A stretch of 64,000 bases of DNA from Patescibacteria group bacterium. Lineage in GTDB: Bacteria; Patescibacteriota; SICC01. Made by a program: the position numbers and the translations under genes. This document shows, in pieces, positions 1 through 64,000 of the stretch. The stretch is taken from NCBI GenBank assembly GCA_040902515.1, contig JBBDXB010000006.1, positions 130,219 through 194,218 of the forward strand. The letters are read 5' to 3'. The notes beneath the pieces are model-generated. The model saw only the letters and a program-made list of their open reading frames with translations, was not told the DNA's origin and searched no databases. Numbering within the stretch: position 1 is the stretch's first letter; the number at the start of each line of letters is the position of its first letter.

Positions 1-79
1 AACTCGCTTATCCACACCCCGCATCGTCATTTGTCACAGAAATGAGCGGGCTGCCGTACGTTTTACACAGGCCTATGGA

Positions 80-880
80 TTATGCGTACGCCAGGCCGGC
101 CAACGCCGAGTAACGTTCGTTCAGGCCGTTCAGTACGTCCATTTCCTCATGGCTCAGCTCAAAGTCGAAGACGGTAAAGTTCTCGAGGATATGCTCCCGG
201 TCTGACGCCTTCGGAAGGGGCGACGTGCCGAGCTGGATGTTCCAGCGGAGCAGCACCTGGGCGGACGACTTGCCGTGCCGGACGCCGATTCCCTGCAGCG
301 TATGGTCATCCAGCCGCCGGCCCCGCGTAAGCGGACTGTACGCCTGGATCACGATGCCATTGCTCCTGCAGAACTCGAGCATTTCCCGGGTATACCCGAA
401 CGGACTCCATTCGACCTGGTTGACGACAGGTCGCTCGCCGGTGGCTTCCGTGATCTCCTCGATCTGGTCGGTAGTGTAGTTACTGACCCCGATGTCCCGC
501 GTCAGGCCCTGCCGTTTCGCCTGGATCAGTCCTTCCCAGATGTCGCTTCCGGCACCGTGCCGCGGCGGCCGATGGATCAATACGAGGTCCGCGTAGTCGA
601 GACCAAGGTCATCCAGCCGGTCCCGGGTCGCCTCGAGCCCGTCCTCGTCCTCCTCCACCTTGGTGACGAGGAACACTTGTGCCCGGGGGATATCGCTTTC
701 CCGGATCGCCCGGCCGACGGCCGGCTGGGTACCGTAATCGCCGGACGTATCGATCATCCGGTAGCCGGCTTCGAGCGCGGCGCGAACCGTTTCCGCCCCA
801 CCCTCAAGCTGCCACGTACCGAACCCGATCGCCGGCATCCCGGCGCCCGTATGGAGCCTCAGCCTCTCCATGCCACTCAC
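80..880 (-). CDS. aldo/keto reductase (2,5-diketo-D-gluconate reductase-like AKR)
   Basis: 266 aa ORF with the AKR (beta/alpha)8 signature (GFGTWQL, IDTSGDYG, LVLIHRP, EWSPF). Uniform high-GC coding. Confidence 0.85.
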   Translation of the reverse strand: MSGMERLRLHTGAGMPAIGFGTWQLEGGAETVRAALEAGYRMIDTSGDYGTQPAVGRAIRESDIPRAQVFLVTKVEEDEDGLEATRDRLDDLGLDYADLVLIHRPPRHGAGSDIWEGLIQAKRQGLTRDIGVSNYTTDQIEEITEATGERPVVNQVEWSPFGYTREMLEFCRSNGIVIQAYSPLTRGRRLDDHTLQGIGVRHGKSSAQVLLRWNIQLGTSPLPKASDREHILENFTVFDFELSHEEMDVLNGLNERYSALAGLAYA

Positions 881-1269
881 CCGCCCTTCTTAGCCAGTTC
901 GCGGGCGATTTCCTTCTTGTCCATGTCGGAGGTGCCGCTGATTCCCGCCCGTTGGGCGCGCTTGGCCAGTTCTTCCTTGGTATTGCCTTCCACGTCGACA
1001 CCCTGGAACGTCTCTCCCTTGCCCTGCCGCTTCTCGCTCTGCGACTTCTTCGAGCGCGGATCCGACGGACCGGTACTCCCCTTCAGTTCCCAATGATCGC
1101 CCTTTTTCTCCGCAAGGTTCTTCACGGCTCCCCATGCGGTACGGTGCGCACGTTCCTCGTCGCCGCCGTACTGGTCGTGCGCGCTGTCGAGTGCCTTCCG
1201 GTAGGTATCCTGCACCTTCTTCGACGAGCGCTTGATCGTGTCGGGCATCTCTTCCTTGGTAACGAGCAT
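877..1269 (-). CDS. ChaB-domain protein with C-terminal Rho_N/SAP-like helix
   Basis: N-terminus matches the ChaB family (PDTIK..AHDQYGGDEERAHRTAWGAVK..KKGDHWELK). The C-terminal 35 aa resemble a Rho N-terminal domain (EELAKRAQRAGISGTSDMDKKEIARELAK). 4-nt overlap with the upstream gene. Confidence 0.6.
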   Translation of the reverse strand: MLVTKEEMPDTIKRSSKKVQDTYRKALDSAHDQYGGDEERAHRTAWGAVKNLAEKKGDHWELKGSTGPSDPRSKKSQSEKRQGKGETFQGVDVEGNTKEELAKRAQRAGISGTSDMDKKEIARELAKKGG

Positions 1270-1393
1270 GGGTACCTCCCTGGTTACGTGGATCCATTCT
1301 CCATCACGCGGACGGGGATGTGATTAGCATTCCTCACAATCTCCCCGGAATATCCGGGGATTGTTTGTGCAACACTGATACGCTGCCGGGAGA

Positions 1394-2035
1394 TCAGCGG
1401 CCGCGGCGCTCGGCCTGTGCCGGCACCCCGGCACTGTCTTGTCGATCGGACGTATCCCTGGCGTCACCCCTGGACGGTGTCGTCGGAGGAACGCCGTCGC
1501 CTTTCCCATTGTCGCTGCCACCCCGCTGTTCGACCCGTTGACCCGCGCGCTCGAGCCCCTGCCGGGAAACATCGATGGCCCGCTGGACCGCCTCCTGGGC
1601 CTGCTCGGGTACGCGCTCAAGGACATCGCCAAGGACGGCCTGCTGCCGTTCGAGATTGGTCGTGAGCAGCGCTTGCAGTTCCTCCACGTCCTTGCCGTCG
1701 GACGCCATCTCCGAGATCTTCTCCTCGGCCTTCTGGCGAGCCTCCTCCAGCCGGTCCAGCGCTTCTTCGATCCTGTCGGCCGGTGCCTGGTCGGCGACCA
1801 GGGTCTCGACTTCGTCCAGCTTCGCATCCGCTATGCGTAGATGCGCCCGGGCCTTGCTTTCGTCACGAAACGCCGCGGCTACTTCGATCGATTCCGTCGC
1901 CTGTTTGACCGGATAGAGGGCATCCCCGGGGGCGGCGCCAGCGGAAACGGCGGCCGCGGCGCCGCCACCTGCCAGCAGACCGGCGATCACCATCACCGCG
2001 GCGACAGGCACGAAACCTCGCTGGCCGACTTTCAT
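1394..2035 (-). CDS. secreted/membrane-anchored DUF5667-like protein
   Basis: N-terminal hydrophobic anchor, then the LYPVKQATE motif typical of DUF5667, then a charged coiled-coil-like remainder. Confidence 0.55.
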   Translation of the reverse strand: MKVGQRGFVPVAAVMVIAGLLAGGGAAAAVSAGAAPGDALYPVKQATESIEVAAAFRDESKARAHLRIADAKLDEVETLVADQAPADRIEEALDRLEEARQKAEEKISEMASDGKDVEELQALLTTNLERQQAVLGDVLERVPEQAQEAVQRAIDVSRQGLERAGQRVEQRGGSDNGKGDGVPPTTPSRGDARDTSDRQDSAGVPAQAERRGR

Positions 2036-2089
2036 GCCGCCATCCTAGCATCCGGCGATTACAGGGGCAACGCGGCCGGAGACGGTGAG

Positions 2090-2815
2090 CTACCTATGGG
2101 CCGAGGCTGACCACCTGATCCAGAGTGACCCGGGCAAGCTCGGCCAATCCGCCACACGATCCGGATACCGTCCCGACTCGACCGAGTCGTACACGTTGAA
2201 CGGGTCCCACCGTTCGGCCCGGCGGGTCTGCGGAGACCGGCGGCCGAGCACACAGAAATGGAGATGGTCACCCGTGTACGTTGTGTACGCCTCGCCGCTC
2301 GACCAGTCTTCGTATGAACGCCGGCCGATTCCCATGCCGGTCATACCGGCCCGGCCGATCCGCTCGCCGGCTGATACCCGCTTGGCGCGGATGCTCCTGC
2401 CGTACTCGCTGACCGGCGCGGCGAGATGGGTCGGCATCAGGTCGCCGCGCTCGTCGCTCGTCGGCGCATAGTACGGGATGCCTCCCTCGACTGAATCGAG
2501 GTGCGCGTACTGCGTGTAACGCCCGGGCTTGTGCCAGATCTGCACCACTAGCCCGACGCCGAACCAGATCGGCTCGCCATCATGCCGCCGCGGTTCGTCG
2601 CCGTCCCTGAGTTGGTATTCCTGGAAGGTGGCGATCGCCAGGCCGCCGGCGGCGGCCAGCACCGGCGTGCCCCTGGATGCGTCGAAGTCAATGGCTCCGT
2701 GGCGTTCGACCCCGTGGACCCGCTTCTCCGTCTCCGAATACTCCCAGCCGGTCGCGATCTCTGGCTCAAACCCTGCTTCGAAGAGCGGGCTTAGGAATGG
2801 CTTGGGTGCGGGCAT
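2090..2815 (-). CDS. M23 family (LytM) metallopeptidase
   Basis: HGAIDFDA...GTPVLAAAGG...YAHLDSV...GDHLHF: HxxxD and HxH zinc motifs of peptidase M23. Confidence 0.8.
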   Translation of the reverse strand: MPAPKPFLSPLFEAGFEPEIATGWEYSETEKRVHGVERHGAIDFDASRGTPVLAAAGGLAIATFQEYQLRDGDEPRRHDGEPIWFGVGLVVQIWHKPGRYTQYAHLDSVEGGIPYYAPTSDERGDLMPTHLAAPVSEYGRSIRAKRVSAGERIGRAGMTGMGIGRRSYEDWSSGEAYTTYTGDHLHFCVLGRRSPQTRRAERWDPFNVYDSVESGRYPDRVADWPSLPGSLWIRWSASAHR

Positions 2816-3033
2816 GGCTCACGACATTGTATCATCGTGGCCATTTGTCCGATTGCTTCGTTGCACCCATCGATTACGAGCCCTTTCGACCTGAACTTCC
2901 CAGGTCTCGTCAGGCGCTATGCGCAAGGGCACTTCACGCTGGGTCTGGGTCTCTTGCGAGTCAGTCTTGGTGGACGAATCCAAGCGCGTGAAGTTATGTA
3001 CGTCCGCGGGTCAAACATCAGCCGTCGGTGTGG

Positions 3034-3285
3034 CTATCGCCGTGGTGGTCGGGACTGCCGTGCACGAGAGCCCATGTAGGAGAGGAAAATCGCCGCAAGG
3101 AAAGTGAGGGCGAGTGGCCACATGTACACCGCATCGTCTGTCCTCATCAATAGGCTGATGAAGACAGCACCAAGCACGGCGTTTGCGATGCCCACAATCG
3201 TAATCAAGCTCATGACGTACTTCTCCTTCGTTTCGGAGTCAGGACAATACTGCTGTGAAAGAGCCAGGGGCGGAGCTCCTTGCAC
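3034..3285 (-). CDS. small hypothetical membrane protein
   Basis: Two predicted TM helices. Lies in a lower-GC patch. The start is probably internal (MSLITIVG). Weak support. Confidence 0.3.
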   Translation of the reverse strand: MQGAPPLALSQQYCPDSETKEKYVMSLITIVGIANAVLGAVFISLLMRTDDAVYMWPLALTFLAAIFLSYMGSRARQSRPPRR

Positions 3286-3446
3286 TATGCAATGCTCCGG
3301 GGGCTAGAGCCTATTTGAAATCTTCGAGGGTTTTTTCGAGCTCATCCGGTTTGATAACCTGGCCGATGCCATAGTAGCTCATTACGTCCGATTCCAAAGC
3401 GGTGTAATCGATTCCGAAACGTGGCATATCCCAGGCATATGGATCA

Positions 3447-3965
3447 TCACCTAGAAGCGTACGCGGAACGCTTGGCCGGCTTTCTTGACTGAGCCTGCTT
3501 AGCGCGCTCGTTATTCCGAATCATCCGCTTAGCCTGAGTCACAATCGCCCGGTCCTCAGTGTAGTCGAGAAAATCGAATCTTTTCTTGATGTCTATCCAG
3601 CGCGCCTCGGATATTTCACGATTCTTCTTCCGCAACGTGCCGCCTTTATATTTCATTAAGAACCAGTGCACATCAGCGAGCCTCTGTTGCTTGCCTTTTC
3701 GTGAGGGCAGATAGGAGTACCGGCTGATGTACTTCACCAAATCGGCGTTAACCCCTGTTTCTTCCTTAACCTCCCGGATCGCTGTCTTCTGGATATCTTC
3801 GTCTCGTTCGACGTGCCCCTTGGGCAGACTCCAATCATTCATTTGGTTTCGGTGGACCACCAACAGCTCGTACGATCCGTTTCGTTTGCGATATACAATT
3901 CCGCCAGCGGAGTGCTCTAGCTTAATTGAGACCTTTTTTGAATCTATCTGTCGTAGTGCCCTCAT
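3447..3965 (-). CDS. NUDIX hydrolase
   Basis: Nudix box GHVERDEDIQKTAIREVKEETG. Noticeably lower GC than the bulk of the window. Confidence 0.8.
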   Translation of the reverse strand: MRALRQIDSKKVSIKLEHSAGGIVYRKRNGSYELLVVHRNQMNDWSLPKGHVERDEDIQKTAIREVKEETGVNADLVKYISRYSYLPSRKGKQQRLADVHWFLMKYKGGTLRKKNREISEARWIDIKKRFDFLDYTEDRAIVTQAKRMIRNNERAKQAQSRKPAKRSAYASR

Positions 3966-4303
3966 AGACTCAAATATAGCTGAGGCGACTCTTCAACGGG
4001 CCAGAATGGCCTTTTATCTCATTCTGCGCAGCTTCGTGCAGTCCTGGCTCTACGGCCTGCAACATTTCCCAATCTTGCGGCTCAAGTAACACCAACATCG
4101 TCGTGATCGTCTTTTCAGTGTCATCCGGAACGTGGATGCGGTTTCGCGCAGCTTCGCTTCTTGCGTAATCTTCAATGCCTAACACGGTTCTTCATCTCTG
4201 CCACAATCAAGCAAATCTCTAAACCAAACGTTGATGCTCTTAGAGGAACTGAGTTGTAGTGACGGGCCTTTAGGCACGGAATGGGACAGTCTAAAAGGCA
4301 CCG

Positions 4304-4951
4304 CTAGCTCCTGGGAATGAATCGCTTGGCCGCGTCGTCCTTCAGCTGCACCGATTGCTCCAGGTCGAATGTATCATTCAGCGCCTGCTTCACGAGCCAG
4401 TAGCCCGCGCGATACCCGGCCCACTTGCCGAACGGACCGTCGAAGAACCACTCCGCGTGGTTGTATTGCTCGTTATCCCACTGCTGCTCGATCTGCCGCC
4501 AGACTTTCGGGGCGAGAGCCGGTCCGGTAATCCACGGCGCCTGCCAGCCGGACTGGATCCCCGCGAACCAGCACGCCATACCCTCGGTCACCAACGCCCG
4601 CCCCAGCGTTTGGCCGTATCCCCCGTTCTGCCAGCGGGTCAGGTGGTGGAGCTCATGGGCAATGGCGTCAATTAACGGCGGCTCGTCCGTCGGCCATTCT
4701 TCGACCGCAACAAACGCTTCGTGCGCATTAGGGGAATATCCGCCCGGATACCTACCCTCGATCGTCGCTTCCGAAATATCCCTGACGTAAAGCGTCTGCC
4801 GATCGTCCTTAATCTGAGGAGCAATCGCCTTCCAAATATCGGCTACTTTCGTGGGAAGCTTCGGCTGGGTGTCACCCTGCAAATTCACACACAAAGCCAG
4901 CAAGACCTTGCCCTGCGCCGAAAAGTCCATGGTCGTATATGAATCAGGCAC
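4304..4951 (-). CDS. putative Zn-dependent peptidase (HExxH, DUF2268-like)
   Basis: 215 aa with AHELHH (HExxH) and a predicted-Zn-protease-like architecture. Same strand and about 200 bp downstream of the RiPP precursor gene. Confidence 0.5.
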   Translation of the reverse strand: MPDSYTTMDFSAQGKVLLALCVNLQGDTQPKLPTKVADIWKAIAPQIKDDRQTLYVRDISEATIEGRYPGGYSPNAHEAFVAVEEWPTDEPPLIDAIAHELHHLTRWQNGGYGQTLGRALVTEGMACWFAGIQSGWQAPWITGPALAPKVWRQIEQQWDNEQYNHAEWFFDGPFGKWAGYRAGYWLVKQALNDTFDLEQSVQLKDDAAKRFIPRS

Positions 4952-5155
4952 ATGTACAAGATAGACCTAGTGCACAGCAAATAAAAACAGCCACACCTAA
5001 TGGGTAGCTGTTCCCGTTTCGACCGAAACTTCCTCGGTCTCATCAGACGCTAAGCGTGACGGGCCCGACATGATCCTGTGATGTTGCGTAAGCAACCAGG
5101 ACCATGCCGGGTATTAGCGAGGTTAGCTAGAATAAGCTCGCTATTTCTCCCTTGT

Positions 5156-5401
5156 TCAGGGCGCGAGCGGTGACGATGGAACAGTTCCGACACCGAGCGG
5201 TGCTCGACTGCATCGGGAGCTCTGCGCGAATCCACTCGATTGACCAGACCCCTGGCAGCCACCGCAGTTGCCGCCACCGCAGTTGCCACCGCAGTTCGGG
5301 CCACCGCACATCGGCCCAGGCTCTCCACCGCCACAACTGCCATTGCCGGCTATCCCGGCACGAGTAGCGGGGCGCTGACGAACGCTGACTGTAATATCCA
5401 T
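5156..5401 (-). CDS. TOMM/LAP precursor peptide (Cys/Gly-rich, heterocycloanthracin-like core)
   Basis: RBS AAGGAGG lies 5 nt upstream of ATG (5399-5401); a GTG at 5405-5407 is an alternative start. Peptide: MDITVSVRQRPATRAGIAGNGS-CGGGEPGPMCGGPNCGGNCGGGNCGGCQGSGQSSG-FAQSSRCSRAPLGVGTVPSSPLAP. It starts 7-13 nt after the YcaO stop. Confidence 0.7.
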   Translation of the reverse strand: MDITVSVRQRPATRAGIAGNGSCGGGEPGPMCGGPNCGGNCGGGNCGGCQGSGQSSGFAQSSRCSRAPLGVGTVPSSPLAP

Positions 5402-5413
5402 GTTCACCTCCTT

Positions 5414-7234
5414 TCAGGCGAACGGATGAGGTGTGGTGGGCCCGTAGTCAGAGAAGTCAATTCTCCTGCCCAACACGCGATCATCGATTTGTATTGTTTC
5501 GCCGGCGCGCGACATTCCGTACGGCTCCTGATCATAGCCAAAGGTAATCGGCAAGAGTCCAGGGATGAACGCCCGGACGACATGGAGACCCTCAGAAAGC
5601 GGCAGCGTCAAATCGACTACCACCGGCTCCGAGACCACCGAACCGATCTGCGACAACTTGCCCACGTGGCCATGGACATCCTGCAGATCAGTCAGTTCCG
5701 TTGAGCTGTGAAGGAACGCGGCACCTTCAGCAACCGTGCTGTCAGTATACAGCTTCTGATGGTCAGTCGCCGAATGCACATCCTCCAACTGTATCTCTTC
5801 TTCTGGCTGGAAGAGATCACCACCCCACAAGACCGAACCGGCCTCGTAAAGCGCTTTTCGAGCAGCGCTCTCTGCGTCAAAGGCACACCCACTACCGAGA
5901 ATGAGTGTCCGCTTGGTATGGACGGCGCAGAGAATCACCGGCAACGTCTCGAGCGTCAGATTGACGAAATCAGCACTGTAGCCGACTTGGTTCAACCTCT
6001 CTAGCCACGGGCTGAACTCCTCTGGAAGTGATTCCGCACTGATGCGCTCACGCGAAACCCGTTGCAGCCAGGTCCACATATACGCATCACGCTCAATGAC
6101 CTCAAAAACCGCTCGCTTTATCGCCTCGTCGTAAGACGTATGTGCGGCAATGCCCGAGCTATTCGAAGCCGCTAGACTACTTCCAGGAAACGGGAACAGC
6201 GTCAGCTCGGCGGGGACCCAGCGAGCGGAACCACTCAACGTCTTCCCCTCGATCCAATGGTACGGACGTGAGGGCTCGTATTTGTGCAGAGATAAGTTGG
6301 ACCGGTACTGACGCTCATTGAACTTAATCAACGATCGAGGGTCGCACACCGGAGCTGGCAACTCACCCTCGGTTCCGGATTGGAGCTGACGCTCCGCTAC
6401 CTCCCCACTTACGAAACGCTCAGTAGCCTCGGCATAGGCGATGACGCGAGCCTCAGCTGCCGTGGATGCCAGCCCCATACAGGCCGCGTCCTTATGATCC
6501 TCAGCGAAAAGCAGGTTCGGACACGCATACTTGCTACTGCAGAGGTGAACGCCCAGCGACCGCGAAAGGTCACTCGTATTCACAACCGTGTACCGAACGA
6601 TGCCCAACCGGGAATCATTTTGCCACCCTCGCAGAACTTTGTTTCGCTCTATCGAGGTGACTTTGAGATCAGGAAGGTCGACTACGTGAACCATATCCTC
6701 ATCCCATTCCTGCGACTGCTCAACCACCTGCGCCAAGAGGGCTCTCGGGGGCTGGTCACCGACCACGGTGACTTCCTCGCTTCCGGCACAATAGCCGTAG
6801 GCATACAACCGCTCCTCCGGCTCGATGTTGGCGATGAACGCCCTCACTGCGCGTTTGGTAAGCGCAGCATCGGCTCCGACTGGCAACACCAGCACCTCCT
6901 CGGCCGTAGTAACGAACCGAGAGACCTTGTTATTGCCCACCAGCCGAACTATGGCGTCTCCGAGGGGGGTCACCTCATCCGGCAGTGGTTCTTCGGAGCT
7001 GCGACCTTCCCGGATGAATCCCGCATCGAGTAGCGCTGTGGTTAACTGAGCTTCTTTCTGGGAATCAAGTCCGATCGACTGTAATGCGTCAAACCCTGAT
7101 TTGAAGAGTTTCAGCATCTTCATCTTGCTGTCATGAGGGAGGTTGAACTTCAGTCGACTAGTCGACTCTGGTGAAATGAACACCAAACCCTCCCCCGTCA
7201 CACCGCACAGGTGCGACAACGGCAGGATATACAT
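5414..7234 (-). CDS. YcaO-domain cyclodehydratase (TOMM 'D' protein) with about 230-aa N-terminal extension
   Basis: Hallmark YcaO motifs: SNSSGIAAHTSYDEAIKRAVFEVIERDAYMW and GSGCAFDAESAARKALYEAGS. 606 aa. The start sits 1 nt after the SagB stop, suggesting translational coupling. Confidence 0.85.
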   Translation of the reverse strand: MYILPLSHLCGVTGEGLVFISPESTSRLKFNLPHDSKMKMLKLFKSGFDALQSIGLDSQKEAQLTTALLDAGFIREGRSSEEPLPDEVTPLGDAIVRLVGNNKVSRFVTTAEEVLVLPVGADAALTKRAVRAFIANIEPEERLYAYGYCAGSEEVTVVGDQPPRALLAQVVEQSQEWDEDMVHVVDLPDLKVTSIERNKVLRGWQNDSRLGIVRYTVVNTSDLSRSLGVHLCSSKYACPNLLFAEDHKDAACMGLASTAAEARVIAYAEATERFVSGEVAERQLQSGTEGELPAPVCDPRSLIKFNERQYRSNLSLHKYEPSRPYHWIEGKTLSGSARWVPAELTLFPFPGSSLAASNSSGIAAHTSYDEAIKRAVFEVIERDAYMWTWLQRVSRERISAESLPEEFSPWLERLNQVGYSADFVNLTLETLPVILCAVHTKRTLILGSGCAFDAESAARKALYEAGSVLWGGDLFQPEEEIQLEDVHSATDHQKLYTDSTVAEGAAFLHSSTELTDLQDVHGHVGKLSQIGSVVSEPVVVDLTLPLSEGLHVVRAFIPGLLPITFGYDQEPYGMSRAGETIQIDDRVLGRRIDFSDYGPTTPHPFA

Positions 7235-7235
7235 A

Positions 7236-8186
7236 TCAACCTCCAGTAATGATGGTTAGTAATGGAACAACCTCCTCGGACAGCTCGAGAAATTCCTGAG
7301 TCTCTCGGTCGAGGAACCCCCCGATCGGGCGCATCTTCACACCCAGCTCCGCTGCAGCCAGCATGGCATTCTGCATCGCCGCACCAGCCTCGAGGAGTAC
7401 GTACCGATAGGCCCGGTTACCATACTTCTGGGCACTTCGGTCCAGGTCGGCCGAGATAAAAATTACAACCTGGCCCTGACTGAGCAGCTCGTCAGTCGGT
7501 TCGGCGTTCAGCATGATGGTGAAAACATCCTGCTTGGCCGGGTTGACCGACTGAAGCATCCCGGTCTCTACGTTGAACCACCAGAGACCCCGATTCAGGC
7601 CGTCGATCTGACCGTGTGCGGCCACGTGGATGACTAGCGGATAAAGAGCGCCGCCAGAAGGGACAGTCCGGTGTCCGCTCTCGGTAAACCCGTACGTGGC
7701 ACGGACGATTCCAGATAGCGATTGAAGCGTCAGCTTGGTTCCAGAGTCCTCCGGATACGCCGACGACCTTTGCGCAAGCAGACGCGCCAGCTCTAGGCCT
7801 GAATCGGGAGTCTCCAGCACCTTGCCGGCATTACTCGGCTCCCAACGAGGCGCCGCCGTGATGGCAGCAATTTCCTCATCGGTACGAGGCTCAAAGAACG
7901 GATTTTCTCCGTTTGAGCTGGCCCGGTGAAAGAAGCGGAACGCCTGAGTGCAATCAGCGACCACACCCAACTGCTTAAGCTTTTTAAGAAGCTCGAGAAT
8001 ATCCTCTCGCTCCCCAGGCCACTGACTGAGAATATCATCCGACATCCTGGTTCCGTCGCAAAGCTCCAGAACCTGCTCAGCCAAACCGACCTCGTTGCCC
8101 TCGAGCACTACCTCTACTGCTCCCGACTGAAGGACAAGCTTGCCGTCTTCATGCCGGACTACCGCCAGAAGCAGCGGCCGATTCAT
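7236..8186 (-). CDS. SagB-type FMN-dependent dehydrogenase (TOMM 'B' protein, nitroreductase fold)
   Basis: PSGGALYP signature of SagB/McbC-type dehydrogenases and a nitroreductase-like C-terminus (RYVLLEAGAAMQNAMLAAAELGVKMRPIGGF). Strong RBS AAGGAGG before the ATG. Confidence 0.85.
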   Translation of the reverse strand: MNRPLLLAVVRHEDGKLVLQSGAVEVVLEGNEVGLAEQVLELCDGTRMSDDILSQWPGEREDILELLKKLKQLGVVADCTQAFRFFHRASSNGENPFFEPRTDEEIAAITAAPRWEPSNAGKVLETPDSGLELARLLAQRSSAYPEDSGTKLTLQSLSGIVRATYGFTESGHRTVPSGGALYPLVIHVAAHGQIDGLNRGLWWFNVETGMLQSVNPAKQDVFTIMLNAEPTDELLSQGQVVIFISADLDRSAQKYGNRAYRYVLLEAGAAMQNAMLAAAELGVKMRPIGGFLDRETQEFLELSEEVVPLLTIITGG

Positions 8187-8224
8187 AATGACCTCCTTGT
8201 TCTATTTCCTATGAATTAAAGAAC

Positions 8225-8262
8225 AGCGGAGAATTATAGCACTTTCCCAGCCAGGACAATTG
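8225..8262 (-). promoter_or_regulatory. sigma70-like extended -10 promoter of the SagB-YcaO-precursor operon
   Basis: Minus strand reads ...ccaattgtcctggctgggaaagTGcTATAATtctccgctg... (extended -10 TGnTATAAT at 8233-8241, weak -35 TTGTCC) about 45 nt upstream of the SagB RBS and ATG. Confidence 0.5.
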
Positions 8263-8356
8263 GTACATTCCGACGAACTCACCAACCTCGGTCGGGTTGG
8301 GAACTGGCTTTTCCGTGCTATTGCGAGGTTTTCGCGCATCGGTTCCAGTCTGTGGC

Positions 8357-9181
8357 TCACTCACTAAAGTACCGGACTGCTGCTTCTGGATCCTCCGCAC
8401 GCATGAGATGCTCACCGATCAGGACTCCGTCCACGCCGGCGTTACGGAGTTCCGACAAAAGCGCCCGCGACGCTTCGTCCACCTGGAAGCCGCTTTCCGT
8501 TACCACCAACGTCCCGTCAGGAACCTCGCCGAGCAACGTTGCCGTGAGTCCTGTGTCGGTCGTGAGTTCCGGGTCGCGCAGATTCCGGTTGTTCACTCCG
8601 ATGATCTTGGGTCGAACGGCCACGGCGCGTTCCAGTTCTTCGGCGTCGTGTACTTCGACTAGGACATCAAGCCCGATTGAGTCCGCATACTCACTCAGTC
8701 GCGAAAGCTCATCGTCTTCAAGCGCTCCCACGATCAGCAATGCGGCATCGGCGCCGGCTGCCTTTGCCTCAAGAAGCTGATAGTGGTCAGTGATGAAGTC
8801 CTTCCGCAACAAGGGCAGGTCGGTCACCTCCCGGCCTTTCCGGAGGTGATCGAGCGAACCCCCGAAACGGGTCTCCTCCGTGAGTAGCGAAATAGCCCGA
8901 GCCCCGCCCCATTCGTAGGCGGCAATGGTCTCCACGACTCCCCAGTCTTCCCGAATCATCCCTCTGCTTGGAGATCGACGCTTGTGCTCCGCAATGACCG
9001 ACAACCCGGGACGACCCAGGGCGTCCGCGAAAGACCCTTCCCGATTCCGCCAGCGCTCCGCCTTGGCGAACAGCTCCGACTCCCCGACCTCGCGTTTTCG
9101 GACCATTGCTTGTTCGCGCGACGATGCCGAGAGTTTCTCAAGTATGGGGACGGGCTTTTCCATGGCAAACCAGCGTATCAC
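8357..9181 (-). CDS. trpC: indole-3-glycerol phosphate synthase
   Basis: IAEHKRRSPSRG...LLRKDF...GADAALLI...VLVEVH...IGVNNRNL: classic IGPS motifs. Confidence 0.85.
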   Translation of the reverse strand: MIRWFAMEKPVPILEKLSASSREQAMVRKREVGESELFAKAERWRNREGSFADALGRPGLSVIAEHKRRSPSRGMIREDWGVVETIAAYEWGGARAISLLTEETRFGGSLDHLRKGREVTDLPLLRKDFITDHYQLLEAKAAGADAALLIVGALEDDELSRLSEYADSIGLDVLVEVHDAEELERAVAVRPKIIGVNNRNLRDPELTTDTGLTATLLGEVPDGTLVVTESGFQVDEASRALLSELRNAGVDGVLIGEHLMRAEDPEAAVRYFSE

Positions 9182-9400
9182 GCCCCGCCGGTAACTCGAC
9201 AGATATCCAGATTAGTAATGCTCCCCAGTCGGGTCTGGAACCTTTACGGCTAGACCATTGAAACGTTTTCAGTGTCTCACAATTCGAACCGATCAGGCAT
9301 GGAATGGGACAAATGGAACGCCATGATTGCTGAGTGAGGTGAGATACGAGCAAGTTCGCCAGTCTCAGAAAATCGACTATGGCCTAGACCCTGCTCACCT

Positions 9401-9430
9401 TTTACACAAAACACTCCCTAACTGTATAAT
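9401..9430 (+). promoter_or_regulatory. strong sigma70-like promoter giving a near-leaderless helicase transcript
   Basis: -35 TTTACA (9401-9406), 18-nt spacer, extended -10 TGTATAAT (9423-9430). The ATG is at 9439, only about 8 nt after the -10, so there is no room for an SD. Confidence 0.5.
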
Positions 9431-9438
9431 AGCGCGCT

Positions 9439-11892
9439 ATGAACAAGTCAGAGCCACGAGAACATGAAGTTGATTATACCGAGGTTTTTACCGATAGTCT
9501 TATTAATCCCGAAGTAGCGCCGGAATTAGACCAGGTACAGGAAGATTGTTTAAGAGAAATCGCATACGCACGTGATCAAGGGGAGCAGCGTGCATTAGTT
9601 GTGCTCGCATCCGGCATGGGTAAAACAAGAATTGCCGCGAAAGACGTGTCTAATTTCTTTATCGAAAACCCTAATAGTCGCGTATTGTACCTGTGCCACC
9701 AGAACGAGATACTCAGGCAGGCTGAGCAAGAATTTCGCGGAGTCCTCGGATCCCCTCATAGCTACGGCCAGTTTGCCGGACATGAAAAGGAGTTTGATGA
9801 AGTCAACTGCCTATTCGCTTCTTTCCAGACTATGCGAGATTGGAAGGATGCGTTCCTACCGGAAGAGTTTGACTACATTATAGTCGACGAGGGTCATCAC
9901 AGCGCTGCCAAAACATATCAACCAGTCTTGGAATATTTTAATCCGCGGTTCGCCCTCGGTTTAACTGCGACCCCTGATCGTGGCGATCTCAAGGACATCC
10001 GAGCGATTTTCGGACCTGAACGTTACTCTATGCCACTTGAAGAGGCATTAGCAGAAGGACACCTGGCTCGAATAGACTACCGTCTAATGGCTGATGAAAT
10101 CGATTGGGATGAAGTCCGGAAAGCAGCAGAAGGCCATGTAACAATGGCAGATCTTAATCGACGAGTATTCATTGAACACCGAGATGAAGAAATCGTCGGA
10201 GTAATAGACAAACACCGGGCAGAGCTAGATGGGGCAAAAGTCATGGTCTTCTGCCCTTCAATCGCTTACTGCGATCGTTTGGCGGAAGTAATGCCCGATG
10301 CCGTGACAATTCATTCGGCATTATCGGCCGGAGAGCAGCGTTTGAAACTTGAAGATTTTCGAAGTGGTCTAATCAATACAGTAGTAACTGTTGATAAATT
10401 CAATGAGGGCATAGACATCCCCGATGCGAATTTAGTTGTTTTTCTACGATCCACCGCGTCTAAGAACATATTCATCCAACAGCTCGGACGTGGCTTACGC
10501 AAGACACCTGAAAAGCAAGGGGTGCGTATTCTTGATTTTGTAAATAATCTTGAGCGCATGGAGCTCATCGACGAACTATGGCGAGATGTCACCGAACGAT
10601 ACCGGCGCATGCACGGCACAGCAGAACAAGAAGCGCTCGTTGTGGATATTGGAACCGTAAGCTTCGAAGAAATCAACAAAGACCTTCAGGAGGTTTTGGA
10701 ACTGCTCAGACAGGGTTACACCAAGGAAAAACTTGTGGGCCAACTGCTCGCTTTAGCCGAAGAGTTAGGTAAATCACCATCAATCCCAGATATTCGACGA
10801 GCCCAAGAAGAGAAGCGCTGCGCAAGCCCGGGCACGTTCGCCAGGCATTTTGGCTCTTATAACAAGGCGCTCGAAGCGGCCGGTCTGGAGTCACGTGCGA
10901 AGCCACCTTCATACACAACTGAAGAACTAGTCCAACAGCTCACTAACCTCGCTAATGAGCTGGGGGTTACTCCCCTGGTCAGCGATATCGATAGCGCACA
11001 TGAAGAAGGAATATGTGCTAGTACCGATGTCTTTCGGTCACGCTTTGGCTCACTACGACAAGCTCGCGAGGCGGCTGAACTAGAGGCGACTGAGTGGAGA
11101 AGGTACTCAGATCACGAGTTGCTGGAACAACTTACTCAGCTTACGGAGGAACTCGGTCATGCCCCTACGAGTAGTGACATTAACCGAGCTTTCGATGAAG
11201 GTAGGACTGCAAGTATCGACACCTTTCATCGTCGGTTCGGGACACTGGCAGAAGCCCACAAGATTGCGAGGGTCTTCGATAAACGCACTCACCGACTCAG
11301 TGATCAGCAACTACTTAGTCAGCTCAAGCAGTTGCATGAAGTAGAAGGGCGTCCGCTAAACCGCGTTGACCTCGCTGAAGCACGTCGTGAAGGTCGAGGC
11401 CCGAGTCCCCAATTGCTTGTGAAACGATTTGGCTCGACACCGGAGGCGCTACGTCGAGCAGGTATTCCTCTACGCATCCCGGCACACCGGAAATTTGGAA
11501 CAACAGAGTTCACCGAGGAAGATCTTATCCAGCGACTCGTGGCCTATAGCGAGGAGTTGGGACGAGTCCCAAGTCAAAGCGAGTTGGTTGATGCGTCAAA
11601 ACAAGGAAAGTGTCCCAATGCTTCGGTCTTCGCCAGACACTTTGGAACATACAATAAAGCAGTTAAGGCAGCTGGCCTGAAACCAGTTGCGGAGAAACCA
11701 AGTTACACAGACGATGAGCTGCTTGAGCAGTTGCGTAGCCTTGCAAAAGAACTTGGTTCTATTCCCACTAAGAACCAAGTCAAGGAACTTTCTAAACGGG
11801 GAAAGTGCGCGACCAGCACAACTTTTATTAAAAGGTTCGGCACATTTGAAGAAGCGCTACAACTCGCAGACATTCATCTGAAAGACTCTTGA
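9439..11892 (+). CDS. SF2 DExH-box helicase (ResIII-like) fused to 7 tandem homing-endonuclease-associated repeats (HEAR)
   Basis: Walker A LASGMGKT, motif II DEGHH, and helicase C-terminal motifs (QQLGRGLR). These are followed by seven roughly 55-aa repeats of the form E(E/Q)LLxQLxxLAxELGxxP...D...G.....T....FGSxxxALxxAGL. Lower GC than the surrounding genes. Confidence 0.8.
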   Translation: MNKSEPREHEVDYTEVFTDSLINPEVAPELDQVQEDCLREIAYARDQGEQRALVVLASGMGKTRIAAKDVSNFFIENPNSRVLYLCHQNEILRQAEQEFRGVLGSPHSYGQFAGHEKEFDEVNCLFASFQTMRDWKDAFLPEEFDYIIVDEGHHSAAKTYQPVLEYFNPRFALGLTATPDRGDLKDIRAIFGPERYSMPLEEALAEGHLARIDYRLMADEIDWDEVRKAAEGHVTMADLNRRVFIEHRDEEIVGVIDKHRAELDGAKVMVFCPSIAYCDRLAEVMPDAVTIHSALSAGEQRLKLEDFRSGLINTVVTVDKFNEGIDIPDANLVVFLRSTASKNIFIQQLGRGLRKTPEKQGVRILDFVNNLERMELIDELWRDVTERYRRMHGTAEQEALVVDIGTVSFEEINKDLQEVLELLRQGYTKEKLVGQLLALAEELGKSPSIPDIRRAQEEKRCASPGTFARHFGSYNKALEAAGLESRAKPPSYTTEELVQQLTNLANELGVTPLVSDIDSAHEEGICASTDVFRSRFGSLRQAREAAELEATEWRRYSDHELLEQLTQLTEELGHAPTSSDINRAFDEGRTASIDTFHRRFGTLAEAHKIARVFDKRTHRLSDQQLLSQLKQLHEVEGRPLNRVDLAEARREGRGPSPQLLVKRFGSTPEALRRAGIPLRIPAHRKFGTTEFTEEDLIQRLVAYSEELGRVPSQSELVDASKQGKCPNASVFARHFGTYNKAVKAAGLKPVAEKPSYTDDELLEQLRSLAKELGSIPTKNQVKELSKRGKCATSTTFIKRFGTFEEALQLADIHLKDS

Positions 11893-12469
11893 AAAGTCTA
11901 GTGGAGTTGCAACACAGACAAGCAAACTTTCTCGAAAGAAGGATTAGTCGGGTTGGGAACCCTCTTTTCGAGGCCGCTTTGGGCTTTCTTAACCTTCACC
12001 CCTAAGCATGCTCGGGTTGGTGACTGGATTGCGGATTATTCGCGACCGTTGAGAGATTTCTTGAGCTGGTTCTACACCGTCCCTATTGGCTCCGGGTCTG
12101 GGACAACGTTAGAACCTACTTCAAAAGCACAGCAGCGGTTCGTTCGTAGAGCTTCGCTACGGCTTCTCCGTTTTGAACACGGTGATTAAACTCCGTCAGC
12201 GTTTCGCCATTCAGCTGATCATATAGTGTGTCGTACATCAAAACAGCCAGGAGCGGCTCCCACCGATCCCGCGAATATGCCGACTCAAGTGCACCCATTG
12301 AACAACGCGCCTTTCCATGACTGCTCATACCGCTAACTCGCCAGCCATAGGTTCGTATATAGAGCGCGGCCTTCCGGAAGATTTTGGCTGACCGACTTTT
12401 TAACGGTGGTGAAATCATGACTTGATTACATGGCATAGCGTCGTAGTTTATTAATGTTGCTTGCTCCGG

Positions 12470-12543
12470 GACAGGGATTCGAACCCCGATTACCAGATTC
12501 AGAGTCTGGCGTCCTACCATTAGACGATCCCGGAATGGGCCGT
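12470..12543 (-). tRNA. tRNA-Gln (CTG)
   Basis: Cloverleaf: acceptor TCCGGGA/TCCCGGA, anticodon stem CCAGA/TCTGG, loop CTCTGAA, T-loop GGTTCGAATCC. Confidence 0.8.
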
Positions 12544-12583
12544 ATGCGACCTCTTCCTAGTGTAAAGAATCCCGGGCGGTTAT

Positions 12584-13402
12584 TCAGCTGCGGTCGAGGG
12601 CCGGATCCAGCTCCACGTCTTCCAGTTTGAACGCGAGCATCTGCCCCTGGAAGTCAGGATAGTGGTCGATCCACCACCACACGGCCTCATTCTTGCCCTC
12701 CGCCGCGAGTGCGGGAATGGCGTCATCGACCCAAACCAACGCATGTCCGTCACGGAAATCCTGCTCGTCTCCGTCACGGTCCGGCGCCATCGGGATACTG
12801 ACTCCCTCCCAAGCCGTCCGGACCCACTCGGGCGGGCGGCCTTCTTCCGGAGCCGTGACGACGGTAAAGTACGACCAGCCACTACGGCGGGCCCGTTCCA
12901 GACTGCTCGCCTCCGGGTTCTTGAGAGACCTCCACAGGTCTGCCAAGCGGGCCTCGGTTTCGCCAAGGTCGGTGTGTAGCCAGGAATCATGGGCTTCCTT
13001 CGCCAGCCGGTCCAGGAAGCCTTCCTTGAAGGAACGGCCCTCGTCGCCGGTAAGCAGCCGGGGATTCCTGGCCATGCGGGCGCGGGAACCCTCGCGGTAC
13101 TGCACGAACCGTTCGTTCTCCTCGATCCAACGCGCGACGACCTCGTCCAATCTCCATTCATAACTGGATGGATCAATACCCTGGAGTTGGTCGGTCAGTT
13201 CTGCACGGCCGATGCCGTCAAGCACGGCCACCTTGTCCGAAAGTTCCAGCCCGCCGAAGAATTCCAGGAAACGCTCCCGTTCATCGGGATCCTCGTGCGT
13301 CGGATGGAACGTCCCGCCGTCCGGTGATGTTACGGCGTGCCGTCCCTCGGTCGCCGTATCCCGACTGATTCCGAAGCTGACCCTAGGTTCGGTGTCACTC
13401 AT
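12584..13402 (-). CDS. hypothetical protein
   Basis: 272 aa acidic protein with coding-like periodicity and no recognisable motif. 4-nt overlap with the downstream HAD gene. Confidence 0.5.
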   Translation of the reverse strand: MSDTEPRVSFGISRDTATEGRHAVTSPDGGTFHPTHEDPDERERFLEFFGGLELSDKVAVLDGIGRAELTDQLQGIDPSSYEWRLDEVVARWIEENERFVQYREGSRARMARNPRLLTGDEGRSFKEGFLDRLAKEAHDSWLHTDLGETEARLADLWRSLKNPEASSLERARRSGWSYFTVVTAPEEGRPPEWVRTAWEGVSIPMAPDRDGDEQDFRDGHALVWVDDAIPALAAEGKNEAVWWWIDHYPDFQGQMLAFKLEDVELDPALDRS

Positions 13403-14058
13403 CCGAACACCGCGTGCAACAGTTCCGGCTGCAGCTCGTCCAGCGAGCCGATCACCGCGTCGGCCATCGAGTAGTCCACCTGGAACTTCGGGTTCGAGTC
13501 GAAGGCGACCGACTTCATCCCCGCGCGTTCCGCGGCCAGCAGGCCGTTCCGCGAATCGTCCACCATCACGCCGCTGCCGCGCTTCAGCCCGACCCGGTCC
13601 ACGACCATGCTCAGCAGGTCGTCCAGTTCGTCGCGGGGCCCCAGGTCGTCGCTGGTCAGGACGGCGTCGAACTGGGCACGGATCCCGAACCGGTCCAGCG
13701 CCGTCTCGGTCGTCTTCCGGCTCCGCCCGCTGGTCACGGCCACGTGGAATCCCTCGCTGAGCCGCTCGACCGCGTCCACCGAACCGGACATCGGTTCGAG
13801 CTCCTTCGCCGCCCGCTTCCGGAACAGCGCCTTCTTCCGCTCGGCGACCTCATCCGGCTTGGCCTGCACGCTCGCGCTCTTGAGGAGCGAGCGGGCCGTG
13901 TCCGGCGAGCTCCATCCCATCGTCTTCATGAGCGCCTCGTCGGAGACGGAAGCGCCGAGCCCGCCTAACACCTCCTGCCAGCACGCCAGGTGCAGGTCAA
14001 AACTGTCGGCGATCACCCCGTCAAAATCAAACACGACCACGCGTTTCTTGGCTGCCAT
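13399..14058 (-). CDS. HAD-superfamily hydrolase (beta-phosphoglucomutase-like)
   Basis: N-terminal DxDG motif (VVFDFDGVIADS) and HAD motifs II and III. Confidence 0.75.
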   Translation of the reverse strand: MAAKKRVVVFDFDGVIADSFDLHLACWQEVLGGLGASVSDEALMKTMGWSSPDTARSLLKSASVQAKPDEVAERKKALFRKRAAKELEPMSGSVDAVERLSEGFHVAVTSGRSRKTTETALDRFGIRAQFDAVLTSDDLGPRDELDDLLSMVVDRVGLKRGSGVMVDDSRNGLLAAERAGMKSVAFDSNPKFQVDYSMADAVIGSLDELQPELLHAVFG

Positions 14059-14061
14059 GTC

Positions 14062-15117
14062 TTACGCCTTGGTATATCCTGTCGAGTTCCGCAGGGAAAT
14101 CAACGTTATCTTGAGGAGCCCGAGCGCCGGCGTCGCCAGCAGCGCCCCGGCGACACCCGCCAACTGCACGCCGACCAGGAGGCCGAAGAAGACGATCAGC
14201 GGATGCAGCTCGACCGCCCGGCCGACGATCCGCGGATACAGCACCTTGTCGGTGAATTCGTTGAACAGCAGGAAGAAGACGATGAACACCGGGATCAGGA
14301 TCGGGTTGATGAACGCGGCGATCAACACCGGAAGCACCATGCCGAGCAATGCGCCGATGACCGGGATCAGCGCGGTGATACCGGCGACCAGTCCGGCGAT
14401 CACCGAGTAAGGCAGTCCCAGGGCCGTCATGAACATCCCGACCGCGACCGCGACGATCACGGAAATCAGGAGCTGCCCACGGACGAACCGTCCGAGGATG
14501 CGGTCGTAGTCGCTGGCAAGCTTGCGGACGAACCGCTGGCGCCGCCTGGGAAACAGGAGAATCAGGCGTTCCGCGAACCGACGGCCCGAATGCAGGAAGT
14601 ACGCCGTCACGAACAGGACGAAGAAGAGGCTGGAGATGGTCCCGAAGAAGCTGGCGATGATCGAACCGGTCCGACTGACGATCGCCGCCGTACCTGTCTC
14701 CAGGCGTTCCGCGAACTGGTTGGCGGCGGCCTGCAGGTCGTAATCGATCTGCCGCTGTTCCAGCCAGCGCTGGGCTTCCGGGATGCCGGACTCCAGCTGC
14801 TGCTGGTATTCGGGATAGTTGTCCGCGAACTGCTCGACCTGGTTGGTCAGGGGCACCGAGATCAGCGCCGCGAACCCGATCAGGACGGCGGCGAGGCCGA
14901 TGTAGACCAAGAGGATCGCGAGCGCCCGGGGAACGTAGCGGAGCTTGCTGAGCCGGTTCACGAACGGGAGCAAGGCGTAGGTAAGCAGAACGGAGAACGC
15001 CACGACCAATGCGAGCTGTCCGAATTCGGAGAGCAGGCCGGCGGCGAAGTACAGGATGATGCCGGTCGCGATGACCGTCAGTTCGATTGCCAGGATGCGC
15101 GGGATGGTGATCGTCAT
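14062..15117 (-). CDS. AI-2E family transporter (PerM/YhhT-like)
   Basis: Multi-TM protein with the AI-2E-family topology. Start taken at MTITIPRIL; the longer ORF runs into tRNA-Lys. Confidence 0.7.
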   Translation of the reverse strand: MTITIPRILAIELTVIATGIILYFAAGLLSEFGQLALVVAFSVLLTYALLPFVNRLSKLRYVPRALAILLVYIGLAAVLIGFAALISVPLTNQVEQFADNYPEYQQQLESGIPEAQRWLEQRQIDYDLQAAANQFAERLETGTAAIVSRTGSIIASFFGTISSLFFVLFVTAYFLHSGRRFAERLILLFPRRRQRFVRKLASDYDRILGRFVRGQLLISVIVAVAVGMFMTALGLPYSVIAGLVAGITALIPVIGALLGMVLPVLIAAFINPILIPVFIVFFLLFNEFTDKVLYPRIVGRAVELHPLIVFFGLLVGVQLAGVAGALLATPALGLLKITLISLRNSTGYTKA

Positions 15118-15156
15118 GCTGCCGTTAGTATACCGCGAAACGATGGGGATTTCGTG

Positions 15157-15228
15157 TGGGTGCAGAGGGACTCGAACCCCCAACCAATTGCTTAAGAGGC
15201 AACTGCTCTACCATTGAGCTATGCACCC
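15157..15228 (-). tRNA. tRNA-Lys (CTT)
   Basis: Acceptor GGGTGCA/TGCACCC, anticodon loop CTCTTAA, T-arm GGGGGTTCGAGTCCCTC. Confidence 0.75.
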
Positions 15229-15314
15229 GCAGTAGCACAGTATAGCCCAGCGCGTGCCCGCGGTCAGCCCGATTGACGGGTCCGCGGCCGGCGCCTAGCG
15301 TGAGGGTGAAACAA

Positions 15315-16160
15315 ATGACCGAAACCATCCGGAAGCTAGTCAGCGAAACGATCGGGCGATCGGGTATCGAGCCGAGCCTGGCGACCGCGCCGATCACTTT
15401 GACCGGCGGTCTCCGCACGACCATCCATGTCGCGGCGTTCCCCCGCGACCGCACGGTCGTCCGGGTGGACGCGATGCGCGCACCCGAACGTGTAGTCGAT
15501 TATTGCCGGCATGTCGGTATCCCCCATGCCGTCGTGGGCGGCTTCTTCTGCCGTCGGAGCGGAAAGCCGCTGGGCACCGTCCGCATTCCCGGACGGCGGG
15601 TCGCCACGGAACCGTTCGGGAAGCACTGGGCGGGTCGGCGCGGGGCGATCTATGCGAACGGCTCCGACCTCCGGATCGGTCCGGTGGGAGGACTCCCGCG
15701 GCGCGGCGGATACCTGCTGACCGCCGGACCGGCGCTGGTCGCGGACGGCGTCTCCCTCGTGGGATCGGGCAGCGCCTATGAAGGCATTCCCGAGACCTGG
15801 CAGGGGGAGCTGGATGACGACTGGACCGGGGACCGCACCCAGCGCACCGCGGTCGGATACGACGACAAGCGGATTTGGGCGGTGGCAGTAGACGGGCAGT
15901 CGTCCCAGTCGATGCATGGGTTCCACGACGAAGCGAACCCCGACGCCGGCATCCGGCTGGACGAGCTGGCCCAGATCTTCATCGGGCTCGGTGCCCGAGC
16001 CCCGCTGAATCTTGATGGCGGCGGTGGGAGCGCCCTGGTGTATGACGGAGAACTTGCCAACTGCCCGCGCGCCGGCAGGTACGACGTCGAGCCGATCGGC
16101 GCAGTGATGCGGAAAGGTCGCCCGGCCTACAGCATGATCACGTTCCAGCCGATCTCCTGA
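15315..16160 (+). CDS. phosphodiester glycosidase family protein (NAGPA-like, DUF2233)
   Basis: C-terminal LNLDGGGGSA motif characteristic of the family. RBS GAGGGTG precedes the ATG at 15315. Confidence 0.6.
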   Translation: MTETIRKLVSETIGRSGIEPSLATAPITLTGGLRTTIHVAAFPRDRTVVRVDAMRAPERVVDYCRHVGIPHAVVGGFFCRRSGKPLGTVRIPGRRVATEPFGKHWAGRRGAIYANGSDLRIGPVGGLPRRGGYLLTAGPALVADGVSLVGSGSAYEGIPETWQGELDDDWTGDRTQRTAVGYDDKRIWAVAVDGQSSQSMHGFHDEANPDAGIRLDELAQIFIGLGARAPLNLDGGGGSALVYDGELANCPRAGRYDVEPIGAVMRKGRPAYSMITFQPIS

Positions 16161-16259
16161 CACCCTTGTCGGATGGGCTATTTTTTCGTAAGATAAGGTG
16201 TTTTTGGTATTGCCAACGCACTACTGAAACAACCCGTACCTCGACATGGAAGGAATACG

Positions 16260-16613
16260 ATGGATTGGCTGGTTCGCCTGACCAAATTCACCCTGAGAAA
16301 CGACCGGCGGAGACAGGAGATGGCGTATGCCGTGCTCGAACGTGACCTCGAGAAGCATCGACACGGTTGGACCTGTCTCTTCTACGGTTGCTCCCGTAAG
16401 CGGGAGGAGCTGAAGAAGACACGGCAAATCGTCGAGAAGATCGACGTCGCCTTGCGAGCACTCGACAGAGGAGACTTCGCACCAGCCGCCCGGCAGCTGG
16501 AGAGCCTTGCTGCGATCGCCGTCCTGGAGGAGAATACCCCTTCTTCCATCCAACTTCTTCTCACGGAGATGGCCAAGGGCCTCCGGACGGAGCGGATTAC
16601 CGCAGACTCCTGA
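16260..16613 (+). CDS. hypothetical protein
   Basis: RBS GGAAGGA 5 nt before the ATG. An overlapping minus-strand ORF (16221-16706) is the alternative reading; the strand choice is uncertain. Confidence 0.35.
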   Translation: MDWLVRLTKFTLRNDRRRQEMAYAVLERDLEKHRHGWTCLFYGCSRKREELKKTRQIVEKIDVALRALDRGDFAPAARQLESLAAIAVLEENTPSSIQLLLTEMAKGLRTERITADS

Positions 16614-16779
16614 ATTCCCGTTGCCTCGGACTCCTGACCCGCGCGCTCCCCGAGCGTAGTCCAGCGAACCATCGTGTCGCGGGTGACGCCCTTCAGAAAT
16701 TATCATTTTGGAGGGCGTCTTTTTTATTCAGATGTTCTGCCGCCGCCGGTCGCGGCGCCGTGCGTCGGTGCGCGTTCGA

Positions 16780-17754
16780 TCAATGTTCCCGTTCGCGGTA
16801 CTTCCGGAAGTCGCTGACCGCATCGGTCAGCAGGCGATCGAGCAGTTCCGTGAACCGTACCCCGGCCGCCTCCATGAGCTTCGGGTACACGCTGGTCTTC
16901 GTGAACCCGGGAATCGTGTTCACCTCGCTGACGAGGGCACGGTCGTCCTCGACGAAGAAGTCGATCCGGGCCATGCCGCTGCAACCGGTCGACCGGAATA
17001 CGCGAAGCGCCAGGTCGCGGAGCTCAGTGGCGCGTACCGCCGGCAGTTCCGCCGGAACACTGAGCTTCATCCCGCCTTCCGTGTACTTGGCCTCGTAGTC
17101 ATACCAGTCCGCTCCCTGCAGAACGATCTCGCCGGGCGGCGAGGCGACCAGGTCGCTCGTACCGAGCACCGCCACTTCGACCTCCCGTCCGGCCGAGGCC
17201 GCCTCGACCAGCACCACGGAATCGTGACGGAACGCTTCCGCGAGCGCCGCTTCGAGTTCGTCATCGGTAGCGGCCTTGCTGATGCCCACCGACGATCCCA
17301 GCCGCGACGGCTTCACGAAGACCGGCCAGCCGAGTTCGGCGATCCGCTGCCGGTCGTCGGCCTCGACCGGATGCCGGAGCGTCACGTACCGCACCTGCGG
17401 GATGTCGTGATGCGCCATCCACTCCTTGAACACCGCCTTGTCCATGCAGGTCGCGGAGGCGTGCAGGCCGCTGCCGACGTAGGCGACGTCGAGCAGTTCC
17501 AGCATGCCTTGGATCGTGCCGTCCTCGCCGTAGGGGCCGTGCAGGACCGGGAAAACGGCGTCCGCGCCGAGTAATCCCTTGCCGGGCCGGATCGGCACCT
17601 CCTTGCCGCCGTGCCGCCACGTGCCGTCCTTCCCGACCTCAACGTAGTGGACTTCGTGACCGGCCTCGCGCAAGCCTTCACGGACCGACTTCGCCGATTC
17701 CAGCGAGACCTCGTGCTCACTGGAACGACCGCCGCCGAGGACCACTACCTTCAT
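16780..17754 (-). CDS. ddl: D-alanine--D-alanine ligase
   Basis: MKVVVLGGGRSSEHEVSL...GEDGT(I)QG...ATP-grasp motifs. Start taken at MKVVVL. Confidence 0.85.
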   Translation of the reverse strand: MKVVVLGGGRSSEHEVSLESAKSVREGLREAGHEVHYVEVGKDGTWRHGGKEVPIRPGKGLLGADAVFPVLHGPYGEDGTIQGMLELLDVAYVGSGLHASATCMDKAVFKEWMAHHDIPQVRYVTLRHPVEADDRQRIAELGWPVFVKPSRLGSSVGISKAATDDELEAALAEAFRHDSVVLVEAASAGREVEVAVLGTSDLVASPPGEIVLQGADWYDYEAKYTEGGMKLSVPAELPAVRATELRDLALRVFRSTGCSGMARIDFFVEDDRALVSEVNTIPGFTKTSVYPKLMEAAGVRFTELLDRLLTDAVSDFRKYREREH

Positions 17755-17775
17755 GTGCCCCAGTATAACGCGCTG

Positions 17776-17849
17776 CGCGCCCGGAAGGATTCGAACCTCC
17801 GACACCCTGCTCCGAAGGCAGGTGCTCTAATCCGCTGAGCTACGGGCGC
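17776..17849 (-). tRNA. tRNA-Arg (TCG)
   Basis: Acceptor GCGCCCG/CGGGCGC, anticodon stem CCTGC/GCAGG with loop CTTCGGA. Confidence 0.7.
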
Positions 17850-17858
17850 ATAAGTTTA

Positions 17859-18200
17859 TTATACGTCCTCGATTAAACGTTCGAACGTTCTTACTCGATG
17901 ACAGTTCGCGCATACCAGTTCGCATTTACTAATTTCGCGATCGAGCAATGCCCGATTATTCATCATAGCCAACCTGCTAACTAGTATTTCCTTGTCTCCG
18001 AGATGGTCGAAATCCATAACGTAGTACGGATATGTCTTCTTGCAATCAGCACAAGGGATTGAATTCTTTAGCTCTCTGAGATGCTTTCGCAACTCTTCTC
18101 GCCGCCTTCGATTCTTCTTGAGATATGTATCACGGTTGGCATAGTAATGATTCCGTATTGCAGCACGTCGCTTCTCAATATCTTTATACGGCATAGTCAT
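17859..18200 (-). CDS. HNH endonuclease
   Basis: CADC...MDFDHLGDKEILVSRLAMMNNRAL...CELVCANCHR: HNH His-Me finger with two CxxC pairs. AT-rich relative to neighbours. Immediately downstream of tRNA-Arg(TCG). Confidence 0.75.
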   Translation of the reverse strand: MTMPYKDIEKRRAAIRNHYYANRDTYLKKNRRRREELRKHLRELKNSIPCADCKKTYPYYVMDFDHLGDKEILVSRLAMMNNRALLDREISKCELVCANCHRVRTFERLIEDV

Positions 18201-18339
18201 ATTATAAGCAGCTTGCTGTAAAAATAATGGATGTCCCTGCGGGTAACTCCCCCAAAGCACCGCCAGGATGCGCTGAGGGAGATGCCGGTTTCCGAATCTG
18301 ATGCGCGTGATGCGCGAGAATCGGAAACCGGCAACGGCA

Positions 18340-19074
18340 CTAGCCGTTGGGAGGAACGAAGCGGTGCGGCTTGCCGGGACGTAAGAACGAGGGGCCGCCG
18401 ACTATGCGGGGAAGCTCCTTGTGCTTGAACGCCAGTCTGGTCGAGTACGCCAGAGGGGGCCAGAAGTAGACCGCGAGGAGAATGGCAATGGCGATCGCGT
18501 TCGAGCCCATCCGGCCGAAGATCAATACGAGAATCGGCAGGACGGCAAGCACGCAAGACAGCAGCGCCGTGATGATGCCAAGCGGGGTCACCTTCCAGCC
18601 CTTGGGCCGGAGCGGGGAGGTCGCATACCGCAGTCCGTCCGGTGTCAGCTCCGCCTCCGACCGGGCCCTCCCCAGGTACCAGGACTGCTGCTCGTCGGGC
18701 CACGTTATCGGCTCGACGATCCCGATGAACCGCTCTCGACCGGTGTCCATCCCCATGAAGGAGTTGACCCAGTCGTGCTCCGTCCCGCCGTCCACCTTGG
18801 GAAAGATGTCCAGGTATGCAGCGAGGTGGGGATGCCCGGCACAACCGAATGCAGTGTACATCCAGAGGTAGTCATGTGCGATCAAGAAACGCTGCAGCGG
18901 CTCCCCGCACTCCGAACAACCCATGGGTGAGACAGGGCTGATTGGCTCGACCCTCTTGACCGGTGTGGTCAATGAGAAATCGGGAGCGTCAAGCTGCAAC
19001 CCCTTCGCGATCACGAAGACACGACCATCCGCGATCTCGTCCAGTCCGTTGGCAGTTACTTTGACGTAGTCCAT
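18340..19074 (-). CDS. hypothetical membrane protein
   Basis: 244 aa with two C-terminal TM helices. No recognisable domain. Confidence 0.45.
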   Translation of the reverse strand: MDYVKVTANGLDEIADGRVFVIAKGLQLDAPDFSLTTPVKRVEPISPVSPMGCSECGEPLQRFLIAHDYLWMYTAFGCAGHPHLAAYLDIFPKVDGGTEHDWVNSFMGMDTGRERFIGIVEPITWPDEQQSWYLGRARSEAELTPDGLRYATSPLRPKGWKVTPLGIITALLSCVLAVLPILVLIFGRMGSNAIAIAILLAVYFWPPLAYSTRLAFKHKELPRIVGGPSFLRPGKPHRFVPPNG

Positions 19075-19214
19075 ACAGGCCTCGATTTCCGGTCAAGCAT
19101 CAGCACCATTGCTGAGGCCAGTCCCGGAAACGAAGGCTGTGAAGGTACGACTACTTAGATTGCATGACAAGAAGCGGCACCGTCAAACCGGGCCGCTCAT
19201 CAAGAAGCACATCA

Positions 19215-19601
19215 TCAGGAAGTTCCCTGGTTCGTCATGATAGCCTCCACATCGAAACCCTGCTCGGCCAACCAGGTGCGCATGCTGATGAGCGCACCCG
19301 GCGGTTCGTCGATCGGCTGCGCGGGATACCAACCTACTTCCCCCCAGGTCCCGGTTTCCCCTTGCTCGATATCACGCCGCCGGGCGACCAGGTTCAATAT
19401 CGCGATATGCGGACCCGACGTTTCACTTTCGGCGTGCTGCCGTGCCAGCTTGAGCAACCCGAAGACGCTCTCGGGGTCCGACGAAATGGAAACGGATTCG
19501 TCACCAAGCGGCAGACGGAACGATTCCGCACCCGGCGTCCGTCTGCTCGTCGCCAAGCCTTCGCGGACGGCGATTTCGGTGATTGATTCCTGGCGCTTCA
19601 T
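19215..19601 (-). CDS. hypothetical protein
   Basis: 128 aa ORF in the same operon-like minus-strand run. Confidence 0.4.
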   Translation of the reverse strand: MKRQESITEIAVREGLATSRRTPGAESFRLPLGDESVSISSDPESVFGLLKLARQHAESETSGPHIAILNLVARRRDIEQGETGTWGEVGWYPAQPIDEPPGALISMRTWLAEQGFDVEAIMTNQGTS

Positions 19602-19634
19602 GACATCCTACGGTAGCACAATCCTAGGCTGCCA

Positions 19635-20186
19635 TCAGCGCAGGCGGTCCCGCGAACGGATGAACGGAACCAAGTGTATGCCAACCAGAACGGCGTCCGC
19701 TTCCGGATCCACGTCGTCGACCGACCGGATGTTGCTCGCCTGGCATAGCCAGCCCCGCCACGCGGCCCTCGCCTGGCGGAACGTTTCCGCCTTCCTTCCG
19801 CCGGTCGTGAGGTCCCGGTCGTTCCAAAGCGCCCGGCTGTCCGGCGGCAGGATGTCGAACTGGGCCACGCTCTCAACCTCGATGATACAGCGCTCCCGGT
19901 GACGCTCCGGCACGCGACCGACCACGAGAACCCTGTCGGCGCCGGCATCGAGCGCGCGATCGATCAGGCGGTCGTCCCGATGGATCCCTTTCGCGAGGAT
20001 CGGCTTGCCGGTCCGGGCGCGAGCCCGCTCCAGCAGCTCGAATGACCCACCCCAACGCGAGTCGGTATGGACCGAGATCATGTCTCCGTGTGCGTCGGCC
20101 AGATCGAACAGTTCGTCCCAGGAACGATCGGCACGCCACCCGAACGGCGACCACGTCTTCACTTCGCTGATGAACGTATATTCCAC
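19635..20186 (-). CDS. divergent IGPS-like TIM-barrel protein (TrpC-like paralog)
   Basis: ISEVKTWSP...ISVHTDSRWGGSFELLERAR...PILAKGI...GADRVLVVG...IEVESVAQF parallels the IGPS motif order but is divergent. Confidence 0.45.
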   Translation of the reverse strand: MEYTFISEVKTWSPFGWRADRSWDELFDLADAHGDMISVHTDSRWGGSFELLERARARTGKPILAKGIHRDDRLIDRALDAGADRVLVVGRVPERHRERCIIEVESVAQFDILPPDSRALWNDRDLTTGGRKAETFRQARAAWRGWLCQASNIRSVDDVDPEADAVLVGIHLVPFIRSRDRLR

Positions 20187-20192
20187 GTGGTA

Positions 20193-20636
20193 CTACCCCA
20201 GCCGATCACGAATCAGCGCGGCAACGGCGCGCGCCTCGGATTCCGGTGTCTTCTCGCGGCTGCCCGGCCGGTACAGGAACTGCCGCGGCTCATATTTCGT
20301 GATGCCCGTGTCGCCTTCCTTTCGCGGCAACATGTGCAAATGCAGGTGCGGTACGCTCTGCCCGATACCTTCGTTCCAGGCGAAGTTATACCCTTCCGCT
20401 CCGAAGAGGTCGGCAAGTGCGCCGCGCAGCGTCCGTACCGTCCGGCTGATCGCTTCCCGTTCATCCGCGGTCAGGTCCGCCTCGCCTGACACGTGCCGCT
20501 TCGGAATGATCAGCACGTGCCCCGGGACGACCGGCATGTGCGTCGGGAGCGCCTTCACCAAATCCGTTTCCAGAAACACCCGGTCCTGCACCTCCGGCAG
20601 GTCGCAGAAATCGCATGGAGTGAGTCGGTCAGTCAT
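20193..20636 (-). CDS. HIT family (histidine triad) hydrolase
   Basis: HLHLHMLPR histidine triad and N-terminal CDFC. Start taken at MTDRL, 3 nt after the tRNA-His 3' end. Confidence 0.8.
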   Translation of the reverse strand: MTDRLTPCDFCDLPEVQDRVFLETDLVKALPTHMPVVPGHVLIIPKRHVSGEADLTADEREAISRTVRTLRGALADLFGAEGYNFAWNEGIGQSVPHLHLHMLPRKEGDTGITKYEPRQFLYRPGSREKTPESEARAVAALIRDRLG

Positions 20637-20638
20637 GT

Positions 20639-20714
20639 CGTTATCTTGGGTGGCTGATGGGACTTGAACCCACGACCTCCAGTGCCACAAACTGGCGCTC
20701 TAACCAAGCTGAGC
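20639..20714 (-). tRNA. tRNA-His (GTG) with genomically encoded G-1
   Basis: Anticodon loop TTGTGGC. Extra 5' G opposite discriminator C73. D-stem GCTC/GAGC. T-arm GTGGGTTCAAGTCCCAT. Confidence 0.75.
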
Positions 20715-20790
20715 TACAGCCACCATGCGTTGCGTATCGCAACGGCATTGTTCATTATGCCGGAATCGGTGCGCCGACGTAACGGACCTG

Positions 20791-20863
20791 TGCCCCGGGT
20801 AGGAATCGAACCTACAACCTTCGCCTTAGAAGGGCGCTGCTCTATCCGTTGAGCTACCGGGGC
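20791..20863 (-). tRNA. tRNA-Arg (TCT)
   Basis: Acceptor GCCCCGG/CCGGGGC, anticodon loop CTTCTAA, T-arm GTAGGTTCGATTCCTAC. Confidence 0.7.
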
Positions 20864-20939
20864 GCGCTCTCATTGTGCCGGTTCGGGCACCCGGCGGCCA
20901 CTCGGCACAATCGTGGCTCCCGCCCGGACCGTCTTGCGC

Positions 20940-21332
20940 TCAGTTGCCCGGGTTGATGATCGTTGCGACGCCGTCCCAGCCGACCGCCATCGTGATGATC
21001 GCCAGCAGCACCGCCGAAAGGAGCGTCGTCACCCAGGGCCAGCGCCGGCGGTAGAGGTTCCGCGCGAGTACGAACGCCGTCACCGCGAAGTTCGGGATCA
21101 GGAGCAACGCGGCGGCATACGCCAGCGGCAGGAGCACCACCGGGAAGTCGACGAAGAACCGGAGGTCCGGATGGGCCCGCTGGGCCTCGCCCTCCTGGAT
21201 GAAGTACAACGCCAGAATCAGCAGCGCCACGTTGGTCAGTATCAGCCCCACTACGGCGGGTAGCTGCTGGTCGAGAGTGTTGCCGGGACGGCGCGGTTCA
21301 GTCGCCGGAGCCGTCTGCGCTTTCGGCTTCAT
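20940..21332 (-). CDS. hypothetical membrane protein
   Basis: About 130 aa with 3-4 TM helices. Start taken at MKPKAQ; the longer N-terminus looks like read-through. Confidence 0.45.
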   Translation of the reverse strand: MKPKAQTAPATEPRRPGNTLDQQLPAVVGLILTNVALLILALYFIQEGEAQRAHPDLRFFVDFPVVLLPLAYAAALLLIPNFAVTAFVLARNLYRRRWPWVTTLLSAVLLAIITMAVGWDGVATIINPGN

Positions 21333-21657
21333 CACCGGCGGCGTTCGCTTCGTCCGGGTCGGTCGCGAGGAACTGGACGATCCCCCGGTCTTGCTTCGAG
21401 AGCCGGCGGTAAACGAACTGCGCGCACGATTCGACGTCTGCTTCACTCCATTCAGGATAGCAGTCGTGGACGATTTCATGCAGCAAGGTGAGCGCCCGGT
21501 CATCGAGTGAAAGCCCGCGTCTGATCACGATCCGGTCGTTGACCGGATCGATGTAGCCGTTTGCCTTGTTGTCCTTGCGGCCGAACTTCGGCAGCCGGTC
21601 GCGGAACGTGATGTCGTATCCGGTCTCGAAGATGCCTTGGTAAACGGTTGAGATCAT
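21298..21657 (-). CDS. small putative metallopeptidase-like protein (HExxH)
   Basis: LLHEIVHD HExxH motif in a 119-aa protein with an acidic C-terminus. Confidence 0.4.
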   Translation of the reverse strand: MISTVYQGIFETGYDITFRDRLPKFGRKDNKANGYIDPVNDRIVIRRGLSLDDRALTLLHEIVHDCYPEWSEADVESCAQFVYRRLSKQDRGIVQFLATDPDEANAAGDEAESADGSGD

Positions 21658-21776
21658 GCGTGTTTGTTTTCGTCAGCGGGCGCCGCAGGGCGCTTCGCTT
21701 TTTTGGAAAATTAAAGAATAGTAGCACGTTTTCGTGCCTAAGTCAATGAGCTGGGGCGTGATACGGAGGGCATACC

Positions 21777-21854
21777 GGCAACCCGGCCAATCAACCGAAG
21801 GGTGGTGCGGGAGATGCATGGCGGTCTCGAATGAATCGAAACGTGGTGCCACGC
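21777..21854. repeat. 78-nt direct repeat copy 1 (internal 14-bp hairpin)
   Basis: 75/78 identical to 22430-22507. Contains the imperfect palindrome cgggagatgcatgg...ccacgcatctcccg. Confidence 0.8.
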
Positions 21855-21871
21855 ATCTCCCGACGTACCCG

Positions 21872-22279
21872 TTACGACATCTGCGGGTTCTCTGTGATAG
21901 CTCCGCTCGCGATTGACACAAGCGCGTACGGGTCGTGGCCGTCGAGCAGTCCGCGTCCGGGGAGCCTGAGGTCAACGGGCTTTTGGATGAAGGGTCCGCC
22001 CGGGTGGACGAAGAGTCCGTGCGTTGCTATCCCGCCCTTTCGCCCTTTCGGGGCGCTGAACGAGTAGAGGCCGGTGACCCAGACCCTCTTCACTCCGACA
22101 CCGGCGATTCCAAGAAAGGCCCTGATATCCGGAGCACGGGCGCCGTCCTCGAGGATCATCACCCTGTAGGGCTGCTGCTCCTGGTCGACCCCGAACTCCA
22201 CCGTGTGCTTGTACGGATCACACACGGCCATGTAGTAGTCCCACTTTCCGGGACCGGTGAGGATGTTGAGAGAAGACAT
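21872..22279 (-). CDS. hypothetical protein
   Basis: RBS GGAGGA 5 nt before the ATG (MSSLNILTG). Flanked by the 78-nt direct repeats. No known domain. Confidence 0.5.
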   Translation of the reverse strand: MSSLNILTGPGKWDYYMAVCDPYKHTVEFGVDQEQQPYRVMILEDGARAPDIRAFLGIAGVGVKRVWVTGLYSFSAPKGRKGGIATHGLFVHPGGPFIQKPVDLRLPGRGLLDGHDPYALVSIASGAITENPQMS

Positions 22280-22385
22280 GACGTCCTCCTGTATCCAGTG
22301 CCTGGTTGGCGCAGGCACGCGCCCTGACTTCTCTTTGGAGAAGCGACCTGCCATGAAGGCAGGAATTGCACGTCATCCGTCGTAA

Positions 22386-22446
22386 CAGGTTGATTGACCG
22401 GGTTGTGAACGAACGAAGCCGACGTAATAGCAACCCGGCCAATCAA
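22386..22446 (-). promoter_or_regulatory. promoter with inverted-repeat operator-like arms (copy A of conserved module)
   Basis: Arms GTTGATTGACCGGGTTG and CAACCCGGCCAATCAAC (16/17 complementary) bracket a TATTAC -10. CGTTCACAACCCGG lies 12 nt downstream of the -10 on the minus strand. Confidence 0.45.
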
Positions 22447-22507
22447 CCGAAGGGTGGTGCGGGAGATGCATGGCGGTCTCGATGGAATCGAAACATGGTG
22501 CCACGCA
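22430..22507. repeat. 78-nt direct repeat copy 2
   Basis: Near-identical to 21777-21854. It lies upstream of gene 21872-22279, whereas copy 1 lies downstream. Confidence 0.8.
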
Positions 22508-22539
22508 GAGCTCCCGACTTTATACCGCTACAACCACCT

Positions 22540-23205
22540 TCAACTAACGAGTGCCGGAGGATCTCCGACCAGCTCAACGCGCAAAGCTTGAACTATGTTG
22601 CGCGTACTACGATCGAGCTGACTCTTGATATCGACCAACCTGTCGATCGTTCGAGATGAATCTGAGGCGCGTGGCTCCCGCAACATCTCGCGTAGCGCCT
22701 TGTGAGCTGACGGATGTCTTGAAGCAAAGGCGCAGCCAGCCAGTGCATCCGCGAGCATTTCGGGGTTCAGTCGCCGAAGCTGGTTCGTCTTTGCTCGAAC
22801 CAAGCCGACACGGAGAACTGGGATGTCCAGGTCCTCCCGGGTGATGCTGCCACCACGGTAGGTCAGACGTACGGCTCGGTAGAGCGGATGATTGGGAATC
22901 AGCCGCTGGTACCCCGTCCAGGCATAGCGGGCGAGCATTACCTCGTCCCACCTCCCCGCTTGGGCCAGGCGGCGGACACATGCCAGCTCCCAGACGCGAG
23001 AGCGGGTGAGTGACCGCTCCAATGAGCTCAGGCGATACGCGCCTATCAGCGCACCCGTCTTGAAGCCGACCGCCTGCTCCGTCTGACAGACGGTGGCAAT
23101 CGACTCCAACAGCTTCTGCACATCCAACACCTTCCGCTCAAGGCGCAGACGGCGCCAGAGCCTGAAGCGCTGGGGTAGGTCCTGAATCCACCACAAGAGG
23201 TACAT
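22540..23205 (-). CDS. hypothetical protein
   Basis: RBS AAAGGAGAGG before ATG (MYLLWWIQDL...). 222 aa. No recognisable domain. Preceded by conserved module copy B. Confidence 0.5.
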   Translation of the reverse strand: MYLLWWIQDLPQRFRLWRRLRLERKVLDVQKLLESIATVCQTEQAVGFKTGALIGAYRLSSLERSLTRSRVWELACVRRLAQAGRWDEVMLARYAWTGYQRLIPNHPLYRAVRLTYRGGSITREDLDIPVLRVGLVRAKTNQLRRLNPEMLADALAGCAFASRHPSAHKALREMLREPRASDSSRTIDRLVDIKSQLDRSTRNIVQALRVELVGDPPALVS

Positions 23206-23261
23206 TACCTCTCCTTTCGAATGGACGCGAAACGCGTCGTTGACTACACACCCGGTTGTAA

Positions 23262-23330
23262 CGGGTTGATTGACCGGGTTGTAAACGAACGAAGCCGTGA
23301 ATAATACCACGGCTATGCAGTTTATTACAA
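23262..23330 (-). promoter_or_regulatory. conserved promoter/operator module copy B
   Basis: Minus strand: -35 TTGTAA (23325-23330), 18-nt spacer, -10 TATTAT (23301-23306), then CGTTTACAACCCGG (23274-23287), TAGTCAA and cgaaaggag RBS. Immediately 3' of tRNA-Gly(TCC). Confidence 0.5.
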
Positions 23331-23343
23331 TCTTTCACTACTG

Positions 23344-23415
23344 AGCGGGTGGGGGGAATCGAACCCCCATTACCAGCTTGGAAGGCTGGTGTAATAGCCG
23401 TTATACGACACCCGC
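23344..23415 (-). tRNA. tRNA-Gly (TCC)
   Basis: Acceptor GCGGGTG/CACCCGC, anticodon loop CTTCCAA, T-arm GGGGGTTCGATTCCCCC, discriminator U. Confidence 0.75.
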
Positions 23416-23432
23416 ACGAATCCCATTCTAAC

Positions 23433-24533
23433 TCACCGGCCCTCGACCGTGCGCTCGCGCTCGTCCGGCCGGGTGTGCGCGGTCAGCTCGTTGTACCGGC
23501 GGACCTTCGCGTTAGCTTCGGCGACCAGGGCGTTGTACGGGTCCACCAGCGCGTTGTACCCCGTGATGTCCCCGGCCGCGAGCAGCGCGTCCGCCTGCGC
23601 TCCCAGCCGCTCCAGCTCAGACTTGAGCCGATCGATCTCCGCCTTGAGGTCCCGGAGCACCCGCTCGTAGGCCAGATGCTGCTTCACGATCACGCCGCGG
23701 TCCTGCAGGAACGTGGCGTAGTGCCGTTCCAGCTCGGGACTGAGGTCCCGGACTTCCGTACCGAGGATCGCGTGCAGCTCATCGGTCCGGTCATCACCTG
23801 AGTGCGAACCGACCCGGTCCGCCAGCTCCCGGTTGCCACGGACCGCCGCCTCGATCAGCGGCGTCAGACGGTCCTGCTCGGAACCGGACAGATGCTGCCA
23901 CACGGCATGGAGCATCTCATGCGCGGCCGTGACCGAGAGCTCCGGTCGGATCTCTTCCTGCGGGAGATCGATCAGGTAGATGTGATCGCCGGTATAGCAG
24001 CCCTGGAGCTGCCCTTCGTCCACCGCCGAGGAGCACTCCCGCTGGATGAACGATTTGGAAACCAATCTCGGTCGGGTCTCGAGGTAGCGGTCCGCGGCGG
24101 GCCGGGTCATCCGCGCGTCCAGGACCTGCCCGACCGCCACGGGATCGGCGCTCTCCGCGCAGCTCCGGGCGGATCCGCCGAACGTGCCCTGGCCGGTGGC
24201 GTAGTACGCGGAGCCGTCCTCGAGGGTCGTGCATACCAGATAATGCGTGCTGGCATCGTCCACCGCATAGACGATCGAGTCGGATTCCGCGGGCGGCGTC
24301 GGCGGTGCAACCAGCTCCGCCAGTCCCCCGGTCGCATCGGCCCGGGTCAGGGAGCCGTCCGTCTTCGGCAGATTCCCATCCCGTCCATCGAACGCTTCCT
24401 TAAGCTGCTCGACCACGGACCGGCGGGCAATGTCCCGCGTCTCGGCAGCCCGTCGTTCGGATTCGATCCAGAGCCAGCTTCCGGCAGCGACCGCGAGCGC
24501 CAGCGCGACCACCGCACCCAATCGAACCAGCAT
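23433..24533 (-). CDS. membrane-anchored putative zinc metalloprotease (HExxH) with coiled-coil tail
   Basis: N-terminal TM anchor, AAHEMLHAV HExxH motif and a C-terminal heptad-like region. Start set at MLVRLGAVV, just after tRNA-Pro. Confidence 0.45.
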   Translation of the reverse strand: MLVRLGAVVALALAVAAGSWLWIESERRAAETRDIARRSVVEQLKEAFDGRDGNLPKTDGSLTRADATGGLAELVAPPTPPAESDSIVYAVDDASTHYLVCTTLEDGSAYYATGQGTFGGSARSCAESADPVAVGQVLDARMTRPAADRYLETRPRLVSKSFIQRECSSAVDEGQLQGCYTGDHIYLIDLPQEEIRPELSVTAAHEMLHAVWQHLSGSEQDRLTPLIEAAVRGNRELADRVGSHSGDDRTDELHAILGTEVRDLSPELERHYATFLQDRGVIVKQHLAYERVLRDLKAEIDRLKSELERLGAQADALLAAGDITGYNALVDPYNALVAEANAKVRRYNELTAHTRPDERERTVEGR

Positions 24534-24554
24534 CGTCCGTGTTTGATGTTCCAT

Positions 24555-24628
24555 TCGGGGCGGTCAGATTCGAACTGACGACCTCCTGCTCCCAAAGCAG
24601 GCGCGCTGCCAGGCTGCGCCACGCCCCG
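24555..24628 (-). tRNA. tRNA-Pro (TGG)
   Basis: Acceptor CGGGGCG/CGCCCCG, anticodon loop TTTGGGA, T-arm GTCAGTTCGAATCTGAC. Confidence 0.75.
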
Positions 24629-24703
24629 TACGACCGTCCCCATTATGTACCGCCCTGACGTTTTGTGGGAATGAATCCGCAAGTTCCGGACATTCCAGAC
24701 AGT

Positions 24704-24736
24704 AAAGCCCCCTCGACACGATGCCGAGAGGGCTAG
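24704..24736 (-). terminator. putative intrinsic terminator downstream of HU gene
   Basis: On the minus strand, hairpin GCCCTCTCG-gcatcgtgt-CGAGGGGGC followed by a short T-run (ttt). Confidence 0.3.
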
Positions 24737-24756
24737 ATTTCGAAATCTACCATCGC

Positions 24757-25035
24757 TTACTTGCGGACGGCTTCCTTAAGGTTCTTGCCGGGAGTGAATT
24801 TCGCCACCGTCGTTTCGGGAATATGGATCCGCTCGCTCGTCGCCTGCGGGTTCACGCCCATGCGGGCCGCCCGGGTGTTCGCGTACCATGCACCGAAACC
24901 GCTGATCGAAACCTTGCCGCGGTTCTGGAGCGTCTTGGTAATCGAATCGGTCATCGCCTCGAGCGCGACCGTCGCGGCCTTCTTGGAGATCTTGGCCCGC
25001 GAAGCCATCGTCTCGATAACGTCCTGCTTGTTCAT
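24757..25035 (-). CDS. hup: HU family DNA-binding protein
   Basis: MNKQDVIETMA...GFGAWYANTRAARMGVNPQT...: HU/IHF fold signature. 93 aa from the MNKQ start. Confidence 0.85.
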   Translation of the reverse strand: MNKQDVIETMASRAKISKKAATVALEAMTDSITKTLQNRGKVSISGFGAWYANTRAARMGVNPQATSERIHIPETTVAKFTPGKNLKEAVRK

Positions 25036-25176
25036 CGTTGCACCTGCCATATGCCTCACCTCCTCTCGGGGGAATATAGTCAACCAAAGCCTTTTGCATT
25101 GGTAACCCTAGTATGCCGCGGGGTAAAAATATGTCAACGGCGGGGGCTGTGGATTCAGGCACGGCCCACGCCTGTG

Positions 25177-25971
25177 TCACGGGCGCGTGGAAAGCCGCGT
25201 GATTGACTTCGATTTGGTCGGACCGTCGGTTTCGACCAGGACGGCGTCGCAGATGTACGGACGTGCCGGTTCGATCCGGGGCGGCTTACTGACCGCTTCC
25301 CCGAGCTCCTTGCGAAGCCATGCTTCAGCCCGCTCGTACTGCATGCCGATCACCGTGTTCAGGCCGCCGCACATGCCGGCGTCGAACTGGATCGCCGTAC
25401 CGCCGGCCAGCACGCGGGCATCCGCCGACGGCACGTGGGTATGCGTCCCGACCAGCGCGCTGGCTTTGCCGTCGATCCGGTAGGCGACCACCATGAATTC
25501 GCTCGTGGTCTCGGCGTGGAAGTCGATGAAGATGGCGTCGGCCTGGGCGGCCTCGTCGGTCCCGAGCAGCGCGTCGACCGCCCGGAAGTAATCGTCCGTC
25601 TTGCCGTGGAGCTTCGAGATGAACGCGTGCCCGGCGATGTTCGCCAGAAGCAGCTGCCGGCCGCCCACCGGAATGAGCCGGTATCCGGGAACCGGATGGT
25701 CTCCCCTGATGTTCATCGGCCGGACGATGGGGTGCCGGGCGAGGTCGGCGGATTCCCGGTCAAGGAAATGGTCGCCGGTAGTGAAGGCGTCGATGCCGAT
25801 TTCCCGCAGGCGGTCCAGGTCCTCGGGAGTCGCCAGTTTGCCGCCGTGGACGTTTTCCACGTTCGCCAGCACGACGTCGGGCCGGTGCGCTTTCCGCCAT
25901 TCCGGCAGCGTTTCCTGCACGGCCGTGATTCCCGCCTCGCCCTGGAGGTCGCCGAAGAAGAGGATCCGCAC
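25177..25971 (-). CDS. ymdB: TIGR00282-family metallophosphoesterase (YmdB-like)
   Basis: MRILFFGDL...GDHF...HAETTSE...GTHTHV metallophosphoesterase motifs. Conserved rny-ymdB gene pair. Confidence 0.8.
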   Translation of the reverse strand: MRILFFGDLQGEAGITAVQETLPEWRKAHRPDVVLANVENVHGGKLATPEDLDRLREIGIDAFTTGDHFLDRESADLARHPIVRPMNIRGDHPVPGYRLIPVGGRQLLLANIAGHAFISKLHGKTDDYFRAVDALLGTDEAAQADAIFIDFHAETTSEFMVVAYRIDGKASALVGTHTHVPSADARVLAGGTAIQFDAGMCGGLNTVIGMQYERAEAWLRKELGEAVSKPPRIEPARPYICDAVLVETDGPTKSKSITRLSTRP

Positions 25972-25974
25972 GGG

Positions 25975-27495
25975 TTACTTCGCCAGTTCCGTCGCCCGCG
26001 TCTCGCGGATCACGTTGACCTTGATCTGGCCCGGGAAGGTCAGTTCCTGCTCGATCTTCTTGGCGATGTCCTTGGCGAGCTTCACCGTCGAAAGGTCGTC
26101 GATCTCCTGCGGCCGCACCAGGATCCTGATCTCGCGACCCGCCTGGATCGCGTACGCCTTGTCCACGCCGTCGAACGCATTGGCCACGTTCTCCAGCTCC
26201 TGGAGGCGCTTCACGTACTGCTCGTAGCTCTCGCGGCGGGCGCCGGGGCGGGCGCCGGAGATCGCGTCGGAGACCTGGCAGATGACGTCGAGCGTGGATT
26301 CGATCGGCAGGTCCTCGTGGTGCGCGCCGACGGCGTGGCAGATGTCCTCGGGCAGGCCGTACTTCTTGCAGATGTCCCGGCCGATCAGGGCGTGCGGTCC
26401 CTCGACCTCGTGGGTCACGGCCTTGCCGATGTCGTGGAACAAGCCGACCAGCTTGGCCTTGGTCGGATCCACGCCGAGTTCGCCGGCCAGCATCTGCGCG
26501 ATGAAACTGACCTCGACCGAGTGCTTGAGAATGTTCTGCCCATATGACGTCCGGAACTTCATGGTGCCGAGCAGCTTCACCAGATCGGGATTGAGTCCGC
26601 TGAGCTTGAGTTCATAGACGGCATCCTCACCGGCCTTCTTGGAGATCTGGTTCACTTCCTTCTCGGCCTTCTTCACGACCTCTTCGATCCGGGACGGGTT
26701 GATCCGCCCGTCGGCGACGAGCTTCTCCATCGCGATCCGGGCGACCTGCCGCCGGACCGGGCTGTAGCCGGAGATCACCACGGTGTCCGGCGTGTCATCG
26801 ACGATGATGTCGACGCCGGTCGCCTTCTCGAACGACTGGATGTTCCGGCCCTCCTTGCCGATGATCCGCCCCTTGATCTCGTCACTCGGGATCTGGACGG
26901 TCGTCACGGTCAGCTCAGCCGACTGGTCCGCGGCGTAGCGCTGGATCGCCCCGGCGATGATCTTCTTCGCGCGCTGCTCGCCCTCCTCCTTCGCCCGCTC
27001 CTCCAGATCGTGGACCTTCCGTGCGAACTCCTCGGAGAACTCCTTCTCCAGCATCTTGAGCAGCACGTCCTTGGCCTTCGCCTGGGTGAGCTTCGCGACC
27101 TTTTCCAGGTTCTGGACCTGACGCTCCTTCACCTCGGAGATCTCATCCTTAAGCGCCTTGGCTTGTTCACGGTCTTTCTCAAGTTGCGCCAACCGCTCCT
27201 CGAGCTGCTTCTCCTTGCGATCGAGATTTTCCTCACGTGAAGCCAGTCGCGACTCGGTCGCCTCCAGCCGCTTCCGATGCTCGCGTTCCTCGTCTTTCGC
27301 CGCGTTGGTAGCCTTAAGCGCCTCGTCCTGTGCCCTTAGGACGATTTCCTTGGCCTTCGACTCGGCATCACTGAGCGTTTTCTCAGCCTTGGCGTGCGTG
27401 CGCTCCTGCTGGCCCTTGTTGCGATTCGAAAAAACCGCATAACCGAAGCCAGCTCCCGCTGCCGCGGCCACGAGCAGTAACAGTACCGTATCCAT
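25975..27495 (-). CDS. rny: ribonuclease Y
   Basis: N-terminal TM, long coiled-coil, KH domain (IIGKEGRNIQ) and HD domain (LFHDIGK). Confidence 0.9.
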   Translation of the reverse strand: MDTVLLLLVAAAAGAGFGYAVFSNRNKGQQERTHAKAEKTLSDAESKAKEIVLRAQDEALKATNAAKDEEREHRKRLEATESRLASREENLDRKEKQLEERLAQLEKDREQAKALKDEISEVKERQVQNLEKVAKLTQAKAKDVLLKMLEKEFSEEFARKVHDLEERAKEEGEQRAKKIIAGAIQRYAADQSAELTVTTVQIPSDEIKGRIIGKEGRNIQSFEKATGVDIIVDDTPDTVVISGYSPVRRQVARIAMEKLVADGRINPSRIEEVVKKAEKEVNQISKKAGEDAVYELKLSGLNPDLVKLLGTMKFRTSYGQNILKHSVEVSFIAQMLAGELGVDPTKAKLVGLFHDIGKAVTHEVEGPHALIGRDICKKYGLPEDICHAVGAHHEDLPIESTLDVICQVSDAISGARPGARRESYEQYVKRLQELENVANAFDGVDKAYAIQAGREIRILVRPQEIDDLSTVKLAKDIAKKIEQELTFPGQIKVNVIRETRATELAK

Positions 27496-27572
27496 GGAAT
27501 GTTCCCTTTATCATTGCCCTCCTACTATACCACCTCGACCGGGAGCCGCCCGGCACGCTAGGCTGGATACAT

Positions 27573-29540
27573 ATGTTAGGAATCGCATTCCTGCTTACGG
27601 CCGCGACATTCGGATTTTCCGTGGCATACGTGCTGCCGTTGGCGCTTCGGATCGAGGAACGGTTGTTCGCCGGCATACCGATCGGCCTCGCGGCCGGCGG
27701 ACTGATCGGGTTCCTTTACGTACTGTGGTTCGGCATGGACGCCGGCGCGCTGCTCGTGCCGACGCTGCTCGGCGTGGCCGGGACCGGCCTGCTCTGGCGC
27801 CGCCAGGGCCTTGCGGCGGCCGTCCGGCGGGACGTCGCGGACTTCCGGAAACGTCTCCGCGCCTGGCCGTTCCGGATCGGCGCCGCCTTGTTCACGATCC
27901 TCGCGGCGACGCTCGGTACGATCATGTGGCATGCGCTGTTCGTCGACGGCGGTTCGATCTACGTCAGCTTCAGCAACGTCTGGGGGGACTGGAATCAGCA
28001 CCTCGCCCAGACCACCAGCTTCGCGTACGGCGGGAACTTCCCCCCGGAGCAGACCGTGCTGAGCGGCCAGAAGATCACGTACCCGCTGCTCACGAATTTC
28101 GTGTCGGCGCTCCTGGTCACCGGCGGGCTGGGCCTCCTCGCCGCGATGAAAGTTCCCGGCGTGCTGCTGATCATCGCCGGGTTCGGCATGCTCACCACGT
28201 TCCTCCGCCTGACCGCCGGCCCCAAGGCGATGCTGACCGGGGCGGTCCTGTTCTACGCGTTCGGCGGCCTTGGGTTCATCAATTTTTTCGCCGACCTGGC
28301 GGCGTCCGGCAAACCCCTCGGCGAGTTCCTCCGGCAACTCCCGCACGAGTACACGCTTACCTTCGGTGAGGTGCCGGTAGCGAACATCAACCTGATCAAT
28401 CCGATCTTCGCGTACGTCATTCCCCAGCGCGCGTTCCTATTCGGGCTGCCACTCACGCTGACGATCCTGAGCCTCCTATACGCAGGCCTCAAGGGACGGC
28501 CCCGGGAACCGTTCCTGGCTGCCGGGCTGATCGCGATCCTGCTGCCGTTGGTCCACACCCATTCGCTCGTGTTCCTGGGACTACTCACGCCGGGACTGGC
28601 GCTGCTCACCTGGCGACAATTGGCCGGTCCGCGCAAACGGCGCTTCAGATGGCGGTACCTTATGCCCTGGCTGTACTTCGTCGGCCCGATCCTGGCGCTG
28701 GCCGTGCCGCAGGTGCTCTGGCTCTCCGCGGGGGTCAAGGCGACCGGCTTCCTCCGGCCGCAGTTCGGCTGGACCGCGCACGGCGACTTCCTACCCTGGT
28801 TCTGGCTGAAGAACCTCGGACTCTTCCTGCCACTCCTGCTCACGAGCTTCTTCTGGCTCCGCGGGCGCGATTCGCTCCTGCTCCGGTTCACGCTCGCGGC
28901 CGGCATCGTCTGGGTGCTGGCAAACCTGCTCGTGTTCCAGCCGTGGGACTGGGACAACACCAAGTTCCTGGTCTACTGGCTGGTCCTGAGCATCCCGGCC
29001 GTCGCCGCGCTACTGGTCTGGGTATTCGAGCGCGGGCGGATCGGCAAAGTCACGGTCGTCGCGATCTTCCCCTTCCTGATCCTGGCGGGCCTCGCGGACA
29101 TCACCCGGACGCTGCCGCCGAACCACTACCGCACGCTGATGTTCGACGAACAGGCCCAGCGGATCGCGGAGACCGTACGGCGGGAGACCGCGCCCGATTC
29201 GGTCTGGCTGACCGGACAGCAGGTGAACAATCCGGTCGCGTCACTCGCCGGAAGACGGCTGGTGCTGGGCTACACGGGCTGGCTTTGGAGCTATGGGCTG
29301 GACTACGCCCACCGCGAAGCCGACGTGCGGCGGATGTATGAAGGCGCACCGGAAACCCCGGAGCTGCTCCGGCAGTACGAAATCGACTTCGTGATGATCG
29401 GCCCCTCGGAGCGGGCGGACGAGGGATACGCCGTCAATGAGAGGTTCTTCCGCGAGCGGTATCCGGTCTGGCAACGGTTCCCCGCGGAGCCGGGGGAGAC
29501 GGACGGCCCGGTGAACGTCTACCGGATTTCGGAGGAGTAA
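27573..29540 (+). CDS. putative polytopic membrane glycosyltransferase (GT-C/ArnT-PMT-like)
   Basis: 655 aa with 12 or more TM helices and a C-terminal soluble domain. GT-C-like topology. Function is inferred. Confidence 0.45.
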   Translation: MLGIAFLLTAATFGFSVAYVLPLALRIEERLFAGIPIGLAAGGLIGFLYVLWFGMDAGALLVPTLLGVAGTGLLWRRQGLAAAVRRDVADFRKRLRAWPFRIGAALFTILAATLGTIMWHALFVDGGSIYVSFSNVWGDWNQHLAQTTSFAYGGNFPPEQTVLSGQKITYPLLTNFVSALLVTGGLGLLAAMKVPGVLLIIAGFGMLTTFLRLTAGPKAMLTGAVLFYAFGGLGFINFFADLAASGKPLGEFLRQLPHEYTLTFGEVPVANINLINPIFAYVIPQRAFLFGLPLTLTILSLLYAGLKGRPREPFLAAGLIAILLPLVHTHSLVFLGLLTPGLALLTWRQLAGPRKRRFRWRYLMPWLYFVGPILALAVPQVLWLSAGVKATGFLRPQFGWTAHGDFLPWFWLKNLGLFLPLLLTSFFWLRGRDSLLLRFTLAAGIVWVLANLLVFQPWDWDNTKFLVYWLVLSIPAVAALLVWVFERGRIGKVTVVAIFPFLILAGLADITRTLPPNHYRTLMFDEQAQRIAETVRRETAPDSVWLTGQQVNNPVASLAGRRLVLGYTGWLWSYGLDYAHREADVRRMYEGAPETPELLRQYEIDFVMIGPSERADEGYAVNERFFRERYPVWQRFPAEPGETDGPVNVYRISEE

Positions 29541-29934
29541 TCGACGGCTCGCGTCCGTAGGACGGGAGCACCGCCCGGACGGTCTTGCCTGCCTCGAGCC
29601 GATCCCGGACCAGGCTGGCGAACGCCGCGAGCGACGGCACTTCGTCCGCCCCGGCGGGAACGAGCGGGGTGCGGTTCGCGTACGCCAGAGCGTTGGCGAC
29701 CGCCGTGCCGATCCGCAGCGCCGTGAACGGACCGGGACCGCTCACGATACCGATCGCGGCGAGGTCGTCCAATGGCTGCCTGGCCTCCCGACTGAGCCCG
29801 TCGATCCGGGAAAGCAGTTGCTCCGAAAGCTGGCGCCGGTCCACTACCGTGGCCTCGGCCAGCACCGAACGCTGCGTGGCGATCGCTACCGTCGCCGGCT
29901 CGGACACCGTGTCGATCAGCAGGAAGCGTCTCAT
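29434..29934 (-). CDS. tsaB: tRNA threonylcarbamoyladenosine biosynthesis protein TsaB (compact)
   Basis: MRRFLLIDTVSE...IVSGPGPFTALRIGTAVANALAYAN. Start ATG overlaps the tsaE stop (ATGA). The 3' end overlaps the convergent GT-C gene by about 100 nt. Confidence 0.65.
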   Translation of the reverse strand: MRRFLLIDTVSEPATVAIATQRSVLAEATVVDRRQLSEQLLSRIDGLSREARQPLDDLAAIGIVSGPGPFTALRIGTAVANALAYANRTPLVPAGADEVPSLAAFASLVRDRLEAGKTVRAVLPSYGREPSITPPKSGRRSPGRPSPPAPRGTVARPDTARGRTSH

Positions 29935-30401
29935 CGCGGCAGCTTCTTTCTCAGCCGCTCCGGCAGCTCGATCTTCCGCTCCGTGTCGGTGACGAGGAAC
30001 CGGATGGTCCACTGCGGGATATCCGCCGCAGGCCTGACCTTCTCCCCCCACTCGATGGCGGTGATGACGTCCCGGTCCTCCAGCCGCTCCGGCAGCTCGA
30101 TCGAGCGCAGCTCGGCCGGCGTCGGACGGTCCGGCAGGCGGTAAAGGTCGAAGTGCGCCAGCCGGGTCGAGCGATGCGGCAATTCGTATTCGCGGAGATA
30201 CGTGTACGTCGGGCTCTTGACCGGTTCCCGTACGCCAAGCTCCTCGGCCAAGCCTTGGACGAACGCCGTCTTGCCCGCACCGAGGTCGCCCGTCAGCAGG
30301 AGGTTCTCGCCGCCTTCGAGCGCCCGCGCCATCAACCGGCCGAGTTCCTTGGTTTCCTCGACGGACCGGGTGATCATGACCGGTGGCGCGTTCGTTGCCA
30401 T
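29931..30401 (-). CDS. tsaE: tRNA threonylcarbamoyladenosine biosynthesis ATPase TsaE
   Basis: P-loop LTGDLGAGKTAFVQG and YLREYELPHRSTRLAHFDLYRL motif. Start taken at MATNAPP. Confidence 0.75.
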   Translation of the reverse strand: MATNAPPVMITRSVEETKELGRLMARALEGGENLLLTGDLGAGKTAFVQGLAEELGVREPVKSPTYTYLREYELPHRSTRLAHFDLYRLPDRPTPAELRSIELPERLEDRDVITAIEWGEKVRPAADIPQWTIRFLVTDTERKIELPERLRKKLPR

Positions 30402-31093
30402 GCGTAGAGTGTAGCAAGCGCGACCGCGAGAGCGTACGGTCCGGCGCCGGGACCGGCCTTGGGGAGCTTGCCGGCCGCGGCCCGCTGCGTCATCGTCCGT
30501 CCGGTACCGGACCCCACCGTCAGCGCCGCCGTGGACGACGGTACCTCGGCGTTTCCGGCGTCCGGAGCGTCGGCCGGTGGCGGTGTCGCCGGATTCTCCG
30601 TACCCGGTGTGCCCGTCGTCGTCCAGACACCCTCGGTGCCGTTCACCCGCGACCACACCTGGTCATCGCCGGCCTTGTCATACGTCACCCGGTCCAGCTC
30701 GGTCCCGTCCAAGAGCAGCAGGAGCGTGTCGCCACCGTTGATCAGGCTCCCGGACAGGTCGTCGAGCAACAGGACGCCGCCCGCGGGCAGGGTGGTTCCG
30801 GACGGCGCGCCCGCCAGCTTGGGCCCCGACACCCTCCTGACTGTCACCCCGTCCAGGAGCAACGGATGGCTGGCGACGTTCTTCAGTTCGATCCATTCGC
30901 GTCCGGTGTCGGCCCCCTCGGGATTCGGCAGGAATTCGTTGATGCGAAGATCGCCGGGAAGCGGGAGCGGTACCGATGCGGCGGATACGGCCGGCAACGG
31001 GGACGTCACCGGAGTCGGTGCCGGACTGGCTCCCGCCGCCGGAAGCGGCACAAGCACGGACAGCAAGATGGTCAGTAATCGTCGCATACGCAT
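30374..31093 (-). CDS. secreted lamin-tail-domain (LTD) protein with LPxxG-type C-terminal sorting signal
   Basis: Signal peptide. LRINEFLPNPEGADTGREWIELKN LTD signature. C-terminal LPKAG, then a hydrophobic stretch, then RTRHRS. Confidence 0.6.
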   Translation of the reverse strand: MRMRRLLTILLSVLVPLPAAGASPAPTPVTSPLPAVSAASVPLPLPGDLRINEFLPNPEGADTGREWIELKNVASHPLLLDGVTVRRVSGPKLAGAPSGTTLPAGGVLLLDDLSGSLINGGDTLLLLLDGTELDRVTYDKAGDDQVWSRVNGTEGVWTTTGTPGTENPATPPPADAPDAGNAEVPSSTAALTVGSGTGRTMTQRAAAGKLPKAGPGAGPYALAVALATLYAWQRTRHRS

Positions 31094-31262
31094 AAGGCGA
31101 TGAACCCGTTTCCCAGTGCCCCCCTCCCTCCGGCAACCTAATGGTCGCTCGCTTGTTACTATAGCTGGCTGCTTGCACCATTGTCAATCCCGCACGGATG
31201 CGGTATGTTCAGGAGCCGATAAAACCCTGCCATACCGCTCTTTTTGCGGTACACTACGTACT

Positions 31263-31565
31263 ATGAACCCGCTCGCACCACCCGAGATTCCCAATCCCCT
31301 GATAGACTTCGACGCGTCGTCGCTGTTCGGCCAGGTCATCGGCACGCTCTTCCTGTGGGCAGGAGCCGTCGCCCTGCTCTTCATCATCATCGGGGGGTTC
31401 CGGTTCATCATCTCAATGGGTAATCCGGAAGGCGTGGAGAAAGCGCGCCATACCGTGCTCTACGCGATCCTCGGACTGATCATCATCTTCCTGTCCTACA
31501 TCATCGTCGTGTACCTGCTTGGCGATCTGCTCGGCGTCCGGCCGGCCTACCGCATCGGCGAATAA
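31263..31565 (+). CDS. small two-TM protein, T4SS-pilin-like (TrbC/VirB2-like as seen in CPR)
   Basis: 100 aa with two hydrophobic helices separated by GNPEGVEKAR. Start taken at MNPLAPP. Confidence 0.4.
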   Translation: MNPLAPPEIPNPLIDFDASSLFGQVIGTLFLWAGAVALLFIIIGGFRFIISMGNPEGVEKARHTVLYAILGLIIIFLSYIIVVYLLGDLLGVRPAYRIGE

Positions 31566-31590
31566 AAAAGCGGGCGCATGCCTGCGCCGG
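31564..31590 (-). terminator. intrinsic terminator after rplY/ctc
   Basis: Minus strand: GGCGCAGGCATGCGCC hairpin followed by CGCTTTTTTATT. Confidence 0.55.
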
Positions 31591-31611
31591 AACCATCGGA
31601 GCGAAATCCCG

Positions 31612-32352
31612 CTAGTCTTTCTTGCCGGCGTCGCCCTTGTCGTCGCCTGACGCGTCGCCCTTGTCGTCGGCTCCGGCGCCCTCGCCGTCGCCTTCTTCGC
31701 CCTCTTCGCCTTCTTCTCCCTCACCTTCGCCCGGGACCTCGACATCCTCGGGCGATACTTCCTCGGCCTCTTCATCGAGTGCTTCCATCTCCTCCTGGGT
31801 GCGCGGCGGCGTGACCGTCGCCACGCTGGCTTCCGGTTCGGCGTGGATCTCGACGCTCGCCGGTACCTTCAGGTCCGCCACAGTGATCGAGTCTTCGAAC
31901 GTCGCCAGCGTCTCCACGTTCACCACGATCTCGGACGGGAGGTCGCCTGGCAGACACTCCACTTCGACCTCGCTCAGGTTGGTCAGCAGGGTGCCGTCGA
32001 GCTCGCGGACCGCCGGAGGCGTCCCCTCGAACGTCAGCGGCACGGTCGCCCTGATCTTCTCATCCATCTTTACCTGGTAGAGGTCGGCGTGGAGGTAGAT
32101 ACCGGTGGTGGGGTCGTGCTGGACATCGTGGATCAGCACGCTCTCCTGGCCGTCGGGCAGCTTCACGGCTACCACGGCCGAACCGCCGGCCTTGTGGTAG
32201 ATCCGTTCAAGTTCCCCGCGCACGAGCACCAGGTTCCGCGGTTTCACGCCGTGGCCGTAAAGTACCGCCGGCACCTTGCCGTCACGGCGCAGGCGACGGA
32301 CCTGCTTGCCGGTTTCTTCGCGGGGTTCCGCGCTGAGCGTGTAATCAGCCAT
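31612..32352 (-). CDS. rplY: 50S ribosomal protein L25/general stress protein Ctc with acidic tail
   Basis: L25/Ctc N-terminal and beta-barrel domains (VPAVLYGHG..., HADLYQV), plus a Glu/Asp/Gly-rich C-terminal extension. Confidence 0.85.
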   Translation of the reverse strand: MADYTLSAEPREETGKQVRRLRRDGKVPAVLYGHGVKPRNLVLVRGELERIYHKAGGSAVVAVKLPDGQESVLIHDVQHDPTTGIYLHADLYQVKMDEKIRATVPLTFEGTPPAVRELDGTLLTNLSEVEVECLPGDLPSEIVVNVETLATFEDSITVADLKVPASVEIHAEPEASVATVTPPRTQEEMEALDEEAEEVSPEDVEVPGEGEGEEGEEGEEGDGEGAGADDKGDASGDDKGDAGKKD

Positions 32353-32393
32353 ACGAAATCCAGCTTAGCTGACCGCTAAGCTTGTTGCCAGCC

Positions 32394-32765
32394 TTAGCGT
32401 GCCTTACCGCTGCCCCCGCCGCCGGTCTTGAACAGCTGTTCAAAGTTCCCGTCGAACTCCTTCAGGAACTGGTGCGCGTCCACCACGTGGTCGCTGGTGA
32501 CGGGATTCTTGGCATCCTTGCCCTTGAGATCCTCCGCCGTGACGTCGGACAACAGCTTCGGAGCCTGCTGCTCCTTGCCGCCGGATATCACGATCGTCGC
32601 CATCACGGGCAGACCGCACGCCTCGCAGTCGAGCTGGATCAGCGCGGCCATGTCGAGCTGACCGAGGAAGTGGATGTGATTCTCCTGGTAATTAGCGCCA
32701 CAACTGGGGCAGCGCATCATGGTTTGGATGTTTTTGATGAGCTCTTGGAGCTGGTAGCTATTCAT
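32394..32765 (-). CDS. hypothetical zinc-ribbon protein
   Basis: CPSCG...CEACG pair. RBS GAGGAA before ATG (MNSYQLQ). Sits where atpD would normally follow atpG. Confidence 0.45.
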   Translation of the reverse strand: MNSYQLQELIKNIQTMMRCPSCGANYQENHIHFLGQLDMAALIQLDCEACGLPVMATIVISGGKEQQAPKLLSDVTAEDLKGKDAKNPVTSDHVVDAHQFLKEFDGNFEQLFKTGGGGSGKAR

Positions 32766-32895
32766 ATGTGGTTCCTCAGGTTGAGGCATTGTAGCGTATG
32801 AGAGCCTTTCCGTCAATGCTTTTTTGTATGAACGAGGCGTGCTCGACGGCCTCTTGGCCTCATCGTACGCGGTGAGTGACGAGCGTCAAGAACGG

Positions 32896-33741
32896 CTACG
32901 CGGCCGCGCTGGCGGCGGCGATCTCGGCGATTTCCGTGGTGATCGCCTGCTGGCGGGCGCGGTTGTAGGAGAGCTGGAGCGCGTCCAGCAGCTCGTCGGC
33001 GTTGTCGGTGGCGTTCCGCATCGCGAGCATCCGGGCGGAGTGCTCCGAGGCCTTGGTCTCGAGCAGCGCCGTGAACAAGGTGATCTCGATTAACCGCGGG
33101 AGCAGTGCGGTGAGGACCTCCTCGGGACTGGGTTCGAATCCGAGGACCGCCTTGGGTCCGGCTTCCTGCTCCGGTAGCACGGCGGGGAGTAATCGCTCCG
33201 TGACGGGCTCGCTGCGGAGCGTCGAGACGAACCGCGGGTAGACCAGGTCGATCGCGTCGAGACGGCCCTCCGTGAACTCGCTGACCAACAGCTCGGCGAT
33301 CGGCAGGATGTCCTCGTAGCGGGGAGTGTCGATCAGTCCCGTGAAGTTCGCCGTGAGCGGGAGCTTCCGGGCGGCCAGCGCCTGCTCCGCTTTCCGCCCG
33401 ACCGGGATGAAGCTGGCCTGCCCCGGCCCGTCGGCGGCGGTGAGGCCTGCCTTGAGAACGTTCGTGTTGAGCGCCCCGCAGAGCCCACGGTCGGTGGAGA
33501 TCAGCACCACGGCGCGGCGCTTGATGTCGCGCCGAGCCAGGAGCGGCTGGTCGTGGTCCACGTCCTCCGCGGCCACGGCCTTCAGGACTTCCCGGGCTTT
33601 CTCGCCGTACGCCCGTGCCGCCAGGACGCCCTCCTGCGCCCGGCGCATCTTGGTCGCCGCCACCATCTCCATCGCCCGGGTGATCTGCCGGATGTTGTCG
33701 ATCGAGCCGAGCCGCCGCTTGATGTCGCGGGTGTTAGCCAT
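32896..33741 (-). CDS. atpG: F0F1 ATP synthase subunit gamma
   Basis: MANTRDIKRRLGSIDNIRQITRAMEMVAATKMRRAQ...: the canonical gamma N-terminus. Confidence 0.9.
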   Translation of the reverse strand: MANTRDIKRRLGSIDNIRQITRAMEMVAATKMRRAQEGVLAARAYGEKAREVLKAVAAEDVDHDQPLLARRDIKRRAVVLISTDRGLCGALNTNVLKAGLTAADGPGQASFIPVGRKAEQALAARKLPLTANFTGLIDTPRYEDILPIAELLVSEFTEGRLDAIDLVYPRFVSTLRSEPVTERLLPAVLPEQEAGPKAVLGFEPSPEEVLTALLPRLIEITLFTALLETKASEHSARMLAMRNATDNADELLDALQLSYNRARQQAITTEIAEIAAASAAA

Positions 33742-33742
33742 G

Positions 33743-35242
33743 TCAGGCGAACTTCTTCTTGACCGCCTCGATTACGGCGTCGAGCTGTTGCTTCCGGTCG
33801 TCCGGCAGGGTCGGGTCCCGCTTGAACGCGTCCGTGAACTTCCGGTCCTTCTCTAGTCGTGTGCGGAGCTCCTCCTCGAATGCGTCGATCTTCTCCGGCG
33901 TCACGTCGTCCAGCGCGCCGCTGGTTACCGCGTAGATTACCGCCACCTGGGCCCACTCGGGGAGTGGCTGGTTCTGCGGCTGCTTCAGGACCTCGGTCAC
34001 GCGTTTGCCGCGTTCCAGCTTGGCCTGGGTGGATTCGTCGAGGTCGCTGCCGAACTGCGCGAACGCCGCCAGCTCGCGGTACTGCGCAAGGTCCAGCCGA
34101 AGCGTGCCGGCGATGCTCTTCATGCCTTTGTTCTGGGCGGCGCCGCCCACGCGGGACACCGAGTTGCCGACGTTGATCGCCGGGCGGATCCCCTGGTAGA
34201 ACAGGTCGGTCTCGAGGTAAATCTGGCCGTCGGTGATGGAAATCACGTTGGTCGGGATGTACGCGGAGAGGTCGCCCGCCTGCGTTTCGATGATCGGGAG
34301 CGCCGTCAGCGAGCCATCGCCGTGGTCCTCGCCCATGTTGGCCGCCCGTTCGAGCAGCCGCGAGTGCAAGTAAAAGACGTCTCCGGGGTAGGCCTCACGA
34401 CCCGACGGCCGGCGGAGCAGCAGTGAGAGCTGCCGGTAGGCCGCGGCGTGCTTGGAGAGGTCGTCGTACGCAACGAGCGCGTGACGGCCGCTATCGCGGA
34501 AGTACTCGCCCATGGTGCAACCGGCGTACGGCGCCAGGTACTGCTGGGCGGCGGGGTCGGTCGCCGAGGCCAGGACCACGATCGAGCGCTTCAGCGCCCC
34601 CTGCTTCTCGAGCGTAGCCACGAGCTGACGGACCCGGGATTCCTTCTGGCCGACCGCGACGTAGATCGAGATCACGTCGTCGTTCTGGTTGAGGATCGTG
34701 TCGACCGCGATGGTAGTCTTGCCGGACTGCCGGTCGCCGATGATCAGCTCGCGCTGGCCACGGCCGATCGGGATCATCGCGTCGATCGCCTTGATGCCGG
34801 TATGCAGCGGCGTGTCCACCGGCTTCCGGGTGATCACGCCGGGCGCGATCTTCTCCACCGGCTGAGTTTCCTTGGTCTTGATCGGTCCCTTGCCGTCGAT
34901 CGGCTCGCCGAGCGCGTTGACCACGCGGCCGACCAGCGCTTCCCCGACCGGCACGCTCATCACCTCGCCGCTCCGGCGGACCTCGGCGCCTTCGGTCAGG
35001 CCCTGTTCGTCACCGAGCAACACGGCACCGACGGTGCCTTCCTCGAGGTTCAAGGCCATACCAGTGCGGCCGCCGGGGAAGACCAGCTTTTCCATGGCCT
35101 GCGCGCCGGACAACCCGGAGACGATCGCGATGCCGTCACCGACGGCGATGATCCGGCCGGTGTCGGCCAGTTCGGACGATACCTTCGCCTTTCCGACAGC
35201 GGTGCTCAGTGATTGGGCGATCTGGTCTGCGGTCTTGCTCAT
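33743..35242 (-). CDS. atpA: F0F1 ATP synthase subunit alpha
   Basis: GDRQSGKT Walker A and full alpha-subunit homology across 499 aa. Confidence 0.95.
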
Positions 35243-35757
35243 GCGATACCTCCTACGGCTTCCGCTACCCGGTCGAGCCGGCCGCCGAGACTGGCGTCGA
35301 TGACGCGCCCGTCGACGGTGGCGCGGACGCCGCCGAGTAGTCGTTCATTATCTTCATACGTTACCAGAGCCCGGCGCGGATCGATCTTCAGAGCCTTCAG
35401 GATGCCACGCTCCGCCGGACCGTTCAACGGCGTGGGCGTTTCCAAGTGGACCCGAGCATACCCCTCCTTCGCCAGCTCCCGGGCGAATGCGTCTGCCAGC
35501 TTGGGAACGGCGTCCAGCTCCTGGTCGACCAGGAGCAGCTCCACCAGGCGGGCCACCGGACGGCTGCAGGGATTCAGCAATGATGCCAGACGTTTGCCCC
35601 GGGCCGGTTCCGGACGCGCGGCGGCGTCGATCAGTCCCCGCTTGAGGTCCGGCGTGGTCGCCAGTGCACCGGCCAGGCCGGCGAGTTCCCGCCACGCTGC
35701 GGCCGGATCGCTGACGACCTGACGAAGGCCGCGGGCGTAGTTACCCAGCTCAGCCAC
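35239..35757 (-). CDS. atpH: F0F1 ATP synthase subunit delta (OSCP)
   Basis: Position between atpF and atpA. OSCP-like 172 aa. 4-nt overlaps on both sides. Confidence 0.75.
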
Positions 35758-36313
35758 GTTTTCTCCCTGCCGGCTTACGTTTCGAGGCCGGCTTGGCCGA
35801 CTTGGCCGGCCGCGCCTGCTTCGAAAGGTACCGTTCCGCGGCGGTCACCAGCCGTTTCTGGTCGGCAGGCTTCACCACGTCGCTGAGGACCTTCCGGGTC
35901 GTCTCTACGGTCAGGACGGCAAGCTCCGTGCGCAGTTCCTCGCGAAGCGCTTCCCGCTCCTGGCCGATCGATGCCTCGGTACGGTCACGAAGCGCCGCCG
36001 CTTCCCGGCGCGCTTCGTCGAGCATCTTGCGGGACGTATCGCTGGCCGCGTCCTTGGCTTCGGCGATGATCCGTTCCGCCTGGGCCCGGGCCGCCTTCCG
36101 CTCCTCGGCGTACTTGGCTTCTGCCGCTTCCAGGTCCTTCCGGGCTTGTTCGGCCTGTTTCAGGGAATCGGACACCTGCCGTTCGCGGTCGTGCATCAGC
36201 GTGGTCAACCGCGGCAGGACGAACTTCCAGACGACCAGCAGCAGGATCGCAAAATTAATGAACTGCACCAACAGCAGCTTTCCTTCGATCCCGAACTGTT
36301 CAAGTATTTCCAT
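35750..36313 (-). CDS. atpF: F0F1 ATP synthase subunit b
   Basis: N-terminal TM helix followed by a long charged helix (EAEAKYAEERKAARAQAE...). Confidence 0.8.
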   Translation of the reverse strand: MEILEQFGIEGKLLLVQFINFAILLLVVWKFVLPRLTTLMHDRERQVSDSLKQAEQARKDLEAAEAKYAEERKAARAQAERIIAEAKDAASDTSRKMLDEARREAAALRDRTEASIGQEREALREELRTELAVLTVETTRKVLSDVVKPADQKRLVTAAERYLSKQARPAKSAKPASKRKPAGRKRG

Positions 36314-36447
36314 ACGTTTGGTGAGTCAACGTCTGATCCAGGTGCTGCCGGTTCGGCAGGAAAACGCTGTTACGTTTTGACGAACCCGCAATCCCGATTC
36401 CAGGGCGGGTTCGGCGCGTTTTCCGCCGAACCGGCGGTACCGTCCGA

Positions 36448-36678
<231 letters not shown>

Positions 36679-36703
36679 TTAATTACTGCTTATGCTTGCG
36701 TGA

Positions 36704-37498
36704 TCAATGGTCATGCGCCAACGACGCGATCTTGATGAACACAATAGTCAGCATAGCAAAGACGAACGCCTGAATCAGGCCGACGAATATCTCCAGCAGG
36801 TAGAACGGCCCCGAGACCGGGATGAAGACCGGCAGGAGCGTCCCGAACACCACCAGGAGCACCTCGCCGGCATAGATGTTGCCGAAGAGCCTGAACGACA
36901 GCGCGATGAACTTGGCCACCTCCGAGATCAGCTCGGTCAACCCGAGCAGGAACGTCGGTACGACCATCAGCAGGTTCTTCACCTTGAGTGGCCGCTTGAA
37001 CAAGTGGGTCAGGTTGACGAATTTGCCAAGGTATTTGAAGACGCCGACCAGCACGAGGCCGGTGGCCTGGACCACCAGGAACGCCACGCCAGCCATCGCG
37101 AACGTCAGGTTGAGGTCGGCGGAGCCGGCCCGCAGCAGCGGCACGAACTCGCCATGTGCATCGTGGCCCCCGACGGTACCGAAGCCGGGCAGCAGGGCCA
37201 CCCAGTTCAGGAAAAGCACGAACAGGAAGATCGTCACGATCAGCGGCGTGAAGCGCCGCGCGAGCCGCTCGTTGTCCATCACCGTGTTCACGATCCCGGT
37301 CAGCTGCTCGACGAGGATCTCCAGCAGGTTCTGGCTGCCGCGCGGGACCGTCCGGAGCTTGCGCGTGGCGACCAGGAGGAACAGGACCAATAGCGCCATC
37401 GCCAGCCAGGTCCCGAGCACGCTGTTGGTGATCGGAAATCCCCAGAGCTCGAAGAGCGGCTCGGCGTGGAGCGCCGGCGTGTGCAGGTCGGCTGCCAT
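36704..37498 (-). CDS. atpB: F0F1 ATP synthase subunit a
   Basis: Polytopic with conserved Arg in LSFRLFGNIYAGE. Confidence 0.9.
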   Translation of the reverse strand: MAADLHTPALHAEPLFELWGFPITNSVLGTWLAMALLVLFLLVATRKLRTVPRGSQNLLEILVEQLTGIVNTVMDNERLARRFTPLIVTIFLFVLFLNWVALLPGFGTVGGHDAHGEFVPLLRAGSADLNLTFAMAGVAFLVVQATGLVLVGVFKYLGKFVNLTHLFKRPLKVKNLLMVVPTFLLGLTELISEVAKFIALSFRLFGNIYAGEVLLVVFGTLLPVFIPVSGPFYLLEIFVGLIQAFVFAMLTIVFIKIASLAHDH

Positions 37499-37851
37499 CA
37501 GCGCCTCCGGCCGCCTTTCCGGTTCCGGGAAGCGCCGACCTTGGCGCGCCGGGTGCGATCGTTCCCGCCGATCGCTTCGCGCCCGCCGCGCGAGAACTGG
37601 CGGCTTGCCGACGAACGCCGCTCGGTCGGACTGTCTTCCTCGGCCGTCAGGGTATAGACCTCCCGGACGACCACGATGGTCGCCGTGATGCTGCCGATGA
37701 TCACCGCCCCGGCCAGTCCGAACGGCGCCGAGTCGAACAGCGCATCCAATACGAATCCTGCCAGAGCCGTCAGGGCCAACAGGGCCGTGACCTGAGCCAG
37801 GAGCGAAACGCCGATCCAGAATCCTCGCGAAGTCGTGATCTTCTTGGGCAT
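37498..37851 (-). CDS. ATP synthase protein I-like (AtpZ/AtpI family)
   Basis: Small two-TM protein immediately upstream of atpB, overlapping it by 1 nt. Confidence 0.55.
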   Translation of the reverse strand: MPKKITTSRGFWIGVSLLAQVTALLALTALAGFVLDALFDSAPFGLAGAVIIGSITATIVVVREVYTLTAEEDSPTERRSSASRQFSRGGREAIGGNDRTRRAKVGASRNRKGGRRR

Positions 37852-37892
37852 ACCGTCTTAGCTTACCGCCTTAGTCCCCCGGCCACTACCGG

Positions 37893-38981
37893 TCAGCCGC
37901 GCCCCCGCGAAACGGGTCCGGAGGCGGGCCTGGTCCGGCTAAGCCAGACCAGGAGTCCCGCCAGCAGCAGCGCCAGCAATCCCGCCATCAGCACCTTGCG
38001 GCCGGTGGTGCCGGCCAGCAGTGCCGTCACCCCGAATGTGGCCGACACCCCATAGAGGAAGAGGACGGCCCGGCGCACCGTGAACCCGCGCTGGAGCAGC
38101 AAGTGGTGGAGGTGCCGGGTATCGGCCTGCCAGGGCGCCGCCCCCATCGCGATCCGCCGGACCACGATCGTCAACGCGTCGAGGATCGGGAAACCGAGGA
38201 CCAGGAAAGCCGTCGCGATCTTGCCGCCCGAGATCACGGCCAGCGTGGCCAGCACATACCCGACGAACGTCGAGCCGATCGTGCCCAGGAAGATTCGGGC
38301 GGGGTGGAAGTTGAAGAGCAGGAATCCGGCGAGGCTGCCGGCCAGGAGCAGCGCCAACAGCGCTACGTGCGGCTGGTCCACGACCGCGGAAAGTGAAAGC
38401 AGCGCTACCGTGACGGCGGCGATACCGCCGACCCCACTAGCCAGCCCGTCGAGCCCGTCCAGCCAGTTGATCGCGTTGATCACCAGCACCACCCAGACCA
38501 CCGTGATCAGGTCGGCCGGCAGGTTCAGCAACCGGCCGCCCGTGTCGAACGGCAGTGCGATCTGGATCTGATCGAGCGCGACCTTGCCGCCCAGCGGATT
38601 GGTCACTTCCTCGATAGCCATGCCGGCGGCGGCCAGCGACAATCCGGCCAGTGCGTGCGTGCCGAGCTGCACGGCCGGCGGCAGGCTCCGCCAATCGTCG
38701 ATGAATCCGACCGTCAGCAGGAATAGGGCCGTCAGGGAGAACACCAGGAGTTGCCCCGGTCGGAAGTTGGGCGCGAGTTCGGGAAGGAAGAACAGGAACC
38801 CGATGAAGAACGCCCCCAGTACCGCGGCGCCGCCGAGGCGGGGCGTGATGCCGCGATGGATCCGGCGGCCGCCGGGCCGGTCCACGATTCCCAGCCGCCG
38901 GGCCACCCGTCCGACCGCAGGGGTCAGCAGAAGCGCCGCGGCGAACGTGAGAAGCGGACCCAACCAGAGTGCGGTCATGGC
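37893..38981 (-). CDS. MraY/WecA-family polyprenyl-phosphate N-acetylhexosamine-1-phosphate transferase
   Basis: VGFIDDW, NAINWLDGLDGLASG motifs of the MraY/WecA family. Sits upstream of the atp operon, as in many Gram-positive lineages. Confidence 0.75.
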   Translation of the reverse strand, partial: AMTALWLGPLLTFAAALLLTPAVGRVARRLGIVDRPGGRRIHRGITPRLGGAAVLGAFFIGFLFFLPELAPNFRPGQLLVFSLTALFLLTVGFIDDWRSLPPAVQLGTHALAGLSLAAAGMAIEEVTNPLGGKVALDQIQIALPFDTGGRLLNLPADLITVVWVVLVINAINWLDGLDGLASGVGGIAAVTVALLSLSAVVDQPHVALLALLLAGSLAGFLLFNFHPARIFLGTIGSTFVGYVLATLAVISGGKIATAFLVLGFPILDALTIVVRRIAMGAAPWQADTRHLHHLLLQRGFTVRRAVLFLYGVSATFGVTALLAGTTGRKVLMAGLLALLLAGLLVWLSRTRPASGPVSRGRG

Positions 38982-39416
38982 CCCAGTGTACCCGATACAG
39001 GCATAAGCAACCGTCCACAAAATATGCCCTACGCCCGGACATGGCGCTTGACAGTCGGATGCCGCTTTGAACGAACGGGGTTTTCCCCAGTACCGCCAGC
39101 GAAAGACGCCCGACCTACTTGATTTACCGTTACGTTTTTGGCTTAGTTGTGATGTTTACTCGGACACCTGACGGATTTCCGATACCGTGGGGCTCGGCGT
39201 ACACTGAATAGTGAAAACAAAAACACGGCGGCAAAACACCGCCTGTGGTTATTATCGGTTCCCGGGAACCGTCCAACAAAAACCCCGAGAGGGAAACAGG
39301 GCCTTGGCGCGTGCGCCGGGGCTCTGTTTTAGTGCGGATCACGCGTCCGAGCGCCGGTTTCGTTCGATGTCCAGGCGTGGATTACCTTAAAAAGTGCTTA
39401 TATAAGCCAAAAAGAC

Positions 39417-42284
39417 TTGACAGCCAGTCATTTTTTTGCTAAGATAAGGCAATTTTTCGGGTTCCCGATAATCCCCCAAAAATACGCAGCCGGAACAGCA
39501 ACACAGAACAACGTGCTCGGACGATTCCCATTCAGGTCGACGCTCATCCGCCTCGCGGCGGTGGTCACGCTGGCATTGGTTCCCCTCGGGACCGCGGCAC
39601 CGGCCGAAGCGGCGGACGGGTACCAGTTTCCCTGCAGCCCATACAAGCTATCGGGGTATAACTTCGGACAGCACGTGTCCGGCTGGGGGTATCACGCCGG
39701 CCAGGACATCGCCTGCTCTTCCGGGACCCCCGTCTACGCGATCGCCGACGGGAAAGTGGTCTACTCCGCGCTGACCCCTGACTCCTGGCGCTGGGGAAAC
39801 CTGATCATGATCGAGCACGCCAACCCGAACGGTTCCAAGGCCACCAGCATCTACGGGCACCTCAGCAACAACCGCCGGGTCGCAGCCGGCCAGCGCGTCA
39901 GCAAGGGGCAGCATATCGGCGCGATCGGGCCGAGCAATACCCGGGAGAACGGACGTTGGGGGGACCACCTCCATTTCGCCGTCCACCTCGGGGCCTACGG
40001 AGCCTCGACCGGTACGTACTGGTCGGCCATCCACGGATACGAGCCGGCCAGCAAGATCGGCCGGTACGCGCACCCCGGGAAGTACATCACTTCGCGGCAG
40101 AACTATTACAGTTACCAGTACGTCGGCCAGAACGGCGGCGGTTCCAAGGCCAGGACGGAAGAACATTACGTCGAGTTCCGACTCAAGAACACCGGACAGG
40201 CCACCTGGCGGTCCAGCGGTTCGAACGCGGTCCGGCTCGGGACCGAGCGGCCGCGTGACCGCGGCAGCACGTTCTCCCGCGGCATGGGCGGACATGGCTG
40301 GCACGCTCCGAACCGGATTTCCCTGCAGTCCGACACGCCCCCGGGACAAGTCGGGGTCTTCCGGGCTCGCTTCAACAACAGCTACGTCTCGCCCGGAAAC
40401 CACCGCGAGTACTTCACCCCGGTCGTGGAGGGGATCAGCTGGATGCGGAACATCGGCATGTACACCGGTATCCGCGTGCAGGGATACAACTACCGGGCCC
40501 AGTGGTACGGGCAGAGCGCCCACTTGGAGCTATCGCCGACCTCCCGACAGACCACTAACCATCACCGCTATCTCGCGGCGGGCAAGAAAGTGAATCTCAA
40601 GGCGTACATCAAGAACACCGGCGATTACTCCTGGCATGCCGGAGGCAAGCACCCGGTCCGGCTCGGCACGAGCCGCTCGATCGATCGGAAGAGCCGCTTC
40701 GCGACGACTAAGCGCGACGGCGTTCCCGACGGCGAGCAGTGGATTAGCGGCAGTCGGGCGACCGGACTGAACGGCCGCCTGGACCCGTCCACCAACAAGG
40801 TCGTGGGAGACAGTACGATCGAACCCGGCCAAATCGGCGTGTTCTCGTTCACGATCAAGGCACCCGGCACGCCGGGGACCTACCGGGAATACTTCCGGCC
40901 GGTCCTCGAGGGCAACCGCTGGCTGGATGACTTCGGCATGTACTTCGAGCTCCGGGTACTGCCGCATGGATTCCACTACGAGTGGGTCAAGCAGGAGAAC
41001 CCCGAACCGGTGGCCTATGAGCACGGGGACGCCACCACGCGGGTCTACCTCCGGAACACCGGCCAGGCGGCCTGGCCCACCGGGGGTAACGTGCGGCTGG
41101 GAACCGACCGGAGCCGGGACCGCAAGTCGGCCTTCAAGGGCGGCGACTGGCTGGCGGCCAACCGGGCCAGCACGATCGATGAGGTCGCCGACGCGCCGGG
41201 TGAACGGGTCGTGGATCCGGGACAGGTCGCCCGTTTCGATTTCAAGGTGGAAAGTAAGGTCAAACCGGACGGCGGGTACAAGGAATACTTCCGGCCGGTG
41301 GCGGAAGGCAAGGCCTGGTTCCCCGAGGACTACGGCATGTACGTGCCGGTGCACGTCGAATCACCGCCATACGGCTACTCCGTGCTTGACCAGCGGTTCT
41401 CCAAGGATCCGTCCGACGCCAAGTACGGCGAGGTCATCGAGGCGGTGCTACAGGTCAAGAACCTGGGCAGCAACCCCTGGCCGGCGGACGGGACCAACGC
41501 CGTCCGGCTGGGAACGTTCCGCCCGCAGGATCGGCAGTCCGGCTTCGGCACGGTCGGTGGAAGCGCGGGCTGGATCAACGCAAGCCGGGCCGCCCGGATC
41601 AGCGGCAAGGTCGACACGGACGGTACGGTACAATCGGCCAGCGAGATCAACCAGGGCGAAGTGGCCCAGTTCAAGGTACCGCTCCGGATCGATTCCGCAC
41701 TCGATCCCGGCAGCTATAAGGAGTACTTCAACCTCGTCCACGAAGGCAAGGCCTGGATGCCGGACCTTGGCATCTACTTCCCGGTAACGATCACGTCCGC
41801 GAACTATGACTATGAGGTACTGGACAAGCGGTACTCACGGGACCCCCGGCAATTGTCGGAAGACGACGAAGTCGAGGTGCGGGTGGCCGTCCGGAACACC
41901 GGCCGCTACGCCTGGCCGGTCAGTGGCAGCAACGCGGTCCGGCTCGGGACCGAGCGACCGCGGGACCGCAGTTCCGCATTCCGGACGACCACCGGTAGCG
42001 ACCCTTGGCTGGCGGCCAACCGGGCCAGCGGTATCGACGGCAAGGTGACCGACCTGGCCACCCTGGCGACCGTACCCGCCACCGGGATCAAGCCCGGTGA
42101 GGTCGCCCTGCTGAAGTTCACCCTGACCGCGAACAAACTCGGCAGCCATCAGGAGTACTTCTCGCTCGTCCAGGAGGGCGTGACCTGGTTCCCGGACCAT
42201 GGATTGATGATTTCCCTGAACATCACCGCACCGGCCGGTATCAACGATCCCGACGCGTCACCCTCACCGAGCCCGGCACCGTAA
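39417..42284 (+). CDS. secreted M23 peptidase with 5 tandem NBR1-like Ig (beta-sandwich) repeats
   Basis: Signal peptide. M23 domain (GYHAGQDIA...GTPVYAIADG...DHLHFAVH). Five roughly 115-aa repeats, each with NTG..W / VRLGT.RP.DR.S.F / PG.....F.....G.Y.EYF.PV.EG..W. Confidence 0.8.
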   Translation: MTASHFFAKIRQFFGFPIIPQKYAAGTATQNNVLGRFPFRSTLIRLAAVVTLALVPLGTAAPAEAADGYQFPCSPYKLSGYNFGQHVSGWGYHAGQDIACSSGTPVYAIADGKVVYSALTPDSWRWGNLIMIEHANPNGSKATSIYGHLSNNRRVAAGQRVSKGQHIGAIGPSNTRENGRWGDHLHFAVHLGAYGASTGTYWSAIHGYEPASKIGRYAHPGKYITSRQNYYSYQYVGQNGGGSKARTEEHYVEFRLKNTGQATWRSSGSNAVRLGTERPRDRGSTFSRGMGGHGWHAPNRISLQSDTPPGQVGVFRARFNNSYVSPGNHREYFTPVVEGISWMRNIGMYTGIRVQGYNYRAQWYGQSAHLELSPTSRQTTNHHRYLAAGKKVNLKAYIKNTGDYSWHAGGKHPVRLGTSRSIDRKSRFATTKRDGVPDGEQWISGSRATGLNGRLDPSTNKVVGDSTIEPGQIGVFSFTIKAPGTPGTYREYFRPVLEGNRWLDDFGMYFELRVLPHGFHYEWVKQENPEPVAYEHGDATTRVYLRNTGQAAWPTGGNVRLGTDRSRDRKSAFKGGDWLAANRASTIDEVADAPGERVVDPGQVARFDFKVESKVKPDGGYKEYFRPVAEGKAWFPEDYGMYVPVHVESPPYGYSVLDQRFSKDPSDAKYGEVIEAVLQVKNLGSNPWPADGTNAVRLGTFRPQDRQSGFGTVGGSAGWINASRAARISGKVDTDGTVQSASEINQGEVAQFKVPLRIDSALDPGSYKEYFNLVHEGKAWMPDLGIYFPVTITSANYDYEVLDKRYSRDPRQLSEDDEVEVRVAVRNTGRYAWPVSGSNAVRLGTERPRDRSSAFRTTTGSDPWLAANRASGIDGKVTDLATLATVPATGIKPGEVALLKFTLTANKLGSHQEYFSLVQEGVTWFPDHGLMISLNITAPAGINDPDASPSPSPAP

Positions 42285-42393
42285 ACCAATACTCGCCTTT
42301 TTGCACCGAACGGGCCTATTTGGTACTAACAAGTAGGAGCTAGTTATCCGAAACAAAATCATACAATGCGGAATCATCCTGGGAGCCGGCATC

Positions 42394-44637
42394 GTGCTCG
42401 GCTTGTTCGGCGCGGGCAGCGGTGAGGCGAAAGCGGCGGCGACCAGTTACCAGGTCCCCTGTTTTCCCTACAATAAGCCGAATTACGCCTTCCGGCAGTA
42501 TGTTTCGGGATGGGGATACCACGTGGCCGAGGATTCCTGCCACCAGGCGGGGCTTGCCGTCTTCGCGGCGGGTAACGGCGTCGTGAAGTATTCCGCCCGT
42601 ACGCCGGACTCCTACCGCTGGGGCAACCTGATCGTCATCGAGCACACGACGACGTCCGGTGGCAAGATACTCAGCCTGTACGGCCATCTCGGGAACGATC
42701 GCAAGGTGAAGGCGGGACAAACCGTGTTCAAGGGCCAACGGATCGGTACGGTGGGCCCGAGCGGAAGCCAGAACGGCTACTGGAGCCCGCATATACATTT
42801 CGGCATCCGGATCGCCCGGTACGGCGCGGCGACCGGGTCGTATGACCACTCGATCCACGGTTATGAGTATCCCTGCTGCGCCGCCTGGACGGGACCGTCG
42901 GCGTTCGTGAATGCCCGGCGTGCCTCGTACGATTACGTGCCGCACCGGATCGCCGGGACGCGGGAGATGTGGTTCAACAGCGACACCGAACTGACGTTCC
43001 AGGTATGGAACACCGGCGGACAGACATGGCGTACCGGCGGTGATACCCCGCTCCGGCTCGGAACCATCAGGACCCACGATCGAACCAGCGTCTTTGCCGA
43101 CGGAGGCGCTGCCGACGGGTGGGCCGGCGTGAACCGGATCGAACTGGTGAACGATACGGGACCGGACCAACTGGCGACGTTCCGCGCCACGTTCGAATCA
43201 CCGGGAGCGTCCGGACGTTGGACCGAGTGCTTCGCGCCGGTCGCGGAAGGCGTAGCGTGGCTCAAGGATCGCGGGTTCTGCACCGGAGTCACCGTCCATC
43301 CGCCGACGTGGCGGGGTGAGTACGTCGGCCAACGCATCACGGCCTCCTCGGACCCGGCCGACATGACGGCAACTACCGCCGATCACCTGAAGCCGGGCGA
43401 CACCCGGAGTCTCAAGCTGTTCATCAGGAACACCGGCGAGCTTGCCTGGGTCCAGGGCGGCAGTAACCCGACCCGTCTGGCCACCGCGAACCCGCGTGAC
43501 CGAGCCAGCGCGTTCCGGACGTCCGGCCTGACCGGCAGCGGCGCTTCCGAGAACTGGGTCAGCGGCAGCCGGGCCTCGGAGCTCGAGGGGCGGTACGATC
43601 CGGATACCGATTCCATCGTGCCGGATACCGAGATCACCACCGGCGAGGTCGGCGCGTTCTCGTTCACGGTGACGGCACCTGACCTGCCGGGCTACCACAA
43701 GGAGTACTTCAACCCGGTCGTCGAAGGAAAGCTGCACATGCCGTACCTCGGCATCTGGTTCGGATTGAACGTGCTCGACCGCGGATACCACTATGGGTAT
43801 GAGTCGCAGTCGCAGTCGCCGACCACCGTCGGAAGCGGCGTGAGCGAACAGGAGACCGTGCTCCGACTCAGGAACACCGGCCGGGAGTCCTGGCCGGTGG
43901 ACGGCGACCTCCGGATCGGCACCGCCCGGCCGCGGGACCATCGGTCGACGTTCTACTCATCCTCAGGCAGCGAACCCTGGATCGCCCGCTCCCGACCCTC
44001 CACCCTGGATGCGAACGTGACGGATTCCGGCAAGACGACGGTGGATCCTGGTGAGGTCGGTGAGTTCCGGTTCACGATCAACGTGCCGGAAGACCTCCCC
44101 GTCGGCACCTACAAGCTCTATGTCCGGCCGGTCCTGGACGGCGTGGCCTGGCTGCCGGAAGATTACGGGATCTACTTCCCGGTCAAAGTCACCGCGCCGC
44201 CGATCAGCTACCGGTACGAGAAGCAGGACGTCTCCGGTGACGCGGGCGCTTTCCAGCGCGGCACCACGATGACGGCCCGGTTGGCCGTGACCAACACCGG
44301 ACGCCGGAGTTGGGACGTCGACGGTCAGAACGCGGTCCGGCTGGGAACCAGCCGTCCGCAGGACCGCAGTTCCGCATTCCGGACGACCGCCGGCAGCGAC
44401 CCCTGGATCGCCGCCAATCGTGCCAGCGCGATCGACGGCCGGGTCACCGACCTGGCCACCTTGGCGACGACCCCGGATACCTCGATCGAGCCGGGCGAGA
44501 CGGCGCTCTTCTCCTTCCCGCTCACCGCGAACCCGGCACCGGGAAACTACAAGGAATACTTCAACCTGGTGATGGAGCGGGTCACTTGGATGCGCGACAT
44601 CGGCATCTACTTCCCGTTGACCGTCGTCGCACCGTAA
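42394..44637 (+). CDS. secreted M23 peptidase with 4 tandem NBR1-like Ig repeats (paralog of upstream gene)
   Basis: Same architecture as 39417-42284. M23 motifs: GYHVAEDSC, GNGVVKYS, PHIHFGIR. The last repeat is nearly identical at DNA level to the last repeat of the upstream paralog. Confidence 0.8.
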   Translation: MLGLFGAGSGEAKAAATSYQVPCFPYNKPNYAFRQYVSGWGYHVAEDSCHQAGLAVFAAGNGVVKYSARTPDSYRWGNLIVIEHTTTSGGKILSLYGHLGNDRKVKAGQTVFKGQRIGTVGPSGSQNGYWSPHIHFGIRIARYGAATGSYDHSIHGYEYPCCAAWTGPSAFVNARRASYDYVPHRIAGTREMWFNSDTELTFQVWNTGGQTWRTGGDTPLRLGTIRTHDRTSVFADGGAADGWAGVNRIELVNDTGPDQLATFRATFESPGASGRWTECFAPVAEGVAWLKDRGFCTGVTVHPPTWRGEYVGQRITASSDPADMTATTADHLKPGDTRSLKLFIRNTGELAWVQGGSNPTRLATANPRDRASAFRTSGLTGSGASENWVSGSRASELEGRYDPDTDSIVPDTEITTGEVGAFSFTVTAPDLPGYHKEYFNPVVEGKLHMPYLGIWFGLNVLDRGYHYGYESQSQSPTTVGSGVSEQETVLRLRNTGRESWPVDGDLRIGTARPRDHRSTFYSSSGSEPWIARSRPSTLDANVTDSGKTTVDPGEVGEFRFTINVPEDLPVGTYKLYVRPVLDGVAWLPEDYGIYFPVKVTAPPISYRYEKQDVSGDAGAFQRGTTMTARLAVTNTGRRSWDVDGQNAVRLGTSRPQDRSSAFRTTAGSDPWIAANRASAIDGRVTDLATLATTPDTSIEPGETALFSFPLTANPAPGNYKEYFNLVMERVTWMRDIGIYFPLTVVAP

Positions 44638-44646
44638 CGCAGCCGG

Positions 44647-46440
44647 CTAACCCTTGGCCCGCCCGGTGATCGGCCGGAGTGCCTGGCTGGACTTCGGCGT
44701 CACCCGGAAGTCGAGCGAACGGCCGAAGATCAGCCGTGTCTGGCTCTCGATCGCCGGCAGGCTGGAGAACAGGATCGTCGTCAGGGGCATCAGGACCCAC
44801 TGCGCGATGTGCAGAAGCCGGTGATGCTCCCGGTAGCCCGGCGGTTTCGGCGGCAGGAGCAGGATCGAGATGAAGATCGTCACGATGATACCGACCAGCG
44901 CCAGGGTGAGGATGGCACTGGCGGTCGGCGCCAGCGTCTGGCCGAACAGCGTCTCCCGGAAGCTCGGCGAGAGCAGGATCGGCAACCAGCCGACGAAAGT
45001 AATCAGGATCGGCGCCGTGGCCCATGTCACGTGGCCCTCGAGGAACCGTGCCAGGTGGAGCGTCTTCTCCCGCCAGGGGATCCGGCGGTCTCGGATGGCG
45101 CTGATCACGGCGTACGGGAAATCGGAAGCGCCCCATGCCCACCGGCGGAGCTGCACGTACTGCCCCTTCAACGTCGAGGCGTAGGTGTCATCGAGCACCG
45201 CGTCCTGGTAGACCGGGACGTAGAGCGGCTGCACGAAGTGGTTTCCGTCATGCCGGAAGTAGGTCCGCCAGTACTGTTGGCCGTCCTCGACGATCGTGTC
45301 GACCGACCAGAAGTCGGTGTCGACCACCGTCTGCAATCCCTGCGCGTGAGCCGCGAAGTTCCGGAGCCGGTAGGGGCGGGTCGACTCGATCATGTGCCAG
45401 AACGAGGAACCGGTAGCGATCACGCGGTTGATCGCCGTCGTGTACCAGAGGTTGTTATGGAAGAGCGGCGTCGGCTGGAACGTACGGTACCGCCGCTCGG
45501 GCGTCAGCAGGTACTGGTAGGTCAGGGCCGCGAAGTAGCGCGGATGCGGGCGATGGTCCGCGTCGAGCGTCGTCACGATGACTTCCTCGTGCGGGATCTT
45601 CAGCTTGTCGATCTCCCGTATCGCCTTGCGGCCGGCCCAGGCGAGGTTCGACCCCTTGCCCTTCACCTCGCCGGTGATGTTGGAGGGATGTTCGCTGACG
45701 ATCAGGCGCTTGAAGCATCCCTTGAACTCGCGTCTGATCGCCCGGGCATTCGCCCGTGCCCGCGCCTTGTCGCGTTCCTCCGTCGCCAGTACGACGATCA
45801 TCCGGTCCGGTTCGTACGACGCGTCGGCGATCGCCTGGAAGCTCGGACGGAGGGTGTCGAGATCCTCGGTGTACGTCGCGACGATCACCAGGTGATGGAT
45901 CCGCGATGCCCGCGGTATCGGCTCCGGCGAAGCGATCGCCGTCTCGACCTGGGCCAGCTCCTCCCGCAGTTCCCGGTAGTCCTGGGCCAAGCGGCGGTTG
46001 GTCAGGCCGAGCTGCCGCTGCCAGAACCACCGGTCAAGCCCTTCCCGTCCGCCGTCGATCCGACGGATCACCCGCCGAAGCGTGGCCGCGTAGGTATCGA
46101 TGCTACGCTCGAGCGCCCGGATCCGACTGTGCCAGTCCACGCGGGTATCGCGACGGAGCCGGCGGTATGCCCGGATCAGGTTGGTCGAGAGGATCACCGA
46201 CCGCACCAGCCAGTAGACGTCGAAGAGCAGGATCGCGTACGCGACGACCGGCGGCGCCAGGAACGACAAGACCACCGCGCCGATGAAGATCGACCAGGTG
46301 ACCAGACCCGGCACCATCTCCAGCGCCCGCCAGACGTCGGGCGGTACGGTACGGCGGGTCGCCGACGAGGAAATCCGCGTGTCGGTGAACGCGGGCTGGT
46401 CGACGTAGCGGGCGATCTGGCGCTGGGTCAGCACGCCCAT
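44647..46440 (-). CDS. processive family-2 membrane glycosyltransferase (cellulose/chitin-synthase-like)
   Basis: TLDADH (D,D,D) and QLRRWAWG (QxxRW) motifs. N- and C-terminal TM bundles. Confidence 0.75.
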   Translation of the reverse strand: MGVLTQRQIARYVDQPAFTDTRISSSATRRTVPPDVWRALEMVPGLVTWSIFIGAVVLSFLAPPVVAYAILLFDVYWLVRSVILSTNLIRAYRRLRRDTRVDWHSRIRALERSIDTYAATLRRVIRRIDGGREGLDRWFWQRQLGLTNRRLAQDYRELREELAQVETAIASPEPIPRASRIHHLVIVATYTEDLDTLRPSFQAIADASYEPDRMIVVLATEERDKARARANARAIRREFKGCFKRLIVSEHPSNITGEVKGKGSNLAWAGRKAIREIDKLKIPHEEVIVTTLDADHRPHPRYFAALTYQYLLTPERRYRTFQPTPLFHNNLWYTTAINRVIATGSSFWHMIESTRPYRLRNFAAHAQGLQTVVDTDFWSVDTIVEDGQQYWRTYFRHDGNHFVQPLYVPVYQDAVLDDTYASTLKGQYVQLRRWAWGASDFPYAVISAIRDRRIPWREKTLHLARFLEGHVTWATAPILITFVGWLPILLSPSFRETLFGQTLAPTASAILTLALVGIIVTIFISILLLPPKPPGYREHHRLLHIAQWVLMPLTTILFSSLPAIESQTRLIFGRSLDFRVTPKSSQALRPITGRAKG

Positions 46441-46485
46441 CAGTATACCGCGTCAGCGGATCGGAAGCGCGGTACCGGGTTTTGC

Positions 46486-48033
46486 TCAACGGCGGCCGCT
46501 GTAGTTGGGGGCTTCGCGAGTGATCGTCATATCATGGGGATGGCTTTCCGCTTGGGCAGCAGGTGACACCCGCTGGAACTTACCACGTCGCTGCAGCACG
46601 GGTACCGATTCTGATCCCGTATAGTACATGCTCTTCTCAATTCCACCAACGTACTGAGCCACAACCTCCGCCAGGGTTCCGCTGTAGGGCACTACCCCCT
46701 CAATGCCTTCCGGGACCACGGCCTTCCGTTCGCCCGAATAGTATCGGCCACCGCCCCTGCTTTCCCGAATACCACCTTCCGATCCCATGCCGCGGTACGC
46801 CTTAAACTTCCGACCCTCCTGAAGGACCGTCTCTCCAGGACTTTCTTCAACCCCCGCGAAGATACTTCCCATCATCACTGCATCGGCGCCGGCGACCAGC
46901 GCCTTGCCTGCATCACCCGAGTAACGAATGCCGCCATCGGCAATAACCGGTATCTCACCACGTGTTTCTTGTAATGCCAATTTGATTGCAGCAAGTTGCG
47001 AAGTGCCGACACCGGTGACTTTCCGAGTAGTGCAACTTGCTCCCGGACCAATCCCGATTTTGATCGCATCAGCGCCGGCCTCGACTAACTCCCGGGTCGC
47101 CGAACGGCTACCGACGTTACCAGCGACTAGCTGTAAATCCGGAAAAGCGTGTTTGATTTCGCGGGTCAAAGCGATGACCGCCGCGTCCCCGCCATGGGCG
47201 GAGTCGGCGGTAAAGAAGTCCGCCCCCACCTTGATCAGCCGGTCGACTCGGGTCAGTGCATCCTCGAGATTCGCCTCCACGCCAATTGCCGCACCGACCA
47301 CCAGGCGGCCCTTGGCGTCCTTGGCTGCATGCGGGAACTTGGTTCGTAAGACGATGTCTTTGAACGTGAAGAGACCCTTGAGCCGCCCCTCTGCATCGAC
47401 AACAGGTAAATGGTCCACCTCCTCGTCCTTGTGCTCACGCAAATAGCGTTCTGCATCATCTCTGGTAGATCCCTCCGGAAGGACAGCGAGCCGATCCAGT
47501 GGCTTCATGACATCACGTAGCGACTCAGAGCCAGATGTGAAGCGAAGTTGACGCTTCGCGACCAAGCCCACGAGACGGTTCTCATCGATCACCAGCACGC
47601 TTCCGATGCCGCGTTCTTCCCGGATTCTCCGTACTTCACTGACTGGCGCATCGGGTGGAAGGGTGACCGGGTGCTCAATCAACGCGGACTCGGTTCGTTT
47701 CACCCGTTCGACCTGGTCGACCTGGTCTTCGATCGAGAGGTTCTTATGGATGACTCCCGCACCGCCCTCGCGTGCCAAGGCAGTTGCCAACCGATGCTCG
47801 GTGACCGTATCCATGGCCGCCGAGAGAAACGGGATGTTCAGTTCAATCCCGCGGGTAAGCCTGGTCTGAAGCGACAACGCTTGGTGTCGGACGTCGGAAA
47901 GTTCCTGACGGATGGTGACATCGTCGTACGTCAGGCCTTCACGAACGATATCCGAGTCACTGACGACTTCGACATCCTCAGGAATAACCTCAAATTCCGG
48001 TGCCCCCTCAAAGCCCCGTTCTCCTCTATCCAT
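46486..48033 (-). CDS. guaB: IMP dehydrogenase
   Basis: GLTYDDV..., paired CBS domains, catalytic GIGPGASCTTR loop, GGIRYSGD, MMGSIFAG. Confidence 0.9.
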   Translation of the reverse strand: MDRGERGFEGAPEFEVIPEDVEVVSDSDIVREGLTYDDVTIRQELSDVRHQALSLQTRLTRGIELNIPFLSAAMDTVTEHRLATALAREGGAGVIHKNLSIEDQVDQVERVKRTESALIEHPVTLPPDAPVSEVRRIREERGIGSVLVIDENRLVGLVAKRQLRFTSGSESLRDVMKPLDRLAVLPEGSTRDDAERYLREHKDEEVDHLPVVDAEGRLKGLFTFKDIVLRTKFPHAAKDAKGRLVVGAAIGVEANLEDALTRVDRLIKVGADFFTADSAHGGDAAVIALTREIKHAFPDLQLVAGNVGSRSATRELVEAGADAIKIGIGPGASCTTRKVTGVGTSQLAAIKLALQETRGEIPVIADGGIRYSGDAGKALVAGADAVMMGSIFAGVEESPGETVLQEGRKFKAYRGMGSEGGIRESRGGGRYYSGERKAVVPEGIEGVVPYSGTLAEVVAQYVGGIEKSMYYTGSESVPVLQRRGKFQRVSPAAQAESHPHDMTITREAPNYSGRR

Positions 48034-48139
48034 ATATACACGCTACCGAGCGGGCAACGTTTCGGCAACCTGGCCGGTCATTCGGGGGCCGGGAGCGGTA
48101 CTTGCTGTGATAGCAGATACCGTGATCCCGGCCCGGCCG

Positions 48140-48370
48140 TCATGTGTGAACACCCACTCTCTTGAGCCACCTGTACAGGCACAGCAGACCAAGCAGCACC
48201 CCCAGACTGGGCATGAGCAGGGACCACGCCGTGATGGGGTAACCCTCCGTGATCTGGAAGATGATCAGGGCGACTGAAGCGAGCGGCACGAGATAGGCGA
48301 AGAGGAAGCGGTCGAACGGCTTCTCGAGCTGCTTGACCACGCCCTCTGCGAACTTGTCGATGAAGCGCAT
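48140..48370 (-). CDS. small hypothetical membrane protein
   Basis: 76 aa with two TM helices. RBS AAAGGA. Preceded by conserved promoter module copy C. Confidence 0.5.
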   Translation of the reverse strand: MRFIDKFAEGVVKQLEKPFDRFLFAYLVPLASVALIIFQITEGYPITAWSLLMPSLGVLLGLLCLYRWLKRVGVHT

Positions 48371-48415
48371 GATGTTTCCTTTCGACGGTTTTTGACTACA
48401 TGACGGAATGACCGG

Positions 48416-48469
48416 CCGGGTTGTAAACGAGCAGATTAAGATAATACTACGGTTGACTTACTTTTTCAA
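48416..48469 (-). promoter_or_regulatory. conserved promoter/operator module copy C
   Basis: Minus strand: -35 TTGAAA (48464-48469), 17-nt spacer, -10 TATTAT (48441-48446), 11 nt, CGTTTACAACCCGG (48416-48429), then TAGTCAA and cgaaagga RBS. Confidence 0.55.
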
Positions 48470-48472
48470 GAA

Positions 48473-48985
48473 TCAGCCGGAGAACGCGGCGATCGTCTTG
48501 GCGACTTCATCGTGGATGCCGTCGATGCAGTCGTACTTCTTGACCTCGCCCTCGTTGACCCAGACGAAGTCGGTGAACGCTCCTTCTTCCGGCGTCACTT
48601 CGCCGCCAGCGTAGTCCGCGCCGAACTGAAGCAGCACGACCGGAATGCCATCCGGCCGTACGAAGACCACATCGCCGAGCAGCTTGAAGTTGTTACCGAG
48701 CTCGATCCCGGATTCCTCCTTTGCTTCGCGACGGAGTAAGTTCGCGACCATGCCGGGAAAGTCCGCGACGTCGCCGTTCATCCGCGGCGGGTGCGCCAGG
48801 TCCAGATCGCCGTGCTCGAGCTTGCCACCGGGAACGGCCCACTTGCCGGGATGCACCTTCTCGCGCTCGTCGCGCTTGAGGATCAGGCAGCGACCATCGT
48901 CCGCGCGATACGGGATCACCGTCGCGACGAAGTAGAAAAGCTTATCCGGCTTGGCGGCATCGATGCTGACCTTCGAAGCGGGCAT
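48473..48985 (-). CDS. NUDIX hydrolase
   Basis: Nudix box GGKLEHGD...REAKEESGIE. Confidence 0.75.
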   Translation of the reverse strand: MPASKVSIDAAKPDKLFYFVATVIPYRADDGRCLILKRDEREKVHPGKWAVPGGKLEHGDLDLAHPPRMNGDVADFPGMVANLLRREAKEESGIELGNNFKLLGDVVFVRPDGIPVVLLQFGADYAGGEVTPEEGAFTDFVWVNEGEVKKYDCIDGIHDEVAKTIAAFSG

Positions 48986-49429
48986 ACATTTAGCATAACA
49001 AAGAGGGCATTATGTAATGGGTTGAAGGTTACATAATGCCCGATTCCTGACTCCACCCGTAACGCTTTCGCGCGCCGCTCTCTGTGAGCATGGAGTTCGG
49101 GCTTGCTGACCGGGGAAGCCTACCTTCCAATCAACCGACTACCAACGCGTACATCGCCAGCACCGAGCCAATGATGATGCACCCAATACAGGCGATGGCG
49201 TCCATGCGCGTATCGGCGTTGGGCGCCATCCAAACCCCGATGATGACAATTGCAAACCCTATTCCGAAACCTACCAATGGGAACCTCCCTTTTCAGACGC
49301 GGAGTGCTAAAGTGCTACTAATTATTCTAACCGGGGGTCACTTGGAAGTATATGCAATCAGGAGCGGAAGATAGCATTGCAGTTAAGGAAATTTTTCAAA
49401 TGCCCAAGCGTTCTTTAAGTCCCTGACCG

Positions 49430-49924
49430 CTACGCCGGTTGTTCGAAGAACTCGTAGGATTTCCGGTTATATTCTTCGGCATCATAGAGATATGCGCCGT
49501 CGGCATTCCACAACGCGAATATCGTGATACCAGCCTCAAGCGCCAGGCGGCTGCAGACCGTACAGAACGGTTCGCCCGCTTCGGTGAAGTCACCGTTTTC
49601 ATCGATGCGCATGAAGTAGAGAATCGATCCCTCGATGCCCGCCGGTCCTTGCTTGCAGGCGTTCAGAATCGCCCGCCACTCGGCATGCACACAGCAGGTC
49701 CGGCAATAAGCGGGCTTCCGCCCTGCGGGATATTCGCCGTCGCACATCCGGTTCGCTTCTTTCTCGAGCGGCGGACTGTTGTAGCCGGACGCGACGATCC
49801 GCCCGTCCTTCACCACGACCGCGCCGCATCGGGCCTTACGGCAGGTTGCATGCTGCGCGGCTTCCGCCGCCGCATCGAAGAACGGCTTGATCGCGTCGAA
49901 GTCGCTGCCGGAGAGTTTTCGCAT
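49430..49924 (-). CDS. cytidine/deoxycytidylate deaminase family protein (dCMP deaminase-like)
   Basis: HAEWRAI (H-A-E) and PCTVCS (PCxxC) zinc-binding motifs. Start taken at MRKLSG, 7 nt after the tRNA-Gly(CCC) 3' end. Confidence 0.75.
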   Translation of the reverse strand: MRKLSGSDFDAIKPFFDAAAEAAQHATCRKARCGAVVVKDGRIVASGYNSPPLEKEANRMCDGEYPAGRKPAYCRTCCVHAEWRAILNACKQGPAGIEGSILYFMRIDENGDFTEAGEPFCTVCSRLALEAGITIFALWNADGAYLYDAEEYNRKSYEFFEQPA

Positions 49925-49930
49925 ATATGG

Positions 49931-50001
49931 AGCGGGTAAGGAGAATCGAACTCCTCTTTCGTGCTTGGGAAGCACGCGTAATGCCACTATACGATACCCG
50001 C
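49931..50001 (-). tRNA. tRNA-Gly (CCC)
   Basis: Acceptor GCGGGTA/TACCCGC, anticodon loop TTCCCAA, T-arm AGGAGTTCGATTCTCCT, discriminator U. Confidence 0.7.
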
Positions 50002-50054
50002 GTAGCACGACGGTCCGTCGCTGCTCCATCCATTATAAGGCGATGGGGTCCCTG

Positions 50055-50128
50055 AGCCGATGGGCGGATTCGAACCGCCGACCTTTCCCTTACGAAGGGA
50101 CTGCTCTGGCCAGCTGAGCTACATCGGC
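50055..50128 (-). tRNA. tRNA-Thr (CGT)
   Basis: Acceptor GCCGATG/CATCGGC, anticodon loop TTCGTAA, T-arm GGCGGTTCGAATCCGCC. Confidence 0.7.
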
Positions 50129-50285
50129 CTCCTCACGATTATAGCGTCCGGGTGTCGCACCAGAAAACGCTACGGGACTGGACTCAGGGATGTCATCCTA
50201 CAAGAGCGGTGCTTTGCAAGCGTTTTCAGTGCGATACCCGGACGGGAGGCTCGGCGAGATGCCCTGGTCGCGTTATGATGATTGC

Positions 50286-50750
50286 ATGCCGCAAGTGAAC
50301 GTAACCGAACGCAAGGTTTCCCCGAAGCTCGACCAAGGATTGATCACCGGAGTCTACGCCGGCGCCGTCGCCTGGGTGTGGATGCTCCTGATCGGAGCGC
50401 TCGGTGCCGGCTCTGCGGCGGACTTCGGCGTGTATCTCTCCGCGACGGTCCTCGGACCGGATGCCGTGCAAAGCCCCGGCTTCGGTGGGGATTGGCTGAT
50501 CGGCTCGGTGATCCACTTCGTCTACTGGGCGGTCCTCGGCGTGGTCTGGGCGTTGCTCTGGCCGACCATCCGCCGATACGGCACGCTCACCCCGGCGCTC
50601 CTCTTCTCGATCGCCGCGTACGTGGTCGTGGTGCAGATCATCCTCCGCCTGATCGAGCCGGCGACCGTCGAATCGCTCGGGGTGTCGGGCCATCTGATCG
50701 CCTTCATCCTCGGCGGATTCACTTTCGCCTGGCGGTACCGCCGGGCATAA
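50286..50750 (+). CDS. hypothetical membrane protein
   Basis: 4 predicted TM helices. Start taken at MPQVNV. One of the few plus-strand genes. Confidence 0.4.
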   Translation: MPQVNVTERKVSPKLDQGLITGVYAGAVAWVWMLLIGALGAGSAADFGVYLSATVLGPDAVQSPGFGGDWLIGSVIHFVYWAVLGVVWALLWPTIRRYGTLTPALLFSIAAYVVVVQIILRLIEPATVESLGVSGHLIAFILGGFTFAWRYRRA

Positions 50751-51459
50751 CGCTGTCGAACCCCGATTCCTGAAGCCGCTTCTGTTCAGCCGATGTGAGC
50801 GGCCGACACTGTCCTTTGCGGAGCCTTCCGAGCACGAGCGGGCCGAACTTCACACGCGTCAGCTTGGTGACCGGGTGCCCCACCGCCTCGCACATCCGGC
50901 GGACCTGACGGTTGCGCCCCTCCTTGATCACGATTTCCAGCCGCGTACCACCTGCCGCCCGTCCGAGCCGCCGGACCACGGCCGGCTGCGTCTTTCCGTC
51001 GCGGAGCCGGACGCCCCGGCTAAGCCGTTCCAATGCCCGATCGGAAACCGCGCCCTCCACCACCGCCCGGTACGTCTTTGGTACGCCATGGCGCGGATGC
51101 ATCAGCCGGTTCGCCAGCTCGCCGTCGTTGGTAAGCAGCATCAGTCCGGACGAATCGGCATCCAGCCGCCCGACCGGGTACACCCGCGCGTCGCGCGGCA
51201 CCAGGTCGATCACGGTCCGCCGGCCTTGCGGGTCCGTCGCAGTGGAGATCACGCCGAGCGGCTTGTGGAGCAGGTAGTAGCGGGGCGGCTGCCGGCGGAC
51301 GGGCGCTCCGTCCAGCGTAACCGTCGCCCGCGGCGGCACCACTACCGCCGGATCAGTCACCACCCGCCCGTCCACCCGGACCTTCCCCGCTTTCACCAGC
51401 TCCACAGCCCGGCGCCGCGACGCGGCACCCGCCGTCGCGATAAACTTCCCGAGCCGCAT
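50719..51459 (-). CDS. rluB: pseudouridine synthase (RsuA/RluB family)
   Basis: N-terminal S4 domain (RLGKFIATAGAASRR) and catalytic GRLDADSSGLMLLTNDG. Confidence 0.85.
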   Translation of the reverse strand: MRLGKFIATAGAASRRRAVELVKAGKVRVDGRVVTDPAVVVPPRATVTLDGAPVRRQPPRYYLLHKPLGVISTATDPQGRRTVIDLVPRDARVYPVGRLDADSSGLMLLTNDGELANRLMHPRHGVPKTYRAVVEGAVSDRALERLSRGVRLRDGKTQPAVVRRLGRAAGGTRLEIVIKEGRNRQVRRMCEAVGHPVTKLTRVKFGPLVLGRLRKGQCRPLTSAEQKRLQESGFDSVMPGGTARRK

Positions 51460-51485
51460 CACACCGCTGCCGGCACCGGAGCGGC

Positions 51486-52412
51486 TCATTCCAGCACGAG
51501 CGCTAACAGCGCCATCCGTACGTACAGGCCGTTCCGGACCTCGCGGAAGTATGCCGCCCGCGGGTCCGTGTCCATCCGCGCGTCGATCTCGTCCACCCGC
51601 GGGAGCGGGTGCATCACCGCCACGTCACCTTTCGCCTTGGCGAGCGATTCGGGGCTCACCACATAACTGCCTTTCACAAGGTCGTAATCCGCCTGCTTCG
51701 CGAACCGCTCCCGCTGGACCCGGGTCACGTACAGCACGTCGGTGTCCGGCAGCACCGCCGCGAGCGATTCGTGCATCGTTACCGGCACGGAAAGGTCGTC
51801 CCGGACGGATTTCGGCAGGCCGAGCGACTTCGGCGAGACGAGGTTCAGCCGGATGTCGTACTGCGAAAGCAGCCGGGCCAGCGAGTGGACGGTGCGTCCA
51901 TACTTGAGGTCGCCAAGCAGCGTCACGGTCAGACCGTCCGGACCGCCCTTTTCCTCGATGATCGTAAAAAGATCGAGCAGCGCCTGGGTCGGATGCTCGC
52001 CGGTACCGTCGCCAGCGTTGACGATCGGCACGTCCGCGATGTCGGCCGCCCGCTGCGCGGAGCCGCCCTCGGGATGCCGCAGGACGATCACGTCGGCGTA
52101 CTGCTCGAGCGTCTTCACGGTATCCTCCAACGTCTCTCCCTTGGTCACCGAGGACGACTTGATCTCGTTGATCGGGAACACCTTCCCCCCGAGCCGGAGC
52201 ATCGCCGCCGCGAAAGACGCCGAGGTCCGGGTGGACGGTTCGTAGAACAGGTTCATCAGGACCTTCGAGCCCAGGCGGTCGAGCGAGCCGTGTTCCTCCA
52301 CGGCCTCACGCATCCGGCGGGCCTCCTCGAACAGATGCACGCAGAGCTCGGGGGTGAACTGCGAGGCGGTCAGGACATCGGTACCGGAAAGCGGGTTCTT
52401 CGCGGGGTTCAT
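51486..52412 (-). CDS. pyrB: aspartate carbamoyltransferase catalytic subunit
   Basis: STRTR, HPTQ and HPLP motifs. 4-nt overlap with rluB. Confidence 0.9.
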   Translation of the reverse strand: MNPAKNPLSGTDVLTASQFTPELCVHLFEEARRMREAVEEHGSLDRLGSKVLMNLFYEPSTRTSASFAAAMLRLGGKVFPINEIKSSSVTKGETLEDTVKTLEQYADVIVLRHPEGGSAQRAADIADVPIVNAGDGTGEHPTQALLDLFTIIEEKGGPDGLTVTLLGDLKYGRTVHSLARLLSQYDIRLNLVSPKSLGLPKSVRDDLSVPVTMHESLAAVLPDTDVLYVTRVQRERFAKQADYDLVKGSYVVSPESLAKAKGDVAVMHPLPRVDEIDARMDTDPRAAYFREVRNGLYVRMALLALVLE

Positions 52413-52422
52413 CGCCCGAACC

Positions 52423-53463
52423 TCACGAGACGAGCCGTCCGTCCTCGACGACCGTTTTACCGTGCAGCACTACCGTTCGAGGCTTCCCGCATGCCGTCCA
52501 GCCGTCGAACGGCGACCACTTCGCCTTGGACTGGAACGCAGCCGGATCGATCTCGTACGGCTCGTCCGGATCCAGCTCCACGTACGTGTCGGGTTGCTCG
52601 GGGATCGCGAAGATCTCCCGCGCGGCGTCGTGGAGCAGCCGCGGGACGTCATCCGCGGCGAGTTTGCCATCGCGGACCGCCTTCCAGAGGAGTGGCGCGG
52701 CCGTCTCCAGCCCCGGCACGCCGAACGGCGGCGGGTCGCCCTGCTTTTCCTCAAGGGTGTGCGGCGCATGGTCCGTTTCCACCAAGTCGATAGTCCGGTC
52801 CGCCAGACCCTCCCAGAGCGCGTCCTGATCCCCTTGCTCGGCCAGCGGCGGTTTCATGATTGCCTGCGGCCCGTGGGTTTCTCGCGCCTTCCCGGTCAGG
52901 AAGAGGTGGTGCGGGCAGGCGCCCGCGGTGACCGCCTGTCCTTTCCGCTTGGCCGCCCGGACCAGCTCCACCTCTACAGCCTGGCTGATGTGGCAGACGT
53001 GCAACCGCTTGTCGTAGTAGTGCGCCAGCGAGAGCGCCGCCGCCAGCTGGACTCCCTCGGCATGCACGAGCACCGGTTTCGCCGCCGGCCACGCCTCGAA
53101 GATCCGCCTGAGCACCGCGACGTCCTCGATCAGCATCTCGCCCGTGGTGTGGTTGAGGTAGATCTTCAGTCCGAACACGTGTGGATCCTTTGCCGCCGCC
53201 ACGAAACTCTCCAGATTCCGGCCGTCGGTACCGTAATGGAATCCCAGCCCGCAGGCCGCCTTCTCCTCCGCCAGCCGCTCCTTTTCCTGCAACCGTTCGA
53301 GCGAGACGGTCGGCGTCGGGTTGTTCGGCATGTCGCAAACGAACGTGAACCCCCCGGCCAAGGCCGCCCGGGTGCCGGTCGCGAAGTCTTCTTTCTGGGT
53401 CGCACCCGGATCGCGCAGGTGCACGTGCGGGTCGATGAAGCCGGGGAAGCGCTTGGTCGCCAT
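52423..53463 (-). CDS. pyrC: dihydroorotase
   Basis: FIDPHVHLRDPG and DHAPH metal-binding motifs. Start taken at MATKRFPG; the 120-aa upstream extension is Ser/Pro-rich and implausible. Confidence 0.75.
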   Translation of the reverse strand: MATKRFPGFIDPHVHLRDPGATQKEDFATGTRAALAGGFTFVCDMPNNPTPTVSLERLQEKERLAEEKAACGLGFHYGTDGRNLESFVAAAKDPHVFGLKIYLNHTTGEMLIEDVAVLRRIFEAWPAAKPVLVHAEGVQLAAALSLAHYYDKRLHVCHISQAVEVELVRAAKRKGQAVTAGACPHHLFLTGKARETHGPQAIMKPPLAEQGDQDALWEGLADRTIDLVETDHAPHTLEEKQGDPPPFGVPGLETAAPLLWKAVRDGKLAADDVPRLLHDAAREIFAIPEQPDTYVELDPDEPYEIDPAAFQSKAKWSPFDGWTACGKPRTVVLHGKTVVEDGRLVS

Positions 53464-53536
53464 TCGGAGCCAGTATACCGCGAGGCATTGTACAAAACAC
53501 CAGTGACCGGTCGCCTGATTACGGTATGGTGGAATC

Positions 53537-54652
53537 GTGCAGAAGTTCACCGGTGCCATTCCTGTTCTCCTGATCGCCGCCGTCATCGCGATCGGCGCGG
53601 TGATACTGACGCGTGATTCCGCTGATCCCGCCACCACGGCTACCGCGACCCCGACGGCCTCCACCACCGAGATCGTCGCCGAAGGATTGGAAGTACCGTG
53701 GGACATCGCCTTTCTTTCGGATTCGCGGGCACTGATCACCGAGCGACCCGGCCGTGTGCGGCTGCTTGAGGATGGCGAACTGCAGGAAGAACCCGTGCTG
53801 ACCGTCGAGACCGCCCAACGGGGCGAAGGCGGCCTCCAGGGCATGACGCTGGATCCTGACTTCGAGGAAAACCGGTTCGTGTACCTCTACGTGAGCGAAG
53901 GTTCGGGTGACGACCTGACCAACCGGGTCGTCCGGTACCGGCTGACGGACGATGACCGGCTGGCCGACCCGCGGGTGCTCCTCGACGACATCCCCGGCAA
54001 CAACAACCACAATGGTGGCCGGCTCCGCTTCGGACCGGACGGCAAGCTCTATGTGACGACCGGCGATGCGCAAAACCCCGATCTGGCGCAAAGCCAAGGC
54101 TCGCTCGCCGGCAAGATCCTCCGGATGAATCCGGACGGCTCCGCACCGGCGGATAACCCGTTCGGGAACCTGGCCTGGTCGTACGGGCATCGCAACCCCC
54201 AAGGCCTGGCTTGGAGCGAAGACGGTCGGCTCTTCTCCACGGAACATGGCCCGAGCGGTGAGTTCGGCCTCTGCTGCCGTGACGAGCTCAACCGGATCGA
54301 GCGCGGCGGCAACTACGGCTGGCCGCTGATCACCGGCAACCAGACCCGCTTCGGGCTCGGTACGCCGATTCTCACCAGCGGTAACGACGACACCTGGGCA
54401 CCCGCTTCGCTCACGTTCTGGAACGGGAAGCTCTACTTCGGCGCGCTACGCGGCGAGCATGTCCACGAGATAACGCTTGAGAACGGCGGGGTGGCCGCTG
54501 ACCGGGAGCTCTTCGCGGACGAGTTCGGCCGGATCCGGACGGCCGCGGTCGGACCGGACGGCGCGCTCTACCTGTTCACCTCGAACCGTGACGGCCGCGG
54601 CGAGGTGCAGTCCGGAGACGACAAGCTGATCCGGGTGAACCGGCTGCCGTAA
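53537..54652 (+). CDS. PQQ-dependent sugar dehydrogenase (soluble glucose/sorbosone dehydrogenase family)
   Basis: N-terminal TM/signal. Beta-propeller motifs: GLQGMTLDPDFEENRFVYLY and HNGGRLRFGPDGKLYVTTGD. Confidence 0.75.
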   Translation: MQKFTGAIPVLLIAAVIAIGAVILTRDSADPATTATATPTASTTEIVAEGLEVPWDIAFLSDSRALITERPGRVRLLEDGELQEEPVLTVETAQRGEGGLQGMTLDPDFEENRFVYLYVSEGSGDDLTNRVVRYRLTDDDRLADPRVLLDDIPGNNNHNGGRLRFGPDGKLYVTTGDAQNPDLAQSQGSLAGKILRMNPDGSAPADNPFGNLAWSYGHRNPQGLAWSEDGRLFSTEHGPSGEFGLCCRDELNRIERGGNYGWPLITGNQTRFGLGTPILTSGNDDTWAPASLTFWNGKLYFGALRGEHVHEITLENGGVAADRELFADEFGRIRTAAVGPDGALYLFTSNRDGRGEVQSGDDKLIRVNRLP

Positions 54653-54662
54653 ACCGGGCGGC

Positions 54663-55700
54663 TTAGAACAGCTGGTTGTCGCCGGCGAAGATCTCGGAGA
54701 CCGACCCGTCTGTGCAGATCGAGCGGATCGAGTTGGTCAGGATGTCCGAGACCGTCAGGCGGTGGATGAAGTCGGGCGTGTTCAGACGGGCCGGGATCGT
54801 ATCCGTGACGATTACCTGTGAAAGCGGCGACTTCCGGAGGTTCTCGTAGGCGTTGCCCGAGAACACGCCGTGGGTCGCCAAGGCGAACACCTCGACCGCC
54901 CCTTCGTCGATTGCCATCTGCGCCCCGGCCGCCAGCGTGCCGCCGGTATCGATCATGTCGTCGACGATCACCACGGACTTGCCGCGGACGTCACCGATCA
55001 CGTGGCCCATTTTCACCTTCTGTTGCTCGGGCCGGTTCTTCTCGAGCAACGCGTACGACACGCCGAGCTTCTGAGCATACCGCCGGGCAAGCTTGGCCCG
55101 GCCGGCATCGGGCGCCATGATCGCGATCTCCGCCTTCGGCTTGAATTGGTCGGAGAGGTACTGCGCCAGCGCGGGCATCGCCGTCATGTGGTCCACCGGC
55201 TTGGTGAAGAACCCCTGCACCTGGCCGGAGTGGAGGTCCATCGTGACCACGCGGTCCACCCCGGCGGTCTCGAGCATCCGCGCGACGAGCCGCGCGGTGA
55301 TCGGTTCCCGCGGCGCGGACTTCTTGTCCTGGCGGGCATAGCCGTACCATGGCGTGACGGCGATCACTCGCCGCGCCGACGCGCCCTTGGCCGCCTCGAC
55401 CATCACCATCAATTCCATCAGGGCGTCGTTGACCGTCAGCTTCTCTTCTTCGTTGTCGCAGATGGACTGCACGACGAAAAGGTCCGCTCCGCGGATCGAG
55501 GTGGTGTACCGGCAGTAGACCTCCCCGTCAGAGAAGGTCTTGAGACCCGGGTCGATCAGGGTGACCCCGAGCTTATTCGCGATCGTCACCCCGAGGTCAC
55601 GGCTCGCTCGCCCGGCCGTCACCATCAGCTGCTTCGAGCCGTCGTCGATGGTGAGCGCTGCCGGCAGGGTCTGCGCGGCGATGGTGCGTGCGGTAGCCAT
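54663..55700 (-). CDS. prs: ribose-phosphate pyrophosphokinase
   Basis: PRPP synthetase motifs (DLHSGQVQGFF, VIVDDMIDTGGT). Confidence 0.9.
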   Translation of the reverse strand: MATARTIAAQTLPAALTIDDGSKQLMVTAGRASRDLGVTIANKLGVTLIDPGLKTFSDGEVYCRYTTSIRGADLFVVQSICDNEEEKLTVNDALMELMVMVEAAKGASARRVIAVTPWYGYARQDKKSAPREPITARLVARMLETAGVDRVVTMDLHSGQVQGFFTKPVDHMTAMPALAQYLSDQFKPKAEIAIMAPDAGRAKLARRYAQKLGVSYALLEKNRPEQQKVKMGHVIGDVRGKSVVIVDDMIDTGGTLAAGAQMAIDEGAVEVFALATHGVFSGNAYENLRKSPLSQVIVTDTIPARLNTPDFIHRLTVSDILTNSIRSICTDGSVSEIFAGDNQLF

Positions 55701-55780
55701 TCGCGCTCATCATAGCAAAGCATCGGGCTATAAGAAGAAACCCTCTGAATCTGGAATGATCCAAAGGGTGCCTTCCGGCT

Positions 55781-56368
55781 TCAGTGGGTGGCTGACCAAC
55801 CAAAGCGCTCACAGGTGTGGCGGTAGACGCGTGGTGCCGGACCGGCTCCTGTCTGTAGCCAATCGAGGACCTTGTGAATCAGGAACGGCTTGGCCTTGAG
55901 CAGGCGGCCTATCACGAATGCCAGCACGATGGCGATCGCCACGTTCCGTACTCCAAGCACGTGCAGGAATGGTGCCATGACGGCTCCGTAGATGACATAC
56001 GAAGCGGTGCCACCGATGGTAGTCAGGATGACCTGGGTTACCGCCCGGAATTGCCAGATCGCCATTACGGCGAGGGCAAGCAAGGGTCCGGCCGGGAGCA
56101 CGCAGATCGGAATCACGACGACGACCCGCCAGCCAGGCCGTACGGCCTGTGTCATCCAGCGCCCCCAACGGGATTGTTGGAGTTTATGCAACTTCCTGGC
56201 GATCCAGGGTATGTGGCTCAGTCCGACCAACAGGCAGGCAATCGTGAAGAAGAACGCGGCGGTAAGCGCGAGGGTGTGCCAGTACGGCATCCCGGTCGCC
56301 TCCGCTACGACAACTGCATTTTGCCGACCGATCAGCAAGGCAATGAGGAACGGCACGACCGAATCCAT
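55781..56368 (-). CDS. hypothetical membrane protein
   Basis: 195 aa with 5-6 TM helices. Confidence 0.45.
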   Translation of the reverse strand: MDSVVPFLIALLIGRQNAVVVAEATGMPYWHTLALTAAFFFTIACLLVGLSHIPWIARKLHKLQQSRWGRWMTQAVRPGWRVVVVIPICVLPAGPLLALAVMAIWQFRAVTQVILTTIGGTASYVIYGAVMAPFLHVLGVRNVAIAIVLAFVIGRLLKAKPFLIHKVLDWLQTGAGPAPRVYRHTCERFGWSATH

Positions 56369-56629
56369 CCGGCCACCCCCTTTCTGGTTGTTTGAGGTGC
56401 GTTTGTCCTACGTCGTGATTCATTGTACCCCGACAATGGCCGTCTGCGTGCCCGCAAAGTACTATCCTTGACCTGAAGGGGCAATTGAAACGAAACGAAG
56501 GGCGGGCTACATAAGAAAAAGCCCTCATGATCATGTGTTGTAAATTGATCATGGGGGCGAGTAGCGACACTCGGTCTGCAAGGTGTGTCGCCAGTGGTAA
56601 TACGTGCCGTGCCACGTCTGTTGTCGGAT

Positions 56630-56917
56630 TCAGCCCAGCCACCATCGAAACTGCTCCTGCCAGTCACGCCAACCGCGCCGTGTGGTAAACCTCGGCTGAC
56701 CGAGGGTGTTCGTCACGGTGCGGTGCAGGTGGTTGTCCCCACGGGTGATGATGATGTCGGTGGACTCTCCCGGTCCCAGCAGCACTCCCTCCTGGCGTTG
56801 CTGCGGGGTAAGTACCTTTTGGGAACCGATGATGTCATAGAAATACATCCGACGGTCGAACAGCTGATGGACTACGAAATGCTCATCCGGCACCCGGGTC
56901 CGGTCCGGTGTCACCAT
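56630..56917 (-). CDS. hypothetical protein
   Basis: 95 aa. 2-nt spacing to the upstream small membrane gene. Confidence 0.35.
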   Translation of the reverse strand: MVTPDRTRVPDEHFVVHQLFDRRMYFYDIIGSQKVLTPQQRQEGVLLGPGESTDIIITRGDNHLHRTVTNTLGQPRFTTRRGWRDWQEQFRWWLG

Positions 56918-56918
56918 C

Positions 56919-57215
56919 TCAGTGCCTCCGTGCCCGCGGGCGCGGACGCGTCACGAGCAGGAAGATCGCCAGGCATACCACGCCAACCATCAGCGCCAAG
57001 CTGATCGGGACCCGCCAGAGATCGGCTAGGCCGGGTAGCAGCATCACTCCTATGCCGGCCGGAAACAGCCAGAACAAGGGACGACTGATCAACCCGAGAA
57101 TGAATCCCGCGGCTGCTATGACCACTCCGACTTGAAACATCGTAGCCGCCGTGTCCTGTGAGAATGCGGCCAGGATGAACAGTGCTACCACGGAAATGCC
57201 GACCCAGCGTGGCAT
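56919..57215 (-). CDS. hypothetical small membrane protein
   Basis: 98 aa with 3 TM helices. Confidence 0.4.
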   Translation of the reverse strand: MPRWVGISVVALFILAAFSQDTAATMFQVGVVIAAAGFILGLISRPLFWLFPAGIGVMLLPGLADLWRVPISLALMVGVVCLAIFLLVTRPRPRARRH

Positions 57216-57325
57216 ATTGCTCCTCTCGATAGAAGTTGAATGAGCCGGTCCTGGAGCGGACGACCCATGCTGACGCTGCTTCCGAATCCTCCCCTGGTTG
57301 TTAAGGATGTAGCATCATATCATAC

Positions 57326-57352
57326 AAAAAGTGCCTTCGTGAGGCACTTTTT
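57326..57352 (-). terminator. bidirectional intrinsic terminator after tRNA-Asp
   Basis: AAAAAGTGCC-ttcgtga-GGCACTTTTTT: a 6-bp GC-rich stem flanked by an A-run and a T-run. Confidence 0.65.
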
Positions 57353-57354
57353 TG

Positions 57355-57429
57355 CGGGGACGACCGGACTCGAACCGGCGACCTCCTGCGTGACAGGCAG
57401 GCGCTCTAACCAGACTGAGCTACGCCCCC
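57355..57429 (-). tRNA. tRNA-Asp (GTC)
   Basis: Acceptor GGGGGCG/CGTCCCC (one G-U pair), anticodon loop CTGTCAC, discriminator G. Confidence 0.75.
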
Positions 57430-57529
57430 GAGAAACACTAAAGTGGCAAAGGTGCTCCGGCACACATACGTCCCGGCTACGGACGTACCGTACCAGTATA
57501 TCGGGATTTCCACCCGCAAGGCGAGATGC

Positions 57530-58807
57530 TCAGGACGCAGGGCTGGGCTGCGCAGCAGGAGACGCTCCCGGCACGCCGGTCTGGGCCGCGCCCGGCTGCT
57601 CGGGCTGCTCCTTGGGTTGGACCGTAAAGAGCGAATCGTCCCACACGAGGCCCGGCGCCAACACCCACACGAGGGTGTCAGGCAGGATTTCCTGGAAATG
57701 CGTGGCGACGGACTTGCCGAGCACGGTAATCTGCTGGAGCTCGACCGAATCCTCATCGCGGTCCTGGACCCTGATGATCACGAATCCCTGGTCGGTCTTG
57801 ATCACGTCGCTCACCGCACCGACCTCGATCTCGAACGCCACTTCTTCGATCGCAGGATCCATCTCACCGCGCCTGATGTCGCCGAGGGAACCGCCTTCCG
57901 ACGCGGCCGGGTCCTCGGACACGTCCTCGGCGACCGCCGCGAAGCTCTCATCTTCTCCCAACCGTTCGCGTGCCGCGTCGGCCTTTTCCCGCGCCTCACG
58001 GTTCAGGTCCTCGTCTTCCGAGATCCTTTCGTTAAGCGCTTCCTGGATCAGGACGTTTTCTCGCAGTTCGGTCTTGTACTCCCGTACCGACCAGCCCAGC
58101 CGTTCGCGAAGCAGCCGCTTGAGCTGGTCTTCGCCCTGGACCTTATCGGCCTGCTCCTGGTACGCTTCTTCGACCCGACTGGCCTTCACACGTACGCCGA
58201 GCTTGGTCGCCTCCTGCTGGGTAATCACGGATGCGATCTGCTGCTGGAGCGCCTGCGCCTTGATCGTCTCTTCCGGCACGGCAGGCAGGCCCTGTGCCTG
58301 TTCCTGGCCACTCTGAATCCGTTCAAGCGTCTTGACCCGCTCCAGGAACGAGCCGTAGCCGACGGCGACTTCGGTCACCGGCGGCAGCCAGAGCTGCGAG
58401 ACGGCTGCGAGCACCGCGATCACGCCGAGGATACCCGCTTTCCGGAGACTCATTACCCTGCCGGAGAAGCCGTACCAGACGAACTTTGCGAAGACGCCGA
58501 CGAAGGCGATCGTCGCGAGCAAACCGCCGATCATCCACCAGAGATAGTCGGGGGTGAATACCTTGGCGGCCGGATAGTAGGCGAAGTTCGAGACGAACCG
58601 TGTCAGGCCGTCGTTTCCACCCGTGGTATAGAGGATGACCGCGTAGACCAAGTACAGCAGGAACAGCGCCAGCACGACGCCCGCGACGATCCTGCCGGAA
58701 CGTGATTCGGGGACACGAGGGCGCGAGATCCGGAATTTCCGAATCCCCGGAACCCGCGAAGCCCGCCTGGTCCGTGCACTGCTGTTTTTTGCTTTTCGAG
58801 GAGTCAT
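57530..58807 (-). CDS. membrane-anchored parvulin-type peptidyl-prolyl isomerase (PrsA/SurA-like)
   Basis: N-terminal TM. C-terminal PpiC/parvulin domain (GGSLGDIRRGEMDPAIEEVAF...VIKTDQGFVIIRV). Start taken at MTPRKAK. Confidence 0.65.
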   Translation of the reverse strand: MTPRKAKNSSARTRRASRVPGIRKFRISRPRVPESRSGRIVAGVVLALFLLYLVYAVILYTTGGNDGLTRFVSNFAYYPAAKVFTPDYLWWMIGGLLATIAFVGVFAKFVWYGFSGRVMSLRKAGILGVIAVLAAVSQLWLPPVTEVAVGYGSFLERVKTLERIQSGQEQAQGLPAVPEETIKAQALQQQIASVITQQEATKLGVRVKASRVEEAYQEQADKVQGEDQLKRLLRERLGWSVREYKTELRENVLIQEALNERISEDEDLNREAREKADAARERLGEDESFAAVAEDVSEDPAASEGGSLGDIRRGEMDPAIEEVAFEIEVGAVSDVIKTDQGFVIIRVQDRDEDSVELQQITVLGKSVATHFQEILPDTLVWVLAPGLVWDDSLFTVQPKEQPEQPGAAQTGVPGASPAAQPSPAS

Positions 58808-58851
58808 GCTTACTCGACTTGAGTATACGGCTGGCCGCAGTAAGACTGCAA

Positions 58852-60027
58852 CTAGCGGCGCGGCCGCCGTGCGGCGTGCCGCTTGATCTGTTCGGAAAAG
58901 ACGGCGGCAGTACGCTCGGCGGCGGTTTCCCACGTGTAGTGTTTCGCCCAGTCATGACCTTTCTCGACCTTCCGCTCGTCCGGTTCGAGCACGGCCTTCC
59001 GGAGCGCGGTCGCCAGTTCCTCGGTATGGTCGGGACGGAACGGTTCGTACGCGCCGGCGAAGAGTTCATGGATCGGCTCGATGTCGGATGCCGCGACCGG
59101 CGTGCCGCCGGCCAGCGCCTCCAGCACCGGAAGGCCGAACCCCTCCGCGAGGGAAGGATAGCAGAATGCGTCCGCGCCGCTCAGGAGCGCCTGCTTCTCC
59201 GACTCGGACACGAACCCGATGGTGCGGACCTGGCCGTTCACCTTCGATTGGGCGATCAGGATCGGAAGACGATGGAAGTCCTCATACAACGCGGAAGACG
59301 GCGCGGTGAGCGCTCCGGCCAGGACCAGGTCATGGCCGGCCGGCAACCCGGACTCCGCGAAGCCCCGGACCAGCCCGCGGATGTTCTTGCGGTAGTCATA
59401 CCCTCCGACGTAGAAGACGTACGGACGGACCAACCCGTACCGCTTGCGTACCGCGGTCACCGTGCGGGAGGACGGGACCGTGCGGTATTCCGGCTCAAGC
59501 CCTTCATACGTAACGGCGATCTGTTGCCGCGGCACGTCGACCGCCCAGCTGATCGCCTTCGCCGAAGCACTGCTTACGGTAAGCAGATGGTCCGCGGCGC
59601 GGATACCGCGCTTGATCCCGCGGAACTTCACCCGCGAGCGGATCGCCCGGCGGTACCGCGGAAGCTGCCAGGGAATCACGTCATGGACCGCCATCACCAC
59701 CGGAACGTCGAACGGGTTGCGAGTCGGCGGAGCGGGATACGGCTGGAAGATCAGATGGGCCTTGCACTGGCCGGCGGCCACCCCGAGGCGACTCCGCTCC
59801 CAGTCGTCGAGCGCCTTGCCCCGCCCGAGGAGCGAACGCTTCGGCGGTACCACGACGGTACGGATCGCGCGCGGGAGGTCCACCGCCACCTTCTCCGGCA
59901 CGAACGCGACGAATTCCGCGCCGCGCATCGCGGCCGGCAGGGAGCGGAGGAGTCCCAACGTATAACGGCCCATGCCGGTGTGCGGCCGGGTCAGGAACAG
60001 TCCGTTGACGGCGATCCGTGCGTTCAT
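58852..60027 (-). CDS. glycosyltransferase family 4 (GT-B, Glycos_transf_1)
   Basis: MNARIAVNGLFL... N-terminus and the C-terminal GT4 EX7E-like region (ESEKQALLSGADAFCYPSLAEGFGLPVLEALA). Start codon overlaps the stop of the upstream bPH gene. Confidence 0.75.
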   Translation of the reverse strand: MNARIAVNGLFLTRPHTGMGRYTLGLLRSLPAAMRGAEFVAFVPEKVAVDLPRAIRTVVVPPKRSLLGRGKALDDWERSRLGVAAGQCKAHLIFQPYPAPPTRNPFDVPVVMAVHDVIPWQLPRYRRAIRSRVKFRGIKRGIRAADHLLTVSSASAKAISWAVDVPRQQIAVTYEGLEPEYRTVPSSRTVTAVRKRYGLVRPYVFYVGGYDYRKNIRGLVRGFAESGLPAGHDLVLAGALTAPSSALYEDFHRLPILIAQSKVNGQVRTIGFVSESEKQALLSGADAFCYPSLAEGFGLPVLEALAGGTPVAASDIEPIHELFAGAYEPFRPDHTEELATALRKAVLEPDERKVEKGHDWAKHYTWETAAERTAAVFSEQIKRHAARRPRR

Positions 60028-60686
60028 CACTTCTTCCGTTTCTTCACCTCGTCCATCTTCCGCTGGACCTCGGCCTGGCGCATCTCCTTGTCGGCCCGCG
60101 CGATCTTCTCCAGGTCGCGCCGGTGCTTGCCGAGCAGCTCGATCAACTCCTTCGCCGTGAGGTCGTGGTCCTCGTCCTCCAGGTACGCCTGCTGCGCCTT
60201 GAGCAGGAACAGCGCCTGCTGCTGGGGTTTGGCGATGTCGTTCAGATCGATGTTCGGGAGCGAGCCTGCCGTCTGCACCAACACCGTCCCGAAGTTGAAG
60301 AGCGTCGCGAAGACACCGGAGACCTCGTGGCTGACGTCCTGGATCTTGCCGAGAGTCGCTTCCGCGAACTTCCGGTGGAAGAAACCGCGCTGCTCCACGT
60401 CGATGATCCGGTAGTTGGTGAGGATGTAGACGTCGCCCCACCAGCTGATCCACTCGTAGGCAGCGTATGTCGCGACCAATGCCAGGATCACCAGGTACAG
60501 CACGAACAAGAACGGACTCGCGAGCATCGAAAGCCCGGTAATGAACAGGAGCGCGATCGGAATGATCGCGAACGCCAGGACCTTTAGGACCGGTCCGACC
60601 AACGTGATCGGGTGGTGACGCCAAATCCGGACGATCTCCTCGTCCTCCGCCTGGTTCTGGATCGTGACCTCGAACGGGTTCTGCAT
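60027..60686 (-). CDS. bacterial PH-domain (bPH_2/YdbT-like) membrane protein
   Basis: Two TM helices followed by YILTNYRIIDVEQRGFFHRKFAEATLGKIQDV, typical of bPH_2. Confidence 0.55.
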   Translation of the reverse strand: MQNPFEVTIQNQAEDEEIVRIWRHHPITLVGPVLKVLAFAIIPIALLFITGLSMLASPFLFVLYLVILALVATYAAYEWISWWGDVYILTNYRIIDVEQRGFFHRKFAEATLGKIQDVSHEVSGVFATLFNFGTVLVQTAGSLPNIDLNDIAKPQQQALFLLKAQQAYLEDEDHDLTAKELIELLGKHRRDLEKIARADKEMRQAEVQRKMDEVKKRKK

Positions 60687-60698
60687 GGCCCGATAGGA

Positions 60699-60908
60699 TT
60701 ACGGCTGCGGCGGAGCCGCGGTTTCCGGAACCGTTACCGGCTGCGCCTGGGACTGCGTCTGTACCTGCGTTCCCGGGTTCGCGGCAGGCGGTGGCGTCGT
60801 TTCCGGGCCGGAGACCGGCAGATACAGCAGGAACGTGCTGGCTCCGAAGAGGATCACCAGCACCCAGATGATGATCAGGTTGATGCGCTTTTTCGTTTTC
60901 GCTTGCAC
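60699..60908 (-). CDS. small hypothetical membrane protein
   Basis: 69 aa with one TM and a Pro/Thr/Gln-rich tail. Confidence 0.35.
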   Translation of the reverse strand: MQAKTKKRINLIIIWVLVILFGASTFLLYLPVSGPETTPPPAANPGTQVQTQSQAQPVTVPETAAPPQP

Positions 60909-61085
60909 ACCGCTATTCTACCGCACTGTTCCCAAGATGCACCGAGCTGACGGGGATCCGGTCAACCCCGGGGGTGGTATGGAAACGGGCTATGACATGG
61001 TCTGCCGACCAAAAAATCGCGGGGGATGTGAGGTTCTGATAGTTAGAACGGTTCTCGCAGAGCCCCCGACTCTCATCCATCACGA

Positions 61086-61361
61086 TCATGTGCCCGTCTC
61101 GATGTGGGTCCATCCCATCTTCTGAGCAACGAGACGCTGGACCTCATTAAGTGCTTTGTTGGGAACAAGGACCAGGGTGCAGTCTGACGGCACTCCGACG
61201 ATTTTCGGGTGTAGGCACCGCTCGGTCGTACTGAAGCGATGTCCGTTATTGCAGACATATCCGCGACGGACCTGCTCATCATCAGCAGATCTCCTGGTCT
61301 CGAGCACGCGCGCGGTACTACCACAACGAGGGCAGGTAAAGTTGGTGCTGGGCATTGTCAC
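61086..61361 (-). CDS. hypothetical zinc-ribbon protein
   Basis: CPRCG...C.NGH ribbon in a 91-aa protein. Resembles the NrdR N-terminus but lacks an ATP-cone. Confidence 0.4.
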   Translation of the reverse strand: MTMPSTNFTCPRCGSTARVLETRRSADDEQVRRGYVCNNGHRFSTTERCLHPKIVGVPSDCTLVLVPNKALNEVQRLVAQKMGWTHIETGT

Positions 61362-61530
61362 CTCATCCTTTCAGGGGCTACCAATAATCATGAAGGATCG
61401 GCAAACCATGTTTTCAATGAACGGCCGTGCGATGACGGACAATCATAGCCCTTTTGCAAAGCCCCTGCAATCAAAAATAAGGATACGCAAGCATACACCT
61501 CGCCCGGTTCAGGAATACCAGTGGACGCTG

Positions 61531-61603
61531 AGGCCCTGGAGGGATTCGAACCCCCGACGCTCTCCTTAGGACGGAGACGCTCTGTCCACTGAGCTACAGG
61601 GCC
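61531..61603 (-). tRNA. tRNA-Arg (CCT)
   Basis: Acceptor GGCCCTG/CAGGGCC, anticodon loop GTCCTAA, T-arm GGGGGTTCGAATCCCTC. Confidence 0.7.
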
Positions 61604-61606
61604 AGC

Positions 61607-62227
61607 CTACTTATTGTAATCCCGGAGCCAATCGACTGCTTTTTGTACGGCGGCCTGACGATGGGTCAGTACCGAGGAGTCCGGTTTTTCTTCCAATTCG
61701 CCGAGTAGTTTGCCCGTCTCGGTCACGAACAGGCTCCGGAACGGGAATCCCGGGACCCGGACTGGCGCAGACTGTTCCGCGATCTCGCCCCGAAGCGTCC
61801 CATCGAAAAGTTCTTCGGTGCCGTCCGGCAGCGCTAAGACGATCACCGTCCGGAATTGTGCCCCGCGCTTACCTCCGGGAACTCCTTGTAGTCGCCGCAG
61901 GCAGTGTTCGATGATCTGCTCATCGGTCATCTCGGTCCGGCCGTCCCGCCAGCGCCGGACCTTTACTCCGGGTTCCCCGCTGAGCGCATCGATCTCCAGG
62001 CCGGTATCGTCTGCCATCATGATCATGCCGGCCGGCGCCACTGCGCGATACGCCCGCGCCTTGAGTAGCGCATTCTCTTCGAGCGTCGCGCCGGTTTCCT
62101 CGACCTCGACGTTTAAACCCCGGTCCTTCGGCGATTCGATCGGCATCATGCCCCCGAGGAACGCCCTCACTTCTTCGAGCTTGCCCGGGTTGCCGGTCGC
62201 GTAGAGCAGTTCAGGACTTTCCGGCAT
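61607..62227 (-). CDS. rdgB: non-canonical purine NTP pyrophosphatase (RdgB/HAM1)
   Basis: LLYATGNPGKLEE N-terminus and ITPase fold motifs. Confidence 0.8.
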   Translation of the reverse strand: MPESPELLYATGNPGKLEEVRAFLGGMMPIESPKDRGLNVEVEETGATLEENALLKARAYRAVAPAGMIMMADDTGLEIDALSGEPGVKVRRWRDGRTEMTDEQIIEHCLRRLQGVPGGKRGAQFRTVIVLALPDGTEELFDGTLRGEIAEQSAPVRVPGFPFRSLFVTETGKLLGELEEKPDSSVLTHRQAAVQKAVDWLRDYNK

Positions 62228-62843
62228 CGGATGACTCCTCCTGTCCGGGCGATTCTACCTGCCAATCCCCCGCATGGAACCGGTTCTGGCCTTTCGCATG
62301 CCAGTCATGAGGGTCCGACGCATAAATCTCATCCCACAAGTCTGCCGCCGCTTTGGTGTGAAGCTTTTTGCGGACGACCTTCCGGCGGTCCTCTTTCCAG
62401 AGCCGCTCCATCGGGACGCCGAGAGCCGTCTGTTCGCGCATTTCCATGTCCTGGTCCAGAATGTCGGCATCCTTCACGATCTTTGCCTCGATCGTTTCCC
62501 GAAGCTCATACTCTTTCCAGAGCTTCATGAATTCATCAGCCAGGGTGGTGTCCTTGAAGATATCCACGGCGGCCTTATCCTCGTTCCGGTCGACGTACTG
62601 CCGGCTCAGATAATCCACGTCGGTCGAACGGCTCTCCACCGCATCGTGCACGAGGGCCAGCTTCACGACCTTGCCGGTGTCACCGGTTTTCTCTCGGGTC
62701 GCCAGCACCAATGCGATCCACGCGACCCGGAACGTGTGCTCGGTGATGTTTTGGAAATCCGCCGCGCCGAAGAACCGGGACCATTGCCGCGGCATCCGGC
62801 GCAGCGCGCCCATTTCAAACAGAAGCTGGGTGTCGCGGTTCAT
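62211..62843 (-). CDS. HD-domain phosphohydrolase (YfbR-like 5'-deoxynucleotidase)
   Basis: HTFRVAWIAL...LALVHDAVE (H...HD) metal-binding motifs. Confidence 0.7.
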   Translation of the reverse strand: MNRDTQLLFEMGALRRMPRQWSRFFGAADFQNITEHTFRVAWIALVLATREKTGDTGKVVKLALVHDAVESRSTDVDYLSRQYVDRNEDKAAVDIFKDTTLADEFMKLWKEYELRETIEAKIVKDADILDQDMEMREQTALGVPMERLWKEDRRKVVRKKLHTKAAADLWDEIYASDPHDWHAKGQNRFHAGDWQVESPGQEESSDAGKS

Positions 62844-62848
62844 ACAGT

Positions 62849-63403
62849 TTATTGCACAATGCTTTTCTCTAGCAGGTCGTCAATGTAATACTGGATCGAC
62901 TTATCGATGACATCGATATCCTTGACCTGCCTCCGGCGTCTTCGAAAGTACGTCGCGAGATAATCCCCCACCGCCTCGATGTCATCCACGATGGCGTCGC
63001 AGGGAAGTTCCACGAAAGGATGGACGTAATCGTTGTACTTCTTCCCCCTGATCTCAGCTTCTGATTTGCGGAACTTACCGTTTACCGGAGCGATGCCCAA
63101 CAGCAGTTTCTTGAAATACTTCGCGATGAGCATCTCTTGGGATCCCCCGACGCTGATGTCGTCCGTAAGGTTCACTACCACCACGTCCGATTGCTGGATC
63201 ATGAAGCAGTCACGCCCGAACACGGCCCGGGGGTCGCCTTCGTCTACCTCATACGTGGTCGTGCCACGCGACGGGTTAAGGTTCTGGATGTCCAGGCCGG
63301 TACGGTCACTCAGTATTTGGCAGTATTCCTCCCGCCATGATTCGCCTACGTGTGGCGATCCGGGACTCACTTTGCCGGCCAGATATGCTTTGATCCGCTT
63401 CAT
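62849..63403 (-). CDS. nucleoside 2-deoxyribosyltransferase-like protein
   Basis: MKRIKAYLAGKV... with spaced acidic residues (DVVVVNLTDD...GGSQEM), resembling the NDT/DNPH1 fold. Inference. Confidence 0.45.
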   Translation of the reverse strand: MKRIKAYLAGKVSPGSPHVGESWREEYCQILSDRTGLDIQNLNPSRGTTTYEVDEGDPRAVFGRDCFMIQQSDVVVVNLTDDISVGGSQEMLIAKYFKKLLLGIAPVNGKFRKSEAEIRGKKYNDYVHPFVELPCDAIVDDIEAVGDYLATYFRRRRRQVKDIDVIDKSIQYYIDDLLEKSIVQ

Positions 63404-63421
63404 CGCCCTTGCAGTATAAAC

Positions 63422-63850
63422 CTACTTAATCCATCCGTTCGCCTGCATCGCATCCACGAAGTAAATGTCCGTGGGATCGAGCGGGAGTGCTTCCTTCGGC
63501 GTCCAGCGATGTTCGACGTGCTCGCTGCTGAGCTGCACCTCGCCAGCGGCACGGACCACGTAGGTGATGCGGACCACGTGGAGTTTTGGGTTAAACAAGA
63601 TGTCCTGCACGTGGAAGATTCCCTCCACCGACGTAACATCAAGCCCGGTCTCCTCTTTCACTTCCCGCTTCAGCGCATCGAGCAACTCCTCGCCGGCGTC
63701 GATGCGTCCCCCGGGGATATCCCACTTCAGGACGTCCTCGCCATGGAACGGCTCGCTCCGCTTCAGCAGCAGGACGCGGCCTTGCTCGTCGGTAATGACC
63801 GCTTTGACGCCGACCTGGAGCTTGCGATCCTGATCGCCGCTCGAGGCCAT
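63422..63850 (-). CDS. NUDIX hydrolase
   Basis: Nudix box GGRIDAGEELLDALKREVKEETGL. Confidence 0.8.
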   Translation of the reverse strand: MASSGDQDRKLQVGVKAVITDEQGRVLLLKRSEPFHGEDVLKWDIPGGRIDAGEELLDALKREVKEETGLDVTSVEGIFHVQDILFNPKLHVVRITYVVRAAGEVQLSSEHVEHRWTPKEALPLDPTDIYFVDAMQANGWIK

Positions 63851-64000
63851 TAGAACATCGCGGATTCTTCGGCGCGGACGTATGAGTGCAGCTCGTCCTT
63901 GCCGAACCAGAGGGCGATCTCGTTCTTCGCCTCTTCCGGCGTTTCGGACGCATGCATGATGTTCTTGATCGCCCGCTTTTCCACGTTGGCGACCGCCGGA
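63851..64000 (-). CDS. ndk: nucleoside diphosphate kinase (3' portion; 5' end beyond window)
   Basis: C-terminal ...VANVEKRAIKNIMHASETPEEAKNEIALWFGKDELHSYVRAEESAMF*. Confidence 0.7.

Follow-up and report, generated by a model that had tools for sequence, protein, structure and literature searches.

A putative precursor peptide with a short leader and a conserved C-terminal follower beside a YcaO-dehydrogenase gene pair in a Patescibacteria genome

The locus and its modifying enzymes

The window analysed here is a 64,000-nucleotide stretch of contig JBBDXB010000006.1 from an uncultured Patescibacteria group bacterium, a member of the candidate phyla radiation. On its minus strand a gene for a SagB-type dehydrogenase is followed by one for a 606-aa YcaO protein and then by a short ORF, the putative precursor gene. 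The dehydrogenase stop codon and the YcaO start are 1 nt apart, and 12 nt separate the YcaO stop from the precursor ATG. The surroundings of the precursor gene showed neither a sigma-70-like promoter nor an intrinsic terminator. The features are as follows:

7236..8186, minus strand: SagB-type FMN dehydrogenase, 316 aa, with an RRE-like winged-helix domain at about residues 6-78 and a nitroreductase fold at residues 150-312
5414..7234, minus strand: fused cyclodehydratase, 606 aa, with an RRE-like domain at about residues 9-75, a reduced E1-like part up to about residue 250 and a YcaO domain at residues 253-576; ends in PHPFA
5407..5411, minus strand: Shine-Dalgarno GGAGG, read from the sequence, 5 nt ahead of the precursor ATG and right next to the YcaO stop codon (5414-5416)
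5156..5401, minus strand: precursor peptide gene, ATG at 5401 and stop codon at 5156-5158; 81 aa plus stop
5378..5395, minus strand: conserved strand motif of the leader, I3-T-V-S-V-R8; across the family it reads phi-x-phi-[ST]-x-[RK], from column counts in 24 members
5231..5338, minus strand: core, residues 22-57, SCGGGEPGPMCGGPNCGGNCGGGNCGGCQGSGQSSG, containing 6 Cys (five in CGG units) and encoded by a DNA tandem repeat
5159..5230, minus strand: follower, residues 58-81, ending in S77-P78-L79-A-P (family motif; nt 5165-5173), with an inner APLGVG copy at residues 67-72
4304..4951, minus strand: predicted DUF2268 Zn-metalloprotease with HELHH (Pfam PF10026, E 8e-20), a candidate leader/follower peptidase

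The dehydrogenase scored 104.6 bits against TIGR03605, above the cutoff of 78.4, and matched Pfam Nitroreductase with an E value of 5e-19. In an alignment with McbC its K254-Y255 falls on the catalytic pair K201-Y202 (PMC6395948), and the protein has the characteristics of a SagB/McbC-type dehydrogenase, including the catalytic Lys-Tyr pair. The YcaO protein matched Pfam PF02624 over residues 253-560 (E 1e-49), which places a cyclodehydratase directly beside the precursor. Its best-scoring model was TIGR03604, the SagD-type TOMM cyclodehydratase, which it spanned from profile position 1 to 351 of 377 at 175.3 bits, below the curated cutoff of 219.25. The family-invariant motifs AEAxER, ExxERD and P-H-P-F are present. 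The C-terminal PHPFA is not a full PxPxP, and the homologue P0005 ends in PHPFP. By sequence, the closest solved YcaO domains are those of the cyanobactin heterocyclases TruD (E 4.7e-20), then LynD and MusD.

Pfam and NCBIfam searches with the N-terminal 250 aa of the YcaO protein gave no useful match; an AF2 model of residues 1-250 had a pLDDT of 85 and starts beta-beta-beta-alpha-alpha. The dehydrogenase N-terminus gave a profile match to the PbtF RRE (E 0.066) together with weak PqqD/wHTH Pfam matches, and hhalign aligned it with the YcaO N-terminus at E 5e-5. AF2 modelling of this region from a single sequence reached a pLDDT of 48, too low for fold comparison. On this weak evidence from sequence and modelling, an RRE-like domain seems to be present at the N-terminus of both enzymes.

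The genes around the locus encode TrpC, a helicase, the DUF2268 protein and a NUDIX protein, and no exporter or immunity gene was found near it. Linkage of DUF2268 is seen only in the window and in the syntenic locus L001 and is absent from most related loci. Literature searches for DUF2268 in RiPP contexts, and for Thermoleophilia together with YcaO, found no relevant report.

A peptide family with two conserved ends

The 81-aa translation of the minus-strand ORF, MDITVSVRQRPATRAGIAGNGSCGGGEPGPMCGGPNCGGNCGGGNCGGCQGSGQSSGFAQSSRCSRAPLGVGTVPSSPLAP, contains 7 Cys and 13 Ser+Thr, and combines a Cys/Ser/Thr-rich core with a recognizable leader, as LAP/TOMM precursors do. The initial annotation had described a core of 35 residues with seven Cys, all of them in CGG units. 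The Cys/Gly repeats are real, but the core comprises 36 aa and six Cys (residues 23, 32, 37, 41, 46 and 49), five of which are followed by Gly-Gly and one, Cys49, by Gln-Gly; the seventh Cys, residue 64, lies inside the tail. The tandem repeat proposed at the DNA level was recovered by TRF at 5258-5318 (period 12-15, 2-3.7 copies). The short leader and the 24-aa Cys-containing tail after the core were also correctly described: the conserved part of the leader is about 10 aa long, and the follower is a conserved feature across the family. Likewise, the leader has no NHLP/Nif11 character. The window peptide has no NCBIfam or Pfam match, and a search of 14 family members against NCBIfam at E values up to 10 gave no NHLP or Nif11 leader match. 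Its sequence pattern nevertheless marks the leader as a minimal predicted beta-strand motif of the RRE-binding kind, not a featureless one.

About 30 homologous peptides were found beside orthologous dehydrogenase-YcaO pairs. Four of the loci fall in the same clade as the window, with YcaO proteins of 42-75% identity, and the others come from Thermoleophilia MAGs and metagenomes. Peptides directly follow YcaO in L001, L003, L005 (two copies), L006 (three copies), L009-L012, L049 (two copies) and L050, and lie 2.7 kb downstream of it in L008. The related loci in genome contigs were found with an alignment-based YcaO search; a single-sequence YcaO search of genome contigs gave no match. Profile searches retrieved only peptides of such loci, all labelled 'hypothetical'; a set of 1.84 billion representative proteins contained no more than about 12 genuine clusters. 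The window locus itself has a sole other copy, L046, which is 100% identical over 4200 nt, so that no variation in repeat number is seen for this strain.

Three features are common to all members: the strand motif F-x-[IV]-x-V-[ST]-x-R at the N-terminus, a core that is hypervariable, and the ending [LV]-S-P-L-x(1-2). In the anchored leader columns of 24 members, V is found in 23, and [ST] and [RKQ] in all 24. P-L in the tail is likewise invariant (24/24), lying 2-3 residues from the C-terminus in 21, and the Ser of SPL is present in 20 members, the other four having V, A or I at that position. The Thermoleophilia members have a leader F-x-[IV]-x-V, which fits the classical TOMM leader motif Fxxx[LIV]. 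A Gly/Cys-rich, microcin-B17-like core occurs only in the window and L001; the cores of the other members are unrelated and contain 0-5 Cys. Because some members (P0012, P0020, P0024 and P0025) have only 0-1 Cys, the family-wide chemistry may not be simply thiazole formation. Judged by these alignments, what defines the family is a pair of conserved ends around a hypervariable core and not the CGG repeats. Tandem paralogues, internal repeat-number differences in P0019-P0027 and a member with two cassettes, P0021, are behaviour typical of RiPP precursors.

The precursor reading frame and its N- and C-terminal motifs recur in the same place after orthologous YcaO genes despite diverged locus DNA, and a Shine-Dalgarno site is present before most of the homologous ORFs. 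Between the window and L001, conserved leader and tail codons differ by synonymous changes. Such recurrence across diverged loci is, as a pattern in the aligned sequences, more than chance. Together the peptides make up a rare, unannotated and undescribed family, whose N-terminal leader is very short and whose SPL tail at the C-terminus is conserved.

A hairpin and a predicted hammerhead downstream of the precursor gene

Two RNA elements lie between the precursor gene and the metalloprotease gene:

5064..5111, minus strand: long hairpin of about 20 bp (RNAfold z-score -4.9), beginning 44 nt past the precursor stop, with the hammerhead directly on its 3' side
5011..5065, minus strand: type III hammerhead (HHR1), predicted to cleave after GUC, between 5058 and 5057

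Hairpins of different sequence occupy the equivalent place in L001, L003 and L005, and a hairpin-preceded hammerhead follows the precursor gene in all four window-clade loci that reach that far. The catalytic core of HHR1 is complete (C3-A9, G12-A14 and NUH) and reads GUC/...CUGAUGAG...CGAAAC, the slash marking the cleavage site; it aligned end to end to the Rfam model RF00008. HHR1 scored 34.4 bits (E 1e-5) and the L005 hammerhead 40.7 bits, with neither reaching the gathering score of 48.5. In an alignment of only five hammerhead sequences, 97.5% of cells were paired and 6 of the 16 pairs were compensatory, two per helix, a covariation score that 0 of 500 shuffles reached.

The window contains a second copy, HHR2 (2872-2934), located 2.1 kb beyond HHR1 after an unrelated gene. 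Its core, CUGACGA, is an allowed N7 variant. In HHR1 and related copies the domain 5' of the ribozyme is a hairpin of about 20 bp; in HHR2 it is a branched structure with a 9-bp closing stem. A metagenome search found only one new locus, L047, where the hammerhead again follows an unrelated gene and RiPP genes are absent; a pattern search of viral contigs found none. Since the module occurs without RiPP genes at L047 and at 2872-2934, the ribozyme is not specific to the RiPP locus, and we rejected that idea.

These elements share with known type III hammerheads the catalytic core CUGAUGA...GAAA, the NUH site and a three-way junction with covariation. They differ in a stem I of just 4 bp with a conserved N-U-A triloop (UUA, AUA or GUA), and in the structured domain that always abuts the 5' side of stem III. 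Bacterial hammerheads flank genes in polycistronic RNAs, including prophage operons (PMC3088659). Like those of prophage operons, the two window copies bracket a short gene block, but their context is chromosomal, non-phage and patescibacterial. A literature search for hammerheads in Patescibacteria found no relevant report. Hairpin and hammerhead together would probably cut the polycistronic RNA about 98 nt past the precursor stop, leaving a precursor message that ends in a stable hairpin.

Proposed pathway, alternatives and related systems

We propose that the ORF at 5156-5401 serves as structural gene (A) in a compact operon for a linear azole-containing peptide (LAP/TOMM), where it comes after the genes for the dehydrogenase (B) and the fused RRE/E1-like-YcaO protein (CD), and we put the probability of this reading at roughly 80%. 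The adjoining enzymes and the homologous peptides at orthologous pairs support the initial assignment to a YcaO/dehydrogenase (TOMM/LAP) pathway. In the loci examined the SagB-type dehydrogenase is always paired with the orthologous YcaO, a pairing that would make no sense unless azolines were both made and oxidized.

From the observed gene order and motifs we infer all of the biochemical steps. The N-terminal strand M-D-I-T-V-S-V-R-x-R would dock as an extra beta-strand on the RRE-like winged-helix domain of the YcaO protein, whose YcaO domain, using ATP, would convert the Cys of the CGG/NCGG core, and possibly Ser22 beside Cys23, to thiazolines by cyclodehydration. The SagB-type FMN dehydrogenase would then oxidize thiazolines to thiazoles. 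The follower [LV]-S-P-L-x(1-2) may serve as a second recognition element; our favoured guess, an entirely inferential and tentative one, is that it docks on the RRE-like domain of the dehydrogenase. Leader and follower would subsequently be trimmed, possibly by the adjacent DUF2268 metalloprotease, to give a Gly-rich, microcin-B17-like poly-thiazole peptide. That every part of this picture holds at once, namely a microcin-B17-like poly-thiazole peptide of Patescibacteria made by two-handed recognition (leader by the cyclodehydratase RRE, follower by the dehydrogenase RRE) from an mRNA released and stabilized by the hairpin-hammerhead, is unlikely.

The expressed gene might instead lie in another frame, or the locus might be noncoding. 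Several frames are open in the GC-rich repeat, and a collection of 5.8 billion proteins queried with the 81-aa peptide returned no match, its own sequence included. This absence arises because the automatic gene caller chose a different same-strand frame, of 97 aa (5050-5343), in the identical contig L046. That frame, however, reads through the conserved hairpin into the hammerhead, and in relatives the alternative frames are interrupted; along the precursor ORF of L003, the two other same-strand frames contain 5 and 6 stops. The opposite-strand ORF 5240-5704, whose expression the initial annotation had named as a ground for doubt, is antisense to the 3' end of the YcaO gene, which is well supported by homology; its other ground, a lack of homologues beside YcaO in related genomes, does not apply, as homologous peptides adjoin YcaO there. 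Across loci, only the 81-aa frame keeps the Shine-Dalgarno site, the conserved end motifs and synonymous substitutions, and a different or absent product is improbable in the extreme. Another reading follows the initial label 'heterocycloanthracin-like' and assigns the peptide to the heterocycloanthracin/sonorensin class, with its Cys-Xaa-Xaa repeats and class-specific fused cyclodehydratase. Heterocycloanthracin clusters encode a YcaO fused to a shortened N-terminal domain, as found here, together with a SagB-type dehydrogenase; the window core follows the same repeat logic with five CGG units, and TIGR03601 is the sole NCBIfam model that touches the peptide. The alignment to TIGR03601 that the initial annotation proposed nevertheless gave 11.3 bits (E 0.4; cutoff 35) and covered only the compositionally biased residues 22-64. 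Neither the YcaO protein nor six other scanned genes matched TIGR03882/Ocin-ThiF-like. The leader is unrelated to that family, as is the follower, whose very presence sets the window family apart, and the relatives belong to Patescibacteria and Thermoleophilia rather than to Bacillus. Nor are CGG repeats a trait of the window family: most homologues lack them, and CGG-rich cores are confined to the window and L001. Membership of this class was rejected, as was that of the unmatched NHLP and Nif11 groups. At the sequence level the heterocycloanthracin reading is effectively refuted, and we regard it as highly improbable.

Two further alternatives accept the gene and question its chemistry. The peptide may be a real small protein that is no azole substrate, being metal-binding or structural, or one in which the YcaO installs a backbone thioamide, an amidine or a change at the Ser of SPL and the variable region is a spacer. 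The members with 0-1 Cys would suit this view, as would the TIGR03604 score below cutoff and the concentration of conservation at the ends, with Ser in 20 of 24 tails. It is very unlikely, given that a SagB-type dehydrogenase with the catalytic Lys-Tyr invariably accompanies YcaO, that no TfuA partner was found among the scanned neighbours, that four members have V, A or I in place of the tail Ser, and that conserved ends around a variable middle are the usual RiPP recognition/core layout. Alternatively, the SPL follower could be a proteolytic or (macro)cyclization signal, like the cyanobactin recognition sequence III, AYDG, or the leader/core junction SPLG/VG of McbA (slash at the cleavage junction), and not an RRE docking site. 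SPL sits at the extreme C-terminus, as does AYDG(E) in PatE; P0021 has two cassettes, cyanobactin heterocyclases provide the closest solved YcaO domains, the window tail APLGVG resembles SPLGVG at the McbA junction, and a DUF2268 metalloprotease adjoins in the window and L001. This proposal is possible but doubtful: no PatA/PatG-type subtilisin protease is encoded near the window locus or listed in the gene tables of the related loci, a cut after SPL-x would remove merely 1-2 residues in most members, and DUF2268 is missing from most loci.

By its composition and local motifs, the core of the peptide resembles microcin B17 more closely than it does heterocycloanthracin. Both cores are Gly-rich with embedded Cys and share GSCGG and CGGC, and the G9 run of L001 resembles G10 of McbA. 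The McbA leader uses an Fxxx[LIV] motif to bind its RRE in the form of a beta-strand (PMC6395948), and the leader of the window family is predicted to bind an RRE in like manner; the motif is FxxxL in McbA and F-x-[IV]-x-V in the Thermoleophilia members. The dehydrogenase, moreover, aligns to McbC including the catalytic Lys-Tyr. Homology to McbA itself was rejected: BLASTP gave E 5.4, phmmer against the PDB, which contains McbA, gave no match, and the two peptides have nothing but the 5-mers GSCGG and PLGVG in common. PLGVG is common to the window tail and the McbA leader/core junction, and in a post hoc test 48 of 20000 tail shuffles matched SPLGVG as well as APLGVG did; the PLGVG/SPL resemblance is an unexplained lead. 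In contrast to the microcin B17 system, where McbB is separate, YcaO is fused here to a strongly shortened E1-like/RRE part (about 250 aa), and the dehydrogenase seems to have an RRE-like domain of its own. The conserved stretch of the leader measures about 10 aa (26 aa in McbA), there is also a conserved follower, and the producer is a Patescibacteria MAG. Neither McbEFG-type export/immunity genes nor a separate McbB were found among the window neighbours.

As in cyanobactin systems, a predicted RRE/E1-like part is fused to YcaO, and the oxidase apparently has fused RRE domain(s), as ThcOx does (PMC6395948). In both, conserved elements flank a hypervariable core, sometimes in several cassettes (P0021). 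Identity is low, however, a prenyltransferase is absent from the window system, and the N-terminal part of its YcaO protein is shorter, with about 250 aa compared with about 400 aa. The family leader is also far shorter than, and unrelated to, the recognition sequence LAELSEEAL of the PatE leader, and its tail has SPL where PatE has AYDG. Bottromycin-type precursors likewise possess a conserved C-terminal extension past the core and belong to a YcaO-dependent RiPP. Those precursors, however, have no N-terminal leader, whereas the window family conserves both leader and follower; bottromycin YcaOs act without a SagB-type dehydrogenase, and there is no sequence similarity.

The analysis defines a rare, unannotated RiPP precursor family with a minimal leader and a conserved follower. 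As each enzyme apparently has its own RRE-like domain, leader versus follower recognition could be tested in a three-gene system. If the two-handed reading is true, each enzyme would have its own handle on the substrate, and this lineage would punctuate its polycistronic RNAs with hairpin-hammerhead modules. The hammerhead after the precursor gene and the second copy in the window offer tractable ribozyme processing of mRNA in a chromosomal operon. Concrete natural-product loci that can be analysed are few in Patescibacteria; this is one of them, and the resemblance of its core to a DNA-gyrase poison may bear on how these epibionts deal with their hosts or competitors.

Precursor gene and its setting

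The dehydrogenase and YcaO genes lie directly upstream of the precursor on the same strand; the two enzyme genes are 1 nt apart, and the precursor starts 12 nt beyond YcaO.

Features of the precursor operon (window positions)
7236-8186, minus: SagB-type dehydrogenase, 316 aa; TIGR03605 104.6 bits (cutoff 78.4), Pfam Nitroreductase matched
5414-7234, minus: YcaO protein, 606 aa; Pfam YcaO E 1e-49, residues 253-560
5407-5411, minus: Shine-Dalgarno GGAGG, 5 nt before the precursor ATG, adjoining the YcaO stop codon (5414-5416)
ATG 5401, stop codon 5156-5158, minus: precursor ORF, 81 aa, MDITVSVRQRPATRAGIAGNGSCGGGEPGPMCGGPNCGGNCGGGNCGGCQGSGQSSGFAQSSRCSRAPLGVGTVPSSPLAP
4304-4951, minus: DUF2268 predicted Zn-protease (HELHH), ~200 nt downstream of the precursor

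The YcaO protein scored 175 bits against TIGR03604, under the cutoff of 219. An identical protein is named 'MAG: YcaO-like family protein [Patescibacteria group bacterium]' at NCBI. Further downstream, beyond DUF2268, come small ORFs and a NUDIX gene; the other flank holds TrpC and a helicase. Elsewhere in the window lie tRNA genes and genes of housekeeping function (Ddl, RNase Y, ATP synthase, IMPDH, PRPP synthetase and ATCase); together with the 638,718-bp length of the contig that carries the identical YcaO, they mark the locus as chromosomal.

As a direct query against 5.8 billion proteins the precursor peptide returned no match, not even itself. On contig L046, which is 100% identical to the window locus over 4200 nt, the automatic gene caller had taken a 97-aa ORF that overlaps the precursor out of frame, and for this reason the peptide is missing from protein databases. 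That ORF (window 5050-5343, minus; 4892-5185 of L046, a Logan contig) crosses a hairpin and enters a ribozyme. Only the precursor frame was open in all loci compared, the Shine-Dalgarno site was present before most precursor copies among related loci, and the window differed from the related locus L001 by synonymous changes in conserved leader and tail codons. On these sequence grounds, comparison with relatives settles the reading frame, and we regard the precursor gene as genuine. The initial annotation had raised a plus-strand ORF at 5240-5704 as a competing gene; it was rejected because it runs antisense to the homology-supported 3' end of YcaO.

The core had been described as 35 residues with seven Cys, each followed by Gly-Gly. 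It is indeed Cys-rich, but comprises 36 residues and six Cys (precursor residues 23, 32, 37, 41, 46 and 49). Gly-Gly follows all of these except Cys49, which precedes Gln-Gly, and the seventh Cys of the precursor (residue 64) falls in the tail, outside the core. The DNA-level tandem repeat was confirmed (5258-5318; period 12-15, 2-3.7 copies). The 'heterocycloanthracin-like' label was wrong: TIGR03601, whose cutoff is 35 bits, aligned to the biased core only and gave 11.3 (E 0.4), and membership was rejected. NHLP/Nif11 searches gave zero matches, in agreement with the reported lack of such character.

TrpC (8357-9181, minus) places a tryptophan-biosynthesis gene beside the RiPP operon, and the 43%-identical relative L003 carries TrpD-, TrpG- and TrpE-like genes and a PALP enzyme at 112-3094 and 11349-12491. 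Amino-acid biosynthesis is mostly absent from Patescibacteria, and tryptophan-biosynthesis genes are unusual there. A low-GC stretch adjoining the operon (8000-12000; 0.49-0.54 versus ~0.63 elsewhere) may be foreign DNA. Encoded within it, an 817-aa ResIII/helicase protein (9439-11892, plus) contains six 'homing endonuclease associated' HNH_repeat units. All 11 tRNA genes in the 64 kb (12464-61603) are on the minus strand, and GC skew is negative over nearly the whole window. Adjacent 955-aa and 747-aa proteins with M23 peptidase and Ig-like (N_BRCA1_IG) domains (39417-42284 and 42394-44637, both plus) are candidate cell-wall-attacking surface proteins.

Precursor family

YcaO homologues at 75%, 43%, 42% and 35-39% identity were traced back to their source contigs, and in almost all of these a small ORF comes immediately behind YcaO, bearing out the expectation of homologous peptides beside YcaO genes in relatives. 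Within the window's clade, the peptides following YcaO were MDIKLSVRER...GLRSPLAG in L001 and MTKIKVTIKNR...ALSPLTSA in L003; L005 has two copies ending in LSPLTN(A). Locus L006 has three copies (MPKFTITVTDR...ELSPLSS), and in L009-L012 (Thermoleophilaceae and Solirubrobacteraceae MAGs) a peptide ORF again follows YcaO. The two copies of L008 lie 2.7 kb downstream of YcaO.

Profile A2, built from 14 peptides, retrieved 17 'hypothetical' peptides from a large protein collection. Searching 1.84 billion representatives with profile A8, without a word index, gave only 14 matches at E <= 1e-3, 12 of them genuine small peptides of the precursor kind, so the family, though real, is rare. Three peptides found by profile only were checked: those of L049 and L050 directly follow a dehydrogenase-YcaO pair, and that of L051 had no YcaO gene within 5 kb.

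Over 24 distinct members the N-terminus reads F(18/24)-x-[VI]-x-V(23/24)-[ST](24/24)-x-[RKQ](24/24) and the C-terminus [LV]-S(20/24)-P(24/24)-L(23/24)-[AST]-x, with the P-L dipeptide 2-3 residues before the end in 21. The short leader and follower noted initially were thus correctly recognized, and both conserved ends are a family signature. CGG repeats do not characterise the family: only the window and L001 peptides are Gly/Cys-rich, and the middle region is hypervariable (0-7 Cys). Because some members have only 0-1 Cys, Ser or Thr, or a different chemistry, may matter elsewhere in the family. Internal repeat number varies between close relatives (members P0019-P0027), and tandem paralogues occur. 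Member P0021 (L049 5001-5249, 82 aa) is a two-cassette precursor, with two leader-like motifs (FTVSVTDR and FEVIVTER), two AQKCKC cores and one SPLAD tail. Conserved ends that enclose a variable core, with one and the same enzyme pair always encoded alongside, are the signature of a RiPP precursor family.

In a Thermoleophilia subtype the tails are extended to ...PLSCRAA... (L008 3637-8701, L051 and the contig of member P0006). This subtype is linked to Mur-ligase-like, DUF6421/DUF4350, short-chain dehydrogenase and beta-eliminating-lyase genes.

Hammerhead ribozymes and hairpin

Structured RNA features (window positions)
5064-5111, minus: ~20-bp hairpin, abutting HHR1 on its 5' side
5011-5065, minus: type III hammerhead (HHR1), matching the Rfam model end to end, 91 nt after the precursor stop codon
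2872-2934, minus: second hammerhead (HHR2); 64.4 bits, E ~1e-16 with our own covariance model from 5 sequences

HHR1 scored 34.4 bits in a local Rfam scan (E 1e-5), short of the gathering score of 48.5. All catalytic-core nucleotides were present: GUC preceding the cut, CUGAUGAG and CGAAAC. L001, L003 and L005 carry the same hammerhead behind their last precursor gene; the Thermoleophilia loci lack it. In an alignment of five sequences 97.5% of cells were paired, 6 of 16 pairs showed compensatory changes (two per helix), and none of 500 shuffles reached the observed covariation score. Stem I has only 4 bp, closed by an N-U-A triloop (UUA, AUA or GUA), and loop II (GGAAGU) is invariant. Among the clade loci a ~20-bp hairpin always adjoins the ribozyme on its 5' side, with unrelated sequences. 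Because of this position, a predicted cut between 5058 and 5057 would give the precursor message a strong hairpin at its 3' end.

HHR2 (core CUGACGAG...CGAAA) is of the same subtype, follows a 59-aa membrane-protein ORF (~3036-3213, minus) and precedes an M23 peptidase gene (2090-2815); a closed structured domain precedes it too. A metagenome scan found one further copy, at 9872-9934 (minus) of L047 (JGI contig Ga0164243_10003555), and a viral contig scan found none. On this low-GC contig, which lacks RiPP genes in the vicinity, the hammerhead and hairpin follow an unrelated membrane-protein gene (129 aa), which shows the module to be a general intergenic element in the lineage; it is not specific to the RiPP locus. 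HHR1 and HHR2 bracket a block of DUF2268, a 71-aa ORF, NUDIX and the 59-aa ORF, resembling bacterial prophage hammerheads, which likewise flank short gene blocks and for which processing of polycistronic RNAs has been proposed (PMC3088659).

Proposed substrate recognition and relation to known systems

In the YcaO family alignment AEAxER and ExxERD were invariant and a C-terminal PHPF(A/P) was kept; we take the first two to bind ATP/Mg and the last to be the Pro-rich tail seen in YcaOs that form azolines. The nearest solved YcaO domains by sequence were those of the cyanobactin heterocyclases TruD, LynD and MusD. E1-like proteins noted in connection with the enzymes were Cap2, Atg7, NAE1 and MoeB. 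Aligned with McbC, the dehydrogenase has an invariant K254-Y255 at the catalytic K201-Y202, a pair whose role is described in PMC6395948.

The N-terminal extension of the dehydrogenase (residues 6-78) weakly matched the PbtF RRE (E 0.066), the MusD RRE region, and PqqD and winged-helix Pfam families. Compared by hhalign, the dehydrogenase and YcaO N-termini aligned over residues 12-78 of each (E 5e-5, probability 67%). A poor single-sequence model (pLDDT 48) placed three strands before helices, which we read as the order expected of an RRE. These weak signals suggest that both enzymes probably carry an RRE-like module, for which the cyanobactin oxidase ThcOx, with fused RREs, offers a precedent (PMC6395948).

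When McbA binds McbBCD, residues 9-14 of its leader extend the RRE sheet by one beta-strand, and an Fxxx[LIV] motif occupies two pockets (PMC6395948). Thermoleophilia members, with F-x-[IV]-x-V, fit this motif; in the window's clade the Phe has been lost and the alternating strand (I-T-V-S-V-R) retained. The likeness of the leader strand and the RRE-like domains point to a mechanism in which the precursor N-terminal strand would dock on the YcaO-fused RRE, YcaO would turn core Cys into thiazolines, and the dehydrogenase would oxidise these to thiazoles.

Two conserved handles and two RRE-like domains tentatively suggest that leader and SPL follower may serve as one handle per enzyme, although we rate this as less likely than not. 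The main alternative, that the follower is a processing signal, we consider somewhat less likely still. The tail motif APLGVG (residues 67-72, nt 5186-5203) matches SPLGVG at the McbA leader/core cleavage junction, and the family-wide SPL resembles ...SRQSPLG of McbA; in a post hoc test, only 48 of 20,000 composition-preserving tail shuffles shared a 5-mer with McbA residues 1-30. GSCGG and CGGC are common to both cores. The McbA sequence used was verified against PDB 6GOS chain A, and BLASTP of the precursor against it was not significant (E 5.4).

In architecture the enzyme pair most resembles the cyanobactin type, with a fused heterocyclase and an RRE-bearing oxidase, but no PatA/PatG proteases were found at any locus here. 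The system is best labelled LAP/TOMM, and its precursor family is new. Of two antiSMASH-based surveys of Patescibacteria genomes, one reported YcaO-type RiPP clusters (PMC12153355) and the other no clusters at all (PMC11613949); neither analysed this precursor family. The system remains inside the known logic of YcaO azole biosynthesis, apparently with one RRE-like domain on each enzyme of the dehydrogenase-YcaO pair. The peptides are best classed as a new LAP precursor family conserved at both ends; the producer here is a member of the Patescibacteria, and a hammerhead ribozyme is maintained behind the precursor gene.

What the first reader, a model, noticed from the sequence alone, without database searches (positions are those of the whole stretch)
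9200..12543. Lower-GC genomic islet inserted at the 3' end of tRNA-Gln carrying a helicase-HEAR fusion
The 3.3-kb stretch from about 9200 to 12460 is visibly AT-richer and ends exactly at the 3' end of tRNA-Gln(CTG), which is the classic island integration point. It encodes one large protein (9439-11892) plus degenerate small ORFs. No integrase is present, so it may be a remnant. A weak partial copy of the tRNA 3' end (attcgaacc-gat) occurs at about 9283, near the other boundary.
Basis: partly seen in the sequence, partly recalled or inferred. Interest (0 to 1): 0.55.

Follow-up and report, generated by a model that had tools for sequence, protein, structure and literature searches.

The report
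tRNA-Gln-anchored gene cassette array
The AT-rich stretch next to tRNA-Gln is real foreign DNA, but it is the newest end of a roughly 10-kb array of small swappable gene cassettes in an ultra-small (Patescibacteria) bacterium, each closed by a short repeat that mimics the tRNA's 3' end and with no integrase nearby.

Summary
Window 9200-12462 has GC 0.49 against 0.63 elsewhere (z = -6.7) and stops at the 3' end of tRNA-Gln(CTG). It encodes an intact SF2 helicase with six HEAR repeats, and no integrase.

The "degenerate ORFs" are an intact DUF6197 gene and a conserved non-coding module.

Ten relatives were compared. All share the backbone up to tRNA-Gln, lose homology exactly after ...CCCGGAGC(A/C), and carry different low-GC cargo. 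That cargo includes PD-Lambda-1/SNIPE, a type II R-M system, toxin-antitoxin pairs, rhomboid and heliorhodopsin.

In about eight of these genomes, the window included, the cargo is divided by 20-30-nt direct repeats related to the tRNA 3' end. The repeats lie only on the tRNA strand, just after stop codons.

Three units recur in different positions in different genomes: ORF172, DUF6197 and the non-coding module. Each keeps its own 3' repeat. The helicase unit is flanked by a 16-nt copy pair of one repeat.

My reading is a tRNA-anchored, integron-like or tandem-accretion cassette array, about 12462 down to 2025-3300, served by an unidentified recombinase. Type III hammerhead ribozymes sit inside it. 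I class it as a new variant of a known kind.

The parts
12463..12534 (-). tRNA-Gln(CTG), the fixed anchor of the array. Homology with all relatives ends 1 nt past its 3' end, at 12462.
   Evidence: ARAGORN. Rfam tRNA 65.6 bits. The sequence is identical in L083, L084 and L091, with 1 SNP in L085. blastn breakpoints fall at 12462.
12088..12462 (-). DUF6197 cassette. It holds a start motif AAGCAACATTAATAAAC (12446-12462), the gene (12116-12418, 100 aa) and a 3' repeat 'e2', AGGTTCTAACGTTGTCCCAGACCCGGAGCC (12088-12117).
   Evidence: Pfam DUF6197 E 1.8e-7. It is homologous through the gene and e2 to L083 2389-2703, where it follows a different upstream unit. Coordinates.
11946..12087 (-). Conserved non-coding module (AATAGGGACGGTGTAGAACC...), ending in the 5' part of an e1-type repeat, GGGTTCCCAACCCGACT (11946-11962).
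   Evidence: 75-80% identical to L091 17011-17163. Its 5' part also occurs at L091 15996-16095. Read on the plus strand, the repeat forms a terminator-like hairpin plus T run 58 nt after the helicase stop.
9219..11945 (+). Helicase-HEAR unit. It holds the gene 9439-11892 (817 aa, inverted relative to the array), its own promoter TTTACA-18-TATAAT (9401-9430), and a distal repeat 'e1', AAAGGTTCCAGACCCGACTGGGGAGCA (9219-9245, on the minus strand). The unit is flanked by the 16-nt direct repeat AGTCGGGTYKGGAACC (9227-9242 and 11946-11961, 14/16).
   Evidence: Pfam. PADLOC mREase_IV helicase core E 1e-54. PDB SauUSI 7clg E 3e-54. AF2 pLDDT 85. Repeat D8. Promoter. e1 is conserved in L083, L084, L085, L091 and L099.
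8286..9218 (-). trpC (IGPS) cassette: gene 8357-9181 and an e1'-type repeat AGTTCCCAACCCGACCGAGG (8286-8305).
   Evidence: Pfam IGPS. Its best relatives are only about 50% identical and come from Clostridia and Spirochaetes. GC3 0.68. Repeat. Absent from L083.
5013..8285 (-). Nitroreductase (7236-8186), YcaO (5414-7234) and a 97-aa ORF (5050-5343), followed by type III hammerhead copy a (5013-5065) and a hairpin plus T run.
   Evidence: Pfam. GC3 0.64. Rfam Hammerhead_3 34.4 bits, full-length match. Covariation. No e-type repeat was detected at this unit's end.
3293..4951 (-). DUF2268 (4304-4951), a 71-aa ORF (3970-4185) and NUDIX (3447-3965), then a short e2-like repeat TAGGCTCTAGCCCCCGGAGCA (3293-3313) whose last 9 nt equal the tRNA end.
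   Evidence: Pfam. GC3 0.745 and 0.607. Repeat.
2025..3292 (-). Distal, uncertain part of the variable region: a 59-aa ORF (3034-3213), hammerhead copy b (2880-2930) and an M23 peptidase (2090-2815, core-like GC3 0.81). Homology with relative L083 resumes at 2024.
   Evidence: blastn. Hammerhead. GC3.

Best explanation
The stretch 9200-12462 is the youngest, tRNA-proximal part of a roughly 9-10-kb array of small mobile units. The array is anchored at the 3' end of tRNA-Gln(CTG) in a high-GC Patescibacteria genome.

Most units are single genes. Each ends in its own 20-30-nt site. There are two related types:
- e2: AGGYTCTAACKTYGTCCCAGACCCGGAGC
- e1: AGGTTCCAGACCCGACTGGKGAGCA

Both resemble the T-loop-to-acceptor end of tRNA-Gln, and both end in GAGC(A/C), as the tRNA does.

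Units are inserted, and probably exchanged, by site-specific recombination between such a site and either the tRNA end or another site in the array. New units therefore pile up next to the tRNA and older ones are pushed outward. The helicase-HEAR unit entered at the e1-type site of the non-coding module, which left the 16-nt direct repeat that now flanks it. The recombinase is not in or next to the array and must act in trans.

What is shown: the composition, the exact breakpoints, the repeats, and recurrence of the same units in different contexts. What is inferred: the recombination chemistry, the crossover point and the enzyme.

The cargo protein is an SF2 double-strand translocase of the SauUSI/RadD/XPB type. 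It lacks a nuclease domain and is tethered by six four-helix HEAR repeats. It is expressed from its own near-consensus promoter. I take it to be a xenologous copy of a helicase that is widespread in Patescibacteria, and not a restriction enzyme.
For: Composition:
- GC 0.491 against 0.633, z = -6.7.
- GC3 rises with distance from the tRNA: 0.45 and 0.53 for the proximal genes, 0.61-0.75 further out, 0.80-0.90 in the backbone.

Breakpoints:
- L083 (89% nt identity) and L084 (77%) align to the window only down to 12462.
- All ten relatives diverge right after CCCGGAGC(A/C).
- Each carries different cargo.

Repeats:
- The 22-nt e1 is 20-22/22 identical in the window, L083 and L084. Its only hit in the JGI metagenome collection (L085) lies 1.66 kb downstream of a tRNA-Gln.
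- GG[CT]TCTAAC occurs once in the 64-kb window counting both strands, once each in L083 and L084, and five times in L085. All these copies are on the tRNA strand, just after stop codons.
- 14 of 16 core-regex hits fall in the 20% of the sequence that lies downstream of the tRNA, p = 1e-8.
- The L085 e2a copy matches 20 of 24 tRNA 3'-end positions, apart from a 5-nt loop insertion and a 1-nt deletion.

Recurrence of units:
- The ORF172 unit follows the tRNA in L083 but follows an e1 copy 3.6 kb out in L091. It is 89% identical over 595 columns, and homology ends at GAGC(A/C).
- The DUF6197 unit follows the tRNA in the window but follows e1 in L083.
- The non-coding module occurs in the window and twice in L091.
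- Each unit keeps its own 3' repeat.

Other:
- The 16-nt direct repeat flanks the helicase unit.
- Assembly contigs break at the tRNA end in four samples.
- No recombinase domain appears in any array.
Against: - No recombinase has been identified, and no excised circle or empty site has been observed. The mechanism is therefore inferred.
- The repeats are short and heterogeneous. A combined sequence model recovered only its own training copies, at E 0.002-0.05.
- Several unit boundaries in the distal half of the window array have no detectable repeat (after YcaO/97-aa and after DUF2268).
- The two most distant relatives (L101, L102) show variable cargo but no repeats.
- The repeats always follow stop codons on the coding strand, so an expression role (processing or termination) cannot be excluded.
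- All sequences are metagenome assemblies.
- Only 64 kb of this genome was available.
Confidence: 0.62

Rival explanations
1. This is a classical single genomic island. One integrase-bearing element integrated into tRNA-Gln, then lost its integrase and decayed. The internal repeats are decayed att remnants with no present function.
For: The region sits at a tRNA 3' end, has low GC and lacks an integrase. Partial tRNA copies scattered through tRNA-linked islands are known from other systems (bioRxiv 10.1101/2020.12.28.424599).
Against: e1 is only 13/22 identical to the tRNA end, yet it is 20-22/22 identical among genomes whose coding flanks are only 77-89% identical. That is not neutral decay. 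The same units occur in different orders in different genomes. None of about ten arrays has an integrase or an integrase fragment within 10 kb. Units are mostly single genes of 0.4-1.5 kb.
Confidence: 0.15
2. The repeats are RNA-level or expression signals: tRNA-like processing or termination elements after each gene of a tRNA-led transcription unit. Content variation then arises by ordinary homologous or illegitimate recombination between them, not by a dedicated recombinase.
For: The repeats lie on the coding strand directly after stop codons. Ten of eleven window array genes are co-oriented with the tRNA. Hammerhead ribozymes in the same spacers imply that transcripts are processed. One repeat doubles as a terminator-like hairpin for the helicase.
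Against: There is no conserved hairpin or T run across copies. The repeats are absent from the other 50 kb of the window, which holds ten further tRNAs. Homology between shared units ends exactly at the repeat end. Repeats of 25-30 nt are poor substrates for homologous recombination (general knowledge).
Confidence: 0.15
3. The DNA is native. The low GC reflects constraints on this particular gene, and the neighbourhood differences are ordinary gene loss.
For: Helicase-HEAR genes have GC 0.49-0.53 in hosts of GC 0.44-0.63. In other Patescibacteria they sit in stable housekeeping contexts.
Against: The closest homologue is only 44% identical. No relative with the same backbone has the gene at this site. 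The low GC extends to DUF6197 and to non-coding DNA. Breakpoints are exact.
Confidence: 0.03

Closest known systems
tRNA- or tmRNA-anchored islands built by repeated site-specific integration. Examples: Prochlorococcus tycheposon islands, Dehalococcoides ssrA islands, and tandem accretion with integrase-less cis-mobilizable elements (CIMEs) in streptococci.
   Same: The target is the 3' end of a tRNA gene. New units are inserted next to the tRNA and push older ones outward. Partial tRNA-like repeats lie between units. Cargo is adaptive or defensive. Strains differ in content. Some units lack an integrase (bioRxiv 10.1101/2020.12.28.424599; PMC3146451 and PMC5704250 were listed, but what I say of them rests on my own knowledge).
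   Different: Units here are mostly single genes of 0.4-3 kb. No integrase or integrase fragment was found in any of about ten arrays. The repeats are not plain partial tRNA copies: they form two diverged families that are better conserved among genomes than the neighbouring genes. One insertion appears to have occurred at an internal repeat and not at the tRNA.
Chromosomal (sedentary) integron cassette arrays
   Same: An array of mostly co-oriented single-ORF cassettes. Each cassette carries its own recombination site at its 3' end. The same cassette occurs in different positions in different genomes. Toxin-antitoxin cassettes occur within the arrays. One end is fixed.
   Different: There is no adjacent intI. 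The fixed site is a tRNA 3' end and not attI. The sites are 20-30 nt and conserved in sequence, not 57-141-nt imperfect palindromes with RYYYAAC/GTTRRRY cores. No conserved hairpin was found.
SauUSI-type Type IV restriction endonuclease (PDB 7clg)
   Same: It is the closest relative of the helicase core by sequence (E 3e-54; PADLOC mREase_IV E 1e-54) and by fold (Foldseek E 2e-22).
   Different: The N-terminal PLD nuclease is missing: the match starts at residue 203 of 953. The C-terminal target-recognition domain is replaced by six HEAR repeats. Without a nuclease the protein cannot be a restriction enzyme on its own.
Type III hammerhead ribozymes (Rfam RF00008)
   Same: The catalytic core CUGANGA...GAAA, a GUC/CUU/CUC cleavage triplet, three helices, and compensatory changes in all three.
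   Different: Stem I is minimal: 4 bp closed by a triloop. The score is below the Rfam gathering threshold (34.4 against 48.5). The copies sit in the spacers of a gene-cassette array.

Membership tests
Classical tRNA-linked genomic island | Inserted at the 3' end of a tRNA gene | tested here: met
   Homology with L083 and L084 stops at window 12462, 1 nt past tRNA-Gln.
Classical tRNA-linked genomic island | Composition deviates from the host genome | tested here: met
   GC 0.491 against 0.633, z = -6.7. GC3 0.45-0.53 against 0.80-0.90.
Classical tRNA-linked genomic island | Presence/absence or content polymorphism among relatives | tested here: met
   Ten related loci have the same backbone and different cargo.
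Classical tRNA-linked genomic island | Flanking direct repeat that is a near-exact copy of the tRNA 3' end | tested here: not met
The real boundary repeat e1 (9219-9245) shares only 13/22 positions with the tRNA end. e2 (12088-12117) shares CCCGGAGC.
Classical tRNA-linked genomic island | Integrase gene within the island | tested here: not met
   Pfam scan of every ORF of 71 aa or more between 2025 and 12462. Recombinase motif regex negative.
Integron | intI tyrosine recombinase adjacent to the attachment site | tested here: not met
   Upstream of the tRNA lie a 272-aa orphan, HAD and an AI-2E transporter. No Phage_integrase domain lies within 10 kb in any array.
Integron | attC sites: imperfect palindromes with RYYYAAC...GTTRRRY cores | tested here: not met
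   Folding of 12 spacers shows no conserved hairpin. The sites end in GAGC(A/C) and not in GTTRRRY.
Integron | Array of single-ORF cassettes, each with its own 3' site, with the same cassette found in different positions | tested here: met
   ORF172, DUF6197 and the non-coding module each recur with the same 3' repeat but different upstream neighbours. L085 has at least 6 such units.
Tandem-accretion / tycheposon-type tRNA islands | Integrase-carrying elements present at the site in at least some genomes | tested here: inconclusive
   None was seen in about ten arrays, but only 10 kb of flank and few genomes could be examined.
SauUSI-type Type IV restriction enzyme | SF2 helicase/translocase core | tested here: met
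   7clg E 3e-54, query residues 10-451. Foldseek E 2e-22. Motifs GxGKT, DEGH, TATP and QxxGRGxR are invariant in 47 homologues.
SauUSI-type Type IV restriction enzyme | N-terminal PLD nuclease and C-terminal SRA-like recognition domain | tested here: not met
   The match begins at chain residue 203 of 953. The helicase starts at query residue about 25. The C-terminus is six HEAR repeats.
Pfam PF18780 HNH_repeat (HEAR) | Score above the curated cut-off | tested here: met
   240.1 bits against a cut-off of 26, in six stretches. Each repeat is modelled as four helices, pLDDT about 88.
Hammerhead ribozyme type III (RF00008) | Rfam gathering score | tested here: not met
   34.4 bits against 48.5 for copy a. 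Copy b was not reported.
Hammerhead ribozyme type III (RF00008) | Conserved catalytic core and three helices supported by covariation | tested here: met
   CUGANGA and GAAA are invariant. 97.8% of cells are paired. Five pairs show compensatory changes across three copies, in all three helices. Slid controls give 18-44%.
Hammerhead ribozyme type III (RF00008) | Self-cleavage | not testable with these tools
   Needs an in vitro transcription and cleavage assay.

The most novel reading that the evidence does not exclude
This is a gene-capture system in Patescibacteria that has not been described. The 3' end of tRNA-Gln(CTG) acts as the fixed attachment site. Single-gene cassettes carry defence genes, toxin-antitoxin pairs, metabolic genes and this helicase-HEAR. 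Each cassette has its own 20-30-nt recombination site that mimics a tRNA 3' end. Cassettes are inserted and shuffled at the tRNA end or at internal sites by a recombinase encoded elsewhere in the genome. Hammerhead ribozymes cut the array transcripts. It would be functionally an integron, built from different parts.
Probability: 0.35. Interest if true: 0.75.

Novelty: new variant of a known kind. Interest (0 to 1): 0.6.

Why it matters
Patescibacteria have tiny genomes, and how they acquire and exchange genes is poorly understood.

This is a fixed tRNA site where single genes are stacked and exchanged through short conserved sites, with no integrase alongside. The genes include phage-defence genes, toxin-antitoxin pairs, and even trpC and a YcaO cluster. 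Such a site would be a compact route for horizontal gene flow in these organisms. It would also be a second, independently built solution to the problem that integrons solve.

The repeats give a simple sequence handle (GGYTCTAAC..., CCAGACCCGAC...GAGCA). With it the arrays can be found in other metagenomes, and candidate recombinases can be tested.

The finding also places a widespread but uncharacterised helicase-HEAR family, and minimal hammerhead ribozymes, in a defined mobile context.

Tried and rejected
1. The 9-mer is present but scores at chance level.
2. A genome-contig scan with trpC, looking for close relatives. The best hit was only 50% identical and from unrelated phyla, so it gave no synteny information. 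It does suggest that trpC itself is foreign.
3. An exact 73-nt tRNA-Gln search in the JGI metagenomes found nothing. A relative there differs by 1 SNP.
4. Viral-contig scans. The tRNA end and e1 gave no hits. The e2 head gave 5 hits, all inside coding-looking sequence and no more than chance would give.
5. One combined sequence model of all repeats (R1) was too weak. It recovered only training copies at E 0.002-0.05, with no false hits elsewhere.
6. attC-like folding of the spacers. A strong hairpin occurs only in the window copy (12068-12116) and is not conserved.
7. A regex search for tyrosine- and serine-recombinase motifs in the window and three loci found nothing. This is only a heuristic.
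8. PADLOC and PHROGs gave nothing for DUF6197 or for most orphan cassette ORFs.
9. A Foldseek search of the HEAR array against the PDB gave no significant match. The best E was 0.49, with weak resemblance to sigma-factor and TetR helical bundles.
10. tblastn against phage genomes matched only the generic helicase core at 29-35% identity.
11. Rfam on the whole 11.5-kb region reported only the tRNA. The hammerhead appeared only in a 121-nt search.
12. No paralogue of the helicase exists in the window.
Full report
**The observation**

ARAGORN places tRNA-Gln(CTG) at 12463-12534 on the minus strand, so the gene's 3' end faces lower coordinates. Rfam confirms it at 65.6 bits. GC falls from 0.60-0.70 to 0.46-0.53 between about 9250 and 12500. 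The segment 9200-12462 has GC 0.491 and is the lowest 3.26-kb window in the 64 kb. The rest of the window averages 0.633, so z = -6.7. Third-position GC is 0.447 for the large ORF and 0.525 for the small one next to the tRNA. Backbone genes lie at 0.80-0.90.

ORF 9439-11892 (817 aa) carries ResIII and Helicase_C domains plus six PF18780 HNH_repeat (HEAR) units, at 240 bits. The "helicase-HEAR fusion" is therefore correct. No ORF in the region has an integrase domain.

Two details do not hold:
- The motif ATTCGAACC-GAT is present at 9282-9293, but 18% of random 100-nt tiles of the window match the tRNA 3' end as well.
- The "degenerate small ORFs" are an intact 100-aa DUF6197 gene (12116-12418, minus strand) and a conserved non-coding module.

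**Source and relatives**

The helicase protein is identical to NCBI entries MEX2209582.1 and MEX2429797.1, named "Patescibacteria group bacterium", on a 638,718-bp contig. Two Logan contigs reproduce window 2977-12492 and 9213-12156 exactly.

The orphan 272-aa gene just upstream of the tRNA has only two relatives among 5.8 billion proteins. Their contigs are L083 (81% aa identity) and L084 (57%). Both carry HAD, the 272-aa gene and an identical tRNA-Gln. By blastn, L083 aligns to the window at 89% and L084 at 77%, in both cases only down to window 12462. That is 1 nt past the tRNA.

Downstream, both relatives have different low-GC DNA:
- L084 encodes a PD-Lambda-1/SNIPE defence protein (PADLOC E 7e-123).
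- L083 encodes a 172-aa orphan and a DUF6197 homologue.

L083 resumes homology with the window only at 2024. Relative to L083, the variable region in the window is therefore about 2025-12462 and not 9200-12462.

Homologues of the AI-2E transporter gave further genomes with the same backbone: tRNA-Pro, Gly, Arg, His, Arg, then Ddl, NAGPA, tRNA-Lys, AI-2E, HAD and tRNA-Gln. Each again has different cargo after the tRNA:
- L091 has a type II R-M pair (PADLOC Helicase_II 2.8e-46, MTase_II 1e-29) followed by heliorhodopsin.
- L093 has TauE, MFS and CMAS.
- L098 has an AI-2E paralogue and a ParE toxin-antitoxin pair.
- L099 has orphans and a ParE/YafQ pair.

Contigs from three further samples end 34-161 nt after the tRNA. 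L001 ends 30 nt inside it. That is what a branching assembly graph at this point would produce.

**The repeats**

A 32-nt stretch at window 9215-9245 is 94% identical to L083 2330-2361, although the DNA around it is unrelated. Its 22-nt core, TTCYAGACCCGACTGGKGAGCA ("e1"), also occurs in L084. Searching the whole JGI metagenome collection for that pattern gave a single hit, L085. There it lies 1.66 kb downstream of a tRNA-Gln(CTG) that follows an AI-2E transporter.

A second type, "e2" (AGGYTCTAACKTYGTCCCAGACCCGGAGC), follows the DUF6197 gene in both the window (12088-12117) and L083. It follows several ORFs in L085, L093 and L099.

The 10-mer GG[CT]TCTAAC occurs once in the 64-kb window counting both strands, once each in L083 and L084, and five times in L085. 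Every one of these copies is on the tRNA strand, right after a stop codon. The single further copy, in L091, is on the other strand but still inside the array. Of 16 hits to a core regex across 213 kb counted on both strands, 14 lie on the tRNA strand within 10.5 kb downstream of tRNA-Gln. That zone is 20% of the search space (p = 1e-8). The regex was derived from these copies, so the informative part is their absence elsewhere.

The repeats resemble the tRNA's T-loop-to-acceptor end:
- The L085 copy GGTTCTAACGTCGTCCCTGTCC-GGAGC matches 20 of 24 positions of GGTTCGAATCCCTGTCCCGGAGC, apart from a 5-nt loop insertion and a 1-nt deletion.
- The copy after NUDIX in the window ends in CCCGGAGCA, exactly as the tRNA does.
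- e1 shares only 13/22 positions with the tRNA, yet it is 20-22/22 identical between genomes whose genes are 77-89% identical. That argues for constraint or recent spread and not for decay.

No hairpin is conserved across copies, so they are not attC-like.

**Units recur in different contexts**

- The ORF172 unit follows the tRNA directly in L083 (1791-2355). In L091 it follows an e1 copy 3.6 kb from the tRNA. The two are 89% identical over 595 columns, with the same start (ATGAAAGAAAAGC). Homology ends exactly at GAGC(A/C).
- The DUF6197 unit follows the tRNA in the window but follows e1 in L083. Homology runs through the gene and e2.
- The non-coding module at window 11946-12087 recurs at L091 17011-17163. 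Its first part also occurs at L091 15996-16095.
- A start motif AAGCAAC..TAAAC follows the tRNA in the window, e1 in L085 and e2 in L083.

In each case the unit keeps its own 3' repeat while its upstream neighbour varies. That is the logic of an integron cassette.

Read from the tRNA outward, it contains:
- the DUF6197 cassette, 12462-12088;
- the non-coding module, 12087-11946, ending in GGGTTCCCAACCCGACT;
- the helicase-HEAR unit, 11945-9219, ending in e1 (9245-9219).

The helicase unit is flanked by a 16-nt direct repeat: 9227-9242 and 11946-11961, 14/16 identical. In L091 the same module is followed directly by TTACTATTGAG, and in the window TTACTAATCTGG follows e1. The unit therefore looks inserted into the module's own e1-type site.

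The helicase gene is inverted relative to the array. It has its own promoter, TTTACA-18-TATAAT, ending 9 nt before the ATG.

Beyond 9219 the array continues:
- trpC, with an e1'-type repeat at 8286-8305;
- nitroreductase, YcaO and a 97-aa ORF;
- DUF2268 and NUDIX, with a repeat at 3293-3313.

Some boundaries there have no detectable repeat. GC3 rises roughly with distance from the tRNA. This fits newest-nearest insertion.

**The cargo protein**

The helicase core is closest to the Type IV restriction enzyme SauUSI:
- PDB 7clg, E 3e-54, query residues 10-451 against chain residues 203-642;
- Foldseek E 2e-22;
- PADLOC mREase_IV 1e-54.

RadD and XPB come next. The protein lacks SauUSI's N-terminal nuclease, and HEAR repeats replace the recognition domain.

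AlphaFold models are confident (pLDDT 85 and 89). Each HEAR repeat is four helices. The array has no significant PDB relative.

More than 3000 homologues with the same architecture exist, mostly in Patescibacteria. The closest is 44% identical. In three other genomes the gene is solitary among housekeeping genes. In two it lies about 350 nt from a tRNA 3' end, and in one it sits beside an rpoD-like sigma factor. Fusions to sigma-70 and RNase III exist. Its GC is 0.49-0.53 in hosts of GC 0.44-0.63.

I infer a nucleic-acid translocase tethered by HEAR repeats, here as a foreign copy. A defence role is possible but unsupported, because no nuclease or partner gene is present.

**Mechanism and comparison with known systems**

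The best-supported model is site-specific insertion and exchange of small units at the tRNA-Gln end and at internal repeats, carried out by a recombinase encoded elsewhere. This works like tandem accretion at tRNA or tmRNA genes. Tycheposon islands with partial tRNAs are documented in bioRxiv 10.1101/2020.12.28.424599. Dehalococcoides ssrA islands and CIMEs turned up in a literature search, but my description of them rests on my own knowledge. The model also works like a chromosomal integron.

It fails the membership tests for both. No integrase was found in any of about ten arrays, there is no attC structure, and the repeats are not plain tRNA copies. I therefore call it a new variant of a known kind. 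Text searches found no paper describing HEAR-helicase fusions or integron cassette arrays in Patescibacteria. The recombinase, the crossover point and current activity are all inferred.

**Hammerhead ribozymes**

Two spacers of the window array hold type III hammerhead-like ribozymes, at 5013-5065 and 2880-2930 on the minus strand. A third copy in L099 abuts an e1-type repeat.

Copy a matches Rfam Hammerhead_3 over the full model at 34.4 bits, below the gathering score. Across the three copies the catalytic core is invariant and 97.8% of cells pair. Five pairs in all three helices show compensatory changes. Slid controls give 18-44%.

Noticed in passing
window 5013-5065 and 2880-2930 (minus strand); L099 14262-14316; degenerate copy at L085 ~8832-8869: Minimal type III hammerhead ribozymes (4-bp stem I with a triloop) sit in the spacers of the cassette array. 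Copy a directly follows the 97-aa ORF after YcaO and precedes a terminator-like hairpin. The L099 copy abuts an e1-type repeat. Copy a scores below the Rfam gathering threshold (34.4 against 48.5), but compensatory changes in all three stems support the fold.
   Followed up: yes
window 5050-9181 (minus strand): The variable array of a Patescibacteria genome contains trpC (IGPS), a nitroreductase, a 606-aa YcaO and a 97-aa ORF, which together look like an azoline/TOMM-type cluster. The best trpC relatives are only about 50% identical and come from Clostridia and Spirochaetes. Biosynthetic genes of this kind are unusual in this phylum.
   Followed up: partly
L084 2566-3978; L091 11946-15416; L085 5190-5722; L098 13562-14057; L099 12417-12955: The same tRNA-Gln site in relatives carries PD-Lambda-1/SNIPE (E 7e-123), a type II R-M system with a Z1/helicase protein, and RelB/YafQ- or ParE-type toxin-antitoxin pairs. 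The site thus acts as a defence and addiction hot spot.
   Followed up: partly
L104 4428-7538; L108 5001-7817; L109 5001-8882; proteins P0035, P0106, P0109: Helicase-HEAR homologues in other Patescibacteria are solitary genes. They lie about 350 nt from the 3' end of a tRNA (tRNA-Leu, tRNA-Ser) or next to an rpoD-like sigma-70 gene. Fusions with sigma-70 and with RNase III exist. Gene GC stays at 0.49-0.53 whatever the host GC. This hints at either mobility of the gene or a transcription- or RNA-linked role.
   Followed up: partly
window 11946-12087; L091 15996-16095 and 17011-17163: A non-coding module of about 145 nt is conserved at 75-80% between genomes and behaves like a cassette without a gene. 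In the window its first 20 nt pair with the preceding e2 repeat to form a long hairpin (12068-12116). Its function is unknown; it could be a small RNA or an empty cassette.
   Followed up: partly
window 17751-18260: A second low-GC patch (0.46) lies just upstream of tRNA-Arg(TCG). It holds a 133-aa ORF (17859-18260, minus strand) with paired Cys motifs (CADC...CANCH) that look HNH-like by eye, but it has no Pfam hit at E 0.01.
   Followed up: no
window 12584-13402 (minus strand): The 272-aa gene immediately upstream of tRNA-Gln is an orphan. It has three members among 5.8 billion proteins and no Pfam domain, and its GC3 (0.73) is below the backbone. It is absent from the more distant relatives, where HAD or AI-2E directly precedes the tRNA.
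   Followed up: partly
window 12116-12418: The NCBI protein accessions of the helicase (MEX2209582.1) and the 272-aa gene (MEX2209583.1) are consecutive. The intact DUF6197 gene between them is therefore apparently not annotated as a CDS in the public record.
   Followed up: no
L001 (window 2977-12492), L002 (window 9213-12156), L095-L097: Independent short-read assemblies break 30 nt inside tRNA-Gln, 34-161 nt after it, or at the e1 repeat (9213). This is consistent with several alternative sequences following these sites in the sampled populations.
   Followed up: partly
window 9401-9439: The helicase-HEAR gene has a near-consensus sigma-70 promoter whose -10 box ends 9 nt before the ATG. 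This implies a leaderless or nearly leaderless mRNA.
   Followed up: no

What the first reader, a model, noticed from the sequence alone, without database searches (positions are those of the whole stretch)
9439..11892. SF2 DExH helicase fused to seven homing-endonuclease-associated repeats without any nuclease domain
The N-terminal about 400 aa is a ResIII/DEAD-like helicase core (GMGKT, DEGHH, QxxGRxxR). The C-terminal about 400 aa is seven tandem copies of a roughly 55-aa module with the pattern ELLxQLxxLAxELGxxP...D...G.....T....FGSxxxALxxAGL. That module is typical of repeats normally attached to HNH/GIY-YIG homing endonucleases. Here they are attached to a helicase, so they may be DNA-targeting or DNA-recognition repeats recruited for a different enzymatic output. 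Candidate functions include a defence or anti-defence factor or a mobile-element maintenance protein.
Basis: partly seen in the sequence, partly recalled or inferred. Interest (0 to 1): 0.6.

Follow-up and report, generated by a model that had tools for sequence, protein, structure and literature searches.

The report
Nuclease-free helicase with six HEAR repeats
This gene from a candidate-phyla (Patescibacteria) bacterium encodes a DNA motor protein with a tail of six small helical repeats; it belongs to a large, unstudied family that shows no defence-gene context, and relatives are repeatedly fused to, or sit next to, the RNA polymerase sigma factor, which hints at a role in transcription.

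Summary
The ORF at 9439-11892(+) is real (817 aa). It has an intact SF2 ATPase core and six PF18780 "homing endonuclease associated" (HEAR) repeats, not seven, and no nuclease domain. It is not unusual: all 120 best homologs, mostly from Patescibacteria/CPR, share the architecture, with 2-8 repeats. Among the 150 strongest HEAR proteins in 1.84 billion representatives, most are bare arrays (73) or helicase fusions (about 43); few carry nucleases. The closest solved relative of the motor is the Type IV restriction enzyme SauUSI, followed by RadD and XPB. The PLD nuclease and DUF3427 reader of SauUSI are absent, and the HEAR array sits where SauUSI has its target-recognition domain. Sister CPR helicases carry INT_rpt repeats, DUF4379 zinc fingers or a sigma-70 at that position. 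There is no conserved partner gene and no defence-island signal. Sigma-70 is fused in three geometries and is directly adjacent in two further genomes. Some copies lie in prophage-like elements, and the window copy sits in a low-GC tract next to tRNA-Gln. Best reading: a nuclease-free double-strand DNA translocase anchored to DNA by a multivalent repeat array, possibly acting with RNA polymerase. Function is inferred, not shown. Interest is moderate.

The parts
9401..9430 (+). Sigma-70-type promoter-like site, TTTACA-18 nt-TATAAT. The -10 hexamer ends 8 nt before the ATG, which implies a leaderless or nearly leaderless mRNA.
   Evidence: 11 of 12 consensus matches; sequence. This is a consensus match only. 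The number of such sites in the region is not above the shuffle expectation.
9439..11892 (+). Complete ORF of 817 aa: helicase-HEAR fusion protein (NCBI MEX2209582.1 / MEX2429797.1, 'DEAD/DEAH box helicase family protein').
9523..9981 (+). SF2 RecA-like lobe 1 (ResIII, aa 29-181) with motif I GMGKT (aa 59-63), motif II DEGHH (aa 150-154) and motif III TATPDR (aa 176-181).
   Evidence: E 2.6e-34; invariant residues; confident AlphaFold model.
10222..10500 (+). SF2 RecA-like lobe 2 (Helicase_C, aa 262-354) with motif VI QQLGRGLR (aa 347-354).
10549..10713 (+). Helical connector (aa 371-425: long helix, short strand, helix). It aligns with the start of the alpha-helical coupler that follows the ATPase in SauUSI.
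   Evidence: query 10-451 aligns to 7clg 203-642; secondary structure; SauUSI domain order. Equivalence to the coupler is inferred.
10717..10890 (+). HEAR repeat 1 (aa 427-484).
   Evidence: four-helix unit with pLDDT above 90.
10912..11085 (+). HEAR repeat 2 (aa 492-549).
11104..11277 (+). HEAR repeat 3 (aa 556-613).
11296..11469 (+). HEAR repeat 4 (aa 620-677), the most divergent and most basic repeat (pI 10.7).
11488..11502 (+). 'RKFGT' stretch in the spacer between repeats 4 and 5.
   Evidence: motif scan; low pLDDT at aa 683-685. The relic status is inference.
11509..11682 (+). HEAR repeat 5 (aa 691-748).
11704..11877 (+). HEAR repeat 6 (aa 756-813).
11950..11972 (+). Terminator-like hairpin (GGGTT-GGG-AACCC) followed by a T-rich tail, about 58 nt after the stop codon. 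Together with the promoter it suggests a monocistronic unit.
   Evidence: Pattern match only.
9150..12550 (.). Low-GC tract (0.45-0.55, against about 0.60-0.65 in the flanks). It holds only the helicase gene and a small DUF6197 ORF (12116-12418, - strand) and ends at tRNA-Gln(CTG) (12463-12534, - strand). It may be a horizontally acquired islet.
   Evidence: GC; tRNA; DUF6197, E 7e-8. No att-like direct repeats and no integrase were found, so acquisition is inferred from composition only.

Best explanation
The gene encodes a stand-alone, nuclease-free, ATP-driven double-strand DNA translocase of the SauUSI/RadD/XPB branch of SF2.

Its C-terminal half is a flexible string of six small four-helix HEAR modules. 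This array occupies the position of the target-recognition domain in SauUSI and most likely binds DNA multivalently. The array would anchor or target the enzyme on DNA. The motor would then pull DNA relative to that anchor, or push along it, to remodel or displace protein-DNA complexes rather than cut DNA.

The likeliest client is the transcription machinery (sigma-70/RNA polymerase at promoters). The family is patchily distributed and horizontally mobile in CPR bacteria and their prophages.

Shown here: the domain content, intact ATPase motifs, absence of a nuclease, the family's architecture and contexts, and the sigma-70 fusions and adjacencies.

Inferred: DNA binding by HEAR, translocation on double-strand DNA, and the link to transcription.
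For: Motor:
- All SF2 motifs are intact and invariant across 58 homologs.
- The closest solved proteins are double-strand DNA translocases or repair helicases. By sequence: SauUSI 7clg (E 3e-54), RadD, XPB, a Type I R subunit. By structure: SauUSI (E 1.6e-22), RadD, LlaBIII, XPB/Ssl2.
- SauUSI is a directional DNA translocase activated by its TRD (PMC7913695).

Array as the DNA-targeting module:
- It follows the coupler-like helices, where SauUSI has its TRD.
- Sister CPR helicases (36-45% identity) carry INT_rpt repeats, DUF4379 zinc fingers or sigma-70 regions 2-4 at the same place.
- HEAR partners elsewhere are HNH, DUF559, MTES_1575 and Endo I nucleases, other helicases, sigma-70 and WhiB.
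- The arrays are basic family-wide, with a median pI of 9.6.
- The helix 1-turn-helix 2 signature 'LxxELGRxPTxxDI' repeatedly gives sub-threshold hits to the sigma region 3 and LexA helix-turn-helix motifs.
- The most variable positions (23, 24, 27, 28, 38, 39, 42) lie on helices 2 and 3.
- Copy number varies from 2 to 8 between close relatives.

Stand-alone gene:
- It has its own promoter-like and terminator-like sites.
- No neighbour is conserved across 43 loci.

Transcription link:
- Sigma-70 is fused in three geometries, each confirmed in independent assemblies.
- A separate sigma-70 gene lies directly upstream (L138) or directly downstream (L139) on the same strand.
- About 4 of 41 CPR loci are fused or adjacent. 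A rough binomial test gives p = 2.6e-4.
- The window protein's core clusters with the sigma-fused P0035 and P0159.
Against: - No experiment exists for any HEAR repeat or for any member of this helicase family. Literature searches found nothing.
- The HEAR fold has no significant match in the PDB (best E 0.8), so DNA binding is inferred from context only.
- The window's own array is only weakly basic (pI 7.9), and two repeats are acidic (pI 4.4 and 5.4).
- The window has no sigma-70 gene within 64 kb, and about 90% of the loci show no sigma association.
- The RNase III/dsRBD fusion could point to RNA rather than DNA.
- Prophage and mobile-element contexts, the phrog_16 'DNA helicase' match and the low-GC tract fit a role in mobile-element replication or recombination equally well.
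- The binomial estimate rests on an assumed sigma-gene density and a small sample that is not fully independent.
Confidence: 0.5

Rival explanations
1. It is a replication, recombination or maintenance helicase of a mobile element or prophage. The HEAR array would target the element's own DNA (origin, ends or repeats), and chromosomal copies would be remnants or domesticated cargo.
For: - IMG/VR contig L051 has the order integrase, SocA/Panacea, two tandem helicase-6xHEAR genes, C5 and N6/N4 methylases, small terminase.
- P0109 sits next to RusA, a large serine recombinase and a methyltransferase.
- P0159 and P0190 lie near TrwB-like coupling proteins.
- The core matches phrog_16 'DNA helicase' (E 6.5e-63) and the array matches phrog_22655.
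- 2023 phage records hold a related core.
- BFVD holds HEAR-like folds in phage proteins.
- The window copy lies in a low-GC tract next to tRNA-Gln, with a DUF6197 ORF.
Against: - Most chromosomal loci sit among housekeeping genes with no integrase, recombinase, terminase or methylase among the 25 most frequent families.
- The window tract has no integrase and no att repeats.
- Only 1 of 80 related viral loci carries HEAR repeats.
- No cultured phage record covers the full-length protein.
Confidence: 0.25
2. It is a degenerate or split Type IV (SauUSI-like) restriction or defence component. The motor plus a DNA reader would sense foreign DNA and work with a nuclease encoded elsewhere, or block invaders by translocation alone.
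For: - The best PADLOC hit is mREase_IV (E 1e-54), and the best PDB hit is SauUSI.
- Relatives in Bifidobacterium and in Bacilli/Bacillales MAGs have the full PLD-helicase-DUF3427 layout.
- CglI/NgoAVII show that the motor and nuclease can be separate subunits (PMC7913695).
- Variable repeat number, and tandem paralogs with different arrays (L016, L031, L051), resemble diversifying conflict genes.
Against: - The PADLOC and PDB matches cover only the helicase core. The PLD nuclease and the DUF3427/SRA reader are absent.
- No nuclease or other partner is conserved nearby.
- Only 2 of 86 neighbours hit the listed PADLOC families, all UvrD-type models.
- Sigma-70 fusions and adjacency are not expected for a restriction enzyme.
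Confidence: 0.12
3. It is a DNA-repair or replication-restart helicase analogous to RadD or archaeal XPB. The HEAR array would replace the accessory domains that bind SSB, Bax1 or branched DNA.
For: - RadD and XPB are the next-best sequence and structure matches.
- Some loci sit beside AddA-like UvrD-PDDEXK, RmuC, PriA, RecG or DinB genes.
Against: - NCBIfam scores are far below the family cut-offs (RadD 87 against 720; XPB 58 against 610).
- The repair-gene neighbours are not conserved.
- The patchy distribution, variable arrays and prophage copies are atypical of core repair genes.
Confidence: 0.08
4. It is an RNA helicase or RNA-remodelling enzyme, and the HEAR repeats bind structured RNA.
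For: - Fusion with RNase III and a dsRNA-binding domain in P0106/P0109.
- Weak similarity to DEAD-box C-terminal lobes.
Against: - The motif II sequence is DEGHH, and the nearest relatives are DNA translocases.
- The known partners of HEAR are DNA enzymes.
- The DEAD-box hits are weak and limited to the generic second lobe.
Confidence: 0.05

Closest known systems
[quoted passage not shown]
   Same: It is the closest solved relative of the SF2 motor by sequence (E 3e-54, query aa 10-451 to chain 203-642) and by structure (E 1.6e-22). It is likewise a single polypeptide with motor, helical connector and C-terminal DNA-recognition region in that order.
   Different: The window protein has no N-terminal PLD nuclease and no DUF3427/SRA reader of 5-methylcytosine. 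The C-terminus is instead six HEAR repeats. It therefore cannot cut DNA by the SauUSI mechanism, and nothing suggests that it reads DNA modification.
HEAR-containing homing-type nucleases (PF18780 with HNH PF01844/PF14279, DUF559, MTES_1575 or Endo I)
   Same: They share the same ~55-aa four-helix repeat in tandem arrays.
   Different: The catalytic partner here is an ATPase motor, not a nuclease. In the database the nuclease-linked form is a minority among the strongest HEAR proteins.
XPB/Ssl2 of TFIIH, and archaeal XPB
   Same: They share an SF2 double-strand DNA translocase fold and are high structural matches. The sigma-70 fusions and adjacency in this family recall XPB's role beside the initiation machinery; XPB's role is from established knowledge.
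   Different: The NCBIfam XPB score is 58 against a cut-off of 610. The XPB N-terminal damage-recognition and thumb features were not detected, and no TFIIH-like partners are present. The analogy is functional speculation only.
RadD (E. coli DNA repair helicase)
   Same: It is the second-best PDB match over the two RecA lobes (E 1e-20; Foldseek rmsd about 5.3 A over about 370 residues).
   Different: The NCBIfam RadD score is 87 against a cut-off of 720. The RadD zinc finger and C-terminal SSB-binding domain (known from the literature) are replaced by HEAR repeats.
Sister CPR helicases with INT_rpt (PF14882), DUF4379 (PF14311) or sigma-70 C-termini
   Same: They share the same motor at 36-54% identity, the same layout, and the same variable-copy tandem-module logic.
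   Different: The C-terminal module is unrelated. A profile comparison of HEAR against INT_rpt gives only 43% probability, and DUF4379 is a zinc finger.
Phage 'DNA helicase' family phrog_16
   Same: The core matches at E 6.5e-63, and related cores occur in 2023 phage records.
   Different: No cultured-phage record in the search covered the HEAR array.

Membership tests
SF2 helicase/translocase superfamily | Two RecA-like lobes with Walker A (motif I), DExH (motif II), motif III and the arginine-finger motif VI. | tested here: met
   ResIII E 2.6e-34 and Helicase_C E 3.5e-15. GMGKT, DEGHH, TATPDR and QQLGRGLR are present and invariant or nearly so in 58 homologs. The model is confident.
Pfam PF18780 HNH_repeat (homing endonuclease associated repeat) | Score above the Pfam gathering threshold (26 bits), with tandem units of about 54 aa. 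| tested here: met
   240.1 bits, E 1.7e-72, six stretches.
SauUSI-type Type IV restriction endonuclease | N-terminal PLD-family nuclease with an HxK motif. | tested here: not met
   No PLDc hit. The protein starts 28 residues before the ATPase. PADLOC mREase_IV matches only model positions 220-606 of 953.
SauUSI-type Type IV restriction endonuclease | C-terminal DUF3427/SRA-like target-recognition domain. | tested here: not met
   There is no DUF3427 hit here, whereas the Bifidobacterium and Bacilli/Bacillales relatives have it.
SauUSI-type Type IV restriction endonuclease | SF2 ATPase followed by an alpha-helical coupler. | tested here: inconclusive
   The ATPase is met. The sequence alignment extends to query aa 451 / chain 642 and helices span aa 371-425, but the coupler boundaries were not mapped residue by residue.
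Homing endonuclease (HNH, GIY-YIG, LAGLIDADG) | A nuclease catalytic domain. | tested here: not met
   No HNH or GIY-YIG hit. LAGLIDADG_3 reaches only 14.5 bits against a cut-off of 22.5, and the hit lies inside repeat 6.
Known anti-phage defence system (PADLOC-DB v2) | Full-length match to a defence protein model, together with the system's partner genes nearby. | tested here: not met
   Only helicase-core matches were found. No neighbour is conserved. Two of 86 neighbours hit the listed PADLOC families, all UvrD-type models.
RadD / XPB / Type I R subunit (NCBIfam equivalogs) | Score above the curated equivalog cut-off. | tested here: not met
   RadD 87 against 720; XPB 58 against 610; EcoAI R subunit 104 against 550.
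Sigma-70-linked subgroup of this helicase family | Sigma-70 regions fused in the same polypeptide, or a sigma-70 gene directly adjacent. | tested here: not met
   The protein has no sigma regions, and tblastn with the sigma-70 part of P0035 finds no match anywhere in the 64-kb window. However, its core clusters with the sigma-fused P0035 and P0159.
DNA-binding repeat array (functional class) | Direct binding of the HEAR unit to DNA. | not testable with these tools
   Only indirect evidence exists: partner domains, basic pI family-wide, and sub-threshold HTH-like signatures. No solved structural homolog was found.

The most novel reading that the evidence does not exclude
This CPR helicase family may be a sigma-70/RNA-polymerase-associated promoter-DNA translocase, a bacterial functional analogue of the XPB subunit of TFIIH. 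The C-terminal array (HEAR, INT_rpt, zinc fingers, or sigma itself) would anchor the motor near promoters, and ATP-driven DNA translocation would help open or clear initiation complexes. That would make transcription initiation partly ATP-dependent in some ultra-small bacteria and their phages.
Probability: 0.15. Interest if true: 0.85.

Novelty: new variant of a known kind. Interest (0 to 1): 0.45.

Why it matters
Taken alone, the gene is one ordinary member of a large family that is already deposited but has only a generic annotation, so the original framing as an odd exception to nuclease-linked repeats does not hold.

The family matters for three reasons.

1. It shows a SauUSI-type DNA motor that has lost its nuclease and exchanges its DNA-recognition tail among at least four unrelated modules.
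2. HEAR repeats have no solved structure or assay, and they turn out to be mainly stand-alone or helicase-linked arrays. That makes them a candidate programmable or multivalent DNA-binding scaffold worth characterising.
3. The repeated fusion and adjacency with sigma-70 gives a concrete, testable hypothesis about transcription in CPR bacteria, whose basic molecular biology is almost unexplored.

Tried and rejected
- **Integrated island bounded by att repeats at tRNA-Gln.** Only short chance-level repeats were found, and no integrase. I kept only 'low-GC tract'.
- **Recent DNA-level duplication of the repeats.** Tandem Repeats Finder found nothing, and the repeats are 24-53% identical at the protein level.
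- **HEAR and INT_rpt as one superfamily.** hhalign gave 43% probability over 23 columns, so I treat them as unrelated.
- **Literature.** I found no paper on the 'homing endonuclease associated repeat'. PF18780 appears only in a table of modelled repeat families. The polyvalent-protein paper does not mention it. I found no paper on sigma-helicase fusions in CPR.
- **Conserved operon partner.** All-against-all clustering of 802 neighbour ORFs found none. That clustering missed divergent sigma genes, which were recovered later with a sigma profile.
- **Positional orthology of repeats.** It is weak; only repeat 1 tends to match first repeats in homologs.
- **Single-protein scan of viral contigs.** It found nothing. 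The alignment-based scan found 80 loci, of which one carries HEAR repeats.
Full report
**1. Observation**

The window has one long ORF at exactly 9439..11892 on the + strand, 817 aa. Pfam assigns ResIII to aa 29-181 (E 2.6e-34), Helicase_C to aa 262-354 (E 3.5e-15) and PF18780 HNH_repeat, the 'homing endonuclease associated repeat' (HEAR), with E 1.7e-72 in six stretches.

They are invariant or nearly so in an alignment of 58 homologs: K62/T63, D150-E151-x-H153-H154, T178/R181 and Q348-x-G350-R351-x-x-R354. The ATPase is therefore very probably active.

No nuclease domain is detectable. The only nuclease-type hit is a sub-threshold LAGLIDADG_3 match that lies inside a repeat.

There are six repeats, not seven: aa 427-484, 492-549, 556-613, 620-677, 691-748 and 756-813. 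A short 'RKFGT' in the spacer between repeats 4 and 5 probably caused the miscount. The repeats are 24-53% identical to each other, and there is no DNA-level tandem repeat. The array is therefore ancient, not a recent expansion.

**2. Structure**

AlphaFold2 with 58 homologs gives a confident model (mean pLDDT 87). It shows a two-lobe SF2 core, a helical connector at aa 371-425, and six separate four-helix units (helices of about 15, 9, 8 and 7 residues) joined by lower-confidence linkers, like beads on a string. A two-repeat fragment models at pLDDT 94.7.

The full model is closest to SauUSI (7CLG, E 1.6e-22), followed by RadD, the Type ISP enzyme LlaBIII and XPB/Ssl2 in TFIIH complexes. The sequence search ranks the same proteins: 7clg E 3e-54, RadD 1e-20, XPB about 1e-17 and a Type I R subunit 7e-15.

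**3. What the motor resembles, and what is missing**

According to the structural paper on SauUSI, the enzyme consists of a PLD nuclease (1-191), a linker, an SF2 ATPase, an alpha-helical coupler and an SRA-like target-recognition domain (TRD). Target recognition switches on ATP hydrolysis and directional translocation on DNA (PMC7913695).

The window protein aligns with residues 203-642 of that chain, which is the ATPase and the start of the coupler. PADLOC's mREase_IV model matches only positions 220-606 of 953. The protein lacks both the nuclease and the DUF3427 reader.

Relatives in Bifidobacterium and in Bacilli/Bacillales MAGs, found in the same scan, do have the full PLD-helicase-DUF3427 layout. 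The window protein is therefore a nuclease-free relative of that motor, with the HEAR array at the TRD position. NCBIfam scores are far below the cut-offs for RadD, XPB and EcoAI-R, so it is not a member of those families.

**4. The family**

The protein is deposited as MEX2209582.1 / MEX2429797.1, 'DEAD/DEAH box helicase family protein', from a Patescibacteria MAG.

All 120 best homologs (35-48% identity) carry both the helicase and PF18780. Those with names come mostly from Patescibacteria/CPR MAGs such as Colwellbacteria, Saccharimonadales, Andersenbacteria and Komeilibacteria. Repeat number ranges from 2 to 8, with a mode of 4, and it changes between close relatives.

Helicases in the same CPR clade carry other C-terminal tandem modules instead:
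- INT_rpt (PF14882), 3-8 copies
- DUF4379 treble-clef zinc fingers, about 4 copies
- sigma-70 regions 2-4

HEAR and INT_rpt are not demonstrably related. On a neighbour-joining tree of 208 cores, the array type mostly follows clades. For 144 of 146 HEAR proteins the nearest neighbour is also a HEAR protein, and a few switches occur.

**5. Where HEAR repeats normally occur**

A profile of the six window repeats was searched against 1.84 billion representatives. It finds 5,328 proteins at E <= 0.001 and 2,045 at E <= 1e-10.

Of the 150 strongest, about 31 are helicase fusions already seen here. Of the other 119:
- 12 are further helicase fusions
- 73 are bare arrays
- 34 have an extra region of at least 80 aa

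Those 34 include HNH (4), DUF559 (3), MTES_1575 (2), phage endonuclease I (1), sigma-70 (1), WhiB (1) and a 2,237-aa protein with a different helicase and 16 repeats.

The helicase fusion is therefore a main architecture of this repeat and not an exception. Every identified partner acts on DNA.

The arrays are basic family-wide (median pI 9.6). In the window protein the array has pI 7.9 and the core pI 4.8.

The conserved 'LxxLAxELGRxPTxxDI' stretch (helix 1-turn-helix 2) gives recurring sub-threshold hits to the helix-turn-helix motifs of Sigma70_r3 and LexA. Its best PDB sequence match, which is not significant (E 0.9), is the sigma-A region 3 HTH.

The most variable positions (8, 12, 23, 24, 27, 28, 32, 38, 39, 42, 44) lie mainly on the exposed faces of helices 2 and 3. 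Together these observations make DNA binding the best inference, but it is not shown.

**6. Genomic context**

*In the window*
- The gene has a near-consensus promoter-like site (TTTACA-18-TATAAT) that ends 8 nt before the ATG. A hairpin with a T-tract follows 58 nt after the stop codon. This suggests a leaderless, monocistronic unit.
- The gene lies in a low-GC tract (about 0.45-0.55 against about 0.62) running from the end of trpC to tRNA-Gln. The tract also holds a small DUF6197 ORF.
- There is no integrase and no att repeats.

*Across 43 species-representative loci*
- No neighbour is conserved.
- The neighbours of 13 HEAR-helicase loci are ordinary housekeeping genes.
- Only 2 of 86 neighbours hit the listed PADLOC families, all UvrD-type models.
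- Further long-contig contexts are also housekeeping.

The defence-island idea is therefore not supported.

*Mobile-element contexts do exist*
- A prophage-like IMG/VR contig has two tandem helicase-6xHEAR genes between an integrase/SocA pair and DNA methylases/small terminase.
- P0109 lies beside RusA, a large serine recombinase and a methyltransferase.
- P0159 and P0190 lie near TrwB-like coupling proteins.
- The core matches phrog_16 'DNA helicase' and the array matches phrog_22655.

**7. The sigma-70 link**

Sigma-70 is fused to this helicase in three geometries:
- (A) sigma (regions 1.2-4) N-terminal to the helicase, with or without HEAR: P0035/L005, L019, P0159
- (B) helicase followed by sigma regions 2-4 at the array position: a clade of about ten, P0180-P0198
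- (C) helicase-HEAR-sigma-RNase III-dsRBD: P0106/P0109

The fusions are real ORFs. P0109 recurs identically in three assemblies, P0035 in two NCBI MAGs plus a Logan assembly, and P0189 on seven contigs.

I also looked up three HEAR-helicases on long contigs, chosen without regard to sigma. In two of them a separate sigma-70 gene of about 508 aa is directly adjacent on the same strand:
- 222 nt upstream in L138, beside fmt/def/priA
- 151 nt downstream in L139, near parAB

These two arrangements match fusion orders (A) and (C).

About 4 of 41 CPR loci are fused or adjacent. A rough binomial estimate gives p = 2.6e-4. It assumes about 3 sigma genes per 800 genes, and that figure is my assumption.

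The associations fall at several separate places on the core tree. The window protein clusters with P0002, the sigma-fused P0035, and P0159. However, the window itself has no sigma-70 gene, and most loci show no association.

**8. Interpretation**

The best-supported reading is a stand-alone, nuclease-free double-strand DNA translocase tethered to DNA by a multivalent HEAR array at the TRD position. It would remodel or displace protein-DNA complexes rather than cut DNA (confidence about 0.5).

The most attractive client is the sigma-70/RNA polymerase initiation complex. An XPB-like role has a probability of about 0.15.

Rivals:
- a mobile-element or prophage replication/recombination helicase (0.25)
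- a split or degenerate Type IV defence component (0.12)
- a RadD/XPB-like repair helicase (0.08)
- an RNA helicase (0.05)

These are not fully exclusive. A phage or chromosomal transcription accessory factor would satisfy both the first explanation and the first rival.

**9. Novelty and score**

The gene is an ordinary member of a large family that is already deposited with only a generic annotation. I found no publication on the repeat or on the architecture.

Relative to characterised systems, it is a new variant of the SauUSI-type motor: it has lost the nuclease and swapped the recognition module. Interest is moderate (0.45). The modular tail swapping and the recurrent sigma-70 link are unexpected and testable.

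Noticed in passing
window 5414-8186 (- strand): A YcaO cyclodehydratase gene (606 aa) lies directly next to a SagB-type nitroreductase-family dehydrogenase gene (316 aa). This is the core of an azoline/thiazole-oxazole RiPP pathway and is unexpected in a reduced Patescibacteria genome. I did not look for a precursor peptide. The region also has below-average GC (0.54-0.58).
   Followed up: partly
window 12116-12418 (- strand): A small ORF of about 100 aa matches DUF6197 (E 7e-8) and weakly matches phrog_16237. It sits between the helicase gene and tRNA-Gln in the same low-GC tract. The mechanical ORF call (12116-12520) overlaps the tRNA, so the true start is probably the internal ATG.
   Followed up: partly
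window 9401-9439: The -10 hexamer of the near-consensus promoter ends only 8 nt before the start codon, and there is no Shine-Dalgarno sequence. This implies a leaderless mRNA for the helicase gene.
   Followed up: no
window 12463-61603: All 11 tRNA genes in the 64-kb window are on the minus strand, scattered singly or in pairs.
   Followed up: no
L014:15866-19972: A Saccharibacteria MAG encodes a 1,369-aa protein that fuses an unrelated DEAH/HA2-type helicase to sigma-70 regions 2-4 and a DnaA C-terminal HTH. It lies 4.3 kb downstream of that genome's HEAR-helicase. Sigma-helicase fusion therefore recurs in CPR with a second helicase family.
   Followed up: partly
L016:7242-11818; L031:6861-11587; L051:4294-9263: These loci hold tandem paralogous copies of the helicase. 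In L016 the two copies have different tails (INT_rpt and DUF4379 zinc fingers), and in L051 both have six HEAR repeats. Pfam listed no helicase domain for the first L016 copy, although it clusters with the family.
   Followed up: partly
P0291 (2237 aa), P0248 (1074 aa, 15 repeats), P0249 (864 aa, 13 repeats): Some HEAR arrays are very long. P0291 combines a different ResIII/Helicase_C helicase with 16 HEAR repeats in the middle of a 2,237-aa protein.
   Followed up: no
P0129, P0138 (Halorubrum, Haloparvum): Bare HEAR-array proteins also occur in cultured haloarchaea. These might be tractable organisms for testing what the repeat binds.
   Followed up: no
L131:1-3184 and L133:1-1836: In two sigma-helicase fusion loci a TrwB-like (type IV coupling protein) gene lies a few kb upstream. 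In L131 it is preceded by another Sigma70_r4/HARE-HTH protein. This could be a conjugative or DNA-uptake element context.
   Followed up: no
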